64,000 nt of DNA from Candidatus Hydrogenedentales bacterium (GTDB taxonomy: Bacteria; Hydrogenedentota; Hydrogenedentia; Hydrogenedentales; SLHB01). The notes under the pieces are model-generated. The model was given only the letters and a program-made list of their open reading frames with translations, was not told the DNA's origin and ran no database searches. The DNA is taken from positions 19,601-83,600 of the forward strand of contig JBHELB010000071.1 in NCBI GenBank assembly GCA_041859045.1, read 5' to 3'. This document shows, in pieces, positions 1 to 64,000 of this stretch; positions within the stretch are counted from its first letter, which is position 1, and the number at the start of each line of letters is the position of its first letter. A program made the position numbers and the translations under genes.

Positions 1-1229
<1,229 letters not shown>

Positions 1230-1271
1230 GGCATTCCTCCTTGTTACACGCGATAGCCCTGACAGGGGAAA

Positions 1272-1964
1272 TCAGTCTTCGTCCTTCTCGGCGGCCTTGC
1301 GGGAAGACGGCTTGCGTCGACGCTTGCGATCTCGCAGGGCATTGGCCTTGTAGAAGAGGGACGGGTCGATAATCGGGTCGTGCAGCCCCTGCGTCTCGAC
1401 GTCGCCGTAGCTGACGCGGCCGCGGTAGGTGCGATTCGAAAGGATAATGGCGATAGCCTGGCGCGACCAGCGGTTGCCTTTGCGGGTGTACACGCCCTTG
1501 GAATGAAGATAGCTGACGACTTTGCCTGTGCTGCGGGTCTGCAGGTATTCGCGGAAGATCATACGGACGACTTCAGCCTCGTCGTCATCGACCATAAGGG
1601 GCTTTTCGCCTTCGCCGCCGCGACGGTAGCCATAGGGCGCGGGACCGGTGCCGTAGCGGCCCTGTTGTACCGCACTCAGTTGACCACGCTTTACCTTGGC
1701 GCCGTGAGAGAGCCTGCCCGGCGTCTCTTCAAGCACCCCGCTTGGAAAGCGCGGCTCCACGACGCCCGTGGCGGTGGTCCCGTCCTGAAGAGCAACCCCT
1801 GTTTTCTGCCCCGTCGTATCCATGATTACGTGTCCGCTGATTTCGGAGGGCATAGGCCCCCCGGCCCCTATTAATTCCACAATCTCCGCGCGGTTTAAGC
1901 ACCATCGCCGACACTGTGTAAAGAATCCACCCCGTATTGTACGCGACTTCCCGGCATATGTCAA
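1272..1964 (-). pseudogene. Truncated large-serine-recombinase remnant (only the central 'recombinase' domain is recognisable)
   Basis: The C-terminal ~130 aa read GPAPYGYRRG...LMVDDDEAEVVRMIFREYLQTRSTGKVVSYLHSKGVYTRKGNRWSRQAIAIILSNRTYRGRVSYG, the classic recombinase-domain pattern. No resolvase catalytic domain lies upstream and no zinc-ribbon or coiled-coil lies downstream. The N-terminal 100 aa of the open frame look like noise. AT-rich non-coding DNA follows at 1860-2160. Confidence 0.55.
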
Positions 1965-2162
1965 TTATTTCTGTGGCAGTATTTGCGGTTACGCCCTTTT
2001 TGTCAGTTGGGATCGGGGAAGACCGGGCTTTATAGCTGACCACCGAAATGCCAATCGAAATCGTAACTATTTACAAAAGAAGCACATACAAAAAGAGCAA
2101 CGCGACCGCCGGGTATCCCTGCGGCCGCGTTGTCAGTTTACATATCCCCCCGGGATGTGCGA

Positions 2163-2642
2163 CTACTTGCCCTTCTTCTTGCCGCCCTTGACGACCGCCG
2201 CGATGGTATCGGGTGCGTTGCTGTAGAGCGGGCCATCGAAGGAGTAGCTCTTGTCCACGAACTCGTGGAGCTCCTTGACCGGCAGTCCCGAGGCCTTGGC
2301 CTCCGTGACGACCTCGTGAAGGCGGCCGTACACACGGCGGCGGCAGTCTTCCTTGCACTTCTGTTCGATGCCGCGGTTGACGAAGACACCCATACCCCGA
2401 CGCGTGTACAATAGGCCCATGACCTCAAGGTCGCGGTAGGCCTTGGCGACGGTGTTTGGGTTGACGTTCAACCGCTCGGACAGCTCGCGCACGGAGGGAA
2501 GCTGGTCGCCGGGCTTGAGCCGGCCAGAAGCAATGGCGAACTGCACATGATTCTCGATCTGTACATAGACAGCGACACTACTCGTAATGTCGATGCTCGA
2601 GAGCATATCGATTTCCTTCGGTTCGTTCTTCGCGCTAGACAT
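2163..2642 (-). CDS. GntR-family (YtrA-like) transcriptional regulator
   Basis: Winged-HTH pattern VYVQIENHVQFAIASGRLKPGDQLPSVRELSERLNVNPNTVAKAYRDLEVMGLLYTRRGMGVFV. Start moved to ATG 2642 (MSSAKNE...), which has an AGGAG RBS and lies downstream of the predicted promoter. The ORF-track start at 2699 is too close to that promoter. Confidence 0.85.
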   Translation of the reverse strand: MSSAKNEPKEIDMLSSIDITSSVAVYVQIENHVQFAIASGRLKPGDQLPSVRELSERLNVNPNTVAKAYRDLEVMGLLYTRRGMGVFVNRGIEQKCKEDCRRRVYGRLHEVVTEAKASGLPVKELHEFVDKSYSFDGPLYSNAPDTIAAVVKGGKKKGK

Positions 2643-2713
2643 TGGTTTTGCTCCTGTACTGCGTCTGCATATACACTGTTCTCCCAAAGCGCCAGCCATC
2701 CTATTCTGATATC

Positions 2714-2743
2714 ATTATACATGTTGATTTATGCCGCATTCAA
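2714..2743 (-). promoter_or_regulatory. Sigma70-type promoter for the GntR gene
   Basis: Minus strand reads TTGAAT (2738-2743) - 18 nt - TATAAT (2714-2719). It overlaps repeated ATGTTGA/ATGTTCA motifs at 2721-2727, 2752-2758 and 2769-2775. Confidence 0.5.
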
Positions 2744-2793
2744 GTAAAATTATGTTCAGTGCGTACACATGTTGAACGAATAAGGGGGGATCA

Positions 2794-4530
2794 ATGCCAA
2801 TTTACGCGCGACTAGTTGCTTATTTCTTGCTAGCAGGGTGGGTGCTGTGGCCGGGCTCGGATAGCTACGCGCAGGGCAACGCTACGCCAACGGGCGACGG
2901 AGTGAACATCCGGATAGACATTACGAACGTTGTGGGGCATCAGCTACCGGGCAAGGTCGAACTGCGCCCCGTTTCGGGTAAGGGCGTGGTTACGTCCATC
3001 GCGCGGGAGGGGCGCGGGCAAGTGACGTGTCCTCCCGGTGAGTATCAGGTGTTGATCTATGTGTATGAGTCAGGTGTTCCATTCTTGGCGGACGTGCAGC
3101 GCCAAACGTTTCAGGCGGGCCAACCGGGCGCCGTGCTCCTCAATCTGGCGGAAGGCGCGGAGAAGGGCAAAGAAGGATCCCTCGCCCAGTTTGACAAGGA
3201 CGGCGATCTGGCCCTCGACCGGGCCGAGGTCGCGGCGGGCACCGATCCCGACAATCCCTCCAGTCTGCCCGGCCGTCAATCGGCGCCGTTTCCCTCCACG
3301 GTGCTCGAGAAAAGGGCGGGGTGGTACCGCGGCGAACTGCACGCGCACTCGAAGTACGGCGGAGGCTCGGAAACCGTGGGCGAGTTGGTGCGCCGGGCGG
3401 AAGCCGCCAAGCTCGACTTTTTGGCGATCGCCGACCGCAATACGCTGGCGTCGGCGCTCGATCCCGAGTTCAAATCGAATTCGGTGGCGTTGATCCCCGC
3501 AATGGAGTGGGGGACGGAGCAGCAGGGCATCGCGTTGCTGTATGGGCCCGGGACGGTGCCGGGACCGGTGCTGAACGCGGCGGACGCGCAGGCGCTGGTG
3601 TGGCTGGTGCAAACCCAGGGAGGCGCTTATGCCGTCGCGCATCCGTGTTTCGAGAAAGCCCCGTGGCTCTGGGGATTGGCGAATGTGAACGCGATTGAGG
3701 TGTGGTGCCGGGAGTGGGCGAAGGTGCCGCCGGCCACGCTCGCGCGGTTGGGCGCGATCGGCGAGGAACGGACTCGGGAGAAGCGGCTGGTGTACCCCCT
3801 GGCGCGGGCGGTCGCCACGCAGGGGCTGTCGGCCAACGGCCAGGCGGCGCTGTACTACGAATACGAGTTGCAGCGCGGGCTGCGCGCGGGCCTGATCGGC
3901 GGCTCGATGAGTTCAGATCCCAAAGTCGCGCTGGCGGAGCCGGTGACGTGGGTGTATGCGGAAGAGAAATCGGCGCGCGGCATCGTTGACGGCATCCGCC
4001 GGGGGCGGACCTTTGTGTCGCATTCGCTGGACGGTCCGACAATCGAATTCGCCGCGGACGCGGGCAAGAAAGGGTCCGTGAATGTGGTGATCGGCGACAC
4101 CATTCCGGTCACGGTGGAAAGCGAACTGGCAGTGATGGTGCGCGACGCGAAGGGAAAGAAAGTGCAGATCCTGGCGAATGGCCGCCCGATCCGCACGCTC
4201 AACTGCACGGACAACGTGTTGGCGGTGAAGGTGCCGGTCAAACCGATGGAATACACGGTGTACACGGTGCGCGTGATCGAGCCGGTTACGGAGCAGGCGT
4301 TTGGCACGGTGCGGCCGCTGGCGATATCGAGTCCCATCTACGCGGAGCCGTATATCGTCGTCGATCCGAGCGTGAAGCCGGAGCAGGCGCGCGTGCGGAT
4401 TACGCCCTCGCGGGTAAAGGACGCCGCCGTGGCCCCGGGCGACAGCGCCAAGCCTTTTGCCGTGTACAAGGGCGAGGAATGGGCTCCGCCCACGGATGCG
4501 CAGGAGTTGGTGCCGCAGTGGGTGTACTGA
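2794..4530 (+). CDS. Secreted PHP-domain (CehA/McbA-like) metallohydrolase family protein
   Basis: N-terminal signal-like hydrophobic segment. PHP signature is WYRGELHAHSKYGGGSETVGELVRRAEAAKLDFLAIADRNT. An acidic Ca-binding-like stretch DKDGDLALDRAEVAAGTDPDNP is present. GGGGGA RBS. Confidence 0.65.
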   Translation: MPIYARLVAYFLLAGWVLWPGSDSYAQGNATPTGDGVNIRIDITNVVGHQLPGKVELRPVSGKGVVTSIAREGRGQVTCPPGEYQVLIYVYESGVPFLADVQRQTFQAGQPGAVLLNLAEGAEKGKEGSLAQFDKDGDLALDRAEVAAGTDPDNPSSLPGRQSAPFPSTVLEKRAGWYRGELHAHSKYGGGSETVGELVRRAEAAKLDFLAIADRNTLASALDPEFKSNSVALIPAMEWGTEQQGIALLYGPGTVPGPVLNAADAQALVWLVQTQGGAYAVAHPCFEKAPWLWGLANVNAIEVWCREWAKVPPATLARLGAIGEERTREKRLVYPLARAVATQGLSANGQAALYYEYELQRGLRAGLIGGSMSSDPKVALAEPVTWVYAEEKSARGIVDGIRRGRTFVSHSLDGPTIEFAADAGKKGSVNVVIGDTIPVTVESELAVMVRDAKGKKVQILANGRPIRTLNCTDNVLAVKVPVKPMEYTVYTVRVIEPVTEQAFGTVRPLAISSPIYAEPYIVVDPSVKPEQARVRITPSRVKDAAVAPGDSAKPFAVYKGEEWAPPTDAQELVPQWVY

Positions 4531-4667
4531 GTCCCGTTCGAAGCGTTTACTGCTTACGTTCGGTTCTTGTTCTTCACCTCATTAAGGTATAGACTCGAAA
4601 TCGTGTAGGCAGCGAATCATTTCGAGGCCGTTCGCGGGCGTTTTGGGCCGTTGGCCACGGGAGAGAT

Positions 4668-5753
4668 ATGCCGGTTCAAGAGTATGCGCTACGGTATGCC
4701 GCGCTGTTTGGCGTGGCGTTCGCGGTGTGCCTTCTGCTTGAGCCTTTGGTGATCCTGGGCGCGCGCGCGTGCGGCGTAACGGACACCCCGAACTGGCGCA
4801 AGGTACACACCCGCCCGATGGCGCGCATGGGCGGCTTGGCGTTCCTTCCGGCGTTGCTGGCGGCGTTTATACTCGCGCTGTGGTATTGGCCCGTGCTCTG
4901 GCAAGAAAAGTACTACGGCGTGGCGCTGGCGGCGCTTATCCTCGTCTGCACGGGCCTGTGGGACGATGCCTGCGGCATGCGGCCAATTGTGAAGCTTTTT
5001 TTTCAGTTCGCGGCGGGGGCGTGCCTCTGGGTGTTTCAATACCGTTTTGACGTGGTCTCGCTGCCTTTCACCGAGACCGTGCTCGATATCGGCCGATTCG
5101 ATTTCATCGTGATCGTCGTCGGGACGGCGCTCGTGATCAACGCGATCAACATGATCGACGGGCTCGACGGACTCGCCGCGGGCAGCACGTTCATCATGTG
5201 CCTCTTCTTGTTCATCAGCAAGATGACGCAAGGGGGATGGGACGGCGGGCTCGTGCTAGCGGCGGGGATGGGGCTGACGTTGGCCTTCCTGTGCTTCAAC
5301 CTTCACCCCGCGCGCGTGTTCATGGGCGACACGGGCTCGATGGTGCTGGGCTTGTTGCTGGCGTCGGAGCTGTTCGATGCGTCCTCGCGCGGCGTCGCGG
5401 TCACGACCTTGCTTATCCCGCTGTCCACCCTCGCGGTGCCGTTGGTCGATCTCTTTCGCACCGTGTTCAGCCGCGCGCGCCGGGCTCGCCACCTGTTCGC
5501 GGCGGACAAGAGCCACCTCCACCACCACCTGCTCGAACTGGGCCTGACGCAGCGAGGCGTGGTCGTCTTCATCTACGCCATGAACGTCTATGTCGGCGTG
5601 ATGGCCATGCTCTACTACCATGTCGAACCGGCGTACCGCGCGGCGCTGCTCATCAGCACGGGACTCTTCCTGTTTCTCACGTTCTATCTCATCGGCACCC
5701 ACTTCAGAGCCGGCGCTACGCGTCCTGGCGATCCGAGGGCCTCCGATGAGTAG
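4668..5753 (+). CDS. Polyprenyl-phosphate N-acetylhexosamine-1-phosphate transferase (WecA/MraY family, GT4 polyprenol-P transferase)
   Basis: Multi-TM protein with NMIDGLDGLAAG and FMGDTGSM motifs characteristic of the MraY/WecA superfamily. Confidence 0.85.
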   Translation: MPVQEYALRYAALFGVAFAVCLLLEPLVILGARACGVTDTPNWRKVHTRPMARMGGLAFLPALLAAFILALWYWPVLWQEKYYGVALAALILVCTGLWDDACGMRPIVKLFFQFAAGACLWVFQYRFDVVSLPFTETVLDIGRFDFIVIVVGTALVINAINMIDGLDGLAAGSTFIMCLFLFISKMTQGGWDGGLVLAAGMGLTLAFLCFNLHPARVFMGDTGSMVLGLLLASELFDASSRGVAVTTLLIPLSTLAVPLVDLFRTVFSRARRARHLFAADKSHLHHHLLELGLTQRGVVVFIYAMNVYVGVMAMLYYHVEPAYRAALLISTGLFLFLTFYLIGTHFRAGATRPGDPRASDE

Positions 5754-7419
5754 ACGGGATCTGCGATGGATTATGGTGCTGCTGGGAACGGCGCTGTCCC
5801 TGGCGTTGTTCGCCGGGTTCACGCAATGTTGGCGAACGCTGCGCTGGGCTTCGCTTGATGCCATCGACTACGCAGAGCGCGTCCCGGCGTTGTTGGCGAA
5901 GGGAAAGACCGCGGAGGCGTTGCGTACGGCCCGGACCGCGCGCGAACGCTATGCGCTCGATCCTGCGGCGGGGTTCACGTACGCCCAAGCCCTTGAGGCC
6001 ACCGAAAACCACGCCGCCGCCAACCGCGAACTCGAGGCCGTCCTTCAAATATCCTCGGTACCCGCATCGAACCCGGAAGGATCGCGCCCGACCCTCAAGC
6101 CTTTTTTCTTCCCGGCGGCGCGGTATCACCTGGGCGAACGCGCGTTCGCCGCTGGAAACCTCGCGGAAGCCGTGGAGCAATTCGAACTGGGTTCCGCGTT
6201 CAGTGCCATGCCGAACGAAGCGCAGCGGAAGACGGTTGCCGCGGCTTTCGCGAAGTTCGGCCTCCATGAACGCGCATTGACTCTCGACCCGGCTTTGCCT
6301 ATCGACAACGCCTTTGCCGCCTTGGCAAAAGCGCGTCGGTTCGCGCTCGAGAGTAAGTGGGCGGAGTGCCGCGCCGCGGCGGAGCAAGCCTTGAAGTTCC
6401 AGGCAGACCTTCCCGAGGCGTACTGTCTCTGGGGTGTGGCGTGTATCGCGCTCGAAGCGCCTAGTGAGGCGGAGCGCTTCCTCTCGGCGGCCGCCGGAAA
6501 GTGGCCCGGCGCGACGTGGTATCTCGGACGCGTACAGGAGAAGAACGGCAAGGCCTCGGCGGCCATCGAAGCATATTTGTCCACGCCCCAGGAGAGCATC
6601 TATCGCCCATTTGCCGTGACCGCCGCACTGCGGCTGCTTGAGACCGGCGTGGCGGCGAAGGACGCCGACCCCGCCGCGTTGCGCGAGGAGCGCGACCGCC
6701 TGTTGCAGGTGTGGACGCAGTCGGTGGCGCAGAGCCGCGACGCCGCGAGCGACACGCGCCTGCTCTCCGCGCGTTTCGAGCCGGGCGTGAGCGCGGAGAC
6801 GTTTCCCGCCGCCTTTGCGTGGCGTTTGGCCACGCCTGCAAACGCCGCCGAACCCGTGCTGCGCGAGAACGGTCCGCTGGGCATCATGCTCCATCACGGC
6901 GCAAATCTGATCGAGCTTCGCTTTGTCCAGAATCTGCTGCCGTTTGGCGATTTTGCGCGCGCGTGGAATATCCCCGGACGCTTCATAGGATGGCCCGAGC
7001 GTTGCCGCACGCCGCGCGATGCCGTGGAAAGCGGATTGGCGGCGTCGGCACAAGTGAACGGCGCGACGGTGCTGAAGGTAACGAATCCCGATCCGCAGGG
7101 GCAGGTGTTGTGCGGTTCGACGCCGTTGGCGGTCACGCCCGGCGCGCGATACCTGCTCGCGGTGCGCTGCAAATCGGATCCGGCGCGACTGAACGCGGGA
7201 TGGTCGTGGTACGACGGCAACGAAAATGTCGTGTACACCTACAACATCATGAACCAGACCCCCGCGGCGAATTGGGTGTGGACGTTCGGCTATGAGCGCT
7301 GCCGCGAATCGGCCCAGTGGATGCAGGTGGTCGTGGGACTCTACCAAGAGGCCGGCGCGGCGCTCTTCGAACAGGCCCTCGTGATCCCGCTTGAACCGCC
7401 GGTCATGTCGGGATCGTAG
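5746..7419 (+). CDS. Membrane-anchored TPR-repeat protein with C-terminal jelly-roll/CBM-like domain
   Basis: Start moved to ATG 5746 (MSRRDLRWIMVLLGTALSLALFAG; ATGA-type overlap with the upstream stop). Ala/Leu-rich TPR-like repeats are followed by a beta-rich C-terminus (VLKVTNPDPQG...YLLAVRCKSD...WSWYDGNENVVYTYN). Function not assignable. Confidence 0.55.
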   Translation: MSRRDLRWIMVLLGTALSLALFAGFTQCWRTLRWASLDAIDYAERVPALLAKGKTAEALRTARTARERYALDPAAGFTYAQALEATENHAAANRELEAVLQISSVPASNPEGSRPTLKPFFFPAARYHLGERAFAAGNLAEAVEQFELGSAFSAMPNEAQRKTVAAAFAKFGLHERALTLDPALPIDNAFAALAKARRFALESKWAECRAAAEQALKFQADLPEAYCLWGVACIALEAPSEAERFLSAAAGKWPGATWYLGRVQEKNGKASAAIEAYLSTPQESIYRPFAVTAALRLLETGVAAKDADPAALREERDRLLQVWTQSVAQSRDAASDTRLLSARFEPGVSAETFPAAFAWRLATPANAAEPVLRENGPLGIMLHHGANLIELRFVQNLLPFGDFARAWNIPGRFIGWPERCRTPRDAVESGLAASAQVNGATVLKVTNPDPQGQVLCGSTPLAVTPGARYLLAVRCKSDPARLNAGWSWYDGNENVVYTYNIMNQTPAANWVWTFGYERCRESAQWMQVVVGLYQEAGAALFEQALVIPLEPPVMSGS

Positions 7420-7599
7420 CGGTGACGTCACCGCCCCTGATGATTCCTTCTCCACTTCGAAAAGCGCAGCAGACGCCGTGGTATCTTTCACTCTTACACT
7501 TTAAACATTGGGGCTTCTCCAATATTCCCGTTCTTGCCAGCCCGTGCTATTCATGTTAGAGTGGATTCGTACCTGGAGGAAGTTCCTCTGGGAGGATAT

Positions 7600-8886
7600 G
7601 TGGAAAAGACGCACACCAAATTGATAGATATCGAGCAGCCGCCGATTACCGAACGCGCCATCGTAGTGCGGTTGGCGTTGCCGGGCGACAGCGACGACGA
7701 GATCGAAGAGTCCCTGGGCGAGATTGGACGCTTGGCCTGGACTGCCGGCGCCGAGGTCGTGCTGACCACGGTGCAATACCGGTCACGCCCGTGCCCTGCC
7801 ACGTTGATCGGCTCAGGAAAAGTCGAGACGATCCGCGCGGCGGTGGAGGAACTCGGCGCGGATCTCGTGATCTTCGATTCCGATCTGAGCCCCACCCAAG
7901 GCGCGAAGCTCCAAGATACGCTCAAAGTAAAAGTCGTGGACCGTACGCAACTGATCCTCGACATCTTTGCGCAACGCGCGCGCACCAACGAAGGCAAGCA
8001 TCAGGTCGAACTCGCGCAACTTCAGTATGCGCTGCCGCGATTGACGGGGCGCGGCGTCGAGATGATGCGCTTGGGCGGCGGTATCGGCACGCGCGGGCCC
8101 GGCGAACAGAAACTCGAAGTCGATCGCCGCGTGATTCGTCAGCGCATCGATCGCTTGCGCGGCGAACTAGACGAAATCCGCAAACATCGCCGCGTTCAGC
8201 GCAAGCGGCGTTCGGAATCCGCATGCGCGACGGTGGCGCTGGTTGGATACACCAACGCGGGCAAGTCGTCGCTCCTGCGCGCGCTGACGGGTGCGGATGT
8301 GTTGATAGAGGACAAGTTGTTTGCGACGCTTGATCCGACGAGCCGACGCGTGGCGTTGCCGAGCCGACGCGAAGCGGTGTTCACGGATACGGTAGGATTC
8401 ATCCGCAAGCTGCCGCATTCGCTGGTCGCGGCGTTCCGCGCGACGCTCGAGGAAGTCACGGAGGCCGACCTGATCTTGCTGGTGGCGGATGCGGCCCATC
8501 CCGCCGTGCGCGAGCAAATCGACGCGGTGAATGTGGTGCTCGAAGAAATCCATCTGCCCGACAAGCCGCTGATCCGGGTGTACAACAAAATTGATGCCGC
8601 GGACCCCGACGACGTGCATGCGTTGTGCGCGGAGCCCGGAATCTGCGTGCCCGTCTCGGCACATACTGGCGAGGGACTCGATGCGCTGATGCAGACGGTC
8701 GACGCGCAGTTGGTGTCGAGTCGCACGCGCGTGCGGTTGTGCATTCCGCACGAATACGCGGGCCTCGTCGCCCGGCTGCACGAGGACGGTCTCGTATTGA
8801 GCCAGGAGTACGATCACGACGCGATCCATGTCGAAGCTGAAGTCGGCCCTGCGTTACGATCCGCCGTCGCGCGGTTCATCGCCTGA
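7600..8886 (+). CDS. hflX: GTPase HflX
   Basis: Motifs QVELAQLQYALPRL, GGGIGTRGPGEQKLEVDRR, G1 motif VGYTNAGKSSLLRALTG and DTVGFI. Start set at GTG 7600 (GGGAGG RBS 5 nt upstream). The ORF-track TTG at 7534 is possible but has no RBS. Confidence 0.9.
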   Translation: MEKTHTKLIDIEQPPITERAIVVRLALPGDSDDEIEESLGEIGRLAWTAGAEVVLTTVQYRSRPCPATLIGSGKVETIRAAVEELGADLVIFDSDLSPTQGAKLQDTLKVKVVDRTQLILDIFAQRARTNEGKHQVELAQLQYALPRLTGRGVEMMRLGGGIGTRGPGEQKLEVDRRVIRQRIDRLRGELDEIRKHRRVQRKRRSESACATVALVGYTNAGKSSLLRALTGADVLIEDKLFATLDPTSRRVALPSRREAVFTDTVGFIRKLPHSLVAAFRATLEEVTEADLILLVADAAHPAVREQIDAVNVVLEEIHLPDKPLIRVYNKIDAADPDDVHALCAEPGICVPVSAHTGEGLDALMQTVDAQLVSSRTRVRLCIPHEYAGLVARLHEDGLVLSQEYDHDAIHVEAEVGPALRSAVARFIA

Positions 8887-8907
8887 GCCCACACCAACGA
8901 GGACCCT

Positions 8908-10386
8908 ATGAACGTTGCGTTTCTAAACCCGATGTTTGGCGTGGATTTCACGAAGTCCGCGCGCTGGTTTGCGCGATCGCGCGGCCGTGTGCAGCGCCAT
9001 CCCGATTATCTGGCGATTGCCGCCGCGACGGTCGAACAGGCGGGGCATCGCCTGTTCTTCTGCGACGCGCAGGCGAAGAACATGCCGACGGAAGTGCTGT
9101 TGCCGAAACTTCGTGAGTTCAAACCGGATCTGATCGTGTATCAGGCAACCACGCCGTCCATCGATTGCGACATCGCCGCCGCCGCGCGCTGCAAAGAAGC
9201 CACGGGCGCTATGAACGTCTTTGTCGGTCCGCACGTGAGCGCGGAGCCGCAGGATACGCTCGAACGCGCGGAGGGCGCCGTCGACGCGGTGACTATCGGC
9301 GAGTACGACTACACCTTGCGCGACCTTGCGAACGGTGTGCGGCTCGAGGATTGCCTCGGGCTGGTATGGCTGGACCAAGGGACCGTGCGCACCAACCCGG
9401 CGCGGCCGCGCATCGACAATCTCGACGAACTGCCGTTCCCGGCGTGGAAGCATATCGACATTCATGACTACCACGACGCGGGAAAGCTGTTCCCGTTCCT
9501 AACGCTGATCAGCGGCCGCGGCTGCCGCGCGGCATGCACGTTCTGCCAGTTGCCGCAAGTCATGAACGGGCGTTCGTATCGCACGCGCAGCATTGAGCAC
9601 ATCTTGGGCGAGATCGATTACGACGTCAGCCTGTTTCCCAACTTGCGCGAGATCATGTTCGAGGACGATACCTTGACCATGCGCGGCAGCGAGGAACGTC
9701 TGACGGCATTGTGCGAGGCCTTGTTGCGTCGTCGTTCGAGCCTGACCTGGAGCGCCAACGCGCGCGTGGACGTGAACGACTACGAACTCCTGCGGCTCAT
9801 GAAACGCAGCGGATGCCGCATGCTTTGTGTGGGCTTCGAGTTTGGCGATCCGGACGTGCTGTTGCGCATCGGCAAGGGCGCGACGGTCGATCAAATGCAC
9901 ACGTTCGCCGAGAACGCGCACCGCGCGGGCATTCGCGTGCACGGCTGCTTCATGTTCGGCGGTCCCGGCGAAACCCGTGAGACCGCGCGCCGCACCATCG
10001 ACCTCGCCTGCACGCTTCCGATCGACACCGCGCAATTCAGCGGCGTGGTGGCGTATCCGGGCACGGCGTACTACCAGTGGGCGAAGAAAAGCGGGTATCT
10101 TGTTCCGCAGCGTTGGCGGGACTGGGTGGATGCCGATGGGGAGCAAGTGACCACGGTGAGTCTGCCGGACCTTTCCGCGACGGAAATCAACGCGCTCATC
10201 GACGACGGGCTCCGTGCGTTTTACACGCGGCCCTCGCAGATGTGGCGCATGGCCACCAACATTCGATCGATGGCCGACGTCCGGGCCAAGTGGCACGGCG
10301 TCAAGAGCTTTTTGGCGTATTTTCGCACCCGCACGCCGCAGACCTCGGGCGGCGATGGAGGACAGCGTGAATCCAAGCACTCCTGA
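8908..10386 (+). CDS. Cobalamin-binding-domain radical SAM protein (class B, COG1032-like), paralog 1
   Basis: N-terminal B12-binding-like Rossmann part (MNVAFLNP...DLIVYQATTPS...VFVGPHVS). Radical SAM cluster motif GRGCRAACTFCQ (CxxxCxxC). The first 60 aa resemble the HpnJ-like subgroup from memory only. Confidence 0.75.
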   Translation: MNVAFLNPMFGVDFTKSARWFARSRGRVQRHPDYLAIAAATVEQAGHRLFFCDAQAKNMPTEVLLPKLREFKPDLIVYQATTPSIDCDIAAAARCKEATGAMNVFVGPHVSAEPQDTLERAEGAVDAVTIGEYDYTLRDLANGVRLEDCLGLVWLDQGTVRTNPARPRIDNLDELPFPAWKHIDIHDYHDAGKLFPFLTLISGRGCRAACTFCQLPQVMNGRSYRTRSIEHILGEIDYDVSLFPNLREIMFEDDTLTMRGSEERLTALCEALLRRRSSLTWSANARVDVNDYELLRLMKRSGCRMLCVGFEFGDPDVLLRIGKGATVDQMHTFAENAHRAGIRVHGCFMFGGPGETRETARRTIDLACTLPIDTAQFSGVVAYPGTAYYQWAKKSGYLVPQRWRDWVDADGEQVTTVSLPDLSATEINALIDDGLRAFYTRPSQMWRMATNIRSMADVRAKWHGVKSFLAYFRTRTPQTSGGDGGQRESKHS

Positions 10387-11425
10387 CCGTCAGGTCTTTT
10401 CGAGTCTCCAGAATCGCATCCTGACGCACTGGCACGAGGCGCGTCAGATTCTCGACGGTCAAATGCCTCCGCCGCGTACGGCGATCGTTTACCCCACGTA
10501 TGTCTGCAACCAAAATTGTCTATGGTGCGAGTACGGCGAGGACAACACCGATTTCCACACGATGATGCCCACGGAGCGCCTGCGGGCGCTGATGTGGGAC
10601 CTGCGCGCGCTGGGTGTGCGTGCGGTGGAATTCTGCGGCGGCGGCGAACCCACGCTGCACCCCGCGCTGGCGCCGTTGGTCCGCGAGATGAAAGAGCGCG
10701 GCATGAGCACGGGCGTATTGACCAACGGCAGCCGCCTCAGAGGCGAATTGGCGGAGGCTCTGGTCGATTGCGCCAGTTACGTCCGCGTCGGGTTTGACGC
10801 GGGCACCGCGGAGAAGTTCAACGAAGTGAAACGTCCGCGCACGCCGGAGGCCCGGTTCGACGCGGTATGCGACAATGTCCGCGCGCTGTTGGCGCTGCGC
10901 AAAGAGCGCGGCACAAACGTGCTCATCAGCATGAAGATCGTGCTCGATGCGCACAACTATCACGAGATTGAGCCCGCGGTCGATCTGGCGCTCGAGTTGG
11001 GCGTCGACAGTATCCAATTCAAAGCCGCGCGCTTGACCGAGGCCGAGCTGAACGAAGCGCAGTCAGCCGAGGTACAACGTGCGCTCGAGTCCCTGCGCGC
11101 CCAGCATCCCGGCCTGCCCATCGTCGGCAGCGTGGAAAAGCTGAACATGGCCTCGCAGTGCTGGCTGACGCCGCTGCAGATCACCGTCGACACGCTGGGC
11201 GAGGTCTATCTCTGCTGCTACTTCCGGCATCGTAGAGAGCGCCACGGCATCGGCAATGCATTTGAGAGACCACTGCACGAGATCTGGCATGGCGAGCGAC
11301 ACCGTGAGGCGATTCGCGATATTCGCCCGCACGAATGCAACAACCTCGACTGCCGTTTCGTTCACTACAATCGCATCCTGCGCGACGTCATGGTGGACCA
11401 CGACGCGCAATTCGAGTTCATCTAG
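10355..11425 (+). CDS. Radical SAM protein with SPASM/twitch-like C-terminal Cys cluster
   Basis: VYPTYVCNQNCLWCEY (CxxxCxxC) and GGGEPTLHP. The C-terminus has C-x12-G-x4-C (CWLTPLQITVDTLGEVYLC) plus CNNLDC. Start set at ATG 10355 (32-nt overlap with the upstream gene); GTG 10367 is also possible. Confidence 0.7.
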   Translation: MEDSVNPSTPDRQVFSSLQNRILTHWHEARQILDGQMPPPRTAIVYPTYVCNQNCLWCEYGEDNTDFHTMMPTERLRALMWDLRALGVRAVEFCGGGEPTLHPALAPLVREMKERGMSTGVLTNGSRLRGELAEALVDCASYVRVGFDAGTAEKFNEVKRPRTPEARFDAVCDNVRALLALRKERGTNVLISMKIVLDAHNYHEIEPAVDLALELGVDSIQFKAARLTEAELNEAQSAEVQRALESLRAQHPGLPIVGSVEKLNMASQCWLTPLQITVDTLGEVYLCCYFRHRRERHGIGNAFERPLHEIWHGERHREAIRDIRPHECNNLDCRFVHYNRILRDVMVDHDAQFEFI

Positions 11426-11436
11426 GAGCCCGGCGC

Positions 11437-12846
11437 ATGAAGGTCCTTTTGCTTAATCCGCCCGGGCCGTTTTGCCGGGCAGGCTCGCGTTGGCCGCACC
11501 GGCGCGCTGCGCGGCGGGTGGGCATTGACTATCATCCGTTCCCCTTCAGTCTCGCCTACGCCACGGCGCGTCTGATGGCCGATGGACATGACGCAACACT
11601 CGTGGACTGTATCGCCGAAGGCTTGGACGACGACGCATTGCGTCAACGCGCGGCCGCGTTTGCGCCGGATGTGGCGGTGCTGGAGACCAGCGCGCCCAGT
11701 TTCTCGGCGGACCTGGAAACGCTGCGCGCGCTCGGCGTTCCCGGCATCGCCGTGGGCGCGCACGCGACCGCGACATGGCGCGAGCACGTCGAGGCGGGCT
11801 TCGCGGGCGTGATACGTGGCGAGTACGATCAGGTGATTTCCCAGGCCGTAGCGCGCGAACCGCAACCGTGGCTCGCGTTACCCGGCCATGAGCCGGAGGG
11901 CTTCGCGCCGCTCTGTCGCGATCTCGATGCGATCCCACGTCCTCCGTGGGAGCAGATGCCTATGGAGAAGTACAACGATCCGTTCTGCCTAGGGCGCTCC
12001 GTGGCGTTGTTGACGACCCGGGGTTGTCCGTTCTGTTGTAGTTTCTGCACGATCGCGCCGTTCGCAGGTCAGCGCAATTACCGCAAGCGAAATCCTGAGC
12101 GCGTGTGCGACGAAGCGGCGGATCTGATCGCGCGCTACTCGCCGGATGAGCTGTATTTCGACGACGACACGATTACCGCGGACCGTCGACATATCCTTGC
12201 CTTGTGTGCGGCGATCAAGAACCGCAAGTTTGGTCTGCCCTTCAGTTGCATGGGAAATGCGACGGTCGACCACGATGTGCTGGTCGCGATGGCCGACGCC
12301 GGGTGTCGCGCGCTGAAGTTTGGCGTTGAGAGCGGAGACCCGGCCGTCTTGCGGCGCATACCCAAAGAGGTTGATCTTGACGCCGTGGTTCGCACCGCGC
12401 GGGATTGCCGGGAGTTGGGCATCGAGTCGCACGCCACGTTCCTGATCGGCCTTCCGGGAGAAACCCGCGAGAGTGCGTTGCGCACGATCGACTTTGCGTT
12501 GCGCCTCAACACGCACACGTTGCAGTTCGCCATCGCCACCCCCTATCCCGGCACGCCGTTCTATGAAGAGGCGCGCCGCGAGGGGTGGCTTATCAAAGAC
12601 AACTGGCGCGATTTCGACCCCGCGAACGCCGCCGTGGTCTCGTATCCCGGCTATAGTGCGGACGATATCGCCGCAATGCACGCGCTCGCCTGGAAGCGCT
12701 GGCAATGGCACATGTTCACGCGTCGTCCGGCTACGCTCGTGCACCATTTTCGCAATGCCTACCTGCGCGAAGGTGCGGGCGGCGTGCTGCGCCTCGGCGT
12801 GTATAGCGCGGAGCGGCTGCTGCGTATCCTGGGAGGACGGGCATGA
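11437..12846 (+). CDS. Cobalamin-binding-domain radical SAM protein (class B), paralog 2
   Basis: Start at ATG 11437 (MKVLLLNPPGPFCRAGSRWP). Motif TTRGCPFCCSFCTI (CxxxCxxC). Begins 11 nt after the upstream stop. Confidence 0.75.
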   Translation: MKVLLLNPPGPFCRAGSRWPHRRAARRVGIDYHPFPFSLAYATARLMADGHDATLVDCIAEGLDDDALRQRAAAFAPDVAVLETSAPSFSADLETLRALGVPGIAVGAHATATWREHVEAGFAGVIRGEYDQVISQAVAREPQPWLALPGHEPEGFAPLCRDLDAIPRPPWEQMPMEKYNDPFCLGRSVALLTTRGCPFCCSFCTIAPFAGQRNYRKRNPERVCDEAADLIARYSPDELYFDDDTITADRRHILALCAAIKNRKFGLPFSCMGNATVDHDVLVAMADAGCRALKFGVESGDPAVLRRIPKEVDLDAVVRTARDCRELGIESHATFLIGLPGETRESALRTIDFALRLNTHTLQFAIATPYPGTPFYEEARREGWLIKDNWRDFDPANAAVVSYPGYSADDIAAMHALAWKRWQWHMFTRRPATLVHHFRNAYLREGAGGVLRLGVYSAERLLRILGGRA

Positions 12847-14141
12847 AAGTCGCCTTGATTAATCCAGGAAGCCCTCAAGCGCTTCGGAAGGAAAACCTCG
12901 GGCTTGCGTATCTCGCCGCGGCACTCGATGCCGCCGGGCACGATACGCGCATTCTCGATGAAGTCGCGGGGCAAGACGTCGCCTCGGGGCTCGATGCATT
13001 TCGGCCGGATGCCGTTGGCATTTCCTCGATGACCATGTATGTTCCGCGCGCCTATGCGTTGGCGGACGAGATTCGCGCCAAACGCGGGATTCCGGTCATT
13101 CTCGGCGGCGCGCACCCGACGGCGTTGCCGCACGAAGCGATTCAGCACGCGGATTGCGTCATTCGCGGCGAGGGCGAGGAGACGCTCGTGCGCGTGGTCG
13201 ACTCCGGCCGCATCGAGGGCATTGTCGAACCGGCCGGTCCTCGCGACTTGGACGAACTGCCGTTTCCCGCGCGCGACAAACTCGACCTCGAATACTACGC
13301 GGCAGCGGGCGACGAGATCGCCGGATTGTCGTACCGCACGTTGGGCATCATCACGAGCCGCGGCTGTCCGTTTGTGTGCAATTTCTGCATCAACTCGAAG
13401 CGCGAGGAGCGCCTGCGTTTCCACAGCCCGGACCGCGTGATGGAAGAGATTCGCTACCTCGTCACGCGTCACCGCATCGAAAGCATCGCCTTCTACGACG
13501 AGATGATCGGCACGAACTCGCTGCGGTTTTCGACGATCTGTGAGCGGATGATCGAGGAGGGGTTCGCCCATCTAAAGTGGGAGTGTCAGCTCCACGTCCG
13601 CGCGATTCGTCCCGACGTGCTCTCGGTCATGAAACGAGCAGGATGTGTCCAGGTCGCTATCGGCTTCGAAACGGGAAGTCAGCGCGTGCTGGATCGCATC
13701 AGCAAAAATGCCACCGTGGAGTTGAACCTCGAGGCGACGCGGCGCGTGCGCGAAGCGGGGCTGCGCGTCCGCGGGTGTTTCATTATCGGCACACCGGGCG
13801 AGACGGTCGAGGACATCGCGGAGACGGAGCGATTCATCCGCGAAGCCCCGATCGACTTTGTGTCGATGCACTACCTCACGCCGTACCCCGGCACCGCGGT
13901 CTACGATGAGGTCAAAGATCGCCTCGAAGCGGCCGCAATCCCGTGGGACCGTTTCACCACCGGCGACCCGGACACGTTCTTGGTCAACACCGCGATCCCT
14001 GCGGACGTCCAGCGGCGCGCGTTTGAACGCCTACGGGCCCAGGCGGCGTTTCGCAACTACTCGATCGGACAAATGGTGCATCGGACTCTCAAAAACCCCC
14101 ACCACGCTATTCATATCCTCAAGTCCATCTTGAAAAAATAG
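12843..14141 (+). CDS. Cobalamin-binding-domain radical SAM protein (class B), paralog 3
   Basis: MKVALINPG... and TSRGCPFVCNFCIN (CxxxCxxC). ATGA start/stop overlap with the upstream gene. Confidence 0.75.
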   Translation: MKVALINPGSPQALRKENLGLAYLAAALDAAGHDTRILDEVAGQDVASGLDAFRPDAVGISSMTMYVPRAYALADEIRAKRGIPVILGGAHPTALPHEAIQHADCVIRGEGEETLVRVVDSGRIEGIVEPAGPRDLDELPFPARDKLDLEYYAAAGDEIAGLSYRTLGIITSRGCPFVCNFCINSKREERLRFHSPDRVMEEIRYLVTRHRIESIAFYDEMIGTNSLRFSTICERMIEEGFAHLKWECQLHVRAIRPDVLSVMKRAGCVQVAIGFETGSQRVLDRISKNATVELNLEATRRVREAGLRVRGCFIIGTPGETVEDIAETERFIREAPIDFVSMHYLTPYPGTAVYDEVKDRLEAAAIPWDRFTTGDPDTFLVNTAIPADVQRRAFERLRAQAAFRNYSIGQMVHRTLKNPHHAIHILKSILKK

Positions 14142-14191
14142 GCGAAAAACCGCACCTTGAGCCGGTCCGCGGTTCTCTTTACGATAGCAGT

Positions 14192-15532
14192 ATGTCTGAC
14201 AATCTTTTTGAACATGCCGCCGCAGAGCGGTTGCGCCGCGAAGCGCCGTTGGCGCGCCGTGTTGCGCCACGCACGCTCGACGATCTGCTCGGCCAGGAGC
14301 ACATCCTTGGGCCCGGCAAAATGCTGCGCCGCGCCATCGAGGCCGACCGCATTACCTCGCTGATCTTGTACGGACCGCCGGGCTGCGGAAAGACCGCGCT
14401 CGCGCGCCTGATCGCCATGCGCACGCGCTCGGGCTTCGAAAACCTGAACGCCGTCACGTCGGGCGTGAAGGAACTGCGGCAACTCATCGAAACCGCCAAA
14501 CAACGGCGCCTTCACGACGGTCGCCGCACGATCCTGTTTGTCGACGAGATTCACCGATTCAACAAGGCCCAGCAAGACGCGTTGTTGCCCGATGTCGAGA
14601 ACGGCGCGATCACGCTGATCGGCGCGACAACGGAAAACCCATTTTTCTCCGTCGTGGCGCCGCTGCTGTCGCGTTCGCAGGTGTTCGAACTGCGCAAACT
14701 CGAGCCGGAGACTACCGCGCGCGTGCTGCGCCGTGCATTAACACTCGAGGACGGCGGACTTGCGGCGCTGAACGTAACAGCGGACGACGATGCGCTGATG
14801 CATTTGGCGCAGTTCGCCGACGGTGACGCCCGTCGCGCGCTGAACGCGCTCGATATCGCCGCGCTCACCACGCCGCCGGAAGAGGGCGCCATCCACATTA
14901 CGCTGGCGGTCGCCGAGGAAAGCATCCAGAAGAAACTTATCCATTACGACGGCACGGGCGACGCGCATTACGACGCGGCGTCGGCGTTCATCAAGAGTAT
15001 GCGCGGCAGCGATCCCGACTCCGCGCTGTATTGGATGGCGTTGATGCTCGCCGCGGGTGACGATCCGCGATTCGTGGCGCGGCGAATCTGTATTTGCGCG
15101 GCGGAAGACGTGGGCAACGCCGACCCCATGGCGCTGGTGTTGGCGACCTCGGCGTGGCAGGCGTGCGAGTTCATCGGTATGCCGGAGGCGCGCATTCTAC
15201 TTGCCGAGGCGGCCATCTACGTGGCCTGTGCGCCGAAAAGCAACACCGCCTGCGTCGGCATCGACGCCGCCCTGAGCGACGTGCGCGAAGGCAAAACCGT
15301 TGCCGTGCCGCGTCACCTGCGCGACTCCAGCTACAAGGGCGCGCAACGCCTGGGCCGAGGCCAGGGCTATCAATACGCGCATGACGGTGAGGATGCGTAC
15401 GTCACACAGGACTATGGCGTGCCGCGCGGCACGTACTATCACCCCACGGATCGCGGCAAGGAAGCGGAGTTCAAAGCCCGAATCGAGGCGCTTCGCGCGC
15501 GGGACGAGCAAGCCGCGCAGGACCAACAGTGA
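14192..15532 (+). CDS. rarA: Replication-associated recombination protein A (AAA+ ATPase RarA/MgsA)
   Basis: Walker A LILYGPPGCGKTALARLIA, Walker B ILFVDEIHRFNK, and the C-terminal MgsA pattern HLRDSSYKGAQRLGRGQGYQYAHD. Confidence 0.92.
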   Translation: MSDNLFEHAAAERLRREAPLARRVAPRTLDDLLGQEHILGPGKMLRRAIEADRITSLILYGPPGCGKTALARLIAMRTRSGFENLNAVTSGVKELRQLIETAKQRRLHDGRRTILFVDEIHRFNKAQQDALLPDVENGAITLIGATTENPFFSVVAPLLSRSQVFELRKLEPETTARVLRRALTLEDGGLAALNVTADDDALMHLAQFADGDARRALNALDIAALTTPPEEGAIHITLAVAEESIQKKLIHYDGTGDAHYDAASAFIKSMRGSDPDSALYWMALMLAAGDDPRFVARRICICAAEDVGNADPMALVLATSAWQACEFIGMPEARILLAEAAIYVACAPKSNTACVGIDAALSDVREGKTVAVPRHLRDSSYKGAQRLGRGQGYQYAHDGEDAYVTQDYGVPRGTYYHPTDRGKEAEFKARIEALRARDEQAAQDQQ

Positions 15533-17019
15533 TCGCGGGGGCGCAAAGACGCGAAAGCAACGGGCGGGAAATCGCGTTGTTCTTCTTGATCGCCGCGCTC
15601 GTGCGGCTGTCGCTCGGCAATACCCCGCTGGTGTCGTGGGATGAGTGGATACTCGGCGGCATCGCTGCGCGGCTTGGAACCTGGGCCCTTCCTAATCTCG
15701 AACTCTACGATATCCTTGTCCCCACCGGTTACTCGTATCCGTCCTTCGGGTTCTGGGTCAACAGCGTGTTTGTATGGCTCTTCGGATCGACGCCGTTTGT
15801 GTTGCGATTGCCCTGCGCGCTGAGCGAGGCCGCCGCCGTGGCGCTTACGTATGCGCTGGCGCGCGAACTCGCGGGTGTAGTCTGCGCCCGCGCCGCCGCA
15901 TTGTTTGCCACGGCCTGCCTCTTCCTGTCGTTTCACGCCATGGTCAGCCTCGACTATTTACTCTCCGCATGGGTCTTGCTGTCGCTGTGGGCGTTTGTGC
16001 GTGCGGCTCGAAAACAGGACAGCGCGTTGCTTGTACTCGCGGCGTTCTGCGGCGGAATGGCCTGTTTCACGAAGTACCACGGCGTCGTGTATCACGCGAC
16101 GCTCTGTGTTCTCGTGTTCTCGTGGCCCACGACTCGGCGCATGTTGCGATGGAAGACCTTGACGGCAGCAGCGGCCGCCGCGTTGGCTGCGCCGCTGTTC
16201 ATGCTTGCGACCGAAGCCGCGACATGGCATTTCTACGGGTACTCGAAAACCCACATCGCCGAGGTGCTTCGCGTGACGGAGTGGGCGTCCTACGTTGCCG
16301 ACCCGCGCACCGGGGCCATCGTCGAGGCGAACGACGGATACTACTTTCTCTACGCGTGGACCACGCTGGGCCCACTATTCTGCGGCCTCGCCGCGCTGGG
16401 CTTTGTCGCGGCGTTGGCGTCTCGTGGCCGCGTGTGGTGGGCATTGGGCTTCGTCGCGGCGGCGTGGCTGTTCTGGGCGTCTACCGCGAGTCTTAAGAAC
16501 GCGCGCTACATCCTGCCGATGGTCTACGTCGCGTGTATCTTCGCAGGATACTTCATCACGCGACTGGCCGCGATTCCCAGGTGCCGGGGAATCGCGTGGA
16601 TGCTCGTGCTTGTGACCGTCGCGCTGGGCGCGTGGCAGTCTGTCGACCGCGCGCAGCAGTATTTTGAGGAAGCCCGGCGCAACATGGCGGTGTACGACTA
16701 TGTGAACACGCACACGCCGAAAGGCGCGGTCATTCTCGCGGAGTCGATCGTGTTTCAGGTGCACATTGCGGGCGGTCCGGGAATCGTGCGCACGACGTAC
16801 GCGCCGGAATCGCCGCAGGCCCTCGACCGCGCGGACTATCTCATCCTCGATCCGCGCACGCATGAGATGCTGCAACGCGGCGTACTTCCGGTGGCGCGTG
16901 GGTACCTCGACTTCCGTCGCGAGGCGGAGAAGGATTGGCCCTGCGTGTTTCGCAAAGCTTCTCGCCAGGGCGAAGTGCGTGTGCTCGCGCGCCCGCAACG
17001 CCCATTGGGTGCGCCCTAG
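15529..17019 (+). CDS. GT-C fold membrane glycosyltransferase (ArnT/PMT-like, GT39/GT83 type), paralog 1
   Basis: About 10 or more hydrophobic helices. TM1 is followed by the acidic loop motif PLVSWDEWILGG (the DE motif of PMT/ArnT enzymes). GTG start overlaps the rarA stop. Its last 3 codons and TAG lie inside the 86-bp repeat. Confidence 0.7.
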   Translation: MIAGAQRRESNGREIALFFLIAALVRLSLGNTPLVSWDEWILGGIAARLGTWALPNLELYDILVPTGYSYPSFGFWVNSVFVWLFGSTPFVLRLPCALSEAAAVALTYALARELAGVVCARAAALFATACLFLSFHAMVSLDYLLSAWVLLSLWAFVRAARKQDSALLVLAAFCGGMACFTKYHGVVYHATLCVLVFSWPTTRRMLRWKTLTAAAAAALAAPLFMLATEAATWHFYGYSKTHIAEVLRVTEWASYVADPRTGAIVEANDGYYFLYAWTTLGPLFCGLAALGFVAALASRGRVWWALGFVAAAWLFWASTASLKNARYILPMVYVACIFAGYFITRLAAIPRCRGIAWMLVLVTVALGAWQSVDRAQQYFEEARRNMAVYDYVNTHTPKGAVILAESIVFQVHIAGGPGIVRTTYAPESPQALDRADYLILDPRTHEMLQRGVLPVARGYLDFRREAEKDWPCVFRKASRQGEVRVLARPQRPLGAP

Positions 17020-17094
17020 CCCTCGTGTCGGGGAAGGTTGTTGCCCAAAGAACACCACACCGCCTCGTCATCGTTTAGCAACGTGGCGACTTTC
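17009..17094. repeat. 86-bp direct repeat, copy 1 (contains a dead duplicate of the dnaE 3' end)
   Basis: Identical base-for-base to 19236-19321: gtgcgccctagccctcgtgtcggggaaggttgttgcccaaagaacaccacaccgcctcgtcatcgtttagcaacgtggcgactttc. Confidence 0.95.
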
Positions 17095-17341
17095 TATAGG
17101 AAGAAGGCGCTCAACCTGCGCGACGGCATCTTGGTCAACGCCGCAGTATCACGACTGCTCTGGCTTAGGTCGCGCTTGATTCCCACAACATGATTCCTTA
17201 CGCTTTTGGGGAGGGGAGGGCAACTGACCGCAAGGGGTTTGCGTTTCCGTGCGAGTTCCTATCCGGCGCGCTATCCCGCTCTGTTTGCGCAGGCGTCTTA
17301 GGCGCGTTGCCCAGCGGGTGCAGAAAACGCGGAAACGGAGA

Positions 17342-19204
17342 ATGACCTTGGTGGGCGAGAAATACCCGGCGATTCTGCAGAATCATCCCCTGTCTCGCCC
17401 TCAGTGGTGCGCTGTAATCGGGATCGTACTGCTAAGTTTCATTCTACGATTCACCGCGCTTGATCTGCGCGGACTCTGGGTCGACGAAATTCTGTGGGCA
17501 GGGTGGACCAATCAGCCCACCCCGCTCGCTGTGGCGCATCAAGTCTTCTGTCCTCAATCGCCACTGTTTGCCTGGCTCGCATGGCCATTTCGATCTTGGG
17601 TGGCAAGCGATTTCACAGTGCGGCTCATTCCCGCGGCATTGGGCGTACTAGGTGTCGTTTTGCTGTTCCTGATGGCGCGGCGCATGGCGGGTGAGCGCAT
17701 AGCACTCGGAGCAGCGCTTATTCTCTCATTAAACCCAAGCCATCTCTCGTATTCCCGACAGTTCGAGCCGTACACTTTTGCTGTTGTAGCCGTGCTGTTG
17801 TTCGCTCTCTCCGCAGATCATGCTTTTCGAAGTAACCGGCGTTCTGCGTGGGGGTTAACGATGTTCCTAGCGGTTATTGCGATCTATGCGCATATCTTTG
17901 CAGGGGCAACTGCGGCAATGCTTACGCTCGGTCTCTGCTTGGCATGGCGGCGTCACGACGGCGCTCTTAAACGGTCTTTAAGAGCGGCGGTTGTCTGGGG
18001 TATCGCGCTCTGCGCATATCTGCCATGGGCGCTTCATGACGTAGAAAATTTCGTCGGCCAGTTGCCCCAGGGGACTTTTGCCTCACTATATCCGCCGGAA
18101 CTGTCCACATCGGGTTTCTTGTGTCGCTTGGCGGTTGCGTTCTGGTGTTCGCCATACATGACGGATTCGCCAATGCTCTTGTGGCCGCTGTTGATGCTGG
18201 TCGTGCTGATTACGGCTTTAGGATGGTTTGCCGCTACTCGCGATGGGTCGGGTGCGGGAACGGTCGCGCTATTCTGGCTGGCTGGGGCAGGCCTGGTGGC
18301 TTCAGCGGTGGCGACGTGGGGATATCTCCTGAAAGGCCACTACATGATGATGGCTTTGCCGGGAGGCTGCCTTCTCTTAGCGCTCGGCGTACACGAACTA
18401 TTTCGACTCGCTTCCGCGAGTCGCAGGCTTCGGCTTCTAACGCGCGCAATGGTCGTCTGCGCTGTCGGCATGCTCGGCTACTGGAGTCTTGGCGCGACTG
18501 CGTACGTTGTCTATATCGCACCGCTTGAGCAGGATTTGAGAGGGATGTTTCGCTGGGTCGAAATGGTGATGCTGGATAACGACCGAGTTGTCGCGCAGAG
18601 CTGGTTTTGCTCCGGAGTAATGGCACGATATGCTGGCGATCGAACATCGCGCGCTATACCCGCCCTACCGGAGAAGACCTTAGCGAATGGGGGTCAAATC
18701 CTTTCGGCAACGCCTGGACGACTTTGGATTCTCTACGGTGAACACTGGATTCCACCCGACTATAGTGCGTGGATGGGCTCCCAAAAGACCGTTTACGAGT
18801 TTCCATTCACGGGAAATTTCGGAAGAGTCTTTCTCATTTGGCCACGCACTTCCAGCGACACATGGGAGCAGCGGCAGTTCCAGATTCGCTATGCCCTTGA
18901 GCAAGCGACCATATATTACCCCAAACAGCATCCGCGCATCCTGCTTGCGCTCGGGCAGCTCGACCGTGAGGCGGGCGCATCCGAAAGCGCTGTTGCGTAC
19001 TGTGAACGTGCCGCGCGCCTTGTCTGGCCTACTCTTCTCGTCGCCCCCACGTCAGCCACCCTATGGAACTTGCTCGCCGATGCTTACGCGGGCGCGAATC
19101 ATGTTGAGGCTGCCTCGCGCTGCTATGGTATCGCAGCGTATCTCTGTGATTTGCAGAGTGAGCGCCGAGGACTCCTGCGGAAAGGATCCCAAATTGGGCG
19201 ATGA
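17342..19204 (+). CDS. GT-C fold membrane glycosyltransferase (ArnT/PMT-like) with C-terminal TPR-like region, paralog 2
   Basis: Start set at ATG 17342 (GGAG RBS). TM1 is followed by LDLRGLWVDEILWAG (DE motif). Many TM helices. The soluble C-terminus ends in TPR-like helices (ALGQLDREAGASESAVAYCERAARL...). Confidence 0.65.
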   Translation: MTLVGEKYPAILQNHPLSRPQWCAVIGIVLLSFILRFTALDLRGLWVDEILWAGWTNQPTPLAVAHQVFCPQSPLFAWLAWPFRSWVASDFTVRLIPAALGVLGVVLLFLMARRMAGERIALGAALILSLNPSHLSYSRQFEPYTFAVVAVLLFALSADHAFRSNRRSAWGLTMFLAVIAIYAHIFAGATAAMLTLGLCLAWRRHDGALKRSLRAAVVWGIALCAYLPWALHDVENFVGQLPQGTFASLYPPELSTSGFLCRLAVAFWCSPYMTDSPMLLWPLLMLVVLITALGWFAATRDGSGAGTVALFWLAGAGLVASAVATWGYLLKGHYMMMALPGGCLLLALGVHELFRLASASRRLRLLTRAMVVCAVGMLGYWSLGATAYVVYIAPLEQDLRGMFRWVEMVMLDNDRVVAQSWFCSGVMARYAGDRTSRAIPALPEKTLANGGQILSATPGRLWILYGEHWIPPDYSAWMGSQKTVYEFPFTGNFGRVFLIWPRTSSDTWEQRQFQIRYALEQATIYYPKQHPRILLALGQLDREAGASESAVAYCERAARLVWPTLLVAPTSATLWNLLADAYAGANHVEAASRCYGIAAYLCDLQSERRGLLRKGSQIGR

Positions 19205-19235
19205 GTCCATCGTGCTAGAGCGCATTAAATGAAAA

Positions 19236-19321
19236 GTGCGCCCTAGCCCTCGTGTCGGGGAAGGTTGTTGCCCAAAGAACACCACACCGCCTCGTCATCG
19301 TTTAGCAACGTGGCGACTTTC
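19236..19321. repeat. 86-bp direct repeat, copy 2 (functional 3' end of dnaE)
   Basis: Identical to 17009-17094. On the minus strand it encodes the last 26 codons plus stop of dnaE (KVATLLNDDEAVWCSLGNNLPRHEG*). Confidence 0.95.
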
Positions 19322-22300
19322 GCGCGCAACGTCGCGGACGGGTTCACAAGACATGCATGCGTGGCGTGCACGACAACTTCGCCGTCGTGCGGCGTCTGGC
19401 AATGAAGATACACGTCGCACTTGCCCGGATTTTCGCCAAGCAGTTCGGCCAAGGACTTGAGCGTGATGTCGTCCACCGTCGCGGTATTGATGCGGATATG
19501 CGTCGCGCGCGTGAATTTTTCCTCCGCCTCTTCAATGGGGAAGATGTCTTGCGCGAGCAGTGATACTTCGTCGTTGCGGTGATTCGCCTTCGCGGGAATG
19601 ATGACGATCATTTCCGAGACGAGCAAGCCCGCCCGCTGTTCATAGATGTCCGAGAACACGGTGAGTTCGCACGAGCCTTCGAGCGTTTCCAGTGTGATGA
19701 AGGCCATCTTCTTGCCGCGCTGCGTCGTGTAGTGCTTTACGTTCGAAATCATGCCCCCCAGCACGACTTCCTGGTTCTCGCGCAGCGACGGAATATCGGC
19801 GATTCCCGCGCTGGTAAAACGCTCCAGCGTCTTGCTGTGTTTGGCCAGTGGGTGACTGCTTACGTAGAGTCCAAGCATTTCCTTTTCGAAGGCGAGCAGT
19901 TCGCCCTCAGGCCATTCGGGAACATCCGGTTTCTGGCGTTCGACCGGCGCGCCGGCATCGGCGACGAGATCGAACAACGAAGTTTGCCCGGAATCGCGTT
20001 CGCGCTGGCTCAGTTGGCCTTCGCCCAGCGCCGCGTCGAGACTGTCTTCGACTTGCCGCCGCCCCCAGCCTGTGCTGGCGAACGCGCCCGCGCGGTTCAG
20101 ACTTTCGATCACGCGTCGATTCACCTGGCGCGAGTCGATGCGCGTACAGAAGTCAAAGATGTCCTTGAACGGACCGTTGGCGTCGCGTTCGGCGATGATG
20201 GCCACGACGGCGTTCTCACCCACATTCTTGATTCCCGCCATCCCAAAGCGGATTCTGTCGCCCTCGACCGCGAACGCTCTGTCGCTGGAATTGACGTCGG
20301 GCGGAAGCACCTCGATGCCGAGGCGGCGGCATTCCTCGACGTAGACACCCGTCTTGTCCAAGTTGCCCGATTCGCTGGAGAGCAACGCGGCCATGAACTC
20401 CGCGGGGTAGTTGGCTTTGAGAAACGCCGTCTGATACGCCACGACGGCGTAGGCCATGCTGTGGCTCTTGTTGAACCCGTATCCCGCGAACTGTTCGATC
20501 TTTTGAAACAGTAGATCGGCGGTCTTCGTGTCGATGCCGTTCTTCTTCGCGCCCTCGACAAACAGATCGCGCTGCTGCGCCATGAGGTCGGCTTTTTTCT
20601 TTCCCATGGCCCGGCGCAGGATATCGGCTTGGCCGAGAGTGAATCCCGCCACGGCTTGCACGACCTGCATCACCTGCTCTTGATACAACGCGACACCATA
20701 GGTCTCGCGCAGGATCGGCTCGAGCAGCGGATGGTCGTACACGAGCTTCGAGGAATCGTGTTTGCACGCGATGTACTGATCCTTGAGCTGCATCGGGCCG
20801 GGGCGATACAAGGCGATCAACGCGCAGATTTCTTCAATACTCTCCAAGCCGATGCGCTTGGCCAGATCGCGCATGCCCGAACTTTCCAACTGAAACACGC
20901 CCATCGTCTGACCGGAGCGCAGCAACGCATACGTCTTACGATCGGTAGGCTCGAGATTGTCGATGTCGATCGTGATACCGCGGTTCTGTTTCACAAACCG
21001 CACGGCATCATGCACGACCGTCAACGTGCGCAAACCGAGGAAGTCCATCTTGAGCAGACCGACTTCTTCCACGCCCTTCATCTCGACCTGCGTGGCCACG
21101 ATATCGCTGCCCGCGGCCTGAAAGAGCGCCACGTGATTCGTCAACGGCTCGTCGCAGATCACCACGCCTGCCGCGTGGGTACCGGTCGTGCCGATCGTGC
21201 CTTCGAGGCGCGTGGCGAGCGACCACAGCCGCGCGATGGTCGAGTCTTCCTTCACCAAACGCTGAATTTCCGGCTCGCGCTCGTAGGCGTCTTTCAATTT
21301 GATTTTGAGTTCATCCGGCACGAGTTTGGCGATGCGGTCGACGTCGGCATAGCTCATGCCCAGCACGCGGCCCACGTTGCGCACCGCTTGTTTGGCCAGC
21401 ATCCGGCCAAACGTGATGATCTGGCTGACGTTGTCCGAGCCGTACTTCTCGCGCACATACTCGATCACTTCGCCGCGGCGCGTGTAGCAGAAATCGAGAT
21501 CGAAATCAGGCATCGACACGCGCTCGGGGTTCAGGAAACGTTCGAACAGAAGCCCGTAACGCAACGGGTCGACGTTGGTGATGCGCAACGCGTACGCCAC
21601 CAAGCTCCCCGCGCCCGAACCGCGCCCCGGCCCCACGGGAATCCCCTTGCTGCGCGCATGCGCGATCAGATCCCACACGACCAGGAAGTAGTCGACGAAG
21701 CCCATCTGCTCGATAACGCCAAGCTCATAGTCCGCGCGGGCGATATGCTCCGGCAATGGTGCGCCGTTATAGCGTTCCTCGAGCCCAAGTCTCACGAGGT
21801 CGCGCAGATACTGCTCGGGCGCGAGCCCCTCCGGCGGGACAAACTTCGGAATGAGGTGCTTGTGCAGCGGCAGATCGCAATTGCAGCGGTCCGCCACTTT
21901 CTCCGTATTCGAGATTGCTTCCGGCCATTCCGGAAACTTCGCGCGCATTTCGTCCGGACTCGCGAAGTAAAACTGGTTGGTCTCGAACTTAAAGCGCTTC
22001 TCGTCGTTCAGATTCGCATTGGTTTGAATCGCGAGCAACGCCTCGTGCGCTTCCGAATCTTCGCGATCGGTGTAATGGCAGTCGTTCGTGGCGATCAGCA
22101 TGAGGCCGTGCCGCTGCGCGAGCTGCGCCAACAGCGGATTGACCCGCTGCTGCTCCGGCAGACCATGGTCCATCAACTCAATCAGGAAATGGTCGCGTCC
22201 GAAGATATCGAGATAGCGTTTGACCGCCGCTTCCGCGCCGTCAAGATCGTTCTTGAGCAAACGCTGAGGAATCTCGCCCGCCAGGCACGCGCTTGTGGCG

Positions 22301-22704
22301 ATTAAACCTTCCTTGTGTCGTGCGAGCAGATCGAGATCGATGCGCGGGCGATAGTGGAAGCCTTCCGTATAGCCGAGCGTGCTCAGGCGACAGAGATTAT
22401 GGTAGCCCTCTTCGTTCTCGCACAGCAGAAGACAATGGGTGTATCCCGAGCCGGTGCTTCGCGCCTGGCGTTCGAAACGGCTGCCTTTGGCGACATACAG
22501 TTCCGAACCGATGATGGGCTTGATGCCCGCGCGCTTGGCGGTGGTGTAGAAATCCACCGCGCCAAACAGCGAGCCGTGGTCCGTCAGCGCGCAGGCCCGC
22601 ATCCCGTATTCTTTGCAGCGCGCGACAAGGTCCTGCACCTTGCTTGCGCCGTCCAACACGCTGTATTCGCTGTGAACGTGGAGATGAACAAACCCCGCAC
22701 TCAT
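19243..22704 (-). CDS. dnaE: DNA polymerase III subunit alpha
   Basis: 1153 aa. N-terminal PHP domain FVHLHVHSEYSVLDG. Polymerase core motifs GPGRGSGAGSLVAYALRITNVDPL and DFDLDF. OB-fold C-terminus. Confidence 0.97.
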   Translation of the reverse strand: MSAGFVHLHVHSEYSVLDGASKVQDLVARCKEYGMRACALTDHGSLFGAVDFYTTAKRAGIKPIIGSELYVAKGSRFERQARSTGSGYTHCLLLCENEEGYHNLCRLSTLGYTEGFHYRPRIDLDLLARHKEGLIATSACLAGEIPQRLLKNDLDGAEAAVKRYLDIFGRDHFLIELMDHGLPEQQRVNPLLAQLAQRHGLMLIATNDCHYTDREDSEAHEALLAIQTNANLNDEKRFKFETNQFYFASPDEMRAKFPEWPEAISNTEKVADRCNCDLPLHKHLIPKFVPPEGLAPEQYLRDLVRLGLEERYNGAPLPEHIARADYELGVIEQMGFVDYFLVVWDLIAHARSKGIPVGPGRGSGAGSLVAYALRITNVDPLRYGLLFERFLNPERVSMPDFDLDFCYTRRGEVIEYVREKYGSDNVSQIITFGRMLAKQAVRNVGRVLGMSYADVDRIAKLVPDELKIKLKDAYEREPEIQRLVKEDSTIARLWSLATRLEGTIGTTGTHAAGVVICDEPLTNHVALFQAAGSDIVATQVEMKGVEEVGLLKMDFLGLRTLTVVHDAVRFVKQNRGITIDIDNLEPTDRKTYALLRSGQTMGVFQLESSGMRDLAKRIGLESIEEICALIALYRPGPMQLKDQYIACKHDSSKLVYDHPLLEPILRETYGVALYQEQVMQVVQAVAGFTLGQADILRRAMGKKKADLMAQQRDLFVEGAKKNGIDTKTADLLFQKIEQFAGYGFNKSHSMAYAVVAYQTAFLKANYPAEFMAALLSSESGNLDKTGVYVEECRRLGIEVLPPDVNSSDRAFAVEGDRIRFGMAGIKNVGENAVVAIIAERDANGPFKDIFDFCTRIDSRQVNRRVIESLNRAGAFASTGWGRRQVEDSLDAALGEGQLSQRERDSGQTSLFDLVADAGAPVERQKPDVPEWPEGELLAFEKEMLGLYVSSHPLAKHSKTLERFTSAGIADIPSLRENQEVVLGGMISNVKHYTTQRGKKMAFITLETLEGSCELTVFSDIYEQRAGLLVSEMIVIIPAKANHRNDEVSLLAQDIFPIEEAEEKFTRATHIRINTATVDDITLKSLAELLGENPGKCDVYLHCQTPHDGEVVVHATHACLVNPSATLRAKVATLLNDDEAVWCSLGNNLPRHEG

Positions 22705-23183
22705 GAAATAATACCCTCGAGCAGTTTCAACGCGGCCTCCGCGGTCTGCGCCTTGATTTCATCCCTTGTTCCCGGGAACACGCACCGCTGCACCGCTGTT
22801 CCCCCCGGCCTCGCCGCCGCGAGGTAGACCAGCCCCACCGGTTTCTCCGGCGTCCCGCCGCCGGGTCCGGCGATTCCCGTCACGCCCACGCCGTAGTCCG
22901 CGCCCGTCAGTTCGCGCACGCCCTCGGCCATCTGCCGCGCCACCGGCTCGCTCACCGCGCCGTGCTCATTCAATACCGCCGGGGCCACGCGCAGCAACGC
23001 GGTCTTCAGCGCATTGCTATACGCCACTACGCCGCCCAGATAAACCTCCGAAATCCCCGCAATACTTGTCAACCGGTGCGCAATGAGACCGCCTGAACAC
23101 GACTCCGCCGTCGCCAACGTCGCTTGACGCGCGAGCAGGCGTGCGAAAACCGTCTCTTCAGTGCGCGAATAGGGTGTTGTCAT
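22701..23183 (-). CDS. CinA-family nicotinamide-nucleotide amidohydrolase (PncC-like, C-terminal-domain-only form)
   Basis: Start set at ATG 23183 (MTTPYSRTEE...). ATAESCSGGLIAHRLTSIAGISEVYLGGVVAYSN is the CinA/PncC signature. ATGA overlap with the dnaE start. Confidence 0.85.
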   Translation of the reverse strand: MTTPYSRTEETVFARLLARQATLATAESCSGGLIAHRLTSIAGISEVYLGGVVAYSNALKTALLRVAPAVLNEHGAVSEPVARQMAEGVRELTGADYGVGVTGIAGPGGGTPEKPVGLVYLAAARPGGTAVQRCVFPGTRDEIKAQTAEAALKLLEGIIS

Positions 23184-23464
23184 GGGGCACTCCGCAGTTG
23201 CGCCTACCCTACCACGCGGGCCGTTAGTGGGGCAACCGCTCTCTCTTACGGAAATCGGGGAATTTTTCGCAGAAGGCACTTGCAAATCATGGAAATTATT
23301 CGTAGTATAAGGGGTGGAAGGGCTTGGCGTGCTCCTTTCCGCCTATTTCAAGTTCGGTAATCTCGTCTCGAAGTTACTCGACAGCGCCTTTTGATGCACA
23401 CCGTTCGTATAGGGCGCAGGGCTGGCCTTGGGCCAAATGCATGATGGATCTGTGAGGATAGGCC

Positions 23465-24550
23465 ATGACGATTGAAGCGGTTGAGAAATTTTTGGCTGTG
23501 GGGGCAGTCGCTACGCTGAACTCTAATCCCGGCGCCGCCGAAGGACAGCGTTTTCGAACCGCCATTCGCGGATGGAAGCGCGGAGAATACATTATCCTTG
23601 ATAAACCGTCGGGCGACGCGGGCATTCTCAATCTGCGAGAACACCAACACTGCGTGGTTCATTTTTTTTCGGAAGGCATGGCCTGCGGGTTCGACGCGGA
23701 GATTCTCGACGGCCTTCGGTTGACGCGCGGCATGGAATTCAGCGTATCCTGGCCCGCGCGCATCCACTCCACTCCCGTCCGAAAGTTTGAGCGGGTCAAG
23801 ATGTCTTTACCTTGCTCGCTAACGGACGACCGCGGCACCTCCTGCGCAGGCGAAGTTCAGGACCTCAGCGAAGGCGGCTGTTTGGTTCGCGCGAATATCC
23901 CGTTCGCCAAGGGGGCCATTCTTACCCTGCGCATCACGCTGCCCGACGGCGTTGTTCTTGAGAATATGCATGCCGAAGTCCGCAACGTCCGCCTGGCCAG
24001 CGAAGGCGCGATGGTGGGCTGCGCCTTCCGCGAGCTCACCGCCGACATGCGGGGAGCCATTGGATTTCACGTCTCCTCCGCCTTCGCGCACATGCGCGAG
24101 ACCCACGACGCCGTCCGGCGCGTGCTCCTGCTTCAGGAAACCAAGGAAAGCACCCCGGCGCTCACGCAAGGCGTAACTCGGCACCGCTGGGAACTGGTCT
24201 CCGCCGTGGGCCTCGTCGAAGGGCTCTACCGGTTTCAGTTACTTCACCCCCAGGTCCTGCTGGTGGACCACCGCCTTCAGCCCGATGCGGCTGGAATCGC
24301 GGCGGCCGTCCTGAAGTCCCACAGTGCGGAAAATGTATTGGTGTTTCTCTACGGCGGCCCCGCCGCAGAGATGAAGCCACTTGCCGAGCAGGCCGGGCTG
24401 AGCGGACATGTGCCCGCCGAACTGGACCCGGCGAGACTGGACAGTGGTTTATTGGAGACGACGCTTCGCGGAAAGGCCGGGAACGCGCCGGCCAACCCCG
24501 CCGCACCACCCACCCTGTCCGCCGATAAGTACAACAACGCATACGACTAG
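23465..24550 (+). CDS. PilZ-domain c-di-GMP receptor (YcgR-like N-domain + PilZ + receiver-like C-terminal region)
   Basis: PilZ motifs RKFERV (RxxxR) and DLSEGG (D/NxSxxG). The N-terminal ~100 aa resemble the YcgR-type PilZN domain. The C-terminal RVLLLQE...VLLVDHRL pattern looks like a divergent receiver. Confidence 0.7.
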   Translation: MTIEAVEKFLAVGAVATLNSNPGAAEGQRFRTAIRGWKRGEYIILDKPSGDAGILNLREHQHCVVHFFSEGMACGFDAEILDGLRLTRGMEFSVSWPARIHSTPVRKFERVKMSLPCSLTDDRGTSCAGEVQDLSEGGCLVRANIPFAKGAILTLRITLPDGVVLENMHAEVRNVRLASEGAMVGCAFRELTADMRGAIGFHVSSAFAHMRETHDAVRRVLLLQETKESTPALTQGVTRHRWELVSAVGLVEGLYRFQLLHPQVLLVDHRLQPDAAGIAAAVLKSHSAENVLVFLYGGPAAEMKPLAEQAGLSGHVPAELDPARLDSGLLETTLRGKAGNAPANPAAPPTLSADKYNNAYD

Positions 24551-24612
24551 AGTATTTTCACAGAGAATGCCTACGGTGCGTCCGCCAAAGCGGCGTGGTG
24601 AAAATGCTCTAG
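24547..24612. repeat. Palindromic element, copy A (arms ctagagtattttcac / gtgaaaatgctctag)
   Basis: 15-nt inverted arms (14/15 complementary) are separated by 36 nt. It starts at the stop codon of the PilZ gene. The right arm tgaaaatgcTctag is nearly identical to tgaaaatgcGctag of copy B at 30909-30922. Confidence 0.6.
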
Positions 24613-24794
24613 TGTCGGAGACCGTAGGTATAAAAACGCAAAACGCCCTAGCGGACACTAAGTAAAAGTATAGCCGCTTGGCGTTGCGCAGTTTTTGAAG
24701 TGCGCTAAACGCCTCCTGTAGCGCTGGACACCCAAAATCGAGTTGCGTTTTCTGCGCCCCGATCGCATACTGCGGTGGCGTAGGGGAACTCGCA

Positions 24795-25655
24795 ATGAGG
24801 AATAAAGAAGCGACAGCGCTGTTCAAGGAAGCGGATGACCTCTATCGTCAGGGCAAAGCCGCTGAGGCGCTCGAGGTTCTTACGCGCCTCGATACCGCCT
24901 TTCCGAATTCTAGAAATATCCTCTACCCCAAGGCGCTATGCCTCTACGATCTCGGTCGCACAGACGAAGCACGCCGGGTGTGTGACGTGTTACTCACAAA
25001 ATTCCGTGATTCGCGCGCCGAGCAATTGGTCCAAAAAATGACGGCACGAGCCGCCAACGCCGCAATGGACCCGATGGCCGATCTCATGACTCTCAATATC
25101 CTCGACGACGAGCCAAGACATGCCGCGCCGGCCAAACACCCGCCCGCTCCTCGAACGGTTTCCCTGCGGGATCGCCTCGTCTGGCCGGTAACCATCCTGA
25201 TCTTGGCGGCAATACTCGTGTTTGCGTTCGCGAACAGCACCGCCATTACTAAGGAATTCCGGGGTCTTCAGGCGGCTTCGTTCGAGGAACAGCAGAAAGA
25301 ATCGCCCGATCAAGCCCGCCTGGAACAGATCGGAATGGCCCTCTTTGGGCTCATTCCCAAAGCGTTTCTCGGGTATCTCGTGTTCATGATCGCCAAGGAC
25401 TTTGTCGCACTCTATCTCGTGCTGCACATCACCGATAAACTCCCCGAAACCGATACCGAAGACAATCTGAAGAATGTCGGATTGATGGCGCTGATCTTCG
25501 CGCTGCTTTCGATAGGCCTTTGCATGGGCACGATCGGCAAAGTCATCATCCTCAAGAAAAGGTACGAACTCAATTTTGGCGAGATCTCGATTTGGGTTGG
25601 AATTTCGCTAGGACTCTTTGTCGTCTTTGACGTTGCTGCGTGGATCTTCGTCTGA
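24795..25655 (+). CDS. TPR-like N-domain membrane protein (function unknown)
   Basis: N-terminal TPR-like helices (EADDLYRQGKAAEALEVL...ALCLYDLGRTDEARRV) followed by 3-4 hydrophobic helices. Confidence 0.5.
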   Translation: MRNKEATALFKEADDLYRQGKAAEALEVLTRLDTAFPNSRNILYPKALCLYDLGRTDEARRVCDVLLTKFRDSRAEQLVQKMTARAANAAMDPMADLMTLNILDDEPRHAAPAKHPPAPRTVSLRDRLVWPVTILILAAILVFAFANSTAITKEFRGLQAASFEEQQKESPDQARLEQIGMALFGLIPKAFLGYLVFMIAKDFVALYLVLHITDKLPETDTEDNLKNVGLMALIFALLSIGLCMGTIGKVIILKKRYELNFGEISIWVGISLGLFVVFDVAAWIFV

Positions 25656-25698
25656 TAGGGCGTTTGCTCTCTCTCTTGGAGAGGAGCGGAGGTGCGGT

Positions 25699-26958
25699 AT
25701 GACCCAAACGCGCGGACCGGGCGAGCGTCGTTGGCATTATTCACGCGAGGGGAAGACAGCCGGCCCTGTTTCCAGTGCCGATCTGCGTACGCTGTACGAC
25801 GAGGGACATCTGCTCGACACCGACTACCTCTGGTCGCCGCCGATGGCCTCGTGGCAACCGGTGGGCGAACTGCGCAACGTCTTTCTTGCGTCCAGCGCCC
25901 CTCATCCGGAACCGCTCGCGCCGCCCCCCGAGCCGATATCCTATCTTGAGCCGCCCGAGCCCTGGGAGCGGCCGCCAGTGGAATCGGAACTGCTCATCTA
26001 CGCCCCCTTTGGATTGCGTGTTTGGGCGGGGTTCATCGATTTCCTCGCGACCGGAGTCGTTCTCTTCGCGATTCTGCTGCTGTTCAACCGCGCGCTGCCC
26101 ACCGTACCCACGCCCGCGCAGGCGGCGCTCTTCGCGCTGTCCGCGTTGTTCCCCGTGGCCGTGATGTTCTGGATCTACTTCGCTGTGGCCGAGGCCCGCG
26201 TCGGGCAAACGCTGGGGATGCACATCGCGGGGCTGAGCGTCCGCGATGCGACGTATCGGACGATCACACTGCGCCGCGCCACCGCGCGTCTGGCCGCACG
26301 CGTCGCGCTCACCGCACTGTTTCCCCCGGGCCTGTTCTTTCCGCTGTTCACCCGACGCAAGCAGGCGCTCCACGATATCCTCGCGGGGTGCGTGGTGTTG
26401 CGCCAACAGTTCGAGTTTGCCCGGACCCGGAGTCAGGCGCTTCGTCCCCGGCTGTCGCGGCGCCTGATTGCCGCGGCGCTGGACGGAACACTGGTGTTCA
26501 TCGTACTCAGCGTGGGAGTGCCCATTCTTGGCGCATTCGCAAATCCTCTCGGCGATCGCCCCGGCCAATCGCCCGCAGGCACGTGGTTTCCCATTCTGCG
26601 GGAGATCGCGACCTTCGTGTGCATCACCGCGTACTTCACCGCTACCGAGCGACGCAGCGGCGCATCGCCCGGGAAAACCTTCATGGCCCTGCGCGTCGTC
26701 GAATCCGGTTACGCGCGCTATTCCACCGCCCACGCTCTGGTTCGCAATGCCACGAAGGCGGGCCTTGTCGTTGCCGCCGTCGCGTGCATGCGCCTGTTCG
26801 CCCGTTCCCAGCAGTACGCCGATCCCCTGGCGGTGCAGACGTTGTCGGCCATCGCCGCCGCAGTCCTGATTCTCGCCCTGGTTCCCCTGTGGACACGCAG
26901 TCCTCGCAGCCTCCCAGACCTCCTGGCGGCGTGTAAAGTCGTTCGCTCAAGGGCGTAA
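25699..26958 (+). CDS. GYF_2 (DUF4339)-domain plus double RDD-domain membrane protein
   Basis: Start set at ATG 25699 (GGAGG RBS). WHYSREGKTAGPVSSADLRTLYDEGHLLDTDYLWSPPMASWQPVGEL matches the GYF_2 pattern. Two RDD-like membrane modules follow (YAPFGLRVWAGFIDFL...; RRLIAAALDGTLVF...). Confidence 0.6.
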   Translation: MTQTRGPGERRWHYSREGKTAGPVSSADLRTLYDEGHLLDTDYLWSPPMASWQPVGELRNVFLASSAPHPEPLAPPPEPISYLEPPEPWERPPVESELLIYAPFGLRVWAGFIDFLATGVVLFAILLLFNRALPTVPTPAQAALFALSALFPVAVMFWIYFAVAEARVGQTLGMHIAGLSVRDATYRTITLRRATARLAARVALTALFPPGLFFPLFTRRKQALHDILAGCVVLRQQFEFARTRSQALRPRLSRRLIAAALDGTLVFIVLSVGVPILGAFANPLGDRPGQSPAGTWFPILREIATFVCITAYFTATERRSGASPGKTFMALRVVESGYARYSTAHALVRNATKAGLVVAAVACMRLFARSQQYADPLAVQTLSAIAAAVLILALVPLWTRSPRSLPDLLAACKVVRSRA

Positions 26959-27115
26959 TCGTGCCGCTTTTTTCATTGCGGACCGCCGCTTTACTCGGCA
27001 TAATGCTTAAGCAGGTTCTTCACACGAGTCTTACGAGGGGGCAATTCCGCGGTATTGACCGGTAGCCGGCTTTTCCTTGAGTTCGCGGGAAGAGCGAATA
27101 GGAGGAGAGAAACCG

Positions 27116-28927
27116 ATGAGCATATTACGCAAGATGGTCATGATGGCGGGAACCAGCGTCCTGATTCTGGTTGTGATGGTGGGTCTGGGGTACTACGAAT
27201 TGAACTCACTCCGCCAGAACATGGAGCGGGTCGTGGGGCAGGGGTTTGTGCCGTTGATCGAAAATGACATCCTCCCCTTCCTCAAGGACGATGTCCTCAC
27301 ACTAATTAACACGGATTTTCCCAGGGTGTCGGCCCTCAACACCAGTTGGGTCCTCATGTTGGAGGCCGACCGCGACGTACACCAGGCCATCATCGCGGAG
27401 AAAGAGGCCTTGGCCGCCTCGGGCGGGGCTGACCTCATGGCCAAAGCGGACAAAGACAACGCGGAGAACATCGAGCAAGCCGAAGCGAGAATGAAAAAGG
27501 CTTCGGCGACTTTCGAATCGCCGGAAGCCAAGGAGCTTTACGCAAAATTCGAGCAGTCCTTCGCCACATGGAAGGAGCAGTCCCGCGGCGTGGTGAAGGC
27601 GGCCGCCGCGCAGACGTCTGGAACGCAAACGACCGACCGCGGCGGCGACGCCAGCAGCTTTCAGGTGATGCGCGCGTTTATCGACCAGTTGCAGGAAGAG
27701 ACGGAGAAGGAACTCAAGGCGATCGAGGAACACGTTCAGACAAAGAACAAACTGGTGAATGATCGCGAAACGGATATCAGCAATAAAAAAGCGGCTGCCG
27801 TCGAAGTCATGGCGCACGCGGACAAGGAGTCCTTTCGCGGGATTCTGATCTTCCTCGTCTTCGGCGTTGTCTTTAGCGCGTTGGGTATTGTGCAGGCCTC
27901 CTGGATCACCAAGTCCATCACGGGGCCGCTCAAGCGCATTATCGCCGGGCTCGCGTACGGCGCGTCGCAGGTGGCGGCGGCCGCAAGGCAAGTGGCGGGC
28001 TCCAGCCAGCAAATGGCGGAAGGGGCGAGCACACAAGCATCGAGTCTCGAAGAGACATCGGCCACGCTGGAGGAACTGACCTCGCAGACGCGTCAGAACG
28101 CGGCCAACGCCGAACAAGCCAATACAATGGCCGCCTCCGCGCGCGACGCCGCCCAGCGGGGGACGCACGCCATGGCGCAAATGGTCGAGGCGATCAACAA
28201 GATCCGCGCCTCGGCGAATGACACCGCCAAAATTATCCGCACGATCGACGAGATCGCTTTCCAGACCAATCTGCTCGCGCTGAACGCCGCCGTCGAGGCG
28301 GCCCGCGCCGGGGAGGCCGGAAAAGGGTTTGCCGTGGTGGCCGAAGAAGTGCGCAACCTCGCGCAACGCAGCGCGGAAGCCGCGAGAAACACCACAGGGC
28401 TGATCGAAGATTCGCAGCGAAATTCCGAGAGCGGCGTGAAGGCCAGCGAACAAGTGGCCCAAATTCTCACGGAAATCGCGAATGTCGCCGCCAAAGTCAC
28501 GGAAGTGAACGCCGAGGTATCGACGGCCACCCGCGAGCAGGCGCAGGGAATCGAGCAAATCAACATCGTGGTCTCGCAGATGGATCAGTTGACGCAGTCC
28601 AACGCGGCAAGCTCCGAGGAAGCCGCCTCCGCCAGCGAGGAACTCTCTGGACAAGCCGTGGAGCTGAATCATGTCGTGGACCAGCTTCAATCGCTGATCA
28701 GCGGCAACGACCGGCGCAGCGCGGGGGACGAAACCGCTCACGAACAGCGTCGGACGCCTTTGTCCGGCCCCAAGCGGCAACCCCCTGTTGCCGCTCGTCG
28801 AATCGGCGCCCCGTCCGCGGCAACATCCCTTGCGGAACGCCGCGCGTCCGGAGGCGATTCAGGGTCCCATGTAGTGAGACCGGAAACGGTTATCCCGCTC
28901 GACGACGGCGAACTCGACGATATCTAG
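27116..28927 (+). CDS. Methyl-accepting chemotaxis protein
   Basis: Start at ATG 27116 (AGGAGGAG RBS). TM, helical periplasmic sensor, TM, HAMP, then the invariant signalling hairpin [42 protein letters not shown]. Confidence 0.92.
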
Positions 28928-29133
28928 CCCAAGCGTTTTCCCATGCTTGGCGTATCGCGCGAGTTGTAGCAACGCGAAGCCCCACAGGAATGTTGCTGCG
29001 CCGTTGAATTGCGCCGGGTTTTCCTCAAAGTTCGAAATCCGCTCCCGGGATCGGCTACAATTACCGACCCTCGAAGGGGTGAAGTAGCCCGTTCAGGGGG
29101 TGAACAGGTCTCGTCATTTCAGGAGATACCGAC

Positions 29134-30003
29134 ATGTTCCGCGGTTCGATGGTGGCGTTGGTGACGCCGTTTAAAGACAATCTCGATGTGGATTTCGAGG
29201 CGTATGGCCGGTTGATCGACTGGCACATCGAACAGGGCACGGACAGCATCTTGCCCTGCGGGTGCACGGGCGAGGCGGCCACGCTGACGCTCGACGAGCA
29301 GGAGGCATGCATCCGCTTCGCGCTCGAGCGCGTGGCCGGGCGCGTGCCGGTCATCGCGGGCACGGGTTCGAACAACACCCGCGAAGCCCTGCGTCTCACC
29401 AAGTTCGCCAAGGAGGCGGGCGCAAGCGCGGCGCTCCTGATCACGCCGTATTACAACAAGCCCACGCCCGCGGGCCAGATCGCGCATTACAGCACGATCG
29501 CCGAGGCGGTGGACATCCCGATCATCCTCTACAACGTCCCCGGACGCACGGGCACGAACATCCTGCCCGAAACCGTGGCGGCGTTGTCGAAGGTGCGCAA
29601 CATCGTGGCCATCAAAGAGGCCTCGGGCAGCGCGGATCAGACCTCGCAAATCCGCTCGCTGTGCGACATCACGGTCATGTCCGGCGACGACAGCCTGACG
29701 CTGCCGCTGATGGCGCTGGGCGCGACGGGCATCATCTCGGTCGCGGCGAACGTGGTTCCGGCGAAGATGGCGGCGCTGTGCTCGGAGTTCGACAAAGGCA
29801 ACCTCGAAAAGGCGCGCACGATTCACTATGAGTTGATGCCGCTGTTCAAGGCGCTGTTCATCGAAACGAACCCGATGCCGGTCAAGGCGGCGTTGGCGCG
29901 CATGGGCATGATCGGCAACAACCTGCGTCTGCCGCTTACGCCGATGCTGCCGGAGAAGTTCACGGCGCTCGAAAACGTGATGAAAGACCTGAAACTCGTC
30001 TAG
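29134..30003 (+). CDS. dapA: 4-hydroxy-tetrahydrodipicolinate synthase
   Basis: MFRGSMVALVTPF..., GCTGEAATLT, and the active-site Lys context VAIKEASG. Confidence 0.95.
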   Translation: MFRGSMVALVTPFKDNLDVDFEAYGRLIDWHIEQGTDSILPCGCTGEAATLTLDEQEACIRFALERVAGRVPVIAGTGSNNTREALRLTKFAKEAGASAALLITPYYNKPTPAGQIAHYSTIAEAVDIPIILYNVPGRTGTNILPETVAALSKVRNIVAIKEASGSADQTSQIRSLCDITVMSGDDSLTLPLMALGATGIISVAANVVPAKMAALCSEFDKGNLEKARTIHYELMPLFKALFIETNPMPVKAALARMGMIGNNLRLPLTPMLPEKFTALENVMKDLKLV

Positions 30004-30028
30004 ATCGAGTTGCGCGGAGGAATCGACG

Positions 30029-30823
30029 GTGAACATTTGCATGGCGGGCGCCTGCGGGCGCATGGGACGCCGGATTCTCGAACTGGCCGTGGCGGACGGT
30101 ATCGGCATCGGCGGCGCGGTGGACGTGCCCGCGATGGCGGGAACGGAACTGGCCATCGGCGTCGAGTGTGGTAAACCGCAGACTGTCTCCGTCACGTCGG
30201 ATCTCGGAGCCGCCCTTGCGGCGTCGGACGCGATGATCGATTTCACGGCGGCGAACGTTTGTATCGAGCATGCCCGCTGCGCGGCGAAGCTGGGTAAGGG
30301 CGTGGTCATCGGCACCACCGGCCTCGACGACGCGCAGCGCGCGGAAGTCGCGGCAATTGCGAAGTCCGTTCCGGTGGTGTTCGCGCCGAACATGAGCGTG
30401 GGCGTCAACCTGTTGTTCAAATTGACGTCGGAAGTCGCCAAGATCCTCGGACTCGACTACAACGTCGAGATCGTCGAGGTGCACCACAATCTCAAGAAAG
30501 ACAGCCCGAGCGGCACGGCGGTCCGCCTGGCGGAATGCGCCGCGGAGGCGTTGGGTCTTGATTACGCGAAGGACACGGCCCATGGCCGCGAGGGCCTGGT
30601 GGGCGCGCGCCCGCAGCGCGAGATCGGCATGCACGCCGTGCGCGGCGGCGACGTCGTGGGTGAGCATACCGTGAGTTTTATTGGCAAGGGCGAACGAGTG
30701 GAACTGGTGCACAAGGCGCATAACCGCGACAACTTCGCGCGGGGCGCGTTGATCGCCGCGAAGTTCACGCTCACCGCCAAGCCTGGACTCTACGACATGC
30801 AGGACGTGCTGGGCCTGCGCTAG
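30029..30823 (+). CDS. dapB: 4-hydroxy-tetrahydrodipicolinate reductase
   Basis: GACGRMGRRI Rossmann motif and EIVEVHHNLKKDSPSGTA signature. GTG start with GGAGG RBS. Confidence 0.93.
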   Translation: MNICMAGACGRMGRRILELAVADGIGIGGAVDVPAMAGTELAIGVECGKPQTVSVTSDLGAALAASDAMIDFTAANVCIEHARCAAKLGKGVVIGTTGLDDAQRAEVAAIAKSVPVVFAPNMSVGVNLLFKLTSEVAKILGLDYNVEIVEVHHNLKKDSPSGTAVRLAECAAEALGLDYAKDTAHGREGLVGARPQREIGMHAVRGGDVVGEHTVSFIGKGERVELVHKAHNRDNFARGALIAAKFTLTAKPGLYDMQDVLGLR

Positions 30824-30859
30824 ACCGGTATGTTGGAGACATGCAGTCGCGGTGTCGAA

Positions 30860-30922
30860 CGCATTTTCACCGGGCGCTTTGGAATGCACAAAGCGTGGAA
30901 ACAAAGGATGAAAATGCGCTAG
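30860..30922. repeat. Palindromic element, copy B (arms cgcattttca / tgaaaatgcg, nested inner stem cgctttg/caaagcg)
   Basis: 10-nt perfect outer arms (30860-30869 / 30909-30918) and a 7-nt perfect inner stem. It lies 37 nt after the dapB stop. It shares the ATTTTCA...CAAAGCG...TGAAAATGC-CTAG layout with copy A. Confidence 0.6.
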
Positions 30923-30955
30923 ACGCAAACGCAACGAGACAAAAAGGAAACGAAG

Positions 30956-32005
30956 ATGGCGAACGAGCGGCTGGTGATTGGACTTCCCGCGGGCTCTCTG
31001 GCGGACCCTAACCGGGGCGGCAACCTCATCAATCTGCTCAAGCACGCCGGGTTTCCGACAAAGGGTTACGATCAGGGCGGCCCGAGCAGCTTCCCGCTGG
31101 CGAGTTTCCTGGTCGGCTGGGATGGACGTCCGCAGGAGTTTGGCTCGCAACTTGCCCTGGGCGAGGTGGATATCGCGATCGGCGGCGACGACTGGATCCG
31201 CGAGCGCATGCTTGAGTTCAAGTACGAGTACCAGCGCGATTTCGAATTGCTCAAGGTCTTGTCGCTCGACCGCGGCGGAGTGCGCATTGTCGTGATCCGC
31301 AAGCCCAACGGCGCGCCCACGGACGTCGATGCGTGGCTCAAAGGATTGTTCGCGGCAAAACCGCTCGTGTCTGTCGTATCGGAAATGCCCTACCTCGCGC
31401 TCGAATGGATTCTTGGCCGCCTCGAAGCGCTTGGCTTCTCGCGCGAAGATACGCCGTATTCCGTGCAGAAGTTCAAAACGCCGCCGCGCATCGACCGCGG
31501 CATTGTGATCTACGAGACCTGGGGCAAGACCGAGGCCAAAGTCACGAACGAGTCGGTGGATTTTGGGTTCGAGATCACGCAAACCGGCAGCGCAATCCGC
31601 AACTACGGCCTCGAGATCGTCGCGGAAGTCATGCGCTCGGAGACAGGCATCTGGGCGAACCCCGCGCTCAAACAGAACCCCGAGAAATACGACCTTGCGC
31701 TCATGTTTCTGCTGAACCTCTACGGCTCCATCTTCGCGGAGAACAAAGTGCTGTTGTCGTTCAACGCCCGCAACGAAGACGTGCCGCGTCTGCGCGCATA
31801 CCTTAGCGACAACCGCCTCTTCGGCGACGAGCCGACGATGAACGCCGGGGATCGCTACACCGAATTCAGCATTCAGATCGAAACCAACAACCGCGAGCTG
31901 CCCCTGGCCAAAGCGCGGTTCGAGCTCGTCAAACTCGGCGCCACGCACCTCGAGACCATCCCGCTCGAATCCTCAATCCCCGGACTGCATTGCGTAGAGT
32001 TCTAA
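30956..32005 (+). CDS. ATP phosphoribosyltransferase-like protein (atypically long HisG-family member)
   Basis: RLVIGLPAGSL, VDIAIGGDDWIRE and GKTEAKV..ESVDFGFEITQTGSAIRNYGLE parallel the HisG motifs (LRIALPKGRL, DLGITG.D.L.E, GSVE..P..GLAD.IVDLV.TG.TL+.NGL). At 349 aa with extra inserts, orthology to hisG is uncertain. Confidence 0.5.
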   Translation: MANERLVIGLPAGSLADPNRGGNLINLLKHAGFPTKGYDQGGPSSFPLASFLVGWDGRPQEFGSQLALGEVDIAIGGDDWIRERMLEFKYEYQRDFELLKVLSLDRGGVRIVVIRKPNGAPTDVDAWLKGLFAAKPLVSVVSEMPYLALEWILGRLEALGFSREDTPYSVQKFKTPPRIDRGIVIYETWGKTEAKVTNESVDFGFEITQTGSAIRNYGLEIVAEVMRSETGIWANPALKQNPEKYDLALMFLLNLYGSIFAENKVLLSFNARNEDVPRLRAYLSDNRLFGDEPTMNAGDRYTEFSIQIETNNRELPLAKARFELVKLGATHLETIPLESSIPGLHCVEF

Positions 32006-32027
32006 CGTCGCCTCAACGCAGCTCGTA

Positions 32028-32061
32028 ACGCCCGGCCTCCAGGCCGGGCGTTTTTGTTTTT
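32028..32061 (+). terminator. Rho-independent terminator after the HisG-like gene
   Basis: Perfect 10-bp stem acgcccggcc/ggccgggcgt, 4-nt loop, followed by TTTTTGTTTTT. Confidence 0.75.
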
Positions 32062-32241
32062 GCGGCTGCGGGAATGATGACACGCCACCGCCGCGCGCCT
32101 TTCAAAAAAGGTATCCATGACAAAACGAAGACACGCGGAAAACGACGAACACGGTTTGAGGAGAGGAACTTCGAGCAGTGCAACAAGATGCGCGGGAAGG
32201 TAAGGCGGTTTTTGAGGAGTGCATCAGAGAAAGGGGGAAAC

Positions 32242-33066
32242 ATGGCATTACCTTCGATGCGAAGCGGGGTGATCAGCCGGGAGTTTCTGCGAATCGCGGG
32301 CGGCTACGGCGCGCCGGCGCAGGGGAGGTCGCCCGCGGGCGGACTCGATATCGACAACGCAGGCAACCTGGCGACGGATGGCGAACTTACGGCGGACGGT
32401 GTGGTGCAGTCGAACAGTGCGCTGCGGGCGAATGGCAACGCGGGCACGGCGCGCGCCGTGCAGTTCACGACGGGCGGCGCGACGCGCTGGGATCTTGTGG
32501 CGTCGGACGTGGCGGAAAGCGGTTCGAACGCGGGGTCCAATTTGGAGTTGCGGCGCTATTCCGACACAGGCGCCTTGCTGGGCACGCCGTTGCGGGTGAC
32601 GCGCAGCAGCGGGGTTATCGAACTGCTCGGGCATACCGATGCGCTGAATGGGTTTGACGTGAACGGCGGCTTTGGCGGCGGCGGCACAAGCATCGATTCC
32701 ACAGGCGTACGGGTCGAGGGCTACCTCCTCTCGAAAGCGACGGCCTCCACGGTGGCGATCTTTGCCTTGGATGACGCCGCGCGGGGAGGCGACTTGCGCT
32801 TTCAATGCACGCGGGCGGGCGTCGGAACGTGGTATTTCGGCGTGGACGCCACGGACAACGAGTTCAAGTTCGACTACAACCACGGAGACTTCGGCAGCCC
32901 GGCGATAGGGATCAAGACAGACCGAGGGGTGGCGTTCTACGGCATCCAGGATTTCAAAGGCACGATGGGCAATTCGTACAAAGACCCCACCATGGACAGC
33001 CCGGTCGATTGGGTCGAGATCAAAATCAACGGCGTGACGCGCTATCTGCCCGCTTACACGGCGTAG
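32242..33066 (+). CDS. Phage-tail-fibre-like protein (no signal peptide)
   Basis: Start set at ATG 32242 (AAGGGGG RBS). GGLDIDNAGNLATDGELTADG...FTTGGATRWDLVASDVAESGSNAGSNLELRRYSDTGALLGTPLRVTRSSG matches, from memory, a repeat pattern seen in podovirus-type and prophage tail fibres (..RW.l.....ESGSNAGS.f.i.RY.D.G). Gly/Thr/Asn-rich and beta-rich. Confidence 0.5.
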   Translation: MALPSMRSGVISREFLRIAGGYGAPAQGRSPAGGLDIDNAGNLATDGELTADGVVQSNSALRANGNAGTARAVQFTTGGATRWDLVASDVAESGSNAGSNLELRRYSDTGALLGTPLRVTRSSGVIELLGHTDALNGFDVNGGFGGGGTSIDSTGVRVEGYLLSKATASTVAIFALDDAARGGDLRFQCTRAGVGTWYFGVDATDNEFKFDYNHGDFGSPAIGIKTDRGVAFYGIQDFKGTMGNSYKDPTMDSPVDWVEIKINGVTRYLPAYTA

Positions 33067-33091
33067 GCGCGCAAAGAAACGGAGAAAACAC

Positions 33092-33358
33092 ATGATTCGT
33101 GAGAATTTGCAGGTGTTGGACGAACGCCTCGAATCGCTGGCGTGCGCCATTCGCGCGGCGCGACGATTTATCGCCGACGTCCGCGGCACGGAGCGCATGG
33201 CCGAGGCCGGTGCGCTCGACTTGACGCAAGACGGAGTCGATGCCGCCATGACCGCGCTGAGCGGACATTCAGCGCCGCTTTCGGAGGCCTATGCGGCGGT
33301 GCAGGAAGTTTTCACGGCCGACGTAGCGATGGCGGTCGATGCGGGAGCAGCCGCATGA
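33092..33358 (+). CDS. Small Ala-rich helical protein (88 aa), unknown function
   Basis: GGAGAAAA RBS, 25 nt after the tail-fibre-like gene. No recognisable motif. Confidence 0.45.
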   Translation: MIRENLQVLDERLESLACAIRAARRFIADVRGTERMAEAGALDLTQDGVDAAMTALSGHSAPLSEAYAAVQEVFTADVAMAVDAGAAA

Positions 33359-33501
33359 CCCCCGAACAGGCGTTGGCGAATCTTGACCAGGCGGCGGCCC
33401 AGTTGAGCGCCTCGCGCGAAGTGCACCACGCACTGCAACACAGCGTCGACGTATTGCGGCGCGCGCTGGCGGAAAAGAGGGACGACCTGCCCGTAGAATA
33501 G
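33355..33501 (+). CDS. Small helical protein (48 aa), unknown function
   Basis: ATGA overlap with the preceding ORF. MTPEQALANLDQAAAQLSASREVHHALQHSVDVLRRALAEKRDDLPVE. Followed directly by a terminator. Confidence 0.4.
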   Translation: MTPEQALANLDQAAAQLSASREVHHALQHSVDVLRRALAEKRDDLPVE

Positions 33502-33515
33502 AAATAGCGCTCGTG

Positions 33516-33559
33516 ACGCCGTGGCCCGCGAATCCCCCGGAGGCCACGGCGTTCATTTT
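33516..33559 (+). terminator. Rho-independent terminator after the tail-fibre-like module
   Basis: 11-bp perfect stem acgccgtggcc/ggccacggcgt, 15-nt loop, tail TCATTTTC. Confidence 0.55.
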
Positions 33560-33668
33560 CCTACACGCGATGTCGAATTTGCACCCCCTCCTTTGCTAAA
33601 GTTGCCCTTGGCATCAGGGTAAGGTATACGCCGTTTACTGGAGAGACCGACCGTCCAAGAGCAACGCG

Positions 33669-34682
33669 ATGAAATTTAAGCGACTTTTCATCCAAATCCC
33701 GTGTTACAACGAGGAAGCCACCCTGCCGGAAACGCTGGCGGCGATTCCTCGCACGATCGACGGGGTGGACGAAGTCCGGGTTTTGATCGTGGACGATGGC
33801 AGCCAGGATCGCACCATCGAGGTTGCCCAGAAGCATGGCGCGGACTACATCGTCCGGCTGCCTTTTCACCAAGGGCTCGCCAAAGCCTTTCTCGCCGGAC
33901 TCGACGCCTGTCTACGCCACGGGGCGGACGTCATCGTCAATTTGGATGCGGACAACCAGTACCGCGCGGACGACATTCCGAAGCTCCTAGCGCCGCTCCG
34001 TCGTCGCGAAGCCGCCATCGTCATCGGAACGCGGCCCATCCGCGAAATCCGCCAGTTCAGCGGGATAAAGAAGCGTCTTCAGTCATTTGGCAGTCTTGTC
34101 GTTCGCTTGGCGAGCGGCACGAGCGTGCCTGATGCGCCCAGCGGCTTTCGCGCGTTCACTCGCGATGCGGCGATGCAGATCAATGTCTTCAGCGCGTATA
34201 CCTACACGTTGGAAACAATCATTCAAGCCGGGCACAAGAACTTGAAGATCGCGTCGGTGCCGATCCGCGTAAACCCCGTGAGTCGGCCGTCGCGGCTCAT
34301 GCCGAACATGTGGACTTACGTGCGCCGTTCGATGCTGATCGTGCTGCGCATTTTCATGACGTATCAGCCCGCGCGCTTTTTTGGCATCCCAGGGTTGATT
34401 TTGATTGCCCTTGGCATGATCCCCGCGTTCCGATTCGCGTTCTACTATCTAACCCGCGAGCAAGGACAGTGGGTGGGCCATGTGCAGTCGTTGATCTTCT
34501 CGGCGATTTTACTGGGGAACGGTTTCTTACTGCTCATCATCGGTCTTGTGTCTGACCTTATTGCGGTCAACCGGAAATTGCTGGAGGAAGTGCGGTATCG
34601 CCTGATGGATATCGAGTACCGCATGGACGATACCCGCATCCGCGCCGCGGAAGACGAGGACTCAAAGGAAGACGAGTCGTAA
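33669..34682 (+). CDS. GT2 glycosyltransferase (polyprenol-phosphate sugar synthase/GtrB-like, C-terminal TM helices)
   Basis: IQIPCYNEEATL, VLIVDDGSQDRT, NLDADNQY (DxD), and two C-terminal TM helices. Confidence 0.85.
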   Translation: MKFKRLFIQIPCYNEEATLPETLAAIPRTIDGVDEVRVLIVDDGSQDRTIEVAQKHGADYIVRLPFHQGLAKAFLAGLDACLRHGADVIVNLDADNQYRADDIPKLLAPLRRREAAIVIGTRPIREIRQFSGIKKRLQSFGSLVVRLASGTSVPDAPSGFRAFTRDAAMQINVFSAYTYTLETIIQAGHKNLKIASVPIRVNPVSRPSRLMPNMWTYVRRSMLIVLRIFMTYQPARFFGIPGLILIALGMIPAFRFAFYYLTREQGQWVGHVQSLIFSAILLGNGFLLLIIGLVSDLIAVNRKLLEEVRYRLMDIEYRMDDTRIRAAEDEDSKEDES

Positions 34683-34710
34683 ATCGCGTAACGTTACGCA
34701 GGGTTAAGCA

Positions 34711-35826
34711 GTGGCCCCGAAGCGCATCCTCTTTTATAGCCCCTATGCCTTGGACACGATCCGCCACGGCGGCGCGCGGCGTTCCAGTTTCCTGTGGCGC
34801 GTGCTGTCCGGCGCGTACGACGCACATCTTATCGTGCATGCGCGAGCGCCCCAGCACGCCGGGGGCGACTACGTGCGCGTAACAAAGTCCCTCGAACGCC
34901 TCCATCACCCCGCGTTGAAGCGGTTGATGCGCGAGCGCCTGGAGACCTTTCGGCCGGACCTCCTTTGGGTCGAGCAGTTCTACGCTTTGCCCATGTTGTC
35001 CTCGGTGGCCCGCGAGTTTTCAGTGCCGGTGGTGTATAGCTCGCAAAACGTCGAGGCCGAGCGCTTCTCGGGGTGGAGCGGTCTGCATGCGTGGGGTGTG
35101 GGGATGTACGAGCGCTGGGGCCTGCGCCACGCCCGCGCGGTGGTCTGCGTGAGCGAGCGGGACCGGCTCTTGTTCAACCAACGCTACGACTACCCGCTTG
35201 ACGCGACCTATGTTGTGCCGAACGCCTACGATGAGGCAGTGTTCCGCCCGCGGGCGCGCGCTGCCGCCGAGAAGGCGGCGTTTTGGGGCAAGCATGGCGT
35301 GGCGCGGAAGGGCCCGGTGTTCTTGTTTGTCGGGGGATACCATTACTTGCCGAACGCGGAGGCGATCCGTCTGATCGAGGAAGAAATTGGACCGGCGCTG
35401 GCGGTCCGCGCGCCTGAAGCCGCGATTGCGCTCATCGGCGGCGGATATCCGGCGAATTTCGCGCCGCGTAGTGGAAACGTGGTATGCATAGGCGAGGTAG
35501 ACCGAATTGAGGAGTGCCTTTGCGCGGCGGATGCGTTGCTGTGCCCGCTGTCGAGCGGGGGCGGCAGCCGGCTGAAAGTTATCGAAGCGCTGGCATGCGG
35601 GTTGGTGGTAATCTCAAGCGTAAAAGGCGCGGAGGGGCTCGAGGACCTTGGGCCAGAAGACGGTCTTCACCGTGTGCCGCTCGAGGCCTTTGCGGAAGAG
35701 GCAACGCGCCGGCTGGACGACATTCCGCCGCGACGTACAGGAATTGAACGCTACTCCTCTCGCGTGGTGAGCGCGCAGGCGCTCGACGCCGCGGAACACG
35801 TGTTGTCCGCTACAGGAAGGATCTAA
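34711..35826 (+). CDS. GT4 (group 1) glycosyltransferase
   Basis: GT-B pattern with C-terminal SSGGGSRLKVIEALACGLVVISS (E-x7-E-like region). The GTG start is uncertain. Confidence 0.75.
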   Translation: MAPKRILFYSPYALDTIRHGGARRSSFLWRVLSGAYDAHLIVHARAPQHAGGDYVRVTKSLERLHHPALKRLMRERLETFRPDLLWVEQFYALPMLSSVAREFSVPVVYSSQNVEAERFSGWSGLHAWGVGMYERWGLRHARAVVCVSERDRLLFNQRYDYPLDATYVVPNAYDEAVFRPRARAAAEKAAFWGKHGVARKGPVFLFVGGYHYLPNAEAIRLIEEEIGPALAVRAPEAAIALIGGGYPANFAPRSGNVVCIGEVDRIEECLCAADALLCPLSSGGGSRLKVIEALACGLVVISSVKGAEGLEDLGPEDGLHRVPLEAFAEEATRRLDDIPPRRTGIERYSSRVVSAQALDAAEHVLSATGRI

Positions 35827-35829
35827 GGC

Positions 35830-38565
35830 ATGTCGCGCACCGTGGGAACCGCCCACACGCTCGCGCCCCGCGCGCGGAAAGCGGGGTGGCTTGTTCTCCT
35901 GATCGCGTTGCTCGCGTTTCACTGCGCATGCAACCTGTATTGGTTGGCGCATGACACGCGCCCGCGAATGGGCGACGAGGCCGTGCATGCCATGTTCGCC
36001 GCCGAATACCGCGCGGCCCTTACCGCCGACACCTCGCTGCCGTGGCGCGCGCGTTACGTCCTCGACGTCAAGACCGGCGCCTACCCGCCGCTCTTCCACT
36101 TCGCGAGCGCCCTGTTCGCGTGGCCGCTGGGCGAAACGCGGCTCGACTACGGTCTATTCAATCTCTTTGTTTTCCTGCTGCTGCTAATCGCGATGTATTG
36201 CATCGGAAACGCGCTGAAAGGGCCGGCGTTCGGAGTGCTTTTGGCGACATTCACCGGGTTCACGCCGTTTCTGTTCGGGCTTTCGCGACTGTTCCTGACC
36301 GATCTTTGCGCGTGTCTGGTGGTGGTGCTCTGCGTGTGGACCCTCTATCGGTCCGAGTACTTCCACAAAACGCGCTGGGTAATTGTCTTTGCGCTGCTTA
36401 ACGCGCTGGGATTGTGGGTGCGGTGGATCATTCCGCTCTACTACGCGGTCCCCCTTGCGTACTGCGTCGGCGTCGGGCTCTATCGTTCGTTGTTTGGGTC
36501 CGAGCGCGGAATGAAGGCACGCGTTCGTCTCGTGTTGCATGGGGCGATCGTCGTGGCCGCGGCGGCGGTGATTGCGGCGCCGTGGTACGCGCCCCGCGCG
36601 GAGGATTGGCAACACTACATCAAGTACTACCGCAGCCTGGGGACGCTTGAGGAAACCCCAGCGACCCTCCCGACGGCCACGGATGCACTCACTGCGTCGG
36701 CCCGCGCGGCACTCTGGACGCTTCCCTTCGTGATGGGCGCAGGCGACCCGGCCCAACCGAAGTTCGATTCAGAGAATCCGCCTGAACGATACGTCCTACC
36801 GATGCGTCATGTGCCTTTCGATATTACGTCCCCGGAAATCTGGACCACGTATCTGTTGGTTCTCATCAATAAGGGAATGTTCCTTCCGTTCTTTCTCATT
36901 GCGGTACTGGGCATGGGACGCGCGCTGTTCCGGGCGCGCGAGAACCCGTTCTTTGTGTACGCGCTGCTCTGGGTGCTTGGCTCGTATCTGCTCCTGACGT
37001 TGGCCTGGAAAGTGAAGTCGCCCGCGCCGCGCTACGCCGCGGAACTTCTCCCGGCGATGGCGTTTTTCGCCGCAAGCGCAGTGTGGGCGGTGCGCCCGCG
37101 CGTCTTGCGCGTCACGGTGATCATCCTTGTGGTGTTTGGACTGTCGGTGCAGTTCATCAATCTGACCTTTGCGAGCCTGGGACGTTGGGGCAATATCGAG
37201 CTTCCCATCGCGCAAGGGCATCACGTGATCACCAATTCCTTCGACGAAGGCGTGGCGGTTATTAAGGACAGCATCGACGGTCTCGGCGCGCGGATCGGCC
37301 CGGCGTTCGGCGGGATCAACTGGGCGCGGCGCGCACTCGACGCGATGGCGGCGCACGAACTGCGCGCGAGTTATGTGGCGTGGCCAAGAGCCCGCATCAT
37401 GTTGACCGGCTTGCTCAAGGACGCGATTGAATCGGAGCAGCGACGTTATTGGCCGCGAAAAGCACCGTTGTCCGAGGACAGGTCGACAAAGAATCGGACC
37501 AATGCCTTCATAGGACCGTACATTCCGCTTTCGCCGGAGCGGACGGTCCGTGAATTCAGCGAGACGGGCCGCGCGTGTTACGAGATTACATTCTCCGAAC
37601 CCGTAACGTTTGGAGGCTGCTCGCTTTCTGTGCCGGATCCGATTTCCGGCATCGCGCTCTCGTACTGGTCTGCGGATGAAAACCGTTATGTCGCGTTTGC
37701 GCCGCCGATCGAGCCGGACGCCACGCCGAAAAATTTCCATTTCTGGGGTTTTGAAAAAGTTGCCACAGATAAACTGCTGCTAACCTCAGACAAGAGCGCG
37801 CCGGGCATGGCGAATAGCCTGCAACTTTATACACGCTACCCGCAGCGACGCGCATTGGTGCTTACGCAGAATCCGAAACCCGACCCCTCAGCCGCCGGTC
37901 CCGAGCGGCTCGAGAGCGAGAGTCAATTGGAGATGCTGGATTATGTGATAATGCCTCATCCACCCACGCGCGCCCAGCAGGCCCTGCTCAAGGACTTCGA
38001 GGAAATCGACCGCTTCCGCGCCAATGCCTACACCTATTGGGACGAGCGCGAGTTTGTGGTGCTTGCGCGGCGGCAGCCGCCGCTGATCACGCTGGATACC
38101 ACGGCGTTGTTGCGCATCACCGTATCGGCGGATGGTCCTGGGGGACGTTGGGACGTGCCCTGGTGGCGCTTCCCGGAATCCAGTGCGCCGAGGGCGGTTG
38201 AACTCCGCGACTTCTACTGGTCCGCGCCTACTCCAGCAACCGTGATCGCCGATCTGGGCGCGCCCTTTGACGTACAGGGGCTCGAAGTCGTCCCTGAATC
38301 CAGCACGCAGGGCGTTGGCGAAGTGCGCGCGGAGTACTGGGATATCGCGGCCGGTGTATGGCGGCCGTGCCCCGGAGAACGGTTTGTCGGTGAGCCCACG
38401 CAGCGTGAGGAAATGCCCACTTGGCACTGGCACTCGTTTCTGCCGCTCTGGGATAACGAAGTCCGAACCAACAAAGTGCGTGTGACGATTTTGCAGGGTG
38501 CGCAAGGCGCGAATCAGGCCTACGTATCCCATTTCTATCTCTACGGTCGGCCGGTTCCGGAGTAG
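35830..38565 (+). CDS. Large GT-C fold membrane glycosyltransferase (ArnT/PMT-like) fused to C-terminal discoidin/CBM-like domains, paralog 3
   Basis: TM1 then HDTRPRMGDEAVHAMF (DE motif), followed by more than 10 TM helices. The ~400-aa soluble C-terminus contains beta-rich modules ending NKVRVTILQGAQGANQAYVSHFYLYG (F5/8-type-C-like). Confidence 0.65.
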   Translation: MSRTVGTAHTLAPRARKAGWLVLLIALLAFHCACNLYWLAHDTRPRMGDEAVHAMFAAEYRAALTADTSLPWRARYVLDVKTGAYPPLFHFASALFAWPLGETRLDYGLFNLFVFLLLLIAMYCIGNALKGPAFGVLLATFTGFTPFLFGLSRLFLTDLCACLVVVLCVWTLYRSEYFHKTRWVIVFALLNALGLWVRWIIPLYYAVPLAYCVGVGLYRSLFGSERGMKARVRLVLHGAIVVAAAAVIAAPWYAPRAEDWQHYIKYYRSLGTLEETPATLPTATDALTASARAALWTLPFVMGAGDPAQPKFDSENPPERYVLPMRHVPFDITSPEIWTTYLLVLINKGMFLPFFLIAVLGMGRALFRARENPFFVYALLWVLGSYLLLTLAWKVKSPAPRYAAELLPAMAFFAASAVWAVRPRVLRVTVIILVVFGLSVQFINLTFASLGRWGNIELPIAQGHHVITNSFDEGVAVIKDSIDGLGARIGPAFGGINWARRALDAMAAHELRASYVAWPRARIMLTGLLKDAIESEQRRYWPRKAPLSEDRSTKNRTNAFIGPYIPLSPERTVREFSETGRACYEITFSEPVTFGGCSLSVPDPISGIALSYWSADENRYVAFAPPIEPDATPKNFHFWGFEKVATDKLLLTSDKSAPGMANSLQLYTRYPQRRALVLTQNPKPDPSAAGPERLESESQLEMLDYVIMPHPPTRAQQALLKDFEEIDRFRANAYTYWDEREFVVLARRQPPLITLDTTALLRITVSADGPGGRWDVPWWRFPESSAPRAVELRDFYWSAPTPATVIADLGAPFDVQGLEVVPESSTQGVGEVRAEYWDIAAGVWRPCPGERFVGEPTQREEMPTWHWHSFLPLWDNEVRTNKVRVTILQGAQGANQAYVSHFYLYGRPVPE

Positions 38566-38571
38566 CCACGC

Positions 38572-39744
38572 ATGCGCGGACACCCCAAGGTCGCTGTATT
38601 CGGATCGTTTCTTCCGCAAACCCAGGGCGTTTCGCTTTATTGCTCGGCATTGGCGGAAGCGCTCGCGCAACATGGCCCGGTACGCGCGGTGGGTTTTCGA
38701 AAAATGTACCCGGCCTTCTTGTTTCCCGGACAAAAAGAATCGCACGACGCGACCTATCGCCTTCCCGAAATCCCCAACCTGACGGTCTCGCACGAACTCG
38801 ACTACCGCAATCCGTGGACCTGGGTGCGGGCAGGACTGCGTGTGGATGCCGAGGTCGCTCACCTTCAGTGGTGGAGTCTGCCGCTGTTCTCCATCTTCTT
38901 CACGATTGCGCTACTCGCACGCTTGCGCGGACGTAAAATCGTGGTCACTGTGCATAACGTACAGTCACATGAAAAGGGGCGGGGCTATCGGCTTTGTACG
39001 GGCATGATCTGCGCGCTTGCCGACGCCATCGTGGTACATGGTGCGACGAACATCGAGAACTTCCGCCGCCTCTATCCCCGGGCACACCGCGTGCCCGTGT
39101 ACGAGATGCCGCATGGCGTCTTCACGGACCCGCCCGCGTTGCGCGACCGCGCCGCCGCCCGGCAAGCGATGACGCTCGCAAACGACGAGCTAAGCATTCT
39201 TTTCTTTGGGCACATTCGTCCGTACAAGGGACTCGATACGCTCCTGCATGCTTTCGCGGAATTGCGCGGCAATACGTCGGCAAAACTTATCGTCGCGGGG
39301 CAAGTATGGGACGATTGGGGGCGGTATCAGGAAATGATCGATTCGCTCCACATCGGAGACGCTGTCCAAACGCGACTGCGTTACATCCCGCAGGATGACG
39401 TGGGGGAATTGTTCGCCGCGGCGGATATTGTTGTGTTGCCCTACCACCACTTCGACGCACAAAGCGGCGTCGCGTCGTTGGCGATCGCCTACGCAAAACC
39501 GCTGCTTGTGTCGCGCGTCAACGGCCTTGAGGACTGCGTAGGGCGGCATGGGGACTGGATGATTCCCGCGGGCGACGCCCACGCGTTGGCGCTGCGCCTT
39601 CAGGCATTTGCCGCGGATCGCGTTCGGCAGGAAGCGGCGTTTGCCGCGCTGGCCGAATCGTTGCGACAGGAGCAGTCGATGGCACGCGTGGCGGAGCGCC
39701 TGAGCGGCATCTACCGCGCGCTGTGCGGCGAGGACACGGCATGA
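38572..39744 (+). CDS. GT4 (group 1) glycosyltransferase
   Basis: ILFFGHIRPYKGLDTLLHAF and the VLPYHHFDAQSGVASLAIAYAKPLLVS pattern typical of GT4. Confidence 0.8.
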   Translation: MRGHPKVAVFGSFLPQTQGVSLYCSALAEALAQHGPVRAVGFRKMYPAFLFPGQKESHDATYRLPEIPNLTVSHELDYRNPWTWVRAGLRVDAEVAHLQWWSLPLFSIFFTIALLARLRGRKIVVTVHNVQSHEKGRGYRLCTGMICALADAIVVHGATNIENFRRLYPRAHRVPVYEMPHGVFTDPPALRDRAAARQAMTLANDELSILFFGHIRPYKGLDTLLHAFAELRGNTSAKLIVAGQVWDDWGRYQEMIDSLHIGDAVQTRLRYIPQDDVGELFAAADIVVLPYHHFDAQSGVASLAIAYAKPLLVSRVNGLEDCVGRHGDWMIPAGDAHALALRLQAFAADRVRQEAAFAALAESLRQEQSMARVAERLSGIYRALCGEDTA

Positions 39745-40697
39745 ACGAGGAAACGCTGGTCTCCGTCATCATGCCCGCGTACAACGCGGAGGCGACGATC
39801 CGCGCATCGATAGAGAACGCCCTCTCGCAAACTTACTCGAACGTCGAGGTGATTGTCGCGGACGACGGCTCAGCGGATCGCACGGCGGCATTGGTGGAGG
39901 AGATTGCCGCGCGGGATACGCGGGTGCGCTTGGTGCGTCTTGCGGCGAATTCTGGACGTCCTGCGGTGGCGCGAAACCGTGCGATGGAGCAGGCGCGCGG
40001 CGCGTTCTTCGCGTTTCTCGATTCCGACGACCTGTGGGAACGCGAGAAAATCGCGCGACAGGTCGACTATCTGCATCAACACCCCGAGGCGGATGGCGTC
40101 TGCTGTTGGGTCATTCCCTTCCGTGACGGCGAGAGCACGACTCCCAATGCGTTTGTGATGCGCACAGATCCGATCTGCTCCCGCGCGGAACTTCTCACCG
40201 GCATGCCGTTTTTCACTTCGTCGCTCATGCTGCGACGACGCTGCTACGACGAATGCGGCGGGATGGACGAGGACGAGCGGTTGCGCAATGGCGAAGACGC
40301 GGAGTATTTCGTCCGCTTGCTTGCGCGGTTCACGATTCACCGCATTCCCGAAGGTTTAGCGCGCTACCGGCTGTCTTCCCGAACAAAGCCCTCGATGTCG
40401 CGCTACGAGGCCGACGACGTCAACAGCAAGGGCTGGCGATTGCAGCAAGTGCTCGAGGAGAAAGGCGTGTTGACGCCCGAGGAGTTGCGCCGCCGCCGCG
40501 CGTTTCTCTGGTACGAAACGGCGCGCTGGAATTTGCACGAGGGCCGTCCATTCCGCAGGCCGCTGTTCAAGGCTATTCTCGCGGGCTATCGACACTGGAA
40601 GGTCCTGCTGACCTGCGCGTTGTCGTTTCTGCCTGGGCCGCTGCTTTCGCGTCTCCTGACCACGTTGCAGGATGCCGCCAATCGCAGGAAGCTCTAG
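39741..40697 (+). CDS. GT2 glycosyltransferase
   Basis: Start ATG 39741 (ATGA overlap). VSVIMPAYNAEATI, VIVADDGSADRT, FLDSDD. Confidence 0.88.
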   Translation: MNEETLVSVIMPAYNAEATIRASIENALSQTYSNVEVIVADDGSADRTAALVEEIAARDTRVRLVRLAANSGRPAVARNRAMEQARGAFFAFLDSDDLWEREKIARQVDYLHQHPEADGVCCWVIPFRDGESTTPNAFVMRTDPICSRAELLTGMPFFTSSLMLRRRCYDECGGMDEDERLRNGEDAEYFVRLLARFTIHRIPEGLARYRLSSRTKPSMSRYEADDVNSKGWRLQQVLEEKGVLTPEELRRRRAFLWYETARWNLHEGRPFRRPLFKAILAGYRHWKVLLTCALSFLPGPLLSRLLTTLQDAANRRKL

Positions 40698-41536
40698 CGC
40701 ATTTCAAGGAGTGGCGCGGCCGCTTGCATCACGCTCTCCCAACGAGGCCAGGGCTCTCCGCGCACCACGCGCACGTGTGAACCGAGCGGCGCCCAGACCT
40801 CGGGGTTGGTGGGACCAAACACGGCAACAACAGGAACGCCGACCGCCGCGGCCAGATGCGTTATGCCGCTGTCGTTGCCGAAGTAGAGTTTTGCGGCGGC
40901 AAGTTCGGCCGCGAGTTGCACAAGGGACAACGCCGAAAGCGTGGTTGCCCCCGAAGGAACGCGCTGCCCTTCCTCGGCGGGCCCCAGAGACCACACAACC
41001 CGGCGTCCGTGGGTCGTTAAGTCTTCGGCCAAGTGCGCGAACGAGGACAACGGCCAGTTCTTGAGTCGGCCTCCGCTACCGGGGTGGATGACGACGTCGT
41101 TAGTCGATTGGGCGGGGGCGATACAGAGCCGCGTAGGTTCCGGCGCACGGCCATATCCCAAGCATTCGAGGTAGTAGGCGCTGGCGTGACGTCCGGCGGC
41201 GCCTTGAGGCAGGCCGGAAAAGGCGCGCACATCCTTCACCCCGCAGGCGTGGAGCGTTTCAACAAGCGTCCCATCGTCGCGAATCCAAAGCACAATGCGG
41301 TCGAATCGTTGGATAAATGCATGGAGACGTGGTGTCGGACTGGAGAAGATCGATTCAAAATCCACCGATTCGAGAGAATGGGCATCCGTGGCAATGCCGG
41401 ACGCGGTGAGCAGTTCGAGGCGCTCGCACCGGCCTGCCAGCTCGACCGGACCCTCCTGGGCAAGCCGCGCGATCGCCGGGGTGGTGAGCAACAGGTCGCC
41501 GATCCCGCCAAGATGAACCACCAGCGTGTGCGTCAA
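40694..41536 (-). CDS. GT9 glycosyltransferase (heptosyltransferase family)
   Basis: GNDSGITHLAAAVGVPVVAVFGPTNPEVWAP is the GT9 C-terminal signature. TTG start overlaps the stop of the upstream gene. It converges on, and overlaps by 4 nt, the GT2 gene. Confidence 0.8.
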   Translation of the reverse strand: MTHTLVVHLGGIGDLLLTTPAIARLAQEGPVELAGRCERLELLTASGIATDAHSLESVDFESIFSSPTPRLHAFIQRFDRIVLWIRDDGTLVETLHACGVKDVRAFSGLPQGAAGRHASAYYLECLGYGRAPEPTRLCIAPAQSTNDVVIHPGSGGRLKNWPLSSFAHLAEDLTTHGRRVVWSLGPAEEGQRVPSGATTLSALSLVQLAAELAAAKLYFGNDSGITHLAAAVGVPVVAVFGPTNPEVWAPLGSHVRVVRGEPWPRWESVMQAAAPLLEMR

Positions 41537-43005
41537 GGTGCGGCGATCTCGTAGATCACGACTTTGCCTCCGGCGTACGGCGACAGATCGTCGCGCAGAA
41601 GCTTCAAGGAAGAAGGCGCGGTCTGCGGGTCGAGCAACGACGTGAACGCGGGAATGAGCGAAGCCGTGTAGCGTTCATCCACGACGACATAGCGCGCGCC
41701 CGCGGCGTGGGCGTCGCTGACAATGCGCTCGAGCGAAAGCGCGGGGTCGGGCCCGAGGGTCGGCATGTCCGCGTAATAGCCGATCTGCGGTTTGCGCGTG
41801 ACAATCGGCGCAGCGGCCAGATGCTCGCGCATCCAGAGTCCTGCAATCTTGTATTCGCGCGGCTCCGAGGGCAACCGGCCCAGATACGCGGGCCCTGTGG
41901 CGTAGAGCAGGCCGTAGACCATGAGTCCTGCGTTGAGCGCGAGCGGTAGCGGACGCAGCCAGCGACCGGAAGGCAGCGCAGCGGCTTGCGCGGCGACGAG
42001 CACGATGCCGCGCGCGGACCAGAGCGCGATCGCAATGATAGGGGCCATGAGGTAGCGCGGTTCAGGGAAGCCGCTCAGGACAGCCAGTGCCCATTGCACC
42101 AGACAGAAGTAAAGCACGAGCAATTCGAAGCGCAAATCGCGAGGGGCGTCGCCGCGCATGAAAAGACCGCAGCCCGCGAACATCAGCAGGAACGGCCCGA
42201 GCATGACGGGGATGACGTGGCTCAGCGTTGTGTTGAAGGTGCGCGCGAGCAGCGCCGTACGTTCGAAGAGCAATGAGCCGAGCGCGGCCACGGGGTTGGG
42301 CACGCGTTCGCTCAGCGCCGCGGAGCCTGTCATGTACTTCTGGAATAGCAGGTAGAACGCCAACGCCAGCGCGATACCCAGCACGGCGATAGCGATACGG
42401 CGACCGGCGCGCGCGTCTGCGCGTAAGAACAGCAGCGCGCCCACGGGGGCGGACAGGGTGAGAAAGGGCCCTTCGGGGCGCACGAGGCACAACCCCAAAA
42501 ACGCTGCGGGAACGCAAGCGTACCAGAAGCCGCCGTCGCGCAGTGCGCGGCCCAACGCGTAGACCGCCGCAAACCAGAGGAGGCACGCGCAGGCCTCCGG
42601 CGCGACGCGACTGGCGTAGTCGATAAGCCAGGGCCAAAGGACCGCGAGGATCGCCACGATGCGGGCGGCGGCGCGGCCATGAAGCCGTAACGCGAGTAGG
42701 TAGAGGAGTCCGACAAGCAGCGGCCCGGCCATGAGCGACACGGCGCGCAGCGCCCACTCAACGTCGGGAAAAAGGGGACTCAGCAGCGCGCCCAGCGCCG
42801 GGTACAACGGTGGAATGCGATCGCCGAGAGTGCCGAAATCACCCTGCGCATACCGCCCAGCCAACTCCGCGTAATGCACGGCATCCGCCGTGTCGAGTAC
42901 GCGCTGCATGATAAGCGCAAACCCCACGCGCAACGCCGCCGCGCCCGCGACAAAGCCGAGGCATTCGATGGCGGCATTCCGGCGATTGACGTGGTCTACG
43001 CCCAA
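41533..43005 (-). CDS. GT-C fold membrane glycosyltransferase (ArnT/PMT-like), paralog 4
   Basis: More than 10 TM helices. TM1 is followed by VLDTADAVHYAELAGRYAQGDF. The soluble C-terminal ~100 aa is similar in architecture to the other paralogs. The TTG start is uncertain. Confidence 0.6.
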   Translation of the reverse strand: MGVDHVNRRNAAIECLGFVAGAAALRVGFALIMQRVLDTADAVHYAELAGRYAQGDFGTLGDRIPPLYPALGALLSPLFPDVEWALRAVSLMAGPLLVGLLYLLALRLHGRAAARIVAILAVLWPWLIDYASRVAPEACACLLWFAAVYALGRALRDGGFWYACVPAAFLGLCLVRPEGPFLTLSAPVGALLFLRADARAGRRIAIAVLGIALALAFYLLFQKYMTGSAALSERVPNPVAALGSLLFERTALLARTFNTTLSHVIPVMLGPFLLMFAGCGLFMRGDAPRDLRFELLVLYFCLVQWALAVLSGFPEPRYLMAPIIAIALWSARGIVLVAAQAAALPSGRWLRPLPLALNAGLMVYGLLYATGPAYLGRLPSEPREYKIAGLWMREHLAAAPIVTRKPQIGYYADMPTLGPDPALSLERIVSDAHAAGARYVVVDERYTASLIPAFTSLLDPQTAPSSLKLLRDDLSPYAGGKVVIYEIAAP

Positions 43006-43021
43006 GAATCGTTCTCCCGGC

Positions 43022-43861
43022 TCAGCAGAACTGCTCGAGGTATGCCGCCCCGCGCAGGAAGCCCTCCTCGCGGGTCTGCGTGCCGTCTTCGTGCTCGATG
43101 CTCAAGACGCCGTCGTAACCGTTTTGGCGCAAGTGCGAGACGTACTCGCCCCAGGCGATATTGCCGAACCCGGGGATGACATAGCGCCACCACCCGCCGG
43201 CATACACACCCACGTGCGCGCGCTTGGCGCGATCGATGAGGCAGTCCTTGGCATGGGTGTGGAAAATGCGCGGACCGAACATGGAAACCGGCACAAGGTA
43301 ATCGCAGCCCTGATGCATGAGGTGTGAGGGATCGTAGTTGAGACCGAAATGCGCATCCGGAATCGCCTCGAACATGCACTCGAAGGTGTCGAGGCCTTGA
43401 AGGCAGGTGGCGAACCAGTTTTCGAGCGCAATGTTGACCTTCTTCTTCGCGGCATGCGCAAGAACCGGACGAAAGGCCTTCGGCAGTATCTTGCGAATCG
43501 TGTCGATTTTGCTCATGCCCTCGGCGGGAAAACCGGCCAGCATGCAGACCGTCGGCACGCCCAGCATCGCTGCGGCGTCGATGGTTTTCTTTGCGTGCGC
43601 TTGCACCGCACTCGCATGTTTCGGGTGCGTGATTCCCGCGTCGTAATAGGCGAGCGAGGTAATCTGAAGCCCATGTTTTTCGACGGCGGCGCGCAGGTCT
43701 TTGGCGACGGCGGCGGTAAGGGTCGCGGGATCGACGTGTTTGCTGCCGGGATGCGCGGCGACCTCGAGGCACGGAATCGCGGCCCCTTCCGCAAAACGCA
43801 GCACGGCGTCGAAATCCACATTTCCAAACGGTGATGTAAGCATCCCTACTTGCATGGTCAA
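43022..43861 (-). CDS. Sugar phosphate isomerase/epimerase (xylose-isomerase-like TIM barrel)
   Basis: 279 aa with the typical pattern of this fold family (...IALENW..., ...HTHAKD..., SIEHED). Confidence 0.7.
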   Translation of the reverse strand: MTMQVGMLTSPFGNVDFDAVLRFAEGAAIPCLEVAAHPGSKHVDPATLTAAVAKDLRAAVEKHGLQITSLAYYDAGITHPKHASAVQAHAKKTIDAAAMLGVPTVCMLAGFPAEGMSKIDTIRKILPKAFRPVLAHAAKKKVNIALENWFATCLQGLDTFECMFEAIPDAHFGLNYDPSHLMHQGCDYLVPVSMFGPRIFHTHAKDCLIDRAKRAHVGVYAGGWWRYVIPGFGNIAWGEYVSHLRQNGYDGVLSIEHEDGTQTREEGFLRGAAYLEQFC

Positions 43862-43874
43862 TTCCCCCCGGCCT

Positions 43875-44825
43875 TTAGGCCATCTTCAGTACGATTTTGA
43901 GCGCGCCCGGCTCGTCGGCGTGGGCCAATGCCTGCACGCCATCCGACAACGCGTAGGTCTCGGTAATTAACGGGCGGACTTCAACATTCCCCAACGCCAG
44001 CGCCTCGAGCGCCGGGCGGAACGGACCGCACCGCGAGCCGATAATACGAATCTCATTGATGACGGGCAGATTGAAATCGACATTGCCCGTGTCGGCCAGC
44101 GTGCTCTTCAGCACGATGGTGCCTTCCGGGCGCACGAGTTCCATCGCACGCTGGAATCCCGAAGCGGATCCCGTCGCCTCGACCACCACATCCGCGCCCG
44201 TGTCCAGCATATCGGCGTCGAGCGCCGTGGCGATGCGCAGATGTTCAAGCAAGCCCAACTTCTCCGGGTGATGCCCGATGCAGACCAGGTTCTTGCTGCG
44301 CAACCATAGCACCTGCGCGATGAGCTGGGCCAGTTTGCCGTCGCCTAGCACCAACACCCGATCGTCGGGCGAGATATTGACCTGCTCCAGAATGCGGAAC
44401 GCGGCTGCGACTGGTTCCGTGAACACAGCAACATCGTCGCGGATGTTGTTGGGCACGAGGTGGAGGTTCTCCTCAGGCAACGTGAGGTATTCGGCGAAGG
44501 CCCCATCGCGTCCCAGGATGCCCAGCACGGTGCGCTGGGTGCAATGGCGCTTCATTTCGAGCTGGCAATAGCGGCAACTGCCACAGGCGCAGTTGATCTC
44601 GCCGACCACGCGGCGGCCCACGAGGTGGGCGTTCGTGGCATGCTCGACGATGCCGACGAATTCATGACCGAGAATGCCGCGAAAGCCCATGTAGCCGCGG
44701 ACGATCTCGAGATCGGTGTTGCATACGCCCGCCGCGAGCACGCGCACCAACGCCTCGCCCTTGGCGGGCGTGGGCATGGGGCGTTCGACGAGGCGCGGTT
44801 GGTCGTCAAAAACCAGCGCAAGCAT
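43875..44825 (-). CDS. Zinc-dependent medium-chain dehydrogenase/reductase (sorbitol/threonine-dehydrogenase-like)
   Basis: GVCNTDLEIVRG, GHEFVGIV, structural-zinc motif CGSCRYCQLEMKRHC, and VLVLGDGKLAQL Rossmann motif. Confidence 0.85.
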   Translation of the reverse strand: MLALVFDDQPRLVERPMPTPAKGEALVRVLAAGVCNTDLEIVRGYMGFRGILGHEFVGIVEHATNAHLVGRRVVGEINCACGSCRYCQLEMKRHCTQRTVLGILGRDGAFAEYLTLPEENLHLVPNNIRDDVAVFTEPVAAAFRILEQVNISPDDRVLVLGDGKLAQLIAQVLWLRSKNLVCIGHHPEKLGLLEHLRIATALDADMLDTGADVVVEATGSASGFQRAMELVRPEGTIVLKSTLADTGNVDFNLPVINEIRIIGSRCGPFRPALEALALGNVEVRPLITETYALSDGVQALAHADEPGALKIVLKMA

Positions 44826-44855
44826 GACGGTCCTCCCTGAGCGTACGGTGCGGCA

Positions 44856-47111
44856 TCACGTCGCCGCGCGGATCTGGGCGAGCAGTTCCAGGGCTTTCTT
44901 GATCAGGGCATCGCCCTGCGACGCGAGTTCCGCGCCGCGCCCCTGACGTAGTTCGAGGCGCAGATGCGTCAGTTCGCGCGCCAACGGCAGCACAGACAAC
45001 CCAAACTCGTGCGCGCGGTCCACTTTGCCGCGCATCATCATGCGACACAGCGCGCCATCGCACGCGCAGATCGCCGCCTGCACCTCCGAGATGCGGCTGC
45101 GCGGTTCCGCCAGCGCGGGTGTTTCATAAAGAAGGTCCACGAGCTTGTCCACGGCGGTGTCCATGAGGCACAGATCGCTGAGAGGATCGGCCCCGCGTTC
45201 CGCGCGGCGCGCAAGGTCGTCGATAAACGAAGTGCTCAACCCGTACGAATGCGCAAAGCGCAGGTTGAAGTTCAGCATTTGGCGGCCGCTTTGGATCATG
45301 ATTCGCGCGATCTCGTCGCGCCACAGCGCGCAGGTGTCCGCCGGAGCGACGAGAATCGCTCGGGCTTGCCCCGGAAACATCTCCAAATGCCGTTCGAGAT
45401 TCATCGGAATCCAGGTTTTCACTTGGATGAAGTCCGACAAGTCGTAGACTTCGAGACCGTGCAGCGCTTCCGCCGGAATCGTGATGTTGATCGAGGCCGG
45501 GCCCCGGGTGTCGTTGTTGATCAGGATGTACAGATCGTAGTCGAGCCCGCGCATGCGGAACGCGCTGATCGCCTGGACGCCTTCCGGCAACTGGGTGTGC
45601 TCGCTGGTCTGCAAGCTGCTGATGTACCAGTTGTCGGGCAGTTGTTCGGGAATCGCGTTCAGAAACAGCGGCGCGAGGGCGTTGAGGCGCTCGATGCGTT
45701 TGTCCAGTTCGAGCCAGAGATCGCTGAAGGCCAGAAACGGTCCCGTCAACGAACGCTGAAGCGAACCCGAGACCCAAATCGGATCGTTGTGATACGCATA
45801 GGTGAACCAGCCCCGGGCGCCGCCCGCGATAGCGAGGTTCGCCATGAGGCGCATCTCCGCGCAGCCGTTCCAGTCCGGCCAGCCGGTGGCGTGGATAAAG
45901 CCCGGCGCGACCACCCACATCTGCTGTCCCTTGCAGAGCGCCGCATGCGTGCGGGCCATCTCGCCAAACTCGTGCGGGCCGTGTGAAAGATAGTGGCTCG
46001 TTCCGGACGCGGCGAAGTGCGGCGCGAAATGCGCGTACGGTCCGGGATGCCCCGCAAACACCGCCACCGGGTGTTTGCGATCGGCCTGCTCGATCAGCGT
46101 CTTGGCGCGCAGGAGATCGTCGAGATCGGCCGGGTCCGGAGATGCCGACAGGCACCACCCCAACACGCTGCTGGAATTGGCGTAGGGTGTGATCCGTTCC
46201 TCGATGAATTCCGTCATTCCCGCCAGATCGGGCGAATTGGGGAAATCGTATATGGGCAAGACGCGCAACCCGGTGCGCTGTGCCCAGTCGAGCATTTCCT
46301 CCCACTCGGCCGGCGACATCCGATCACCGCTTTCCAGCGCAACACAGTTATGGTGATAGCGCACCATATCCGTGAACGCCAGTTCCCAATATTCGCTCGA
46401 CCGGATGCCCAGCATCTCGGTCATGCGCCGGGCCGTCTCCGCGTTCATCACCGTGCCCAGCGGCATGAAATCCTCGAGCACTTGATAGCGGGGCGGCTTG
46501 GCCGATTCCCACAGGATGCGGTCCGCGTGTTGTATCGCCTGCGCCTCGGAAGGCGTCATGACGCGGAAGCGGATCGATTGCACCTCCATGGACTCCGTCG
46601 AGCGCGCGGAGGAATAGAGGCGCAACACGACGGCGTCGATCTGCGTTGGAAAGCCCATGTGCGACACATGCTGCGCCACGGTCATCTGTCTGCGCGCGCG
46701 CGGCAGGTGATTGAGATAATATCCCGTCGGATAGACCCACACCCACGCGGGATGCGCGTTAGGCGTGTTGCACAGGTATGTGATCTCGGCGATGGGATAC
46801 TTCGTGACATCGATGGGAAACGGGCCTGACTTGACGCCGATCGATCCTAAAGGCGCCCAAAATTGCGGGTCATCCGGACTCAAGGAATCCATTTGCCGGA
46901 GATCGTCGAAGCGGCCCTGGATGCGGATGCCGCCCGGCGTGACCGTGTGCGACGTGGGGATTTTGTCCCACTCGTGTTCCTTGCGCATGTCGCGCGCCGT
47001 CCACTCGCGCAGGTCCGCCGCCGAAAACACGACCGACTCCAGCCCATCGCGCTCGGCGGGATCCGGAGACGGCAACAATCGCTTCAACACGCCGGCATAT
47101 TCGTAGCTCAT
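44856..47111 (-). CDS. Large cytoplasmic protein of unknown function (751 aa)
   Basis: Clean coding composition (W/Y/H/F-rich) and a GGTGGA RBS. It is the first gene of the minus-strand operon ending in GT-C and GT9. I recognise no catalytic motif; a central region might be a glycosidase-like barrel, but that is a guess. Confidence 0.5.
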   Translation of the reverse strand: MSYEYAGVLKRLLPSPDPAERDGLESVVFSAADLREWTARDMRKEHEWDKIPTSHTVTPGGIRIQGRFDDLRQMDSLSPDDPQFWAPLGSIGVKSGPFPIDVTKYPIAEITYLCNTPNAHPAWVWVYPTGYYLNHLPRARRQMTVAQHVSHMGFPTQIDAVVLRLYSSARSTESMEVQSIRFRVMTPSEAQAIQHADRILWESAKPPRYQVLEDFMPLGTVMNAETARRMTEMLGIRSSEYWELAFTDMVRYHHNCVALESGDRMSPAEWEEMLDWAQRTGLRVLPIYDFPNSPDLAGMTEFIEERITPYANSSSVLGWCLSASPDPADLDDLLRAKTLIEQADRKHPVAVFAGHPGPYAHFAPHFAASGTSHYLSHGPHEFGEMARTHAALCKGQQMWVVAPGFIHATGWPDWNGCAEMRLMANLAIAGGARGWFTYAYHNDPIWVSGSLQRSLTGPFLAFSDLWLELDKRIERLNALAPLFLNAIPEQLPDNWYISSLQTSEHTQLPEGVQAISAFRMRGLDYDLYILINNDTRGPASINITIPAEALHGLEVYDLSDFIQVKTWIPMNLERHLEMFPGQARAILVAPADTCALWRDEIARIMIQSGRQMLNFNLRFAHSYGLSTSFIDDLARRAERGADPLSDLCLMDTAVDKLVDLLYETPALAEPRSRISEVQAAICACDGALCRMMMRGKVDRAHEFGLSVLPLARELTHLRLELRQGRGAELASQGDALIKKALELLAQIRAAT

Positions 47112-47277
47112 TGAGATTCCACCCTGTCCAAGTTCCGGACCGCGCTAGTGTACACCCCGCCTTGGAGCGCCGCAAACCTCGATGCGGCTTTGTCGGCCGA
47201 TGAATTGACCCAATACATTGCGCCGGGCTACCATCAGGCCGCGCCGAGACGCTATGGTCTGGCGTGAAGGAGCGCTG

Positions 47278-48435
47278 ATGAGAATTGTCCCTCTCGATAA
47301 GTTGACGCCAGGATTCGTGATTGGGCGGCCGTTAACGGACGAAAACGGACGCATCCTGCTCAACAGCGGGGTCAAACTCACCGAAGAGTATATCCGCGCC
47401 TTGCGCAACAAGGGCTATACTCAGCTCTTCGTGCAGGATGAGGAATCGGGGTGCGACGCCGAGCCCGAAGAGGACATCTCGCCGGTTCTGCGTTCGCGGG
47501 CGGTGACCGCGCTCAAGGAAAGCTTCGCCGCCATCCAGCAAGAGCTGGCCTCTCTCAAACTTAGTTCAACCGCAGACGTTTCGGCGGCGTTGGATTCCGA
47601 TGCCGTGCGCAGCCTGATGTCGTCGAGAGGCCCATTGGCCCGTATGAACGATCTGGTGGCGAAGATCCTCGACGAAGTCCTCACGCGCAGCACGCTGGCC
47701 GGCCTCACTTCGCTGAAGTGCGCCGACAGTCAGCTTTACGAACACTCCATCGACGTATGCATCGTGTCGATCATGATCGGCCAGGCCGTCGGCCTGACCG
47801 GAACGCGCTTGCGCCAACTGGCCACGGGCGCAATCCTCCACGACATCGGCGCGATCTTTCTCGAAAAAGACCTACCCGAACGCACGCGTGTGCGCCAGCA
47901 TACGTTGCTGGGGTATGAACTGCTCAAGGCGAGCGACGATCCCGATATTCTCGCACCACACGTGGCGCTGGAGCACCATGAGCATCAGGACGGCAGCGGC
48001 CAACCGCGCGGACTGATCGGCAGCAACCGCATCGAGCGCAACCGTGGGGGGAAGGGGCCCGTGCCCACGCTGGTGGGCGAGATCACCGCCGTGGCCAACA
48101 TATACGACCGCCTCATGAGCGGTGCTCCTGGGCAGCCCGCGCTGCCGCCCGATCAGGCGCTTCAGCTTATCCGCGAATCCGCCGGCGCTCAGCTTAACCG
48201 CGAGGTGGTCGGCGCATTCCTGCGCGTTGTGCCCGTGTTTCCCCGAGGACTCGAGGTCCTTGTTCGGTGCGCGCGTTTTCAGGGCTATACCGGCGTGGTC
48301 GTCGAGGTGAACCCGTTAGCGCTCGACAAGCCCGTCGTAACCCTCACGCGCGATAACCACGGTCGGCTCATCGAACCGATCACCCTCGATCTCTCCCACG
48401 AGGAGAATGTGGACGTGCGCTGCAAGACGGGGTAA
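47278..48435 (+). CDS. HD-GYP-type phosphohydrolase domain protein (GYP replaced by GQP)
   Basis: Start ATG 47278 (AGGAG RBS). HSIDVCIVS..., ILHDIGAIF, and HHEHQDGSGQPRGL (canonical HHE..DGSGYP.GL). Confidence 0.8.
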   Translation: MRIVPLDKLTPGFVIGRPLTDENGRILLNSGVKLTEEYIRALRNKGYTQLFVQDEESGCDAEPEEDISPVLRSRAVTALKESFAAIQQELASLKLSSTADVSAALDSDAVRSLMSSRGPLARMNDLVAKILDEVLTRSTLAGLTSLKCADSQLYEHSIDVCIVSIMIGQAVGLTGTRLRQLATGAILHDIGAIFLEKDLPERTRVRQHTLLGYELLKASDDPDILAPHVALEHHEHQDGSGQPRGLIGSNRIERNRGGKGPVPTLVGEITAVANIYDRLMSGAPGQPALPPDQALQLIRESAGAQLNREVVGAFLRVVPVFPRGLEVLVRCARFQGYTGVVVEVNPLALDKPVVTLTRDNHGRLIEPITLDLSHEENVDVRCKTG

Positions 48436-48441
48436 AGGGGA

Positions 48442-48855
48442 CTACTCGCCCATCACTTTCACAACGACGCGTTTGCGGCGAAGTCCGTCGAACTCCGCGT
48501 AGTAAATCTGCTGCCAGGGGCCAAGGTCGAGCGCGCCGTTCGTAATCGGCACGATGACTTCATGATGCACCAGCAGACTCTTGAGATGCGCGTCGCCGTT
48601 GGTCTCGCCTGTGCGGTGGTGGCGATAGTCGTCGCGATACGGAGCGAGGTGCTCGAGCCACTCGTCGATGTCTTCAATCAGACCGCTCTCCGCGTCGTTC
48701 ACATATACGCCCGCCGTGATATGCATCGCGCTCACCAACACCATCCCCTCGCGCACGCCGCTTTTGACGACCAGATCCGCCACGGTGGATGTGATGTTCA
48801 CGTACTCGCGCTTCCGCTTGATGTTGAACCACAAATACTCGGTCAGTGTTTTCAT
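48442..48855 (-). CDS. YjbQ/UPF0047 family protein (secondary thiamine-phosphate synthase family)
   Basis: 137 aa: [10 protein letters not shown]...[23 protein letters not shown]...[38 protein letters not shown], the YjbQ family pattern. Confidence 0.85.
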
Positions 48856-48935
48856 TGTGCCCTCGCGTGGATGTGTCCTACTGGCGCGATTGTGGACATG
48901 CCTGGATAGAAAAACAAGATGAGATGAAACGAGGT

Positions 48936-48964
48936 GTCGGCGGGAGGCGCTTTCTCCCGCCGAC
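48936..48964 (-). promoter_or_regulatory. Strong hairpin in the predicted yjbQ leader (possible attenuator)
   Basis: 11-bp perfect stem gtcggcgggag/ctcccgccgac with a 7-nt loop. On the minus-strand RNA it is followed by ACCUCGUUUCAUCUCAUCUUGUUUUUC. It lies about 80 nt upstream of the yjbQ ATG. Confidence 0.35.
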
Positions 48965-49040
48965 CTGGTGGTGGGTCAGAAGTGAGACGGAAGGGCGCTG
49001 ATCGGGACAACGCCCGTTACAACCGAATTTCTCCAGCCCT

Positions 49041-49069
49041 ATTGTATCCTATCACGCCGCAATTTGCAA
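49041..49069 (-). promoter_or_regulatory. Sigma70-type promoter (drives the yjbQ leader)
   Basis: Minus strand: TTGCAA (49064-49069) - 17 nt - TACAAT (49041-49046). Confidence 0.5.
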
Positions 49070-49126
49070 GAGGTTTTATGGTTAAATTCGTGGCTTTTGC
49101 GGCCGGTATCTTCGAAAATGAACGTC

Positions 49127-49199
49127 CCTAGGGGCGACACGTTCGCAGATAAGCCATAACGCTTTTTATAAAAGCAGTTATGCCGACGTGCGTCCTAGG
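49127..49199. repeat. Long imperfect palindrome centred on GCTTTTTATAAAAGC
   Basis: Outer arms are cctaggggcgacacgt / acgtgcgtcctagg. Inner arms are gccataacgctttt / aaaagcagttatgcc. It sits in a 590-bp gene-free, lower-G+C spacer. Confidence 0.5.
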
Positions 49200-49300
49200 C
49201 TTTCCCTCCGCGAAATAGGATCCACTTGTCAAGATTTTCAGGGGGTTCGAATCGTTGAGGAGGAAACGCGAGCTGTTGGTCTTTGGGGGTGTAAAGGTGG

Positions 49301-49329
49301 TTGCGTTCCGCGGGGGGGCATGATACAAT
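49301..49329 (+). promoter_or_regulatory. Extended -10 promoter for the candidate sRNA
   Basis: TTGCGT (49301-49306) - 17 nt - TACAAT (49324-49329), with TG at 49321-49322 (TGaTACAAT). Confidence 0.35.
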
Positions 49330-49335
49330 AAGGTT

Positions 49336-49495
49336 GGTCAGCGCCACATGTGGCGTTTCTCCTTCCGCGGAGGCCCACGGAAACTCCCATTTCCTGGGCC
49401 TCTAAAGCAACTCGCGGGAGGCGCAGCGAGCGCCGGAGCGAGTTTCTATAGATTGGGCCGCGGCCCTATGAGGGCTGCGGCCCTCTCCATTTTTT
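49336..49495 (+). ncRNA. Candidate ~160-nt small RNA, 3' part antisense to the hydrolase gene end
   Basis: Bounded by the promoter above and a 12-bp-stem terminator. It contains a 14-nt perfect palindrome cgccacatgtggcg (49342-49355) and an 8-bp stem gaggccca/tgggcctc (49370-49377/49395-49402). No ORF with an RBS. Confidence 0.3.
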
Positions 49496-50393
49496 CGAGT
49501 TCTTCCACCGAAGCCTGTTCGAACATCCGCGCGAAGTAGTCCTCAGTGGTTGCAAAGAGTTCGGGCCACAGCCACGGGAAGCACTCCCAGAACCCATGCC
49601 CATACCCCTCCATGCACTGCGTCTCCACGAGAACCCCTTTTGCTTGGAGGCAGGAGGCGAGCGCGAGGCTTTGGCTGGGCGGCGTCACCGTATCGAGGTC
49701 GCCGTACAGCAAGCGCACCGGGGGTGCCGCCGCATGTACAAACGTCACCGGCGAAGCGAAGGCCGCGGGTGTGAGACCGTTGGGCGGGGCGGGGTCGAAG
49801 AACGCGCGGGCGAGACCATTGAGCAGCAGGCCGAACTCCGATTTCGGCGGCTGCTGGAAGTCGTAGGTACCGTAGCCGAGGACCATCGCCTGTACACGAC
49901 TTGATTGGCCCGGCGGATCGTCGCTATAGCCGTCCCCGTCCTGCGCGAGCCCCGCAAGCGCGGCAAGCTGGGCGCCGGAACTCAGGCCGAACAGTCCGAT
50001 CCGGCTTCCGTCGATCCCCAGGCGCTGCGCGTTTGCGCGCAGATAGCGCACAGCGTCTTTAATCTGCTCCACCTGCGTGACGAATCCATGCGCGGGATCG
50101 CGCGAGAACTCGATCAGCGCACAGGCTTGGCCGTGTGCGGCGAGATCGCGCGCGAGGGGTTTCAGGAATGCGGTCGACCCTGCCCACCACAGGCCGCCGT
50201 GCACGCCCACCACCACCGGCGGCGGCGAGGCGGCCGGTTGCACGGGCAGATAGAGATCGAGGGCGAGTGCCGGATTCTCGCGCGAAGCATAGGTTTCATG
50301 AACCACGCGCGCTTTGATTGGCCAGTCAAACGGATACCCGGCCACCCAGAAAATGTACGCCTGGGCAACGGCAAAAAGTAACGTCGCGATCAT
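49446..50393 (-). CDS. Alpha/beta hydrolase (esterase/lipase, Abhydrolase_3-like)
   Basis: N-terminal TM/signal-like helix, oxyanion-type VGVHGGLWWAGS, nucleophile elbow GLSSGAQLA (GxSxG), and C-terminal GYGHGF. Confidence 0.8.
   Translation of the reverse strand: MIATLLFAVAQAYIFWVAGYPFDWPIKARVVHETYASRENPALALDLYLPVQPAASPPPVVVGVHGGLWWAGSTAFLKPLARDLAAHGQACALIEFSRDPAHGFVTQVEQIKDAVRYLRANAQRLGIDGSRIGLFGLSSGAQLAALAGLAQDGDGYSDDPPGQSSRVQAMVLGYGTYDFQQPPKSEFGLLLNGLARAFFDPAPPNGLTPAAFASPVTFVHAAAPPVRLLYGDLDTVTPPSQSLALASCLQAKGVLVETQCMEGYGHGFWECFPWLWPELFATTEDYFARMFEQASVEELEKMERAAALIGPRPNL
49455..49495 (+). terminator. Hairpin plus T-run on the plus strand (inside the last 16 codons of the minus-strand hydrolase gene)
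   Basis: gggccgcggccc-tatga-gggctgcggccc (12 bp, one G-U), then tctcca and TTTTTT. The minus-strand version has no U-tail. Confidence 0.4.
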
Positions 50394-51376
50394 TAGCGCG
50401 CGGTGGGGATGGGCATCCCTTCCGCCGCGGAACGATAGAGCGCGTCGATGACCTCCATGTTCGCGACGGCATCGTCGATTCCCCAGCGAGGGGTTTCCCG
50501 CGTGCGGCAGGCGCGCACGAAGTCGTCAATCTCGCGCACAAAACAGTTCGCGCCCGGCACAACAAACGTTTCCTCGTGATCGCCTCGGCGCATGGTGAAC
50601 GAGGCCTTGTCCTCGCCGGGCGTCCACGGCTCGGGAATCTGGATGAGCCCTTGTGTGCCTTCGATTTCGATGAACGCCTTAGGGTAGCGCTCAATACTGC
50701 ATTCAAACGCCGCAAGCACGCCGTTCGGAAAACACAACACGCCGAAGACCGTATCGTCGACCGAACTGCGCCGTTCAAACGCGGCGACGCGCTCGGGCTC
50801 GCACTGGGCGAAGAGACGAGACGCGCTCACGCAATAGCAGCCGACGTCCATCAACGCGCCACCCGCCAACTCGGAGGAGGTACGAATGTCGTGGCGATCG
50901 CGCAGGCGGAAGGTCGAGGCGCTGCGGATAGTGATGAGTTCGCCGAGCGCGCCGTCTTGGATGAGGCCGAGCACGCGGTCGTAGAGCGGATGATGGCGGT
51001 ACATGAAGGCTTCCGCGACGGGCAGACGCGTACGGCGCGCGACTTGCGCGACCTCGCGGGCCTCGGCGGCATTGGCGGCGAAAGGCTTTTCGCACAGCAC
51101 CGGCAACCCGGCTTCGAGCGCCTTGATCGTCCACTCCGCGTGAAGGCTGTTGGGCAGGGGAATGTAGACGCAATCGACCTCGCCCGAATGCAACAGTTCT
51201 TCATACGTGCCAAAGGCCCGCGGCACGCCGAGTTCCTTGGCCCACTCGAGCGCGCGCGTGAACTCGCGACTGGCCACGGCCTGAACGCAACTGTCGTGGC
51301 AGCCGCCCAAGGCCTTAACAATCGCGCGCGCGATCTTGGCCGTGCCCAGTATCCCCCAACGCAACTCGCCGCGCAT
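50393..51376 (-). CDS. Gfo/Idh/MocA family oxidoreductase
   Basis: LRWGILGTAKIARAIV Rossmann N-terminus, VYIPLPNSLHAEW and EKPFA motifs. TAATG stop/start overlap with the hydrolase gene. Confidence 0.88.
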   Translation of the reverse strand: MRGELRWGILGTAKIARAIVKALGGCHDSCVQAVASREFTRALEWAKELGVPRAFGTYEELLHSGEVDCVYIPLPNSLHAEWTIKALEAGLPVLCEKPFAANAAEAREVAQVARRTRLPVAEAFMYRHHPLYDRVLGLIQDGALGELITIRSASTFRLRDRHDIRTSSELAGGALMDVGCYCVSASRLFAQCEPERVAAFERRSSVDDTVFGVLCFPNGVLAAFECSIERYPKAFIEIEGTQGLIQIPEPWTPGEDKASFTMRRGDHEETFVVPGANCFVREIDDFVRACRTRETPRWGIDDAVANMEVIDALYRSAAEGMPIPTAR

Positions 51377-51413
51377 GCGAACCTCCTGTTACTACGCGCC
51401 CCGTTTCAAGGGC

Positions 51414-51707
51414 TCAGTGCGATAACCACACGCTGTCGGAAACAAGACAAACGCCCCCAAATTCGTTCAGCAACGGGCGCACGCCATTCAAAATCGGCTC
51501 GACTTGTTCCTGCGGGCAGGCCGTCATCACATAGCTGTTGTTCAACTCGCTGTTCAGTCCATCTCCCGCACGCACGCCCCGATCCCCGTGCCCCGCCACG
51601 TTGCGGATCAGCGTATACCCGCTCACGCCCACGCCTTCGAGCACGCGCAATACCTGCTCGAGACGCTGATTGTCCACGACGATCTCCACTTTCTTCACAG
51701 GCTTCAC
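51414..51707 (-). CDS. P-II-like signal-transduction family protein (98 aa)
   Basis: Start set at GTG 51707 (GGAGG RBS). KKVEIVVDNQRLEQVLRVLEGVGVSGYTLIRNVAGHGDRGVR... has the beta-alpha-beta ferredoxin-like P-II pattern with a T-loop-like GHGDRGVRAGDG. Confidence 0.6.
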   Translation of the reverse strand: MKPVKKVEIVVDNQRLEQVLRVLEGVGVSGYTLIRNVAGHGDRGVRAGDGLNSELNNSYVMTACPQEQVEPILNGVRPLLNEFGGVCLVSDSVWLSH

Positions 51708-51816
51708 GGCGGTTCCTCCCCTCGGTTCCGCGCGCGGATCGCGCGCTTGCCTTTTCCCCGGATGTCCCGCACAGCGCAGGTGCGGCGACATCGACGAACG
51801 GGATATAGCCCCCGTT

Positions 51817-53973
51817 TTACTGCTTTGACGTCTTCGTCGAAGTCGATTTGCGTCCGGCGTCCGCTTTCGCGGTCGTTGCCTTGGCCGTCGAAGGAGCCGT
51901 CGTCTTCTTGGAGGACGTGGCGGCCTTTGTCTTGCTCGCCGACACCTTTTCTTCCGTCATGCTGCTTGACGCCTTGGCGGAAGGCTGGCCTTTCGGGGCT
52001 TCCTCTTTCGCCGGCGCGCGAAGCGCGAGTTTTTGCCCCACGCGGATCAGTGTGCCCTGCTTGAGACGATTCCATTCCAAGAGTTGACTCACCGACACGC
52101 CATACTTTTGCGCGATCTCGCCGAGTGTCTCGCCGGTGCGAACGATGTGTTCGCTGCGCGCGGCGGGTGCGGCGGGCGCGGACTTCGCGGTCTCTTTGGA
52201 GGCTCCGCTCGAGAGCTTCAACGTCTGCCCCACGCGGATGAGGTGGTCTTTCGACAGGTTATTCGTGTCGACGATTTCCTTGATCGGTACGCCGCTGGCG
52301 ATAGAAATCTTCTCCACCGTATCACCCGATTTCACCGTATAGGTCGAAGATGCGGATTCCTTTGCCGCGGGCGCTGCGCTCTTTGACGCTTCCTTTTCTT
52401 CCTTTACCGACTTATTGGCGGCCTCGGCGGAGGCCTTTTCCTCTGTCAAGGTGTCGTCGCTACGCGCGACCTTCACGCTCTCGGCGGTCTCGGTTTCCGG
52501 GACGACTCCAGCGGGAATGGTTAGCCGTTGGCCAGACATCAAACGCGCGCTGGTCCGCATCCGGTTCGCCTTCGCCACGTCCTCGATCGACAGCTTGTAA
52601 TGTTCCGCCACGGAACTCAGTGTCTCGCCGCGGCGAACAAGATGCGTCTTGGCGCGCGCGGGCGTGCTGGACGCGGAGCGAGACGATTTCTTCTCCACCT
52701 TCTCCGAGGGCTCATCCGCTTCGCGTGCGGCCAGGACCAATCGCGATCCCGTCAGCGGCGTGGCGCTGTTGAGCGCCAACACGAACTGTTCTTTCGCTGT
52801 CGCGGGTACCGCTACGGTGTGTCCGTCCGGCGGCGTAACGCCCCGGACGAGTTCCGGGTTCAGCGTCGCAAGCGTGCCCTCGGGCAGACTGCACGTCTGC
52901 TCAAGTTCGGCCAGCCGGTAGCTTCCGCTTACCTGCACCGGCTCCACCTCGTCCGGATCGCTCGGCTGCACGTTTAGCCCGTAGCGTTCCGGGTTGCGCG
53001 CCACGATAATCGTCGCAAGGAGTTTGGCGTAAAAGTTCTTGGTTTCGTTTGGAATGGAACTGCTTGCCGGCGAATCGTCGATGAGCTTCCACAGGTCGCG
53101 CTCCCCGCCGCTCGCGGCGACGGCGCGGGCGACGCCGCCTTCGCCCATGTTGTACGCCGAGATCGCCAGCGGCCAGTTGCCGTCGAATTCCTGATACAGC
53201 TCGGACAAATAGGCGATGGCCGCGTGCGTGGCCTTTTTCCAGTTGTAACGTTCGTCCACGTAGGAGTCCATGCGAATGTCGTAACGCTTGGCCGTGCCCC
53301 GCATGAATTGCCACATGCCGCCCGCGCCCGCAGGCGATACGGCCTTCGTATAAAACTGGCTTTCCACTTGCGCCAGCCACACCAAGTCCTGCGGCAACCC
53401 CGCCTTCGCAAATTCCTCGCGGATATACGGCAGATACTTGAAGCTTCGGTTGAGACCCCGCTCAAAGTTGCGGGGATACGCGCTCTGAATCTCTTCCACC
53501 TGCTGGATTACACGCTCGGGCAGCGGGCCCGGAATGCTCAAGTCGCCCGCCACGAGTTTCCCGTTGCCGTCCCGCGTGGGAAATTCTTTCGCGTAGGCCT
53601 TATCAAACAGTTTGTTCTGCGGATTGGTGTTGTTGAGAATACGCTCGAATTCGCCGCGAAGATTGTAAAACACACCGGGATCGAGGTCGGCTTTGATCAA
53701 TAATTCCAGCATTTGCGTGTAATGCCGCAGGGCCGCTTCCTGATCGCCCGCTTCCTGGGCTTCGTTGGCTCTGCGAAAGGCTTCGTTCGCCGCCCGCATC
53801 AACTCGGTTACGCTGCGGGTCTCGGGGGCTGTTGTGGCCTCGGTGGGCGGGACGACTTCAGGCTTGGATAGGGGGCGAGTTGAACTGGTCTTTCGGGGGG
53901 TTGCGCAGCCGCTAACCAGTGCCAGCGTAATTGCCGCCGCTATCACAAAACATAAGCGAATTTTGATTTTCAC
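51817..53973 (-). CDS. Membrane-bound lytic murein transglycosylase (MltD-like) with three LysM domains
   Basis: Lipoprotein-like N-terminus (LALVSGC). SLT catalytic region LVWLAQVESQFYTKAVSPAGAGGMWQFM. LysM repeats HLVRRGETLSSVAEHY..., YTVKSGDTVEKISIAS... and HIVRTGETLGEIAQKY... The C-terminal tail is Lys/Ser/Thr/Ala-rich and of low complexity. Confidence 0.88.
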   Translation of the reverse strand: MKIKIRLCFVIAAAITLALVSGCATPRKTSSTRPLSKPEVVPPTEATTAPETRSVTELMRAANEAFRRANEAQEAGDQEAALRHYTQMLELLIKADLDPGVFYNLRGEFERILNNTNPQNKLFDKAYAKEFPTRDGNGKLVAGDLSIPGPLPERVIQQVEEIQSAYPRNFERGLNRSFKYLPYIREEFAKAGLPQDLVWLAQVESQFYTKAVSPAGAGGMWQFMRGTAKRYDIRMDSYVDERYNWKKATHAAIAYLSELYQEFDGNWPLAISAYNMGEGGVARAVAASGGERDLWKLIDDSPASSSIPNETKNFYAKLLATIIVARNPERYGLNVQPSDPDEVEPVQVSGSYRLAELEQTCSLPEGTLATLNPELVRGVTPPDGHTVAVPATAKEQFVLALNSATPLTGSRLVLAAREADEPSEKVEKKSSRSASSTPARAKTHLVRRGETLSSVAEHYKLSIEDVAKANRMRTSARLMSGQRLTIPAGVVPETETAESVKVARSDDTLTEEKASAEAANKSVKEEKEASKSAAPAAKESASSTYTVKSGDTVEKISIASGVPIKEIVDTNNLSKDHLIRVGQTLKLSSGASKETAKSAPAAPAARSEHIVRTGETLGEIAQKYGVSVSQLLEWNRLKQGTLIRVGQKLALRAPAKEEAPKGQPSAKASSSMTEEKVSASKTKAATSSKKTTAPSTAKATTAKADAGRKSTSTKTSKQ

Positions 53974-54164
53974 GAGCGTACTCCCTGGTCTGACCCAAGC
54001 GTTTCGCCTGAACCCCCGGGTTCTATGAGGACACTTCCTCCGTGCTTCTTCTTACACTTGGTCACTGCCGATTACGCGTGGCAGTGTGCCGGAGATGACC
54101 CCTGCTGACAACGGCTGTTCCGCAATTCCCACCTTCACTTTTTCCGTTCCCGCCGGTCAGGGAC

Positions 54165-54193
54165 AGTGTAGTCCAAAATGGCATTCCTGTCAA
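54165..54193 (-). promoter_or_regulatory. Sigma70-type promoter upstream of the transglycosylase gene
   Basis: Minus strand: TTGACA (54188-54193) - 17 nt - TACACT (54165-54170), preceded by an AT-rich TTTATTTAT UP-like stretch. Confidence 0.45.
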
Positions 54194-54264
54194 TAAATAA
54201 ACAACAACATCTTGAGCATGCTCTTCTGGCTGACCCCAATATGGCGGGTGGACAGGTCACCGGG

Positions 54265-55140
54265 CTACGGTGCCTTGATCCGAAAGATATTGGTGTGCCC
54301 CTCTCCCAGACGCTTTACGTAGTAGATATATCCCCCCTCACTCCAAAAGGGTTGCGTCTCGTCCGCCTGGTCCGTCGTGAGTTGGCGAATATTCCCGCCG
54401 TCCGTGTCCATCACCCAAATGTCGTAGTTGCCGGTTCGCTTGGAGGCAAACACTATCCGCTTGCCGTCGGGCGAGAAGGCCGGATTCTCATCGTCCCTCT
54501 TGCTTGAGGTCAACTGGGTCTGCAAGCCACCGTCGGGGTTCATCATCCAAATCTCGTCGTCCTTGGTGCGGTTGGAGACAAATACAATCTTGCTGCCATC
54601 GGGCGAATAGCGGGGCTCGTCGCCCTCGGCCAATACCCGCAGCGAGCCCATCCCGCGGTCGACGTTCATCGTGACCACACGCATGTCGGGTTTCGGACCC
54701 CATTTTTCGCGGCGGGCAAACACGAGATCGCCGGAACCCTTCGGGCGCACGCCGGGGTATTCCTCCAGCTTCTCGCCGTCGGTAATTTGGAGAAATCCCG
54801 ACCCGCCGGTCGCTTCGACACGATAGATATCGCCCTTCCCGGTGCGTTCGGAACTAAAAAGGATGTATTTGCTGTCCGCCGTGAACACGGGGTAGCGGTC
54901 GTCCTTGTTGCCCGTGGTGATCTGAAAGGTTTCGCTGGTCTTGAAGCGGATCACGTAGATATTGAAGGTTCCGGTGCGGTTGCTCGAGAACGCGAGCATT
55001 TTGCCGTCCGGGGAGATAACCGGGTCGAGATCCCGCTGCTTTTCTCCAAAGGTGATTTGTCTGTCTTCCGCAAGGGCGCTTCCGGCCAGTCCCAGGAGGG
55101 CGGCCACAAGAGCAAGCAGCCACGCGGTTCGCATGGGCAT
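54265..55140 (-). CDS. Periplasmic WD40-like beta-propeller (PD40/TolB-like) repeat protein
   Basis: Start set at ATG 55140 (GGAGA RBS). Signal peptide MPMRTAWLLALVAALLGLAGSALA. Repeated SPDGK.I.F.S.RTG..DI motifs (PD40 repeats). Confidence 0.8.
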   Translation of the reverse strand: MPMRTAWLLALVAALLGLAGSALAEDRQITFGEKQRDLDPVISPDGKMLAFSSNRTGTFNIYVIRFKTSETFQITTGNKDDRYPVFTADSKYILFSSERTGKGDIYRVEATGGSGFLQITDGEKLEEYPGVRPKGSGDLVFARREKWGPKPDMRVVTMNVDRGMGSLRVLAEGDEPRYSPDGSKIVFVSNRTKDDEIWMMNPDGGLQTQLTSSKRDDENPAFSPDGKRIVFASKRTGNYDIWVMDTDGGNIRQLTTDQADETQPFWSEGGYIYYVKRLGEGHTNIFRIKAP

Positions 55141-55267
55141 GTTGTATCTCCTTCCCGCAGGCTCCACCCTGACGCGGAGCGTATCTCTGCCGTTGTGATT
55201 CCAGCCCCGCCATCATACCCGGGATTAGCCTCCGCGACAAGGGGTTTCGGGAGGCTGCCGGATTGCG

Positions 55268-56725
55268 TCAGTCGTTTTCGGAGAAGGCCTCTGCGGCGAA
55301 TACCTGGAGCCGGGCGTCTTCGAGGTAATCGTCCTGCGCAAGTCCAGCCTTTCTGCAGAGATAGCGCATGGTCGTCTCGAGGTTCCAGCCCTGCTCCGTG
55401 GCGACCTGAGGCAGGAATACGGCTCGGTGGCCATGTTTTTCCAATAGGATGCCGTGTTTTCCCACAACGATATCCTGATACGAGGAAACCGGACGGGGCG
55501 GGGTCAGCGCGGAGATTTCAATGTCGATGTTAGGCACTTCGCTGGGTTCGACGGAGGAAAAACGAGAATCCCGGCGGGCGGCGTTGATCGCGTTGGTGAT
55601 GACCGATTCATACAGCGGCCGGGTCGGCTCGATTTCGCCGATGCACCCACGCAATTCGCCACGAACGCGAAGGGTTACAAAAGCCGCGCGGAGATTTCGC
55701 AACGCGGGCGTGAGCTTCTGGGCCGGCGGCTCGGGAAGCGGCGCGCCGGGATGGCGAGTGGCGCCTTCCAAAGCTTCTCGGGCCAGCGCCAGCAGGGTCT
55801 GCTTCTCGTCCGCGCTCAATTCGTTCTCCTCCGGCGGCGACGGAGCATCGATTTCGGAGTTTGGCCAAGAGCCGGTAAGCGCGAGCGCCAGATAGCTGAC
55901 CGAATTCTTGAATCCCCCGGTCATGCGGCCCGAGGTGTCGTAGGCGAGCATATGGGTTTCAAGGGCTTTGCCAGCCATCGCGAGGAGAACGCCGATGGCC
56001 GAGTGCCCGCAGATCGTCTGATCGACGTAATCGACGTATCGCTCAAACGCAATGGGTTCTTGGCGGCCTATCTCCGCCACCGCGCCCATGTCCAGCTTCT
56101 CGAGATTCTTCTCGATATGATCGTCAAACGGCACAAACCCGTAGTTCGGACCGTAGTGCGTGAAGTCGCTGCTCACTACGACGAGCGTTTCGTCGTCGAG
56201 CTGTTTGCGCAGGGCATCGGCGATTTCCTCGATCGCCTGCGCATCGAGCTGCCCCACGACGATCGGCACAAGCTGAAACTCCGGCAGCGCCACCTGCAGG
56301 AAAGGTAACTGGATCTGCACGCTGTGTTCGTCAATGACCGCACGGTGCGATACCGTAAAACAACGGTGCTTCAGCAACGCCTCGATAAACGGCAGGTCGA
56401 GCGGGGTTTCGCCGAGCGGCGTCCCGTAATGCGTGGCGTCGTCCAGTGCGGCCATATTTTCGAGCCGCACCCGGTGCGTCGGCCCAAGCACAATCACCCG
56501 GCGGTACGGGGCGTCGGCGATTTGCCGGTACGCGTGCCCGGCCACAGCGCCCGAGTAGACGTACCCCGCGTGGGGGACGATCAACGCGCGAACGCCCGGC
56601 AACAACGCGACCGACGACGATTCAGGGGTGAGCGCTTCATCCACCATCGCGCGCAGTTCGCGCGCCGAGGAAGGGTACCACCGTCCCGCCAGATCGTTTT
56701 CGCGGAGCACCTTTTGAATGGTCAT
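55268..56725 (-). CDS. Fusion protein: Memo-like (AmmeMemoRadiSam system protein B) N-domain + AMMECR1 (protein A) C-domain
   Basis: Start set at ATG 56725 (AAGGGGGG RBS). The Memo pattern is RWYPSSARELRAMVDE...ALIVPHAGYVYSG. The AMMECR1 pattern is AAFVTLRVRGELRGCIGEIEP...GKHGILLEKHGHRAVFLPQVATEQGW. Confidence 0.8.
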   Translation of the reverse strand: MTIQKVLRENDLAGRWYPSSARELRAMVDEALTPESSSVALLPGVRALIVPHAGYVYSGAVAGHAYRQIADAPYRRVIVLGPTHRVRLENMAALDDATHYGTPLGETPLDLPFIEALLKHRCFTVSHRAVIDEHSVQIQLPFLQVALPEFQLVPIVVGQLDAQAIEEIADALRKQLDDETLVVVSSDFTHYGPNYGFVPFDDHIEKNLEKLDMGAVAEIGRQEPIAFERYVDYVDQTICGHSAIGVLLAMAGKALETHMLAYDTSGRMTGGFKNSVSYLALALTGSWPNSEIDAPSPPEENELSADEKQTLLALAREALEGATRHPGAPLPEPPAQKLTPALRNLRAAFVTLRVRGELRGCIGEIEPTRPLYESVITNAINAARRDSRFSSVEPSEVPNIDIEISALTPPRPVSSYQDIVVGKHGILLEKHGHRAVFLPQVATEQGWNLETTMRYLCRKAGLAQDDYLEDARLQVFAAEAFSEND

Positions 56726-56831
56726 GACGCCCCCCTTCAGGTGTGCAACACGGTCTTTCGACGTTTTCGCACACCCAAGTTCATTCTGCGCCGATTTGGC
56801 GGGAAAGACAAGGGGTTCTTGGCGAAAAACG

Positions 56832-57509
56832 CTATTTCCGGGCGATGGATTCCGCCAGCGCAACAAACGCGTCCGTCGTCATGACGTGCGAGAAGCGGCT
56901 CTCGTGAATGCCCTTTTGGCGGCTCGACTCGCGCGCGTTGAACGTGGCGTCCTCGATGCAGAGCGTCTCGTAGCCCTCGCGCCGCGCGGAGGTGGCCGTT
57001 TTGCCCAGACACGCCTCGGTGTGCCCGCCGATGAAAACGATACGGTGGACACCCAGGTTGGCCAGCACGAACTTCAGATTGGAGGAAATGAAGGCGTCCT
57101 GAGCGGTTTTCGCGATGACGTACTCGCCGGGTTGGACGTTGAAGTGCGCCGGGGGACGCGAGCCGGGCTGGCTGATATGGCCGCCCCACTTCGAGTAGTC
57201 GGAGCCATGCGCCTCGATCATGGTCAGCCGGATAATCGGATCGAGGTCCATACCGTCCGCGAATTGGTGCCCCCAGTGGATGAAGATCATCGGCAGTCCC
57301 AGCGCGCGGCACGTCTCCACGACGCGGACCGAGTTTGGGCGCGCGACGTCCCAGCCGAAATCGCTGGCCGCGTTCACATCCGCCGCAGTGAAGCCCATTT
57401 CCTTCCACAACTCCGGCAATTTATCGTCCGTGGTGTGGCTGCCGCGTTCGCCCTCTTGAAAGTCCACCGACACAAACGCACACCGCGTGAAAAACGACGC
57501 ATCCAACAT
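56832..57509 (-). CDS. Isochorismatase-family cysteine hydrolase
   Basis: Start set at ATG 57509. CAFVSVDFQ (catalytic Asp context), and VFIGGHTEACLGKTATSARREGYETLCIEDA (catalytic Cys context). Confidence 0.75.
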   Translation of the reverse strand: MLDASFFTRCAFVSVDFQEGERGSHTTDDKLPELWKEMGFTAADVNAASDFGWDVARPNSVRVVETCRALGLPMIFIHWGHQFADGMDLDPIIRLTMIEAHGSDYSKWGGHISQPGSRPPAHFNVQPGEYVIAKTAQDAFISSNLKFVLANLGVHRIVFIGGHTEACLGKTATSARREGYETLCIEDATFNARESSRQKGIHESRFSHVMTTDAFVALAESIARK

Positions 57510-57656
57510 GATGATGGTGTTCCTTGCCTTCGCCTTCCGACACTTAAACCACGCCAAAAACGCGCGAAGTCTACCACAGCCCCGGGCGGAACCCAAGAGC
57601 CGGCTCTCTTTTTGGCAACGCCAAACCCCGGAACGGAGTGTCGGGACGCGAGGAAT

Positions 57657-57690
57657 CACCGCAGAGAACTCAGAGAAAAGAGAAAGAGCG
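57657..57690. repeat. Partial third copy of the CACAGAG-rich repeat arm
   Basis: caccgcagagaactcagagaaaagagaaagagcg shares its ends (CACCRCAGAG ... AGAGAAAGARCG) with the arms at 57782-57830 and 57897-57944. Confidence 0.5.
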
Positions 57691-57781
57691 CTCCGCGGAG
57701 TGCGCAGATGAGATTGTTTTTGCTCTTCCCTTTCCGAAGACCTTCAAATCGCCTCTTTCCCTTTTCGATCAAGAGAGATCT

Positions 57782-57944
57782 ACCACAGAGGCACAGAGGA
57801 CACAGAGAAGAGAGAGAAAGAACGATCGAAAATGTTCGAAAATCCGAAGTTTAAAATCTTCGTCTTCCGAACGCCATCCGAATTTCTTTTCCTCTCTTCG
57901 ATCTTCTTTCATCCTCTTCTCTGTGCCCTCTGTGCCTCTGTGGT
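57782..57944. repeat. Large inverted repeat (49/48-nt arms, 66-nt spacer), REP/MITE-like palindromic element
   Basis: The left arm is accacagaggcacagaggacacagagaagagagagaaagaacgatcgaa. The reverse complement of the right arm is accacagaggcacagagggcacagagaagaggatgaaagaagatcgaa (about 44 of 49 identical). Internal CACAGAGG units repeat three times. Confidence 0.85.
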
Positions 57945-58208
57945 GCATATTTATTTCACTATACTCTTCTTGATTCCATCCCTCAACACGGGACATTACG
58001 CCAACCGAGCGGGACATTGCGGAGGCCCTCGCGCGGGGCCTACCACCCGTGCCACCCATCAGGCGATCCCACAAATACGGGCCTTTGCTTGAGCAATAAG
58101 GGTTTGCGCAAGAAGCCTCGTTTTACCCGGCGATTGGGAGAAGAAGGCGTCGATTCCGGGAAACGGCTGTGCTACCCTGTTTGGGGTCGCCAAGGGGAGG
58201 GATTCGTC

Positions 58209-58898
58209 GTGGCGAAGAGACATATCCTGGTGGTGGACGATGAGGAGGATATCCTCGATCTGGTGTCGCATACCTTTAAGAAATTGGGGTATGCCGTTAC
58301 CGGCGCGGGCGATGGCAACGCGGCGCTGGAAAAGGCGCGGCGTCTGCGTCCGGACTTGGTGGTGCTTGATCTGATGTTGCCGGGGCGCGATGGACTCGAG
58401 GTGTGCGCGGCGTTGAAGGGCGCGGCGGAGACGCGCGACATCGCGATCGTGATGTTGACGGCGCGCGGCGGCGAGAAGGATGTGGTGCGCGGGCTGGAGC
58501 TGGGCGCGGACGACTACGTGACCAAACCGTTCAGCCCGGTGGTGCTTGCGGCGCGGGTTCAGGCGGTGTTGCGGCGCGCGGGGGAAGCGGAAGATGTCGG
58601 AGCGCCGGTGGAGGCGCATGGGATCGTGGTGGATCCGGGACGGCATGAAGCGTTTGTGAACGATGCGCCAGTGACCTTGACGCCGAGCGAGTTTCAGATA
58701 CTGTTGTTGCTGGCGCGGCGGCCGGGATGGGCGTTTACGCGCGGGCAGATCGTCGATGCGATCCGCGGCGAGGGCTACCCGATCACCGATCGCGCGGTGG
58801 ACGTGCAGATCGTGGGCCTGCGCAAGTGCCTAGGCGAATCGGGGAAACTGATCGAGACGGTGCGCGGGGTGGGCTACCGCATGAAGGGTGTCGATTGA
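58209..58898 (+). CDS. OmpR/PhoB-family response regulator (orphan, no adjacent kinase)
   Basis: Start set at GTG 58209 (GGGGAGGG RBS). ILVVDDEEDILDLV and DLVVLDLMLPGRDG receiver motifs. Winged-helix C-terminus LTPSEFQILLLLARRPGWAFTRGQIV...VRGVGYRM. Confidence 0.9.
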   Translation: MAKRHILVVDDEEDILDLVSHTFKKLGYAVTGAGDGNAALEKARRLRPDLVVLDLMLPGRDGLEVCAALKGAAETRDIAIVMLTARGGEKDVVRGLELGADDYVTKPFSPVVLAARVQAVLRRAGEAEDVGAPVEAHGIVVDPGRHEAFVNDAPVTLTPSEFQILLLLARRPGWAFTRGQIVDAIRGEGYPITDRAVDVQIVGLRKCLGESGKLIETVRGVGYRMKGVD

Positions 58899-58948
58899 CG
58901 CAACGGGATGCGCAGTCGCGCAACTTTGTTGGAGTCGCTTTTTGTGAT

Positions 58949-59032
58949 TGGTGGGCGAGGCGGGGGTCGAACCCGCAAGCCTTGCGGCAGCGGATTTTAA
59001 GTCCGCCGTGTATGCCATTCCACCACTCGCCC
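58949..59032 (-). tRNA. tRNA-Leu (anticodon UAA), CCA encoded
   Basis: Minus strand is GGGCGAGTGGTGGAATGGCATACACGGCGGACTTAAAATCCGCTGCCGCAAGGCTTGCGGGTTCGACCCCCGCCTCGCCCACCA. Acceptor GGGCGAG/CTCGCCC, anticodon stem GCGGA/TCCGC with loop CUUAAAA, long variable arm, T-arm GCGGG-TTCGACC-CCCGC. Confidence 0.9.
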
Positions 59033-59081
59033 GCGTGGACCGGCGCTCGCGTGCGCGCGACATTCGTGCGGAAAAAGAAAA

Positions 59082-59156
59082 TGGAGGCGGCACCCGGATT
59101 CGAACCGGGGAATAAAGGCTTTGCAGGCCTCTGCCTTACCACTTGGCTATGCCGCC
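59082..59156 (-). tRNA. tRNA-Cys (anticodon GCA), CCA encoded
   Basis: Minus strand is GGCGGCATAGCCAAGTGGTAAGGCAGAGGCCTGCAAAGCCTTTATTCCCCGGTTCGAATCCGGGTGCCGCCTCCA. Acceptor GGCGGCA/TGCCGCC, anticodon loop CUGCAAA, T-arm CCCGG-TTCGAAT-CCGGG. Confidence 0.9.
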
Positions 59157-59221
59157 TTGAGGCGTAAGTGTAGAGTATCCAACGGCGCGAAGTCAACGCG
59201 CGCAGCCTGGGCATTAATACC

Positions 59222-60394
59222 CTAGTTCCACGTCGACAACTCGGACACCTTTCCGTAGACGCCTATTGTGAATCGTTCCATTGCCTGAAAATCGGTGAGA
59301 ACCTCCAAGTGGCCTTCGAAGTCGCCTGCGGCAATTTGTCCCTCTGCAAGAGCAAGGCGTATGCGCCACGCGGTATCGGACACGCGCTCGGGAACGGCCT
59401 CGATAAACGGCAGCTTGCTTTCCACGCGGGTAATGGAAAAAGGCCGGCCATCGTCGCAAGAGACTTGTATCGAGCGCTCAAGGTCGGAGCTGTCGCGTAA
59501 CAAGCCCAGGAAAAGCCGCCGGGGAGTTATATCGAGCGGTTCGTCGATGGTTCCCAGAATACGAATCATGATGGTCGAATCCACCGGATCTCCGGTGTGC
59601 AGGCGCACGGCCTGCCAGAACTCTCCTGCGGGTGTTTTGTCCGAAAGCGTCACGTGAATGACATACCCGTCGCGCGGGTAGGCCGAATCGGACAGGGCAA
59701 AATCGAAATCACCGCTGGCCCTTTTTACCTCGGCCGCGAATGGGTTGCTCTCATGCCGTACTCGCTCGATGGAAGCTGATAGATATTCCGCAGTGGTTTC
59801 GACCTTCGGCTCGACTGCGCCCATGAAATCCGCTTTGGGGATATAATGAATGTCCTGCGTCGCGGACTTGGCAAGGGGTACCGCGTGGAAATCCACCTGC
59901 GCAGGGTAGTAGAAGTGATTCCGTTCGCGCGTTCCGCGCAGGGTAAGTTGCACAACCGAGGCCACCGGGTCGTTAGACTCCACCGCCACGCTGCGCTCGA
60001 TAATCCCCGTCTTCGCCTGTATCGCTATCGTCGCCAGCTCCAATCGGATGTCGATATGCCCCTCCTGTCCCGGTTGAAGTACGCGGTCGGAGACTTCCTC
60101 GACCACGCAACTGCACGTCTTCTTCACGTCATGAATCACGAGCGGCGCGCCGCCCGTGTTACGCATAACAAATCGATGTTCGAGCGTCGCCGTTCCCATG
60201 CCCACCTGTCCAAAATCGTAACTGGTATCCTCGAACGATATCTTAGGAGGCCCCCCAGAGATATGGGGCGACGCGGAGTCCTGGGCTTGGATTTGACCGC
60301 AACCCGAAGCAGCAAACACGAATACAATCGCCACTCCCCAGCAAGCAAGACGCGGCACCGTGGCGAGAAGAAGGGGGGGAAGACTACTCGCCAT
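59222..60394 (-). CDS. Secreted DUF1573-domain protein
   Basis: Signal/TM N-terminus. YDFGQVGMGTATLEHRFVMRNTGGAPLVIHDVKKTCSCV is the DUF1573 signature. Further Ig-like beta-rich modules follow. Confidence 0.7.
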   Translation of the reverse strand: MASSLPPLLLATVPRLACWGVAIVFVFAASGCGQIQAQDSASPHISGGPPKISFEDTSYDFGQVGMGTATLEHRFVMRNTGGAPLVIHDVKKTCSCVVEEVSDRVLQPGQEGHIDIRLELATIAIQAKTGIIERSVAVESNDPVASVVQLTLRGTRERNHFYYPAQVDFHAVPLAKSATQDIHYIPKADFMGAVEPKVETTAEYLSASIERVRHESNPFAAEVKRASGDFDFALSDSAYPRDGYVIHVTLSDKTPAGEFWQAVRLHTGDPVDSTIMIRILGTIDEPLDITPRRLFLGLLRDSSDLERSIQVSCDDGRPFSITRVESKLPFIEAVPERVSDTAWRIRLALAEGQIAAGDFEGHLEVLTDFQAMERFTIGVYGKVSELSTWN

Positions 60395-61442
60395 GTCCGG
60401 ACCTGCGCGAAGCGCGACGGCGCGCGAGGACCACGGCTAAGACCCCCACAAGCGCGACTACGCCGAGGGCGGCTGGAACGGCGCCGCGCCAGGAAAGCGC
60501 CGCGTCACGCTTCGGAAACTGAATCGGACGAGGGATGGTTGCGGCCTGCGCGGCCGACGCATTGGGCTCGGGCATTTTGTCCGGCGATGGCATGGATGGT
60601 GTCTGCGATAGCGGAGTCGAGAGTATATTCTCGACATCCTCTTTCTGCTTTTCCTCTAACCTCTTCTCTATATCGGCTCGGGTATATTCAACAGTTCGTC
60701 TCGCCAAATACTTAATCGCTGGATACCGTTTCAGTATATTGTCGAGAACAATCTTTTGCTCCTCTGGGGGCAAGGTTATGTCGAATAGCATTGCAAACAA
60801 TTCGACCGCAGCGTTCGACTGTGCACCATCAATGAATATGGCGCTTAGGGTATCTGTTTTTTTTGCCTTGGTTGGGCTGTACTTGAGCACCTGCGAAAAA
60901 TACTCCTCCGCAAGGGCTTTATCAGATGCTCTACGCGCGAGTATCCCCAGTCCAAGATAGCTTTCAAGGCGCATCCGATCGTTGTCGGGATAGGTCACAA
61001 AAATTTGTTCAAAATACCGCTTTGCCCGGTCCGGATAGACGTCTTTGCAGCGGTGCGCGACAGACAACATCACTTCCTCCATTCCGCGCTCATTAGGAGG
61101 ATACCGCTTCAGAATCGACTCATAGACCTCGATACACTTTTGGGTGTCCGCAGGCGTTCCATCGGGGCTCGCGGAGTTCCAGATGGCCGCTATTCGAAGT
61201 TCAAGTTCCACCGAGCTCGGGTAGCTCGGATATTTGTCGAGAACCTCTTGATAACGCGCAATACGGGCCTGCCTATTTTCAAGGGCAATTATTGTGGAAA
61301 GGTCCGACTCGGCTCTCGCTATCTCCCGTTTGTAGGCCTCTAGGCTTGCCGCATCGAAGGTTCCAGCGGGCGGAGCGCTATCCTCCGGCGGCGCCTCAAC
61401 AGCTCCCAGGACACCCAACACAATACAGAACATCGTCTTCAT
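60384..61442 (-). CDS. Secreted TPR-like helical-repeat protein with C-terminal TM anchor (unknown function)
   Basis: Start set at ATG 61442 (GGAGGGA RBS 9 nt upstream). Signal peptide MKTMFCIVLGVLGAVEA, helical repeats, Pro/Ser linker, then the C-terminal helix GAVPAALGVVALVGVLAVVLARRR. Low G+C. Confidence 0.55.
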   Translation of the reverse strand: MKTMFCIVLGVLGAVEAPPEDSAPPAGTFDAASLEAYKREIARAESDLSTIIALENRQARIARYQEVLDKYPSYPSSVELELRIAAIWNSASPDGTPADTQKCIEVYESILKRYPPNERGMEEVMLSVAHRCKDVYPDRAKRYFEQIFVTYPDNDRMRLESYLGLGILARRASDKALAEEYFSQVLKYSPTKAKKTDTLSAIFIDGAQSNAAVELFAMLFDITLPPEEQKIVLDNILKRYPAIKYLARRTVEYTRADIEKRLEEKQKEDVENILSTPLSQTPSMPSPDKMPEPNASAAQAATIPRPIQFPKRDAALSWRGAVPAALGVVALVGVLAVVLARRRASRRSGHGE

Positions 61443-61542
61443 CAACTCCACTCCCTCCGCGAGATTTTCCTTGCCCTGGTGAAAACGGCCCCATGCTTTC
61501 AGGGCCGCAGGCTCAATGTGCGCACTGCTGTTGGTGATGCCC

Positions 61543-62571
61543 TTACTGTTTCGTGACAGTTACCTTCGTCCTGTAAATATCATCTGCAATCTTAATATTA
61601 TTGAAAGTTCTTGTGATTGTAAACGAGCCTATAACTCTTGGCTCGTTGTCTTCATTGATCCCGCAAAAATACTGCTGATCACACACAACGACGCAAGGCT
61701 TATGTCCGGGTGGAAGTGCAGAAGTGGTATCATTTGTGTCATGTATGTCGTAAAACCGATTGCCTTGAGCCGGCATAGAGCAGCCATATCTTGTGGCCGC
61801 CCCGCAGCCAATGGTAAACGTTGACGAACCTTTACATAGACTTTCCAGGGAAGTGGGGAAAAGATCGTCCGCCGTACACGCCTTCTCGGGAGCGGCGATC
61901 AGCGTTACCTTTTCGCTAACCACGTAATCATTCCAGTTCGTTCCGTCCGGTCCTGCCTTCATGGTAGCGAACAGGCACCCAAAAGTTCCTGGCGGCGGAG
62001 TAGGCTCTGTGCCGCTACATTCCCCCACTTTCGTGACCTCAGTAGGACCATCATTAACCACATCGATCGTAATCGCTCGCCGCCATGCCGTCGGCGCACT
62101 TTGATCGTCGTTTCGACTTCCCGTCTCCGGCGCGGTTACTCCAGTCGCTCCTGAGGGCCAAGCGTCGTCGGCGAAGATGAAAATGGTCTCTTGCCTAGCG
62201 GTTTGCGGGGCAGTGTACTCCACCTTCGCGTTGCTTTCGAGCAGCTCCCCGTTTTGGGTCAGGTTTCCTGTACCATAATAGAGATAACGGACCATCGGGG
62301 TGTCTGGTTCCGGATTGTTTACGCAGCCACTTTTCTTGTTGTCAACGTCCTTGGTTCCTGTTTGCAGTTCAATAGTGGTGCCAATCTTTACCTTTATCGG
62401 AGAGCCCTCCGGGCTGCTGTAAAGCAACTCCGGGCGTGCCCCTATGTCCCACACTACTTCCGCCACAGCCGCGCGGGCGGGCAGCAGAAGGAAGCATAGG
62501 GCGAGAGGAAGGCTCACCACACAGCGCAAGAGTGTTCCAAGCTTTGCATAAAGCTGATCGAATCGCATCAT
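61543..62571 (-). CDS. Secreted Cys-rich protein of unknown function
   Basis: AAGGAGG RBS and signal peptide (LRCVVSLPLALCFLLLPARA). The C-terminal half has about 12 Cys (..CSGTEP..FGCLF..KACTADD..SLCKGSSTFTIGCGAATRYGCS..KPCVVVCDQQYFCG). This is the lowest G+C stretch in the window (one 60-nt line is 30%). Confidence 0.55.
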   Translation of the reverse strand: MMRFDQLYAKLGTLLRCVVSLPLALCFLLLPARAAVAEVVWDIGARPELLYSSPEGSPIKVKIGTTIELQTGTKDVDNKKSGCVNNPEPDTPMVRYLYYGTGNLTQNGELLESNAKVEYTAPQTARQETIFIFADDAWPSGATGVTAPETGSRNDDQSAPTAWRRAITIDVVNDGPTEVTKVGECSGTEPTPPPGTFGCLFATMKAGPDGTNWNDYVVSEKVTLIAAPEKACTADDLFPTSLESLCKGSSTFTIGCGAATRYGCSMPAQGNRFYDIHDTNDTTSALPPGHKPCVVVCDQQYFCGINEDNEPRVIGSFTITRTFNNIKIADDIYRTKVTVTKQ

Positions 62572-62633
62572 GTCCGTTCCTCCTTTACAGCACTATAGCG
62601 CTAAGGTTTGAAAGTACGTCTAGGACTACTAGT

Positions 62634-62662
62634 AGTATAATACACGCGGGTTGCCCTGTCCA
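62634..62662 (-). promoter_or_regulatory. Sigma70-type promoter for the secreted-protein operon
   Basis: Minus strand: TGGACA (62657-62662) - 17 nt - TATACT (62634-62639). Confidence 0.4.
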
Positions 62663-62688
62663 TATGTAATTGCCCTGCTTCAAGGACT

Positions 62689-62717
62689 TTGCAAATCTGC
62701 CGCCCCCCCCGTATCAT
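62689..62717 (+). promoter_or_regulatory. Sigma70-type promoter for the divergent plus-strand gene
   Basis: TTGCAA (62689-62694) - 17 nt - TATCAT (62712-62717), about 65 nt upstream of GTG 62782. Confidence 0.4.
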
Positions 62718-62781
62718 ACGGCTCTTTGTGCTACCGGAGGTGGCGTATGTTGTTCGTGAAAGCCAGCAAAGGGGGAGAGCC

Positions 62782-64000
62782 GTGAAGCTCGAAAACGATG
62801 TCTTGCGCGTGGAATTGGATGCAGCGACGGGCGGGTTTGCGTCCATTTTCGATAAGCGGTTTGGCTGGGAGTATATCGGCGCGCCGGACCGCGCCCTGTT
62901 GTTTCGTCTGATCGCCCCTAAACCTGGCGCGGTCTATAACCACCTGAACGCCGCAGCGCCGCAAATCTCCGTCGACGGAATGAAAGCCACGCTGAAGTAC
63001 GCGCTGAACGGGGCGCAAGCGATCGCGGAACTCACGCTCGAGGGCGATGCGATTCTCGCGTCGCTTACCGTGACGAACACCGGCGACGTGAACATCGAGG
63101 AAGTGATGTTTCCGATGGTGCGCGCGCTGGCTCCGCTGCCCGGCGGCGAGTTCATTTGGCCGCTGTGGTTCCGCCGGCGCTATGGCGATCCGTTCGGCAA
63201 AGATTTCGGCGGCGATCACCTGACCTGGAACGAGTGGACGCAGAAACACGACGCCCGCTACCCCGGTCACCTGACCACGGCTTGGTGCGACTACTCGAAT
63301 GCCGGACACGGAATCGGGCTCGAAGGGCGTCATAAGGACTTCTCGATCCTCGACTTCTCCGCGCACAAGATCGTCGAGAAGACGCACGACCCGATTCGAC
63401 GCACGCTTGACCTCTACACGATCAATCCACACCGCGTGAAACCCGGCGAAACGTACACCGCGTCGCAGGTCCGCATCGCGGTGCACGCGGGCGATTGGCA
63501 TGCCACCGCCGACGCGCACAAGTCGTGGCTGGAGACGTGGGTGAAGAAGCCGGATCGCCCCAAGCGCTTCGCCGAAGCGATTGGGTGGCATTTCTACTTT
63601 ATGAAGCACCAGGACGACTACGTGGCGAACACCTACGCCGACCTGCCGAAGATGGCGCAGGCCGCGCTCGACGCCGGATGCCCGTACATCCTGCTGTTTG
63701 GTTGGCAGAGCGGCGGCCACGACAACAACTACATGTACCGTTACGTGCCAAACGAGGATTGGGGCGGCGCGAAGGCCCTGCGCGAGGGCGTCGAAAAGGC
63801 GCGGGCCATGGGCGTCGAGATCATGCCGTTCTACAACGGCACGCTGGCCAACACCGAAATGCCCGAACACAAGGAATTCGGTCACCGCTGGGAAGCGAAG
63901 ACCTATACCGGCCACCCTTATTACGCGGGCGACTGGGCGCGGCACAATTTCGACGCGCAGACACGCAACCGCGCGATGTTGCACCACGAGATCGCGCCGT
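62782..64000 (+). CDS. Protein of unknown function, 5' part only (runs off the window end); possibly glycoside-hydrolase-like
   Basis: Not in the ORF track because no stop lies in the window. GTG 62782 follows a GGGGGAG RBS. The translation VKLENDVLRVELDAATGGFASIFDKRFGWEYIG...GWHFYFMKHQDD...ILLFGWQSGGHDNNYMY... has normal protein composition. The 418-aa minus-strand ORF over the same DNA is Arg-rich shadow. Confidence 0.6.
   Translation, partial: MKLENDVLRVELDAATGGFASIFDKRFGWEYIGAPDRALLFRLIAPKPGAVYNHLNAAAPQISVDGMKATLKYALNGAQAIAELTLEGDAILASLTVTNTGDVNIEEVMFPMVRALAPLPGGEFIWPLWFRRRYGDPFGKDFGGDHLTWNEWTQKHDARYPGHLTTAWCDYSNAGHGIGLEGRHKDFSILDFSAHKIVEKTHDPIRRTLDLYTINPHRVKPGETYTASQVRIAVHAGDWHATADAHKSWLETWVKKPDRPKRFAEAIGWHFYFMKHQDDYVANTYADLPKMAQAALDAGCPYILLFGWQSGGHDNNYMYRYVPNEDWGGAKALREGVEKARAMGVEIMPFYNGTLANTEMPEHKEFGHRWEAKTYTGHPYYAGDWARHNFDAQTRNRAMLHHEIAP

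What the first reader, a model, noticed from the sequence alone, without database searches (positions are those of the whole stretch)
8908..14141. Four-gene radical-SAM cassette (3 cobalamin-type + 1 SPASM/twitch-type) coupled behind hflX, with no visible substrate gene
Seen: four consecutive same-strand ORFs each carry a CxxxCxxC cluster motif (CRAACTFC, CNQNCLWC, CPFCCSFC, CPFVCNFC). Three have an N-terminal Rossmann-like B12-binding-type module (M-x-V-x-L/F-L/I-N-P...). The second has a C-terminal C-x12-G-x4-C plus CxxxxC auxiliary-cluster signature. The gaps are 21 nt from hflX, then -32, +11 and -4 nt, which argues for one translationally coupled operon. I found no short ORF with an RBS on either flank that could be a RiPP precursor. 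Established: class B radical SAM enzymes methylate or rearrange unactivated carbons (HpnP/HpnR/HpnJ on hopanoids, GrsA/B on archaeal lipids, BchE, GenK, Fom3, PoyC). SPASM/twitch enzymes include BtrN, anSME and PqqE. Inference: this is a multi-step radical tailoring pathway for a non-peptide substrate. Lipid or glycan fits the surrounding envelope-glycosylation genes. Alternatively the peptide substrate is encoded elsewhere. Three paralogous B12-rSAMs plus a twitch enzyme and nothing else (no methyltransferase, carrier or transporter) is not a layout I can match to a characterised pathway.
Basis: partly seen in the sequence, partly recalled or inferred. Interest (0 to 1): 0.75.

Follow-up and report, generated by a model that had tools for sequence, protein, structure and literature searches.

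The report
Conserved four-gene radical-SAM sugar-tailoring cassette
Four back-to-back radical-SAM enzyme genes form a real operon conserved in the uncultured phylum Hydrogenedentota; it has no characterised counterpart, and relatives' gene neighbourhoods suggest it remodels a sugar on a membrane lipid carrier rather than a peptide.

Summary
Window 8908-14141 carries four tightly packed same-strand radical-SAM genes:
- A: B12-domain type, closest to HpnJ.
- B: SPASM/twitch type.
- C: remote HpnJ-like.
- D: generic B12-domain type.

None reaches the cut-off of any curated family. A is only 36% identical to a true HpnJ.

The A-B-C-D order is kept in about 16 independent Hydrogenedentota loci at 57-73% identity, although the flanks differ. 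B-C-D recurs in Fibrobacterota. The hflX adjacency occurs only in a subclade, so I read it as not functional.

B belongs to a small family: 165 clusters at E<=1e-30 among 1.84 billion proteins. Outside this phylum, B sits next to, or is fused with, a short GT2 that resembles polyprenyl-phosphate sugar synthases. PMT_2 GT-C transferases, flippase-like proteins, a YdjC deacetylase and B12-type radical-SAM genes are often nearby. True hpnJ lies in a comparable GT2 / deacetylase / flippase-like module.

Best reading (about 0.5): stepwise radical tailoring of a lipid-linked or glycoconjugate sugar. The exact chemistry and the substrate are unknown.

Rivals not excluded:
- maturation of a peptide or protein;
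- tailoring of lipid chains;
- a soluble metabolite pathway.

This is a new variant of a known kind, of moderate interest.

The parts
8908..10386 (+). Gene A: B12-binding-domain radical SAM protein (492 aa), an HpnJ-like paralogue
   Evidence: Pfam Radical_SAM 72.9 bits and B12-binding 43.7 bits. NCBIfam HpnJ TIGR03471 gives 349.9 bits over the full length, below the 577.6 cut-off; the next family scores 104 bits. A is 36% identical to a true Mycetohabitans HpnJ and gives 303 bits to a Lawsonia plasmid radical SAM protein that lies in a glycan cluster. Orthologues in Hydrogenedentota are 62-73% identical.
10367..11425 (+). Gene B: radical SAM protein with a SPASM/twitch C-terminal domain (352 aa; the alternative ATG at 10355 gives 356 aa)
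   Evidence: Pfam Radical_SAM 66.5 bits and SPASM 39.9 bits. The best NCBIfam hit is only 79.5 bits against a 380 cut-off. Five C-terminal cysteines are invariant. The closest solved structure by sequence is BlsE, 7vob. The model has pLDDT 82, and its fold matches SuiB, DesII and BlsE. The family is small: 165 clusters at E<=1e-30. Homologues are fused to GT2 in P0251 and L041.
11437..12846 (+). Gene C: radical SAM protein with an N-terminal Rossmann-like domain (469 aa), a remote HpnJ-like paralogue
   Evidence: Pfam Radical_SAM 74.9 bits, with no PF02310 hit. HpnJ model 223.7 bits, next family 134. C is 32% identical to A from residue 1 and 31% to HpnJ. Fibrobacterota orthologues give 352-389 bits.
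12843..14141 (+). Gene D: B12-binding-domain radical SAM protein (432 aa), generic class-B type
   Evidence: Pfam Radical_SAM 90.5 bits and B12-binding 81.9 bits. The best NCBIfam hit is BchE at 155 bits against a 481 cut-off, followed by ApyD, the ladderane-type family and HpnJ at about 118 bits. Fibrobacterota orthologues are 41-43% identical.
7534..8886 (+). hflX, the upstream neighbour. It is context only and not part of the system.
   Evidence: TIGR03156 GTP_HflX scores 464 bits, above its cut-off. hflX is upstream in 8 related loci, there with a NUDIX gene lying between hflX and A. Other loci have rplM-rpsI instead.

Best explanation
The four genes form one operon for a multi-step radical pathway. 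The pathway most likely remodels a carbohydrate unit, probably a sugar already attached to a membrane lipid carrier (a polyprenyl phosphate or a membrane glycolipid). It probably does not act on a peptide.

Proposed roles, all inferred:
- B, the twitch-type enzyme, abstracts a sugar hydrogen atom and carries out an oxidation, decarboxylation or deamination-type step, as BlsE, DesII and BtrN do on sugars.
- A and C, the two HpnJ-like enzymes, carry out carbon-skeleton rearrangements of the sugar. The reference is the ring contraction proposed for HpnJ on bacteriohopanetetrol-glucosamine.
- D, which has the strongest B12-domain signal, is the likeliest cobalamin-dependent C-methylase.
- The product would be an unusual sugar (carbocyclic, C-branched or deoxy) that is then flipped and used in the envelope.

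Shown:
- the gene architecture;
- conservation of the cassette;
- the family placements;
- the glycosylation context and the GT2 fusions of B homologues.

Inferred:
- the substrate class;
- the order of the steps;
- every chemical step.
For: 1. The cassette is a conserved unit. A-B-C-D is in the same order in about 16 independent Hydrogenedentota loci at 57-73% identity, with differing flanks. B-C-D orthologues (41-48%) occur in Fibrobacterota/Chitinivibrionales, interleaved with GT2, SAM methyltransferases, a DUF362/ferredoxin protein and a flippase-like protein. That flippase-like protein scores 52 bits on TIGR00374, above the 43 cut-off. Alg13/14-like genes and glmS lie nearby.
2. I examined 20 non-Hydrogenedentota loci with B at 35% identity or more, plus the fusion protein P0251. 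In 11 independent cases a GT2 is adjacent to B or fused with it (L001, L029, L030, L032, L037, L039, L041, L042, L058, L063, P0251). In most of these it is a short, soluble GT2 of about 230 aa; in L001 and L058 it is about 310 aa. The best curated matches of the short GT2s are ArnC, AglJ, dolichyl-phosphate hexose transferase, PpgS and PgfS, all at low scores.
3. PMT_2 GT-C transferases lie in five of these loci: L030, L032, L034, L035, L039.
4. L063 reads GT2, B, an 11-TM protein, YdjC (the HpnK family), GT2, and further on UbiA.
5. More distant B relatives are fused to GT4 (L057) or to a DegT/DnrJ/EryC1 sugar aminotransferase (P0291).
6. A is specifically HpnJ-like: 350 bits against 104 for the next family. 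So is C: 224 against 134. The true hpnJ locus reads hpnI (GT2), hpnJ, hpnK, LPG-synthase-domain protein. Locus L031 reads A, B, flippase-like protein.
7. An A-like gene on the Lawsonia plasmid lies among GT2, GalE, SIS, GHMP kinase, HAD and many methyltransferase genes.
8. The closest solved structures by sequence are sugar enzymes: BlsE for B, AprD4 for A and D.
9. The window itself has a WecA/MraY-type transferase, three PMT_2 genes and a GT2 with the GtrB/ArnC-like architecture.
Against: - In Hydrogenedentota no GT2, GT-C or deacetylase is a conserved neighbour of the cassette. The window's own glycosylation genes are not conserved neighbours in relatives. The sugar inference for this cassette therefore rests on B homologues of 42-48% identity in other phyla.
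- The conserved extra genes in relatives are a NUDIX hydrolase and two paralogous lipoproteins, and this model does not explain them.
- B's predicted fold matches the RiPP maturase SuiB as well as it matches DesII and BlsE.
- GT2 plus a SPASM enzyme also occurs in the peptide-derived mycofactocin pathway, and the longer GT2s of L001 and L058 match MftF best.
- HpnJ's own reaction has never been reconstituted in vitro (PMC13459092).
- Cobalamin binding is untested, and AprD4-type proteins with this architecture lack it.
- B12-type partners of B in other phyla are generic rather than HpnJ-like.
Confidence: 0.5

Rival explanations
1. Peptide or protein maturation. The cassette modifies a ribosomal peptide encoded elsewhere, or a protein. 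One candidate is the pair of lipoproteins that sit between A and B in relatives, by analogy with anSME, QhpD, Mmp10/QCMT or the ApyD/PoyC-type B12 radical SAM enzymes.
For: The top fold matches of B include SuiB, SkfB, anSME and PqqE. The best NCBIfam hit for B is a tungsten-enzyme maturase at 79.5 bits, and sactipeptide and mycofactocin maturases also score. ApyD (RiPP) is the second-best family for A, C and D. One or two lipoprotein genes are embedded between A and B in about 10 related loci.
Against: The window has no short ORF, RRE domain, peptidase or exporter in or beside the cassette, and none of these recurs beside the cassette in the related loci. The ORFs of about 95 aa between B and C in three loci are not conserved and look spurious. 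This window lacks the lipoproteins yet keeps the cassette. All maturase scores are far below their cut-offs. B homologues are fused to glycosyltransferases and to a sugar aminotransferase.
Confidence: 0.15
2. Tailoring of membrane-lipid hydrocarbon chains, as in archaeal Tes/Gms plus GrsA/B plus Gmm. B would couple or cross-link alkyl chains, and the B12-type enzymes would cyclise or methylate them. This would bear on bacterial membrane-spanning or branched tetraether lipids.
For: The layout of one SPASM-type enzyme plus several B12-type enzymes parallels Tes/Gms with Grs/Gmm as reviewed in PMC13459092. A, C and D each score 94-119 bits on the 'lipid biosynthesis B12-binding/radical SAM' model TIGR04072. 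The cassette is conserved phylum-wide in housekeeping-like surroundings. A UbiA prenyltransferase lies in L063.
Against: B is a 352-aa twitch-like protein with five conserved C-terminal cysteines, unlike Tes, which is described as a full SPASM enzyme. No tetraether synthase chain appears among B's PDB sequence hits or its top 50 fold hits. The TIGR04072 scores are generic and far below the 360 cut-off. No lipid-synthesis genes recur next to the cassette, whereas glycosyltransferases do recur next to B homologues.
Confidence: 0.12
3. A soluble small-molecule pathway (a nucleotide sugar, cyclitol, nucleoside-type metabolite or cofactor) rather than a lipid-linked sugar. The NUDIX hydrolase of relatives would process a nucleotide-activated intermediate.
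For: A NUDIX gene directly precedes A in 12 related loci, behind either hflX or rpsI. BlsE, DesII and AprD4, the nearest solved relatives, act on soluble nucleoside, TDP-sugar or aminoglycoside substrates. B relatives of about 30% identity in Firmicutes sit with nucleotidyltransferase, PNP/UDP phosphorylase, PEP-utilising kinase-like and NDK genes. One distant relative is fused to a DegT-type aminotransferase, a family that uses NDP-keto-sugars.
Against: The closer B homologues (42-48% identity) pair with polyprenyl-phosphate-synthase-like GT2s, GT-C transferases and flippase-like membrane proteins. These point to a membrane-bound carrier. Locus L031 replaces C-D with a flippase-like membrane protein. 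The window lacks the NUDIX gene.
Confidence: 0.18
4. A chance juxtaposition of radical SAM paralogues with unrelated functions.
For: Class-B radical SAM genes are very numerous: more than 220,000 members according to PMC12931638. A, C and D are only 30-32% identical to one another.
Against: The same order and tight spacing hold in about 16 independent loci with different flanks, and B-C-D is shared across two phyla.
Confidence: 0.01

Closest known systems
HpnJ with the hpnI-hpnJ-hpnK-hpnL module (bacteriohopanetetrol cyclitol ether head-group synthesis)
   Same: A, and more remotely C, are full-length homologues with the same B12-domain plus radical SAM architecture. HpnJ is by far their best curated family. 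A is 36% and C 31% identical to HpnJ. The logic of GT2 plus radical SAM plus deacetylase plus flippase-like membrane protein recurs around B, C and D homologues in other phyla.
   Different: The scores of 350 and 224 bits are far below the 577.6 cut-off. No hpnI, hpnK or hpnL homologue was found in the window or in any related locus. According to the bioRxiv survey, the HpnJ domain at its cut-off is found only in genomes that also have SHC and HpnH. Here there are two HpnJ-like paralogues plus a twitch enzyme and a further B12-type enzyme, so the chemistry is more elaborate and the acceptor lipid may not be a hopanoid.
BlsE / DesII / BtrN-type twitch or SPASM radical SAM enzymes acting on sugars
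   Same: B has a radical SAM core plus a C-terminal auxiliary-cluster domain. BlsE is its best PDB sequence hit. DesII and BlsE are among its top fold matches; BlsE shows 22% identity and a TM-score of 0.72 normalised to the target.
   Different: The BlsE family model scores only 55 bits against a 400 cut-off. B forms its own small family. Its partners are GT2s and B12-type radical SAM enzymes, not antibiotic pathway genes.
Three-component periplasmic glycosylation systems (ArnC/GtrB/PpgS-type GT2, a flippase, and an ArnT/PMT_2-type GT-C)
   Same: In other phyla, B homologues sit inside exactly this set of parts. The window has three PMT_2 genes and one GT2 with two C-terminal TM segments.
   Different: No known system of this type includes radical SAM tailoring enzymes, as far as my searches show. 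In Hydrogenedentota the GT2 and GT-C parts are not linked to the cassette.
Archaeal tetraether tailoring set (Tes/Gms, GrsA/B, Gmm) and calditol synthase Cds
   Same: Several radical SAM enzymes of the SPASM and B12 types act in series on one membrane lipid. Cds and HpnJ are both proposed to contract a sugar ring on a lipid head group.
   Different: No specific sequence relationship was detected. Cds was never compared directly. B is much smaller than Tes, and the context points to glycosylation rather than core lipid synthesis.

Membership tests
HpnJ (TIGR03471, hopanoid cyclitol-ether radical SAM) | Score at or above the curated equivalog cut-off (577.6 bits) | tested here: not met
   A scores 349.9 bits and C scores 223.7 bits. 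A is 36% identical to the Mycetohabitans HpnJ.
HpnJ (TIGR03471, hopanoid cyclitol-ether radical SAM) | Genomic association with hpnI (GT2), hpnK (YdjC deacetylase) and hopanoid genes | tested here: not met
   tblastn with HpnI, HpnK and HpnL from L061 found nothing in the window or in any Hydrogenedentota locus at E<1e-4. Whole genomes could not be checked for shc or hpnH.
HpnJ (TIGR03471, hopanoid cyclitol-ether radical SAM) | Full-length B12-binding-like domain plus radical SAM core with CxxxCxxC | tested here: met
   A aligns over residues 5-475 to model positions 5-470 of 472. Pfam domains were found.
Class B (cobalamin-dependent) radical SAM | N-terminal Rossmann B12-binding domain (PF02310) followed by a radical SAM domain | tested here: met
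   A (43.7 bits) and D (81.9 bits) pass the 32.1 cut-off. C is supported only through homology to A and HpnJ and through PF02310 hits in its orthologues.
Class B (cobalamin-dependent) radical SAM | Actual binding and use of cobalamin | not testable with these tools
   AprD4, the best PDB sequence match of A and D, has this architecture but does not bind cobalamin.
SPASM-domain radical SAM (two auxiliary clusters) | PF13186 match above its cut-off | tested here: met
   B scores 39.9 bits against a 21.5 cut-off.
SPASM-domain radical SAM (two auxiliary clusters) | Seven-cysteine motif able to hold two auxiliary [4Fe-4S] clusters | tested here: not met
   Only five C-terminal cysteines are invariant in 12 homologues: C265-x12-G-x4-C283, C284, and C324-x4-C329. 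This is enough for one cluster, so the domain is twitch-like (inference).
BchE (TIGR02026) | Score at or above the 481.35-bit cut-off | tested here: not met
   D scores 155 bits, A 97 and C 106.
RiPP maturation cassette | Adjacent precursor peptide, RRE domain, peptidase or exporter | tested here: not met
   The window has no room for an ORF in its 21-, 11- and 50-nt gaps. ORFs found inside the cassette in relatives are lipoproteins of 145-205 aa or non-conserved artefacts. A precursor encoded elsewhere cannot be excluded.
Tetraether synthase Tes / GDGT-MAS type | Sequence or fold similarity to the solved tetraether synthase | tested here: not met
   It is absent from B's PDB sequence hits at E<=0.001 and from the top 50 fold matches.
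Three-component polyprenyl-phosphate glycosylation system | GT2 synthase, flippase and GT-C encoded together with the gene in question | tested here: inconclusive
   Met for B homologues in other phyla. Not met next to the cassette in Hydrogenedentota. The window has PMT_2 genes 1.4-3 kb downstream, beyond rarA, and a GtrB-like GT2 about 19.5 kb away.

The most novel reading that the evidence does not exclude
The cassette, together with the wider GT2-B family, may define an undescribed kind of envelope pathway. In it, radical SAM enzymes rebuild the carbon skeleton of a sugar while the sugar sits on a polyprenyl-phosphate or membrane-lipid carrier. The product would be a carbocyclic or C-branched head group. 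That would be a non-hopanoid bacterial counterpart of bacteriohopanetetrol cyclitol ether and archaeal calditol, characteristic of Hydrogenedentota and Fibrobacterota.
Probability: 0.25. Interest if true: 0.75.

Novelty: new variant of a known kind. Interest (0 to 1): 0.55.

Why it matters
If the reading is right:
- It extends HpnJ-type and Cds-type radical chemistry on sugar head groups beyond hopanoids and archaeal lipids.
- It adds radical SAM tailoring to the widespread scheme of GT2, flippase and GT-C for envelope glycosylation.
- It gives a first functional handle on a small uncharacterised twitch radical SAM family and on three subfamilies within the class-B group of more than 220,000 members, most of which have no known function.
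- It predicts an unusual lipid or glycan that could serve as a chemical marker of an uncultured phylum.
- It yields concrete test substrates, namely polyprenyl-phosphate hexoses or hexosamines.

If the reading is wrong, the cassette is still a conserved four-enzyme radical pathway with an unknown product.

Tried and rejected
- **hflX as a functional partner.** Rejected. It is upstream in only a subclade, a NUDIX gene lies in between, and other relatives have rplM-rpsI.
- **True HpnJ, BchE or any other curated equivalog.** Rejected on scores and on context.
- **Small ORFs between B and C in L009, L011 and L016 as precursors.** Rejected. They are not conserved and are low-complexity.
- **The second radical SAM on the Lawsonia plasmid as a B homologue.** Rejected. 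Only a weak N-terminal match was found.
- **B12-type partners of B in delta-proteobacterial-type loci as HpnJ-like.** Rejected. They are generic, with HpnJ, BchE and ApyD scoring about equally, and they form their own group.
- **Foldseek on the B model to separate peptide from sugar substrates.** Uninformative.
- **Promoter and terminator scan.** At chance level.
- **Rfam scan of the window.** Only two tRNAs and no riboswitch.
- **Literature searches.** Searches for Hydrogenedentes or Hydrogenedentota with radical SAM or lipid, for HpnJ, and for radical SAM with polyprenyl phosphate found no description of this cassette.
- **The homologue search with A.** It returned only close orthologues and gave no view of distant relatives.
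- **Firmicutes B relatives at about 30% identity.** They sit in a different, nucleotide-related context and were not pursued.
- **NUDIX or lipoprotein homologues elsewhere in the window.** None found.

Full report
**1. What is in the sequence**

Window 8908-14141 holds four same-strand ORFs.
- A: 8908-10386, 492 aa.
- B: 10355 or 10367 to 11425.
- C: 11437-12846, 469 aa.
- D: 12843-14141, 432 aa.

Each matches Pfam Radical_SAM at E 1e-18 to 2e-25.

The B12-binding domain PF02310 matches A (43.7 bits) and D (81.9 bits). C has no PF02310 hit. However, C aligns with A from residue 1 (32% identity) and with the HpnJ model from position 1. Its orthologues elsewhere also carry PF02310 hits.

B matches SPASM PF13186 at 39.9 bits. 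Across 12 homologues only five C-terminal cysteines are invariant: C265-x12-G-x4-C283, C284, and C324-x4-C329. That is enough for one auxiliary cluster, so I call the domain twitch-like rather than full SPASM.

I prefer GTG 10367 as B's start, because GGAGG lies five nt upstream and the public gene call is 352 aa.

The gaps leave no room for a precursor ORF. Promoter-like and terminator-like sites are at chance level. Base composition is even across the region.

**2. Family placement**

No protein reaches any curated NCBIfam cut-off.
- A: HpnJ TIGR03471 at 349.9 bits over the full length (cut-off 577.6); the next family scores 104.
- C: HpnJ at 223.7 bits; the next family scores 134.
- D: BchE at 155 bits (cut-off 481); several other class-B families score about 118.
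- B: the best hit is a tungsten-enzyme maturase at 79.5 bits (cut-off 380).

A is 36% identical over its full length to a genuine Mycetohabitans HpnJ, and C is 31% identical. A, C and D are 30-32% identical to one another.

An all-against-all comparison gives four groups:
- A, HpnJ and a Lawsonia plasmid enzyme;
- C and its Fibrobacterota orthologues;
- D and its Fibrobacterota orthologues;
- a separate group of B12-type partners found in other phyla.

By sequence, the nearest solved structures are BlsE for B and AprD4, QCMT (9ccb) and OxsB for A and D (9ccb is identified).

The B model (pLDDT 82) matches SuiB, DesII, BlsE, SkfB and anSME about equally. The fold therefore does not reveal the substrate class.

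An exhaustive HMMER search finds only 165 clusters at E<=1e-30 among 1.84 billion representatives. B thus belongs to a small, distinct and uncharacterised family.

**3. Organism and conservation**

The closest homologues of A and B come almost entirely from Candidatus Hydrogenedentota MAGs. A few carry other bin labels.

A scan of species-representative genomes with a B alignment gave 50 loci, and look-ups added more.

The order A-B-C-D is kept in about 16 independent loci. Identities are 62-73% for A, 56-68% for B, 62-73% for C and 57-67% for D. Several further loci are cut off by contig ends.

The flanks differ:
- hflX lies upstream in 8 loci.
- rplM-rpsI lies upstream in others.
- A NUDIX gene directly precedes A in 12 loci.
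- One or two paralogous lipoprotein-like genes (about 145 and 205 aa, signal peptide plus cysteine, no Pfam match) lie between A and B in about 10 loci.

The window lacks both the NUDIX gene and the lipoprotein genes, so it carries the minimal form of the cassette.

Other variants exist:
- Three loci have B-C-D without an adjacent A.
- One locus (L031) has A-B followed by a flippase-like membrane protein in place of C-D.

The cassette is therefore a real unit. The hflX linkage is not a functional one.

**4. Context of homologues in other phyla**

Fibrobacterota/Chitinivibrionales carry B plus C and D orthologues (41-48% identity). These are interleaved with GT2, SAM methyltransferases, a DUF362/ferredoxin protein and a TIGR00374 flippase-like protein. 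Alg13/14-like genes, another GT2 and glmS lie next to them.

In delta-proteobacterial, Smithella, Bdellovibrionota, Spirochaetota, Nitrospirota and unclassified loci, B (35-47% identity) is immediately preceded or followed by a soluble GT2 of about 230 aa.

The best curated matches of these GT2s are ArnC, AglJ, dolichyl-phosphate hexose transferase, PpgS and PgfS. All of these are polyprenyl-phosphate sugar synthases, though the scores are low.

Two independent proteins fuse this GT2 to B in one reading frame:
- P0251, 47% identical to B;
- the L041 ORF, 46% identical.

More distant relatives are fused to a GT4 (L057) or to a DegT/DnrJ/EryC1 sugar aminotransferase (P0291).

PMT_2 GT-C transferases lie in five of these loci. 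A Wzx-type flippase lies in two of them.

L063 reads GT2, B, an 11-TM protein, YdjC, GT2, and further on UbiA. YdjC is the family of HpnK.

The genuine hopanoid head-group module reads hpnI (GT2), hpnJ, hpnK, LPG-synthase-domain protein. The same set of part types therefore surrounds both HpnJ and the B/C/D families.

The A-like gene on the Lawsonia plasmid lies in a glycan cluster with GT2, GalE, SIS, GHMP kinase, HAD and many methyltransferase genes.

**5. Most likely function**

Combining these lines, I judge the best explanation to be stepwise radical tailoring of a sugar. Most probably the sugar is carried on a polyprenyl phosphate or a membrane glycolipid.
- B acts close to the GT2 product.
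- A and C perform HpnJ-like skeletal rearrangements.
- D is the likeliest cobalamin-dependent methylase.

Only the gene architecture, the conservation, the family placement and the context are shown. The substrate and every chemical step are inferred.

My confidence in the carbohydrate or glycoconjugate reading is about 0.5. Four weaknesses limit it:
- In Hydrogenedentota no glycosyltransferase is a conserved neighbour.
- The NUDIX gene and the lipoproteins remain unexplained.
- B's fold is equally close to peptide maturases.
- HpnJ's own chemistry is only proposed, never reconstituted.

The window does encode the following, but these are leads only:
- a WecA/MraY-type transferase;
- three PMT_2 GT-C proteins, one of them overlapping rarA by 4 nt just downstream of the cassette;
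- a GT2 with two C-terminal TM segments.

**6. Rivals**

- **Peptide or protein maturation (0.15).** This is favoured by the SuiB-like, SkfB-like and anSME-like fold and by the embedded lipoprotein genes. It is disfavoured by the absence of a precursor, RRE domain, peptidase or exporter, and by the glycosyltransferase fusions.
- **Lipid-chain tailoring in the manner of Tes/Grs/Gmm (0.12).** The layout resembles that set. No specific similarity to it was detected, and the context points to glycosylation.
- **A soluble nucleotide-sugar, cyclitol or nucleoside pathway (0.18).** The NUDIX gene, the BlsE, DesII and AprD4 precedents and the Firmicutes context favour it. The membrane-carrier parts around the closer homologues count against it.
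- **Chance juxtaposition.** Excluded by the conserved synteny.

**7. Comparison with known systems, and novelty**

The closest known enzymes are HpnJ (for A and C) and BlsE/DesII/BtrN-type twitch enzymes (for B). The closest known system logic is the hpnIJK(L) head-group module and the ArnC/ArnT-type three-component glycosylation scheme.

Membership in HpnJ, BchE, full SPASM, RiPP cassettes and Tes was tested and not met.

Two recent reviews list no system of this composition: one on lipid-modifying radical SAM enzymes and one on B12-dependent radical SAM enzymes. Targeted literature searches found none either.

I therefore rate the cassette as a new variant of a known kind. The superfamilies are familiar, the combination is conserved and uncharacterised, and a glycoconjugate substrate is plausible.

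Interest is moderate (0.55). Multi-radical-SAM clusters of unknown function are common. This one is phylum-conserved, links to a small GT2-associated family, and gives a directly testable hypothesis.

Noticed in passing
window 55268-56866 (-): A single 532-aa protein fuses Memo and AMMECR1, that is, AmmeMemoRadiSam system proteins B and A (TIGR04336 222 bits, TIGR04335 166 bits). The radical SAM partner of that system is not adjacent; the neighbouring gene is a TolB-like beta-propeller.
   Followed up: partly
window 33669-43005: A second envelope-glycosylation cluster. It holds a GT2 with two C-terminal TM segments (GtrB/ArnC-like architecture), a GT4, a 911-aa protein with about 10 TM segments and no family match, a GT1 and another GT2. 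On the minus strand it holds a heptosyltransferase-like gene and a third PMT_2 GT-C. This GT2 could supply a lipid-linked sugar in trans, but that is unproven.
   Followed up: partly
window 14192-19204: The rarA/mgsA gene (14192-15532) overlaps the first of two PMT_2 GT-C genes (15529-17019) by 4 nt; the second PMT_2 gene is at 17249-19204. Housekeeping and envelope genes therefore run on one strand from hflX through the cassette to the GT-C genes. This downstream arrangement is not seen in related loci.
   Followed up: partly
related loci L009, L011, L015, L016, L020 (two copies) and L004, L012, L017 (one copy), between A and B: These loci carry paralogous lipoprotein-like genes of about 145 and 205 aa, 32% identical to each other. 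They share the motifs DPNGN-H and LPxGTH and have no Pfam match. They are embedded in the cassette in relatives but absent from the window. Their role is unexplained; it could be as a substrate, a carrier or an envelope partner.
   Followed up: partly
related loci such as L006 8084-8473 and L022 8040-8519: A NUDIX hydrolase gene of about 155 aa directly precedes A in 12 loci, whatever lies further upstream (hflX or rpsI). It therefore probably belongs to the cassette in those genomes, and the window has lost it or never had it.
   Followed up: partly
proteins P0295, P0334, P0303 (distant B relatives): Several B-family radical SAM proteins are interrupted by intein/Hint domains within or just before the radical SAM core.
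   Followed up: no
L060 (Lawsonia intracellularis plasmid 1, NC_008012.1): Most of this 27-kb plasmid is one glycan-modification cluster. It holds an A-like radical SAM gene (36% identity), a second radical SAM gene, six class I methyltransferases, three GT2s, GalE, SIS, GHMP kinase, HAD-IIIA, DUF2304 and DUF2142 genes. As annotated, it is an uncharacterised pathway in a pathogen.
   Followed up: no
window 195-1964 (-) and 58949-59156 (-): A ferrochelatase gene lies next to a 230-aa ORF that carries only the Recombinase domain (PF07508); this may be a remnant of a serine recombinase. tRNA-Leu(taa) and tRNA-Cys(gca) lie near the other end of the window.
   Followed up: no
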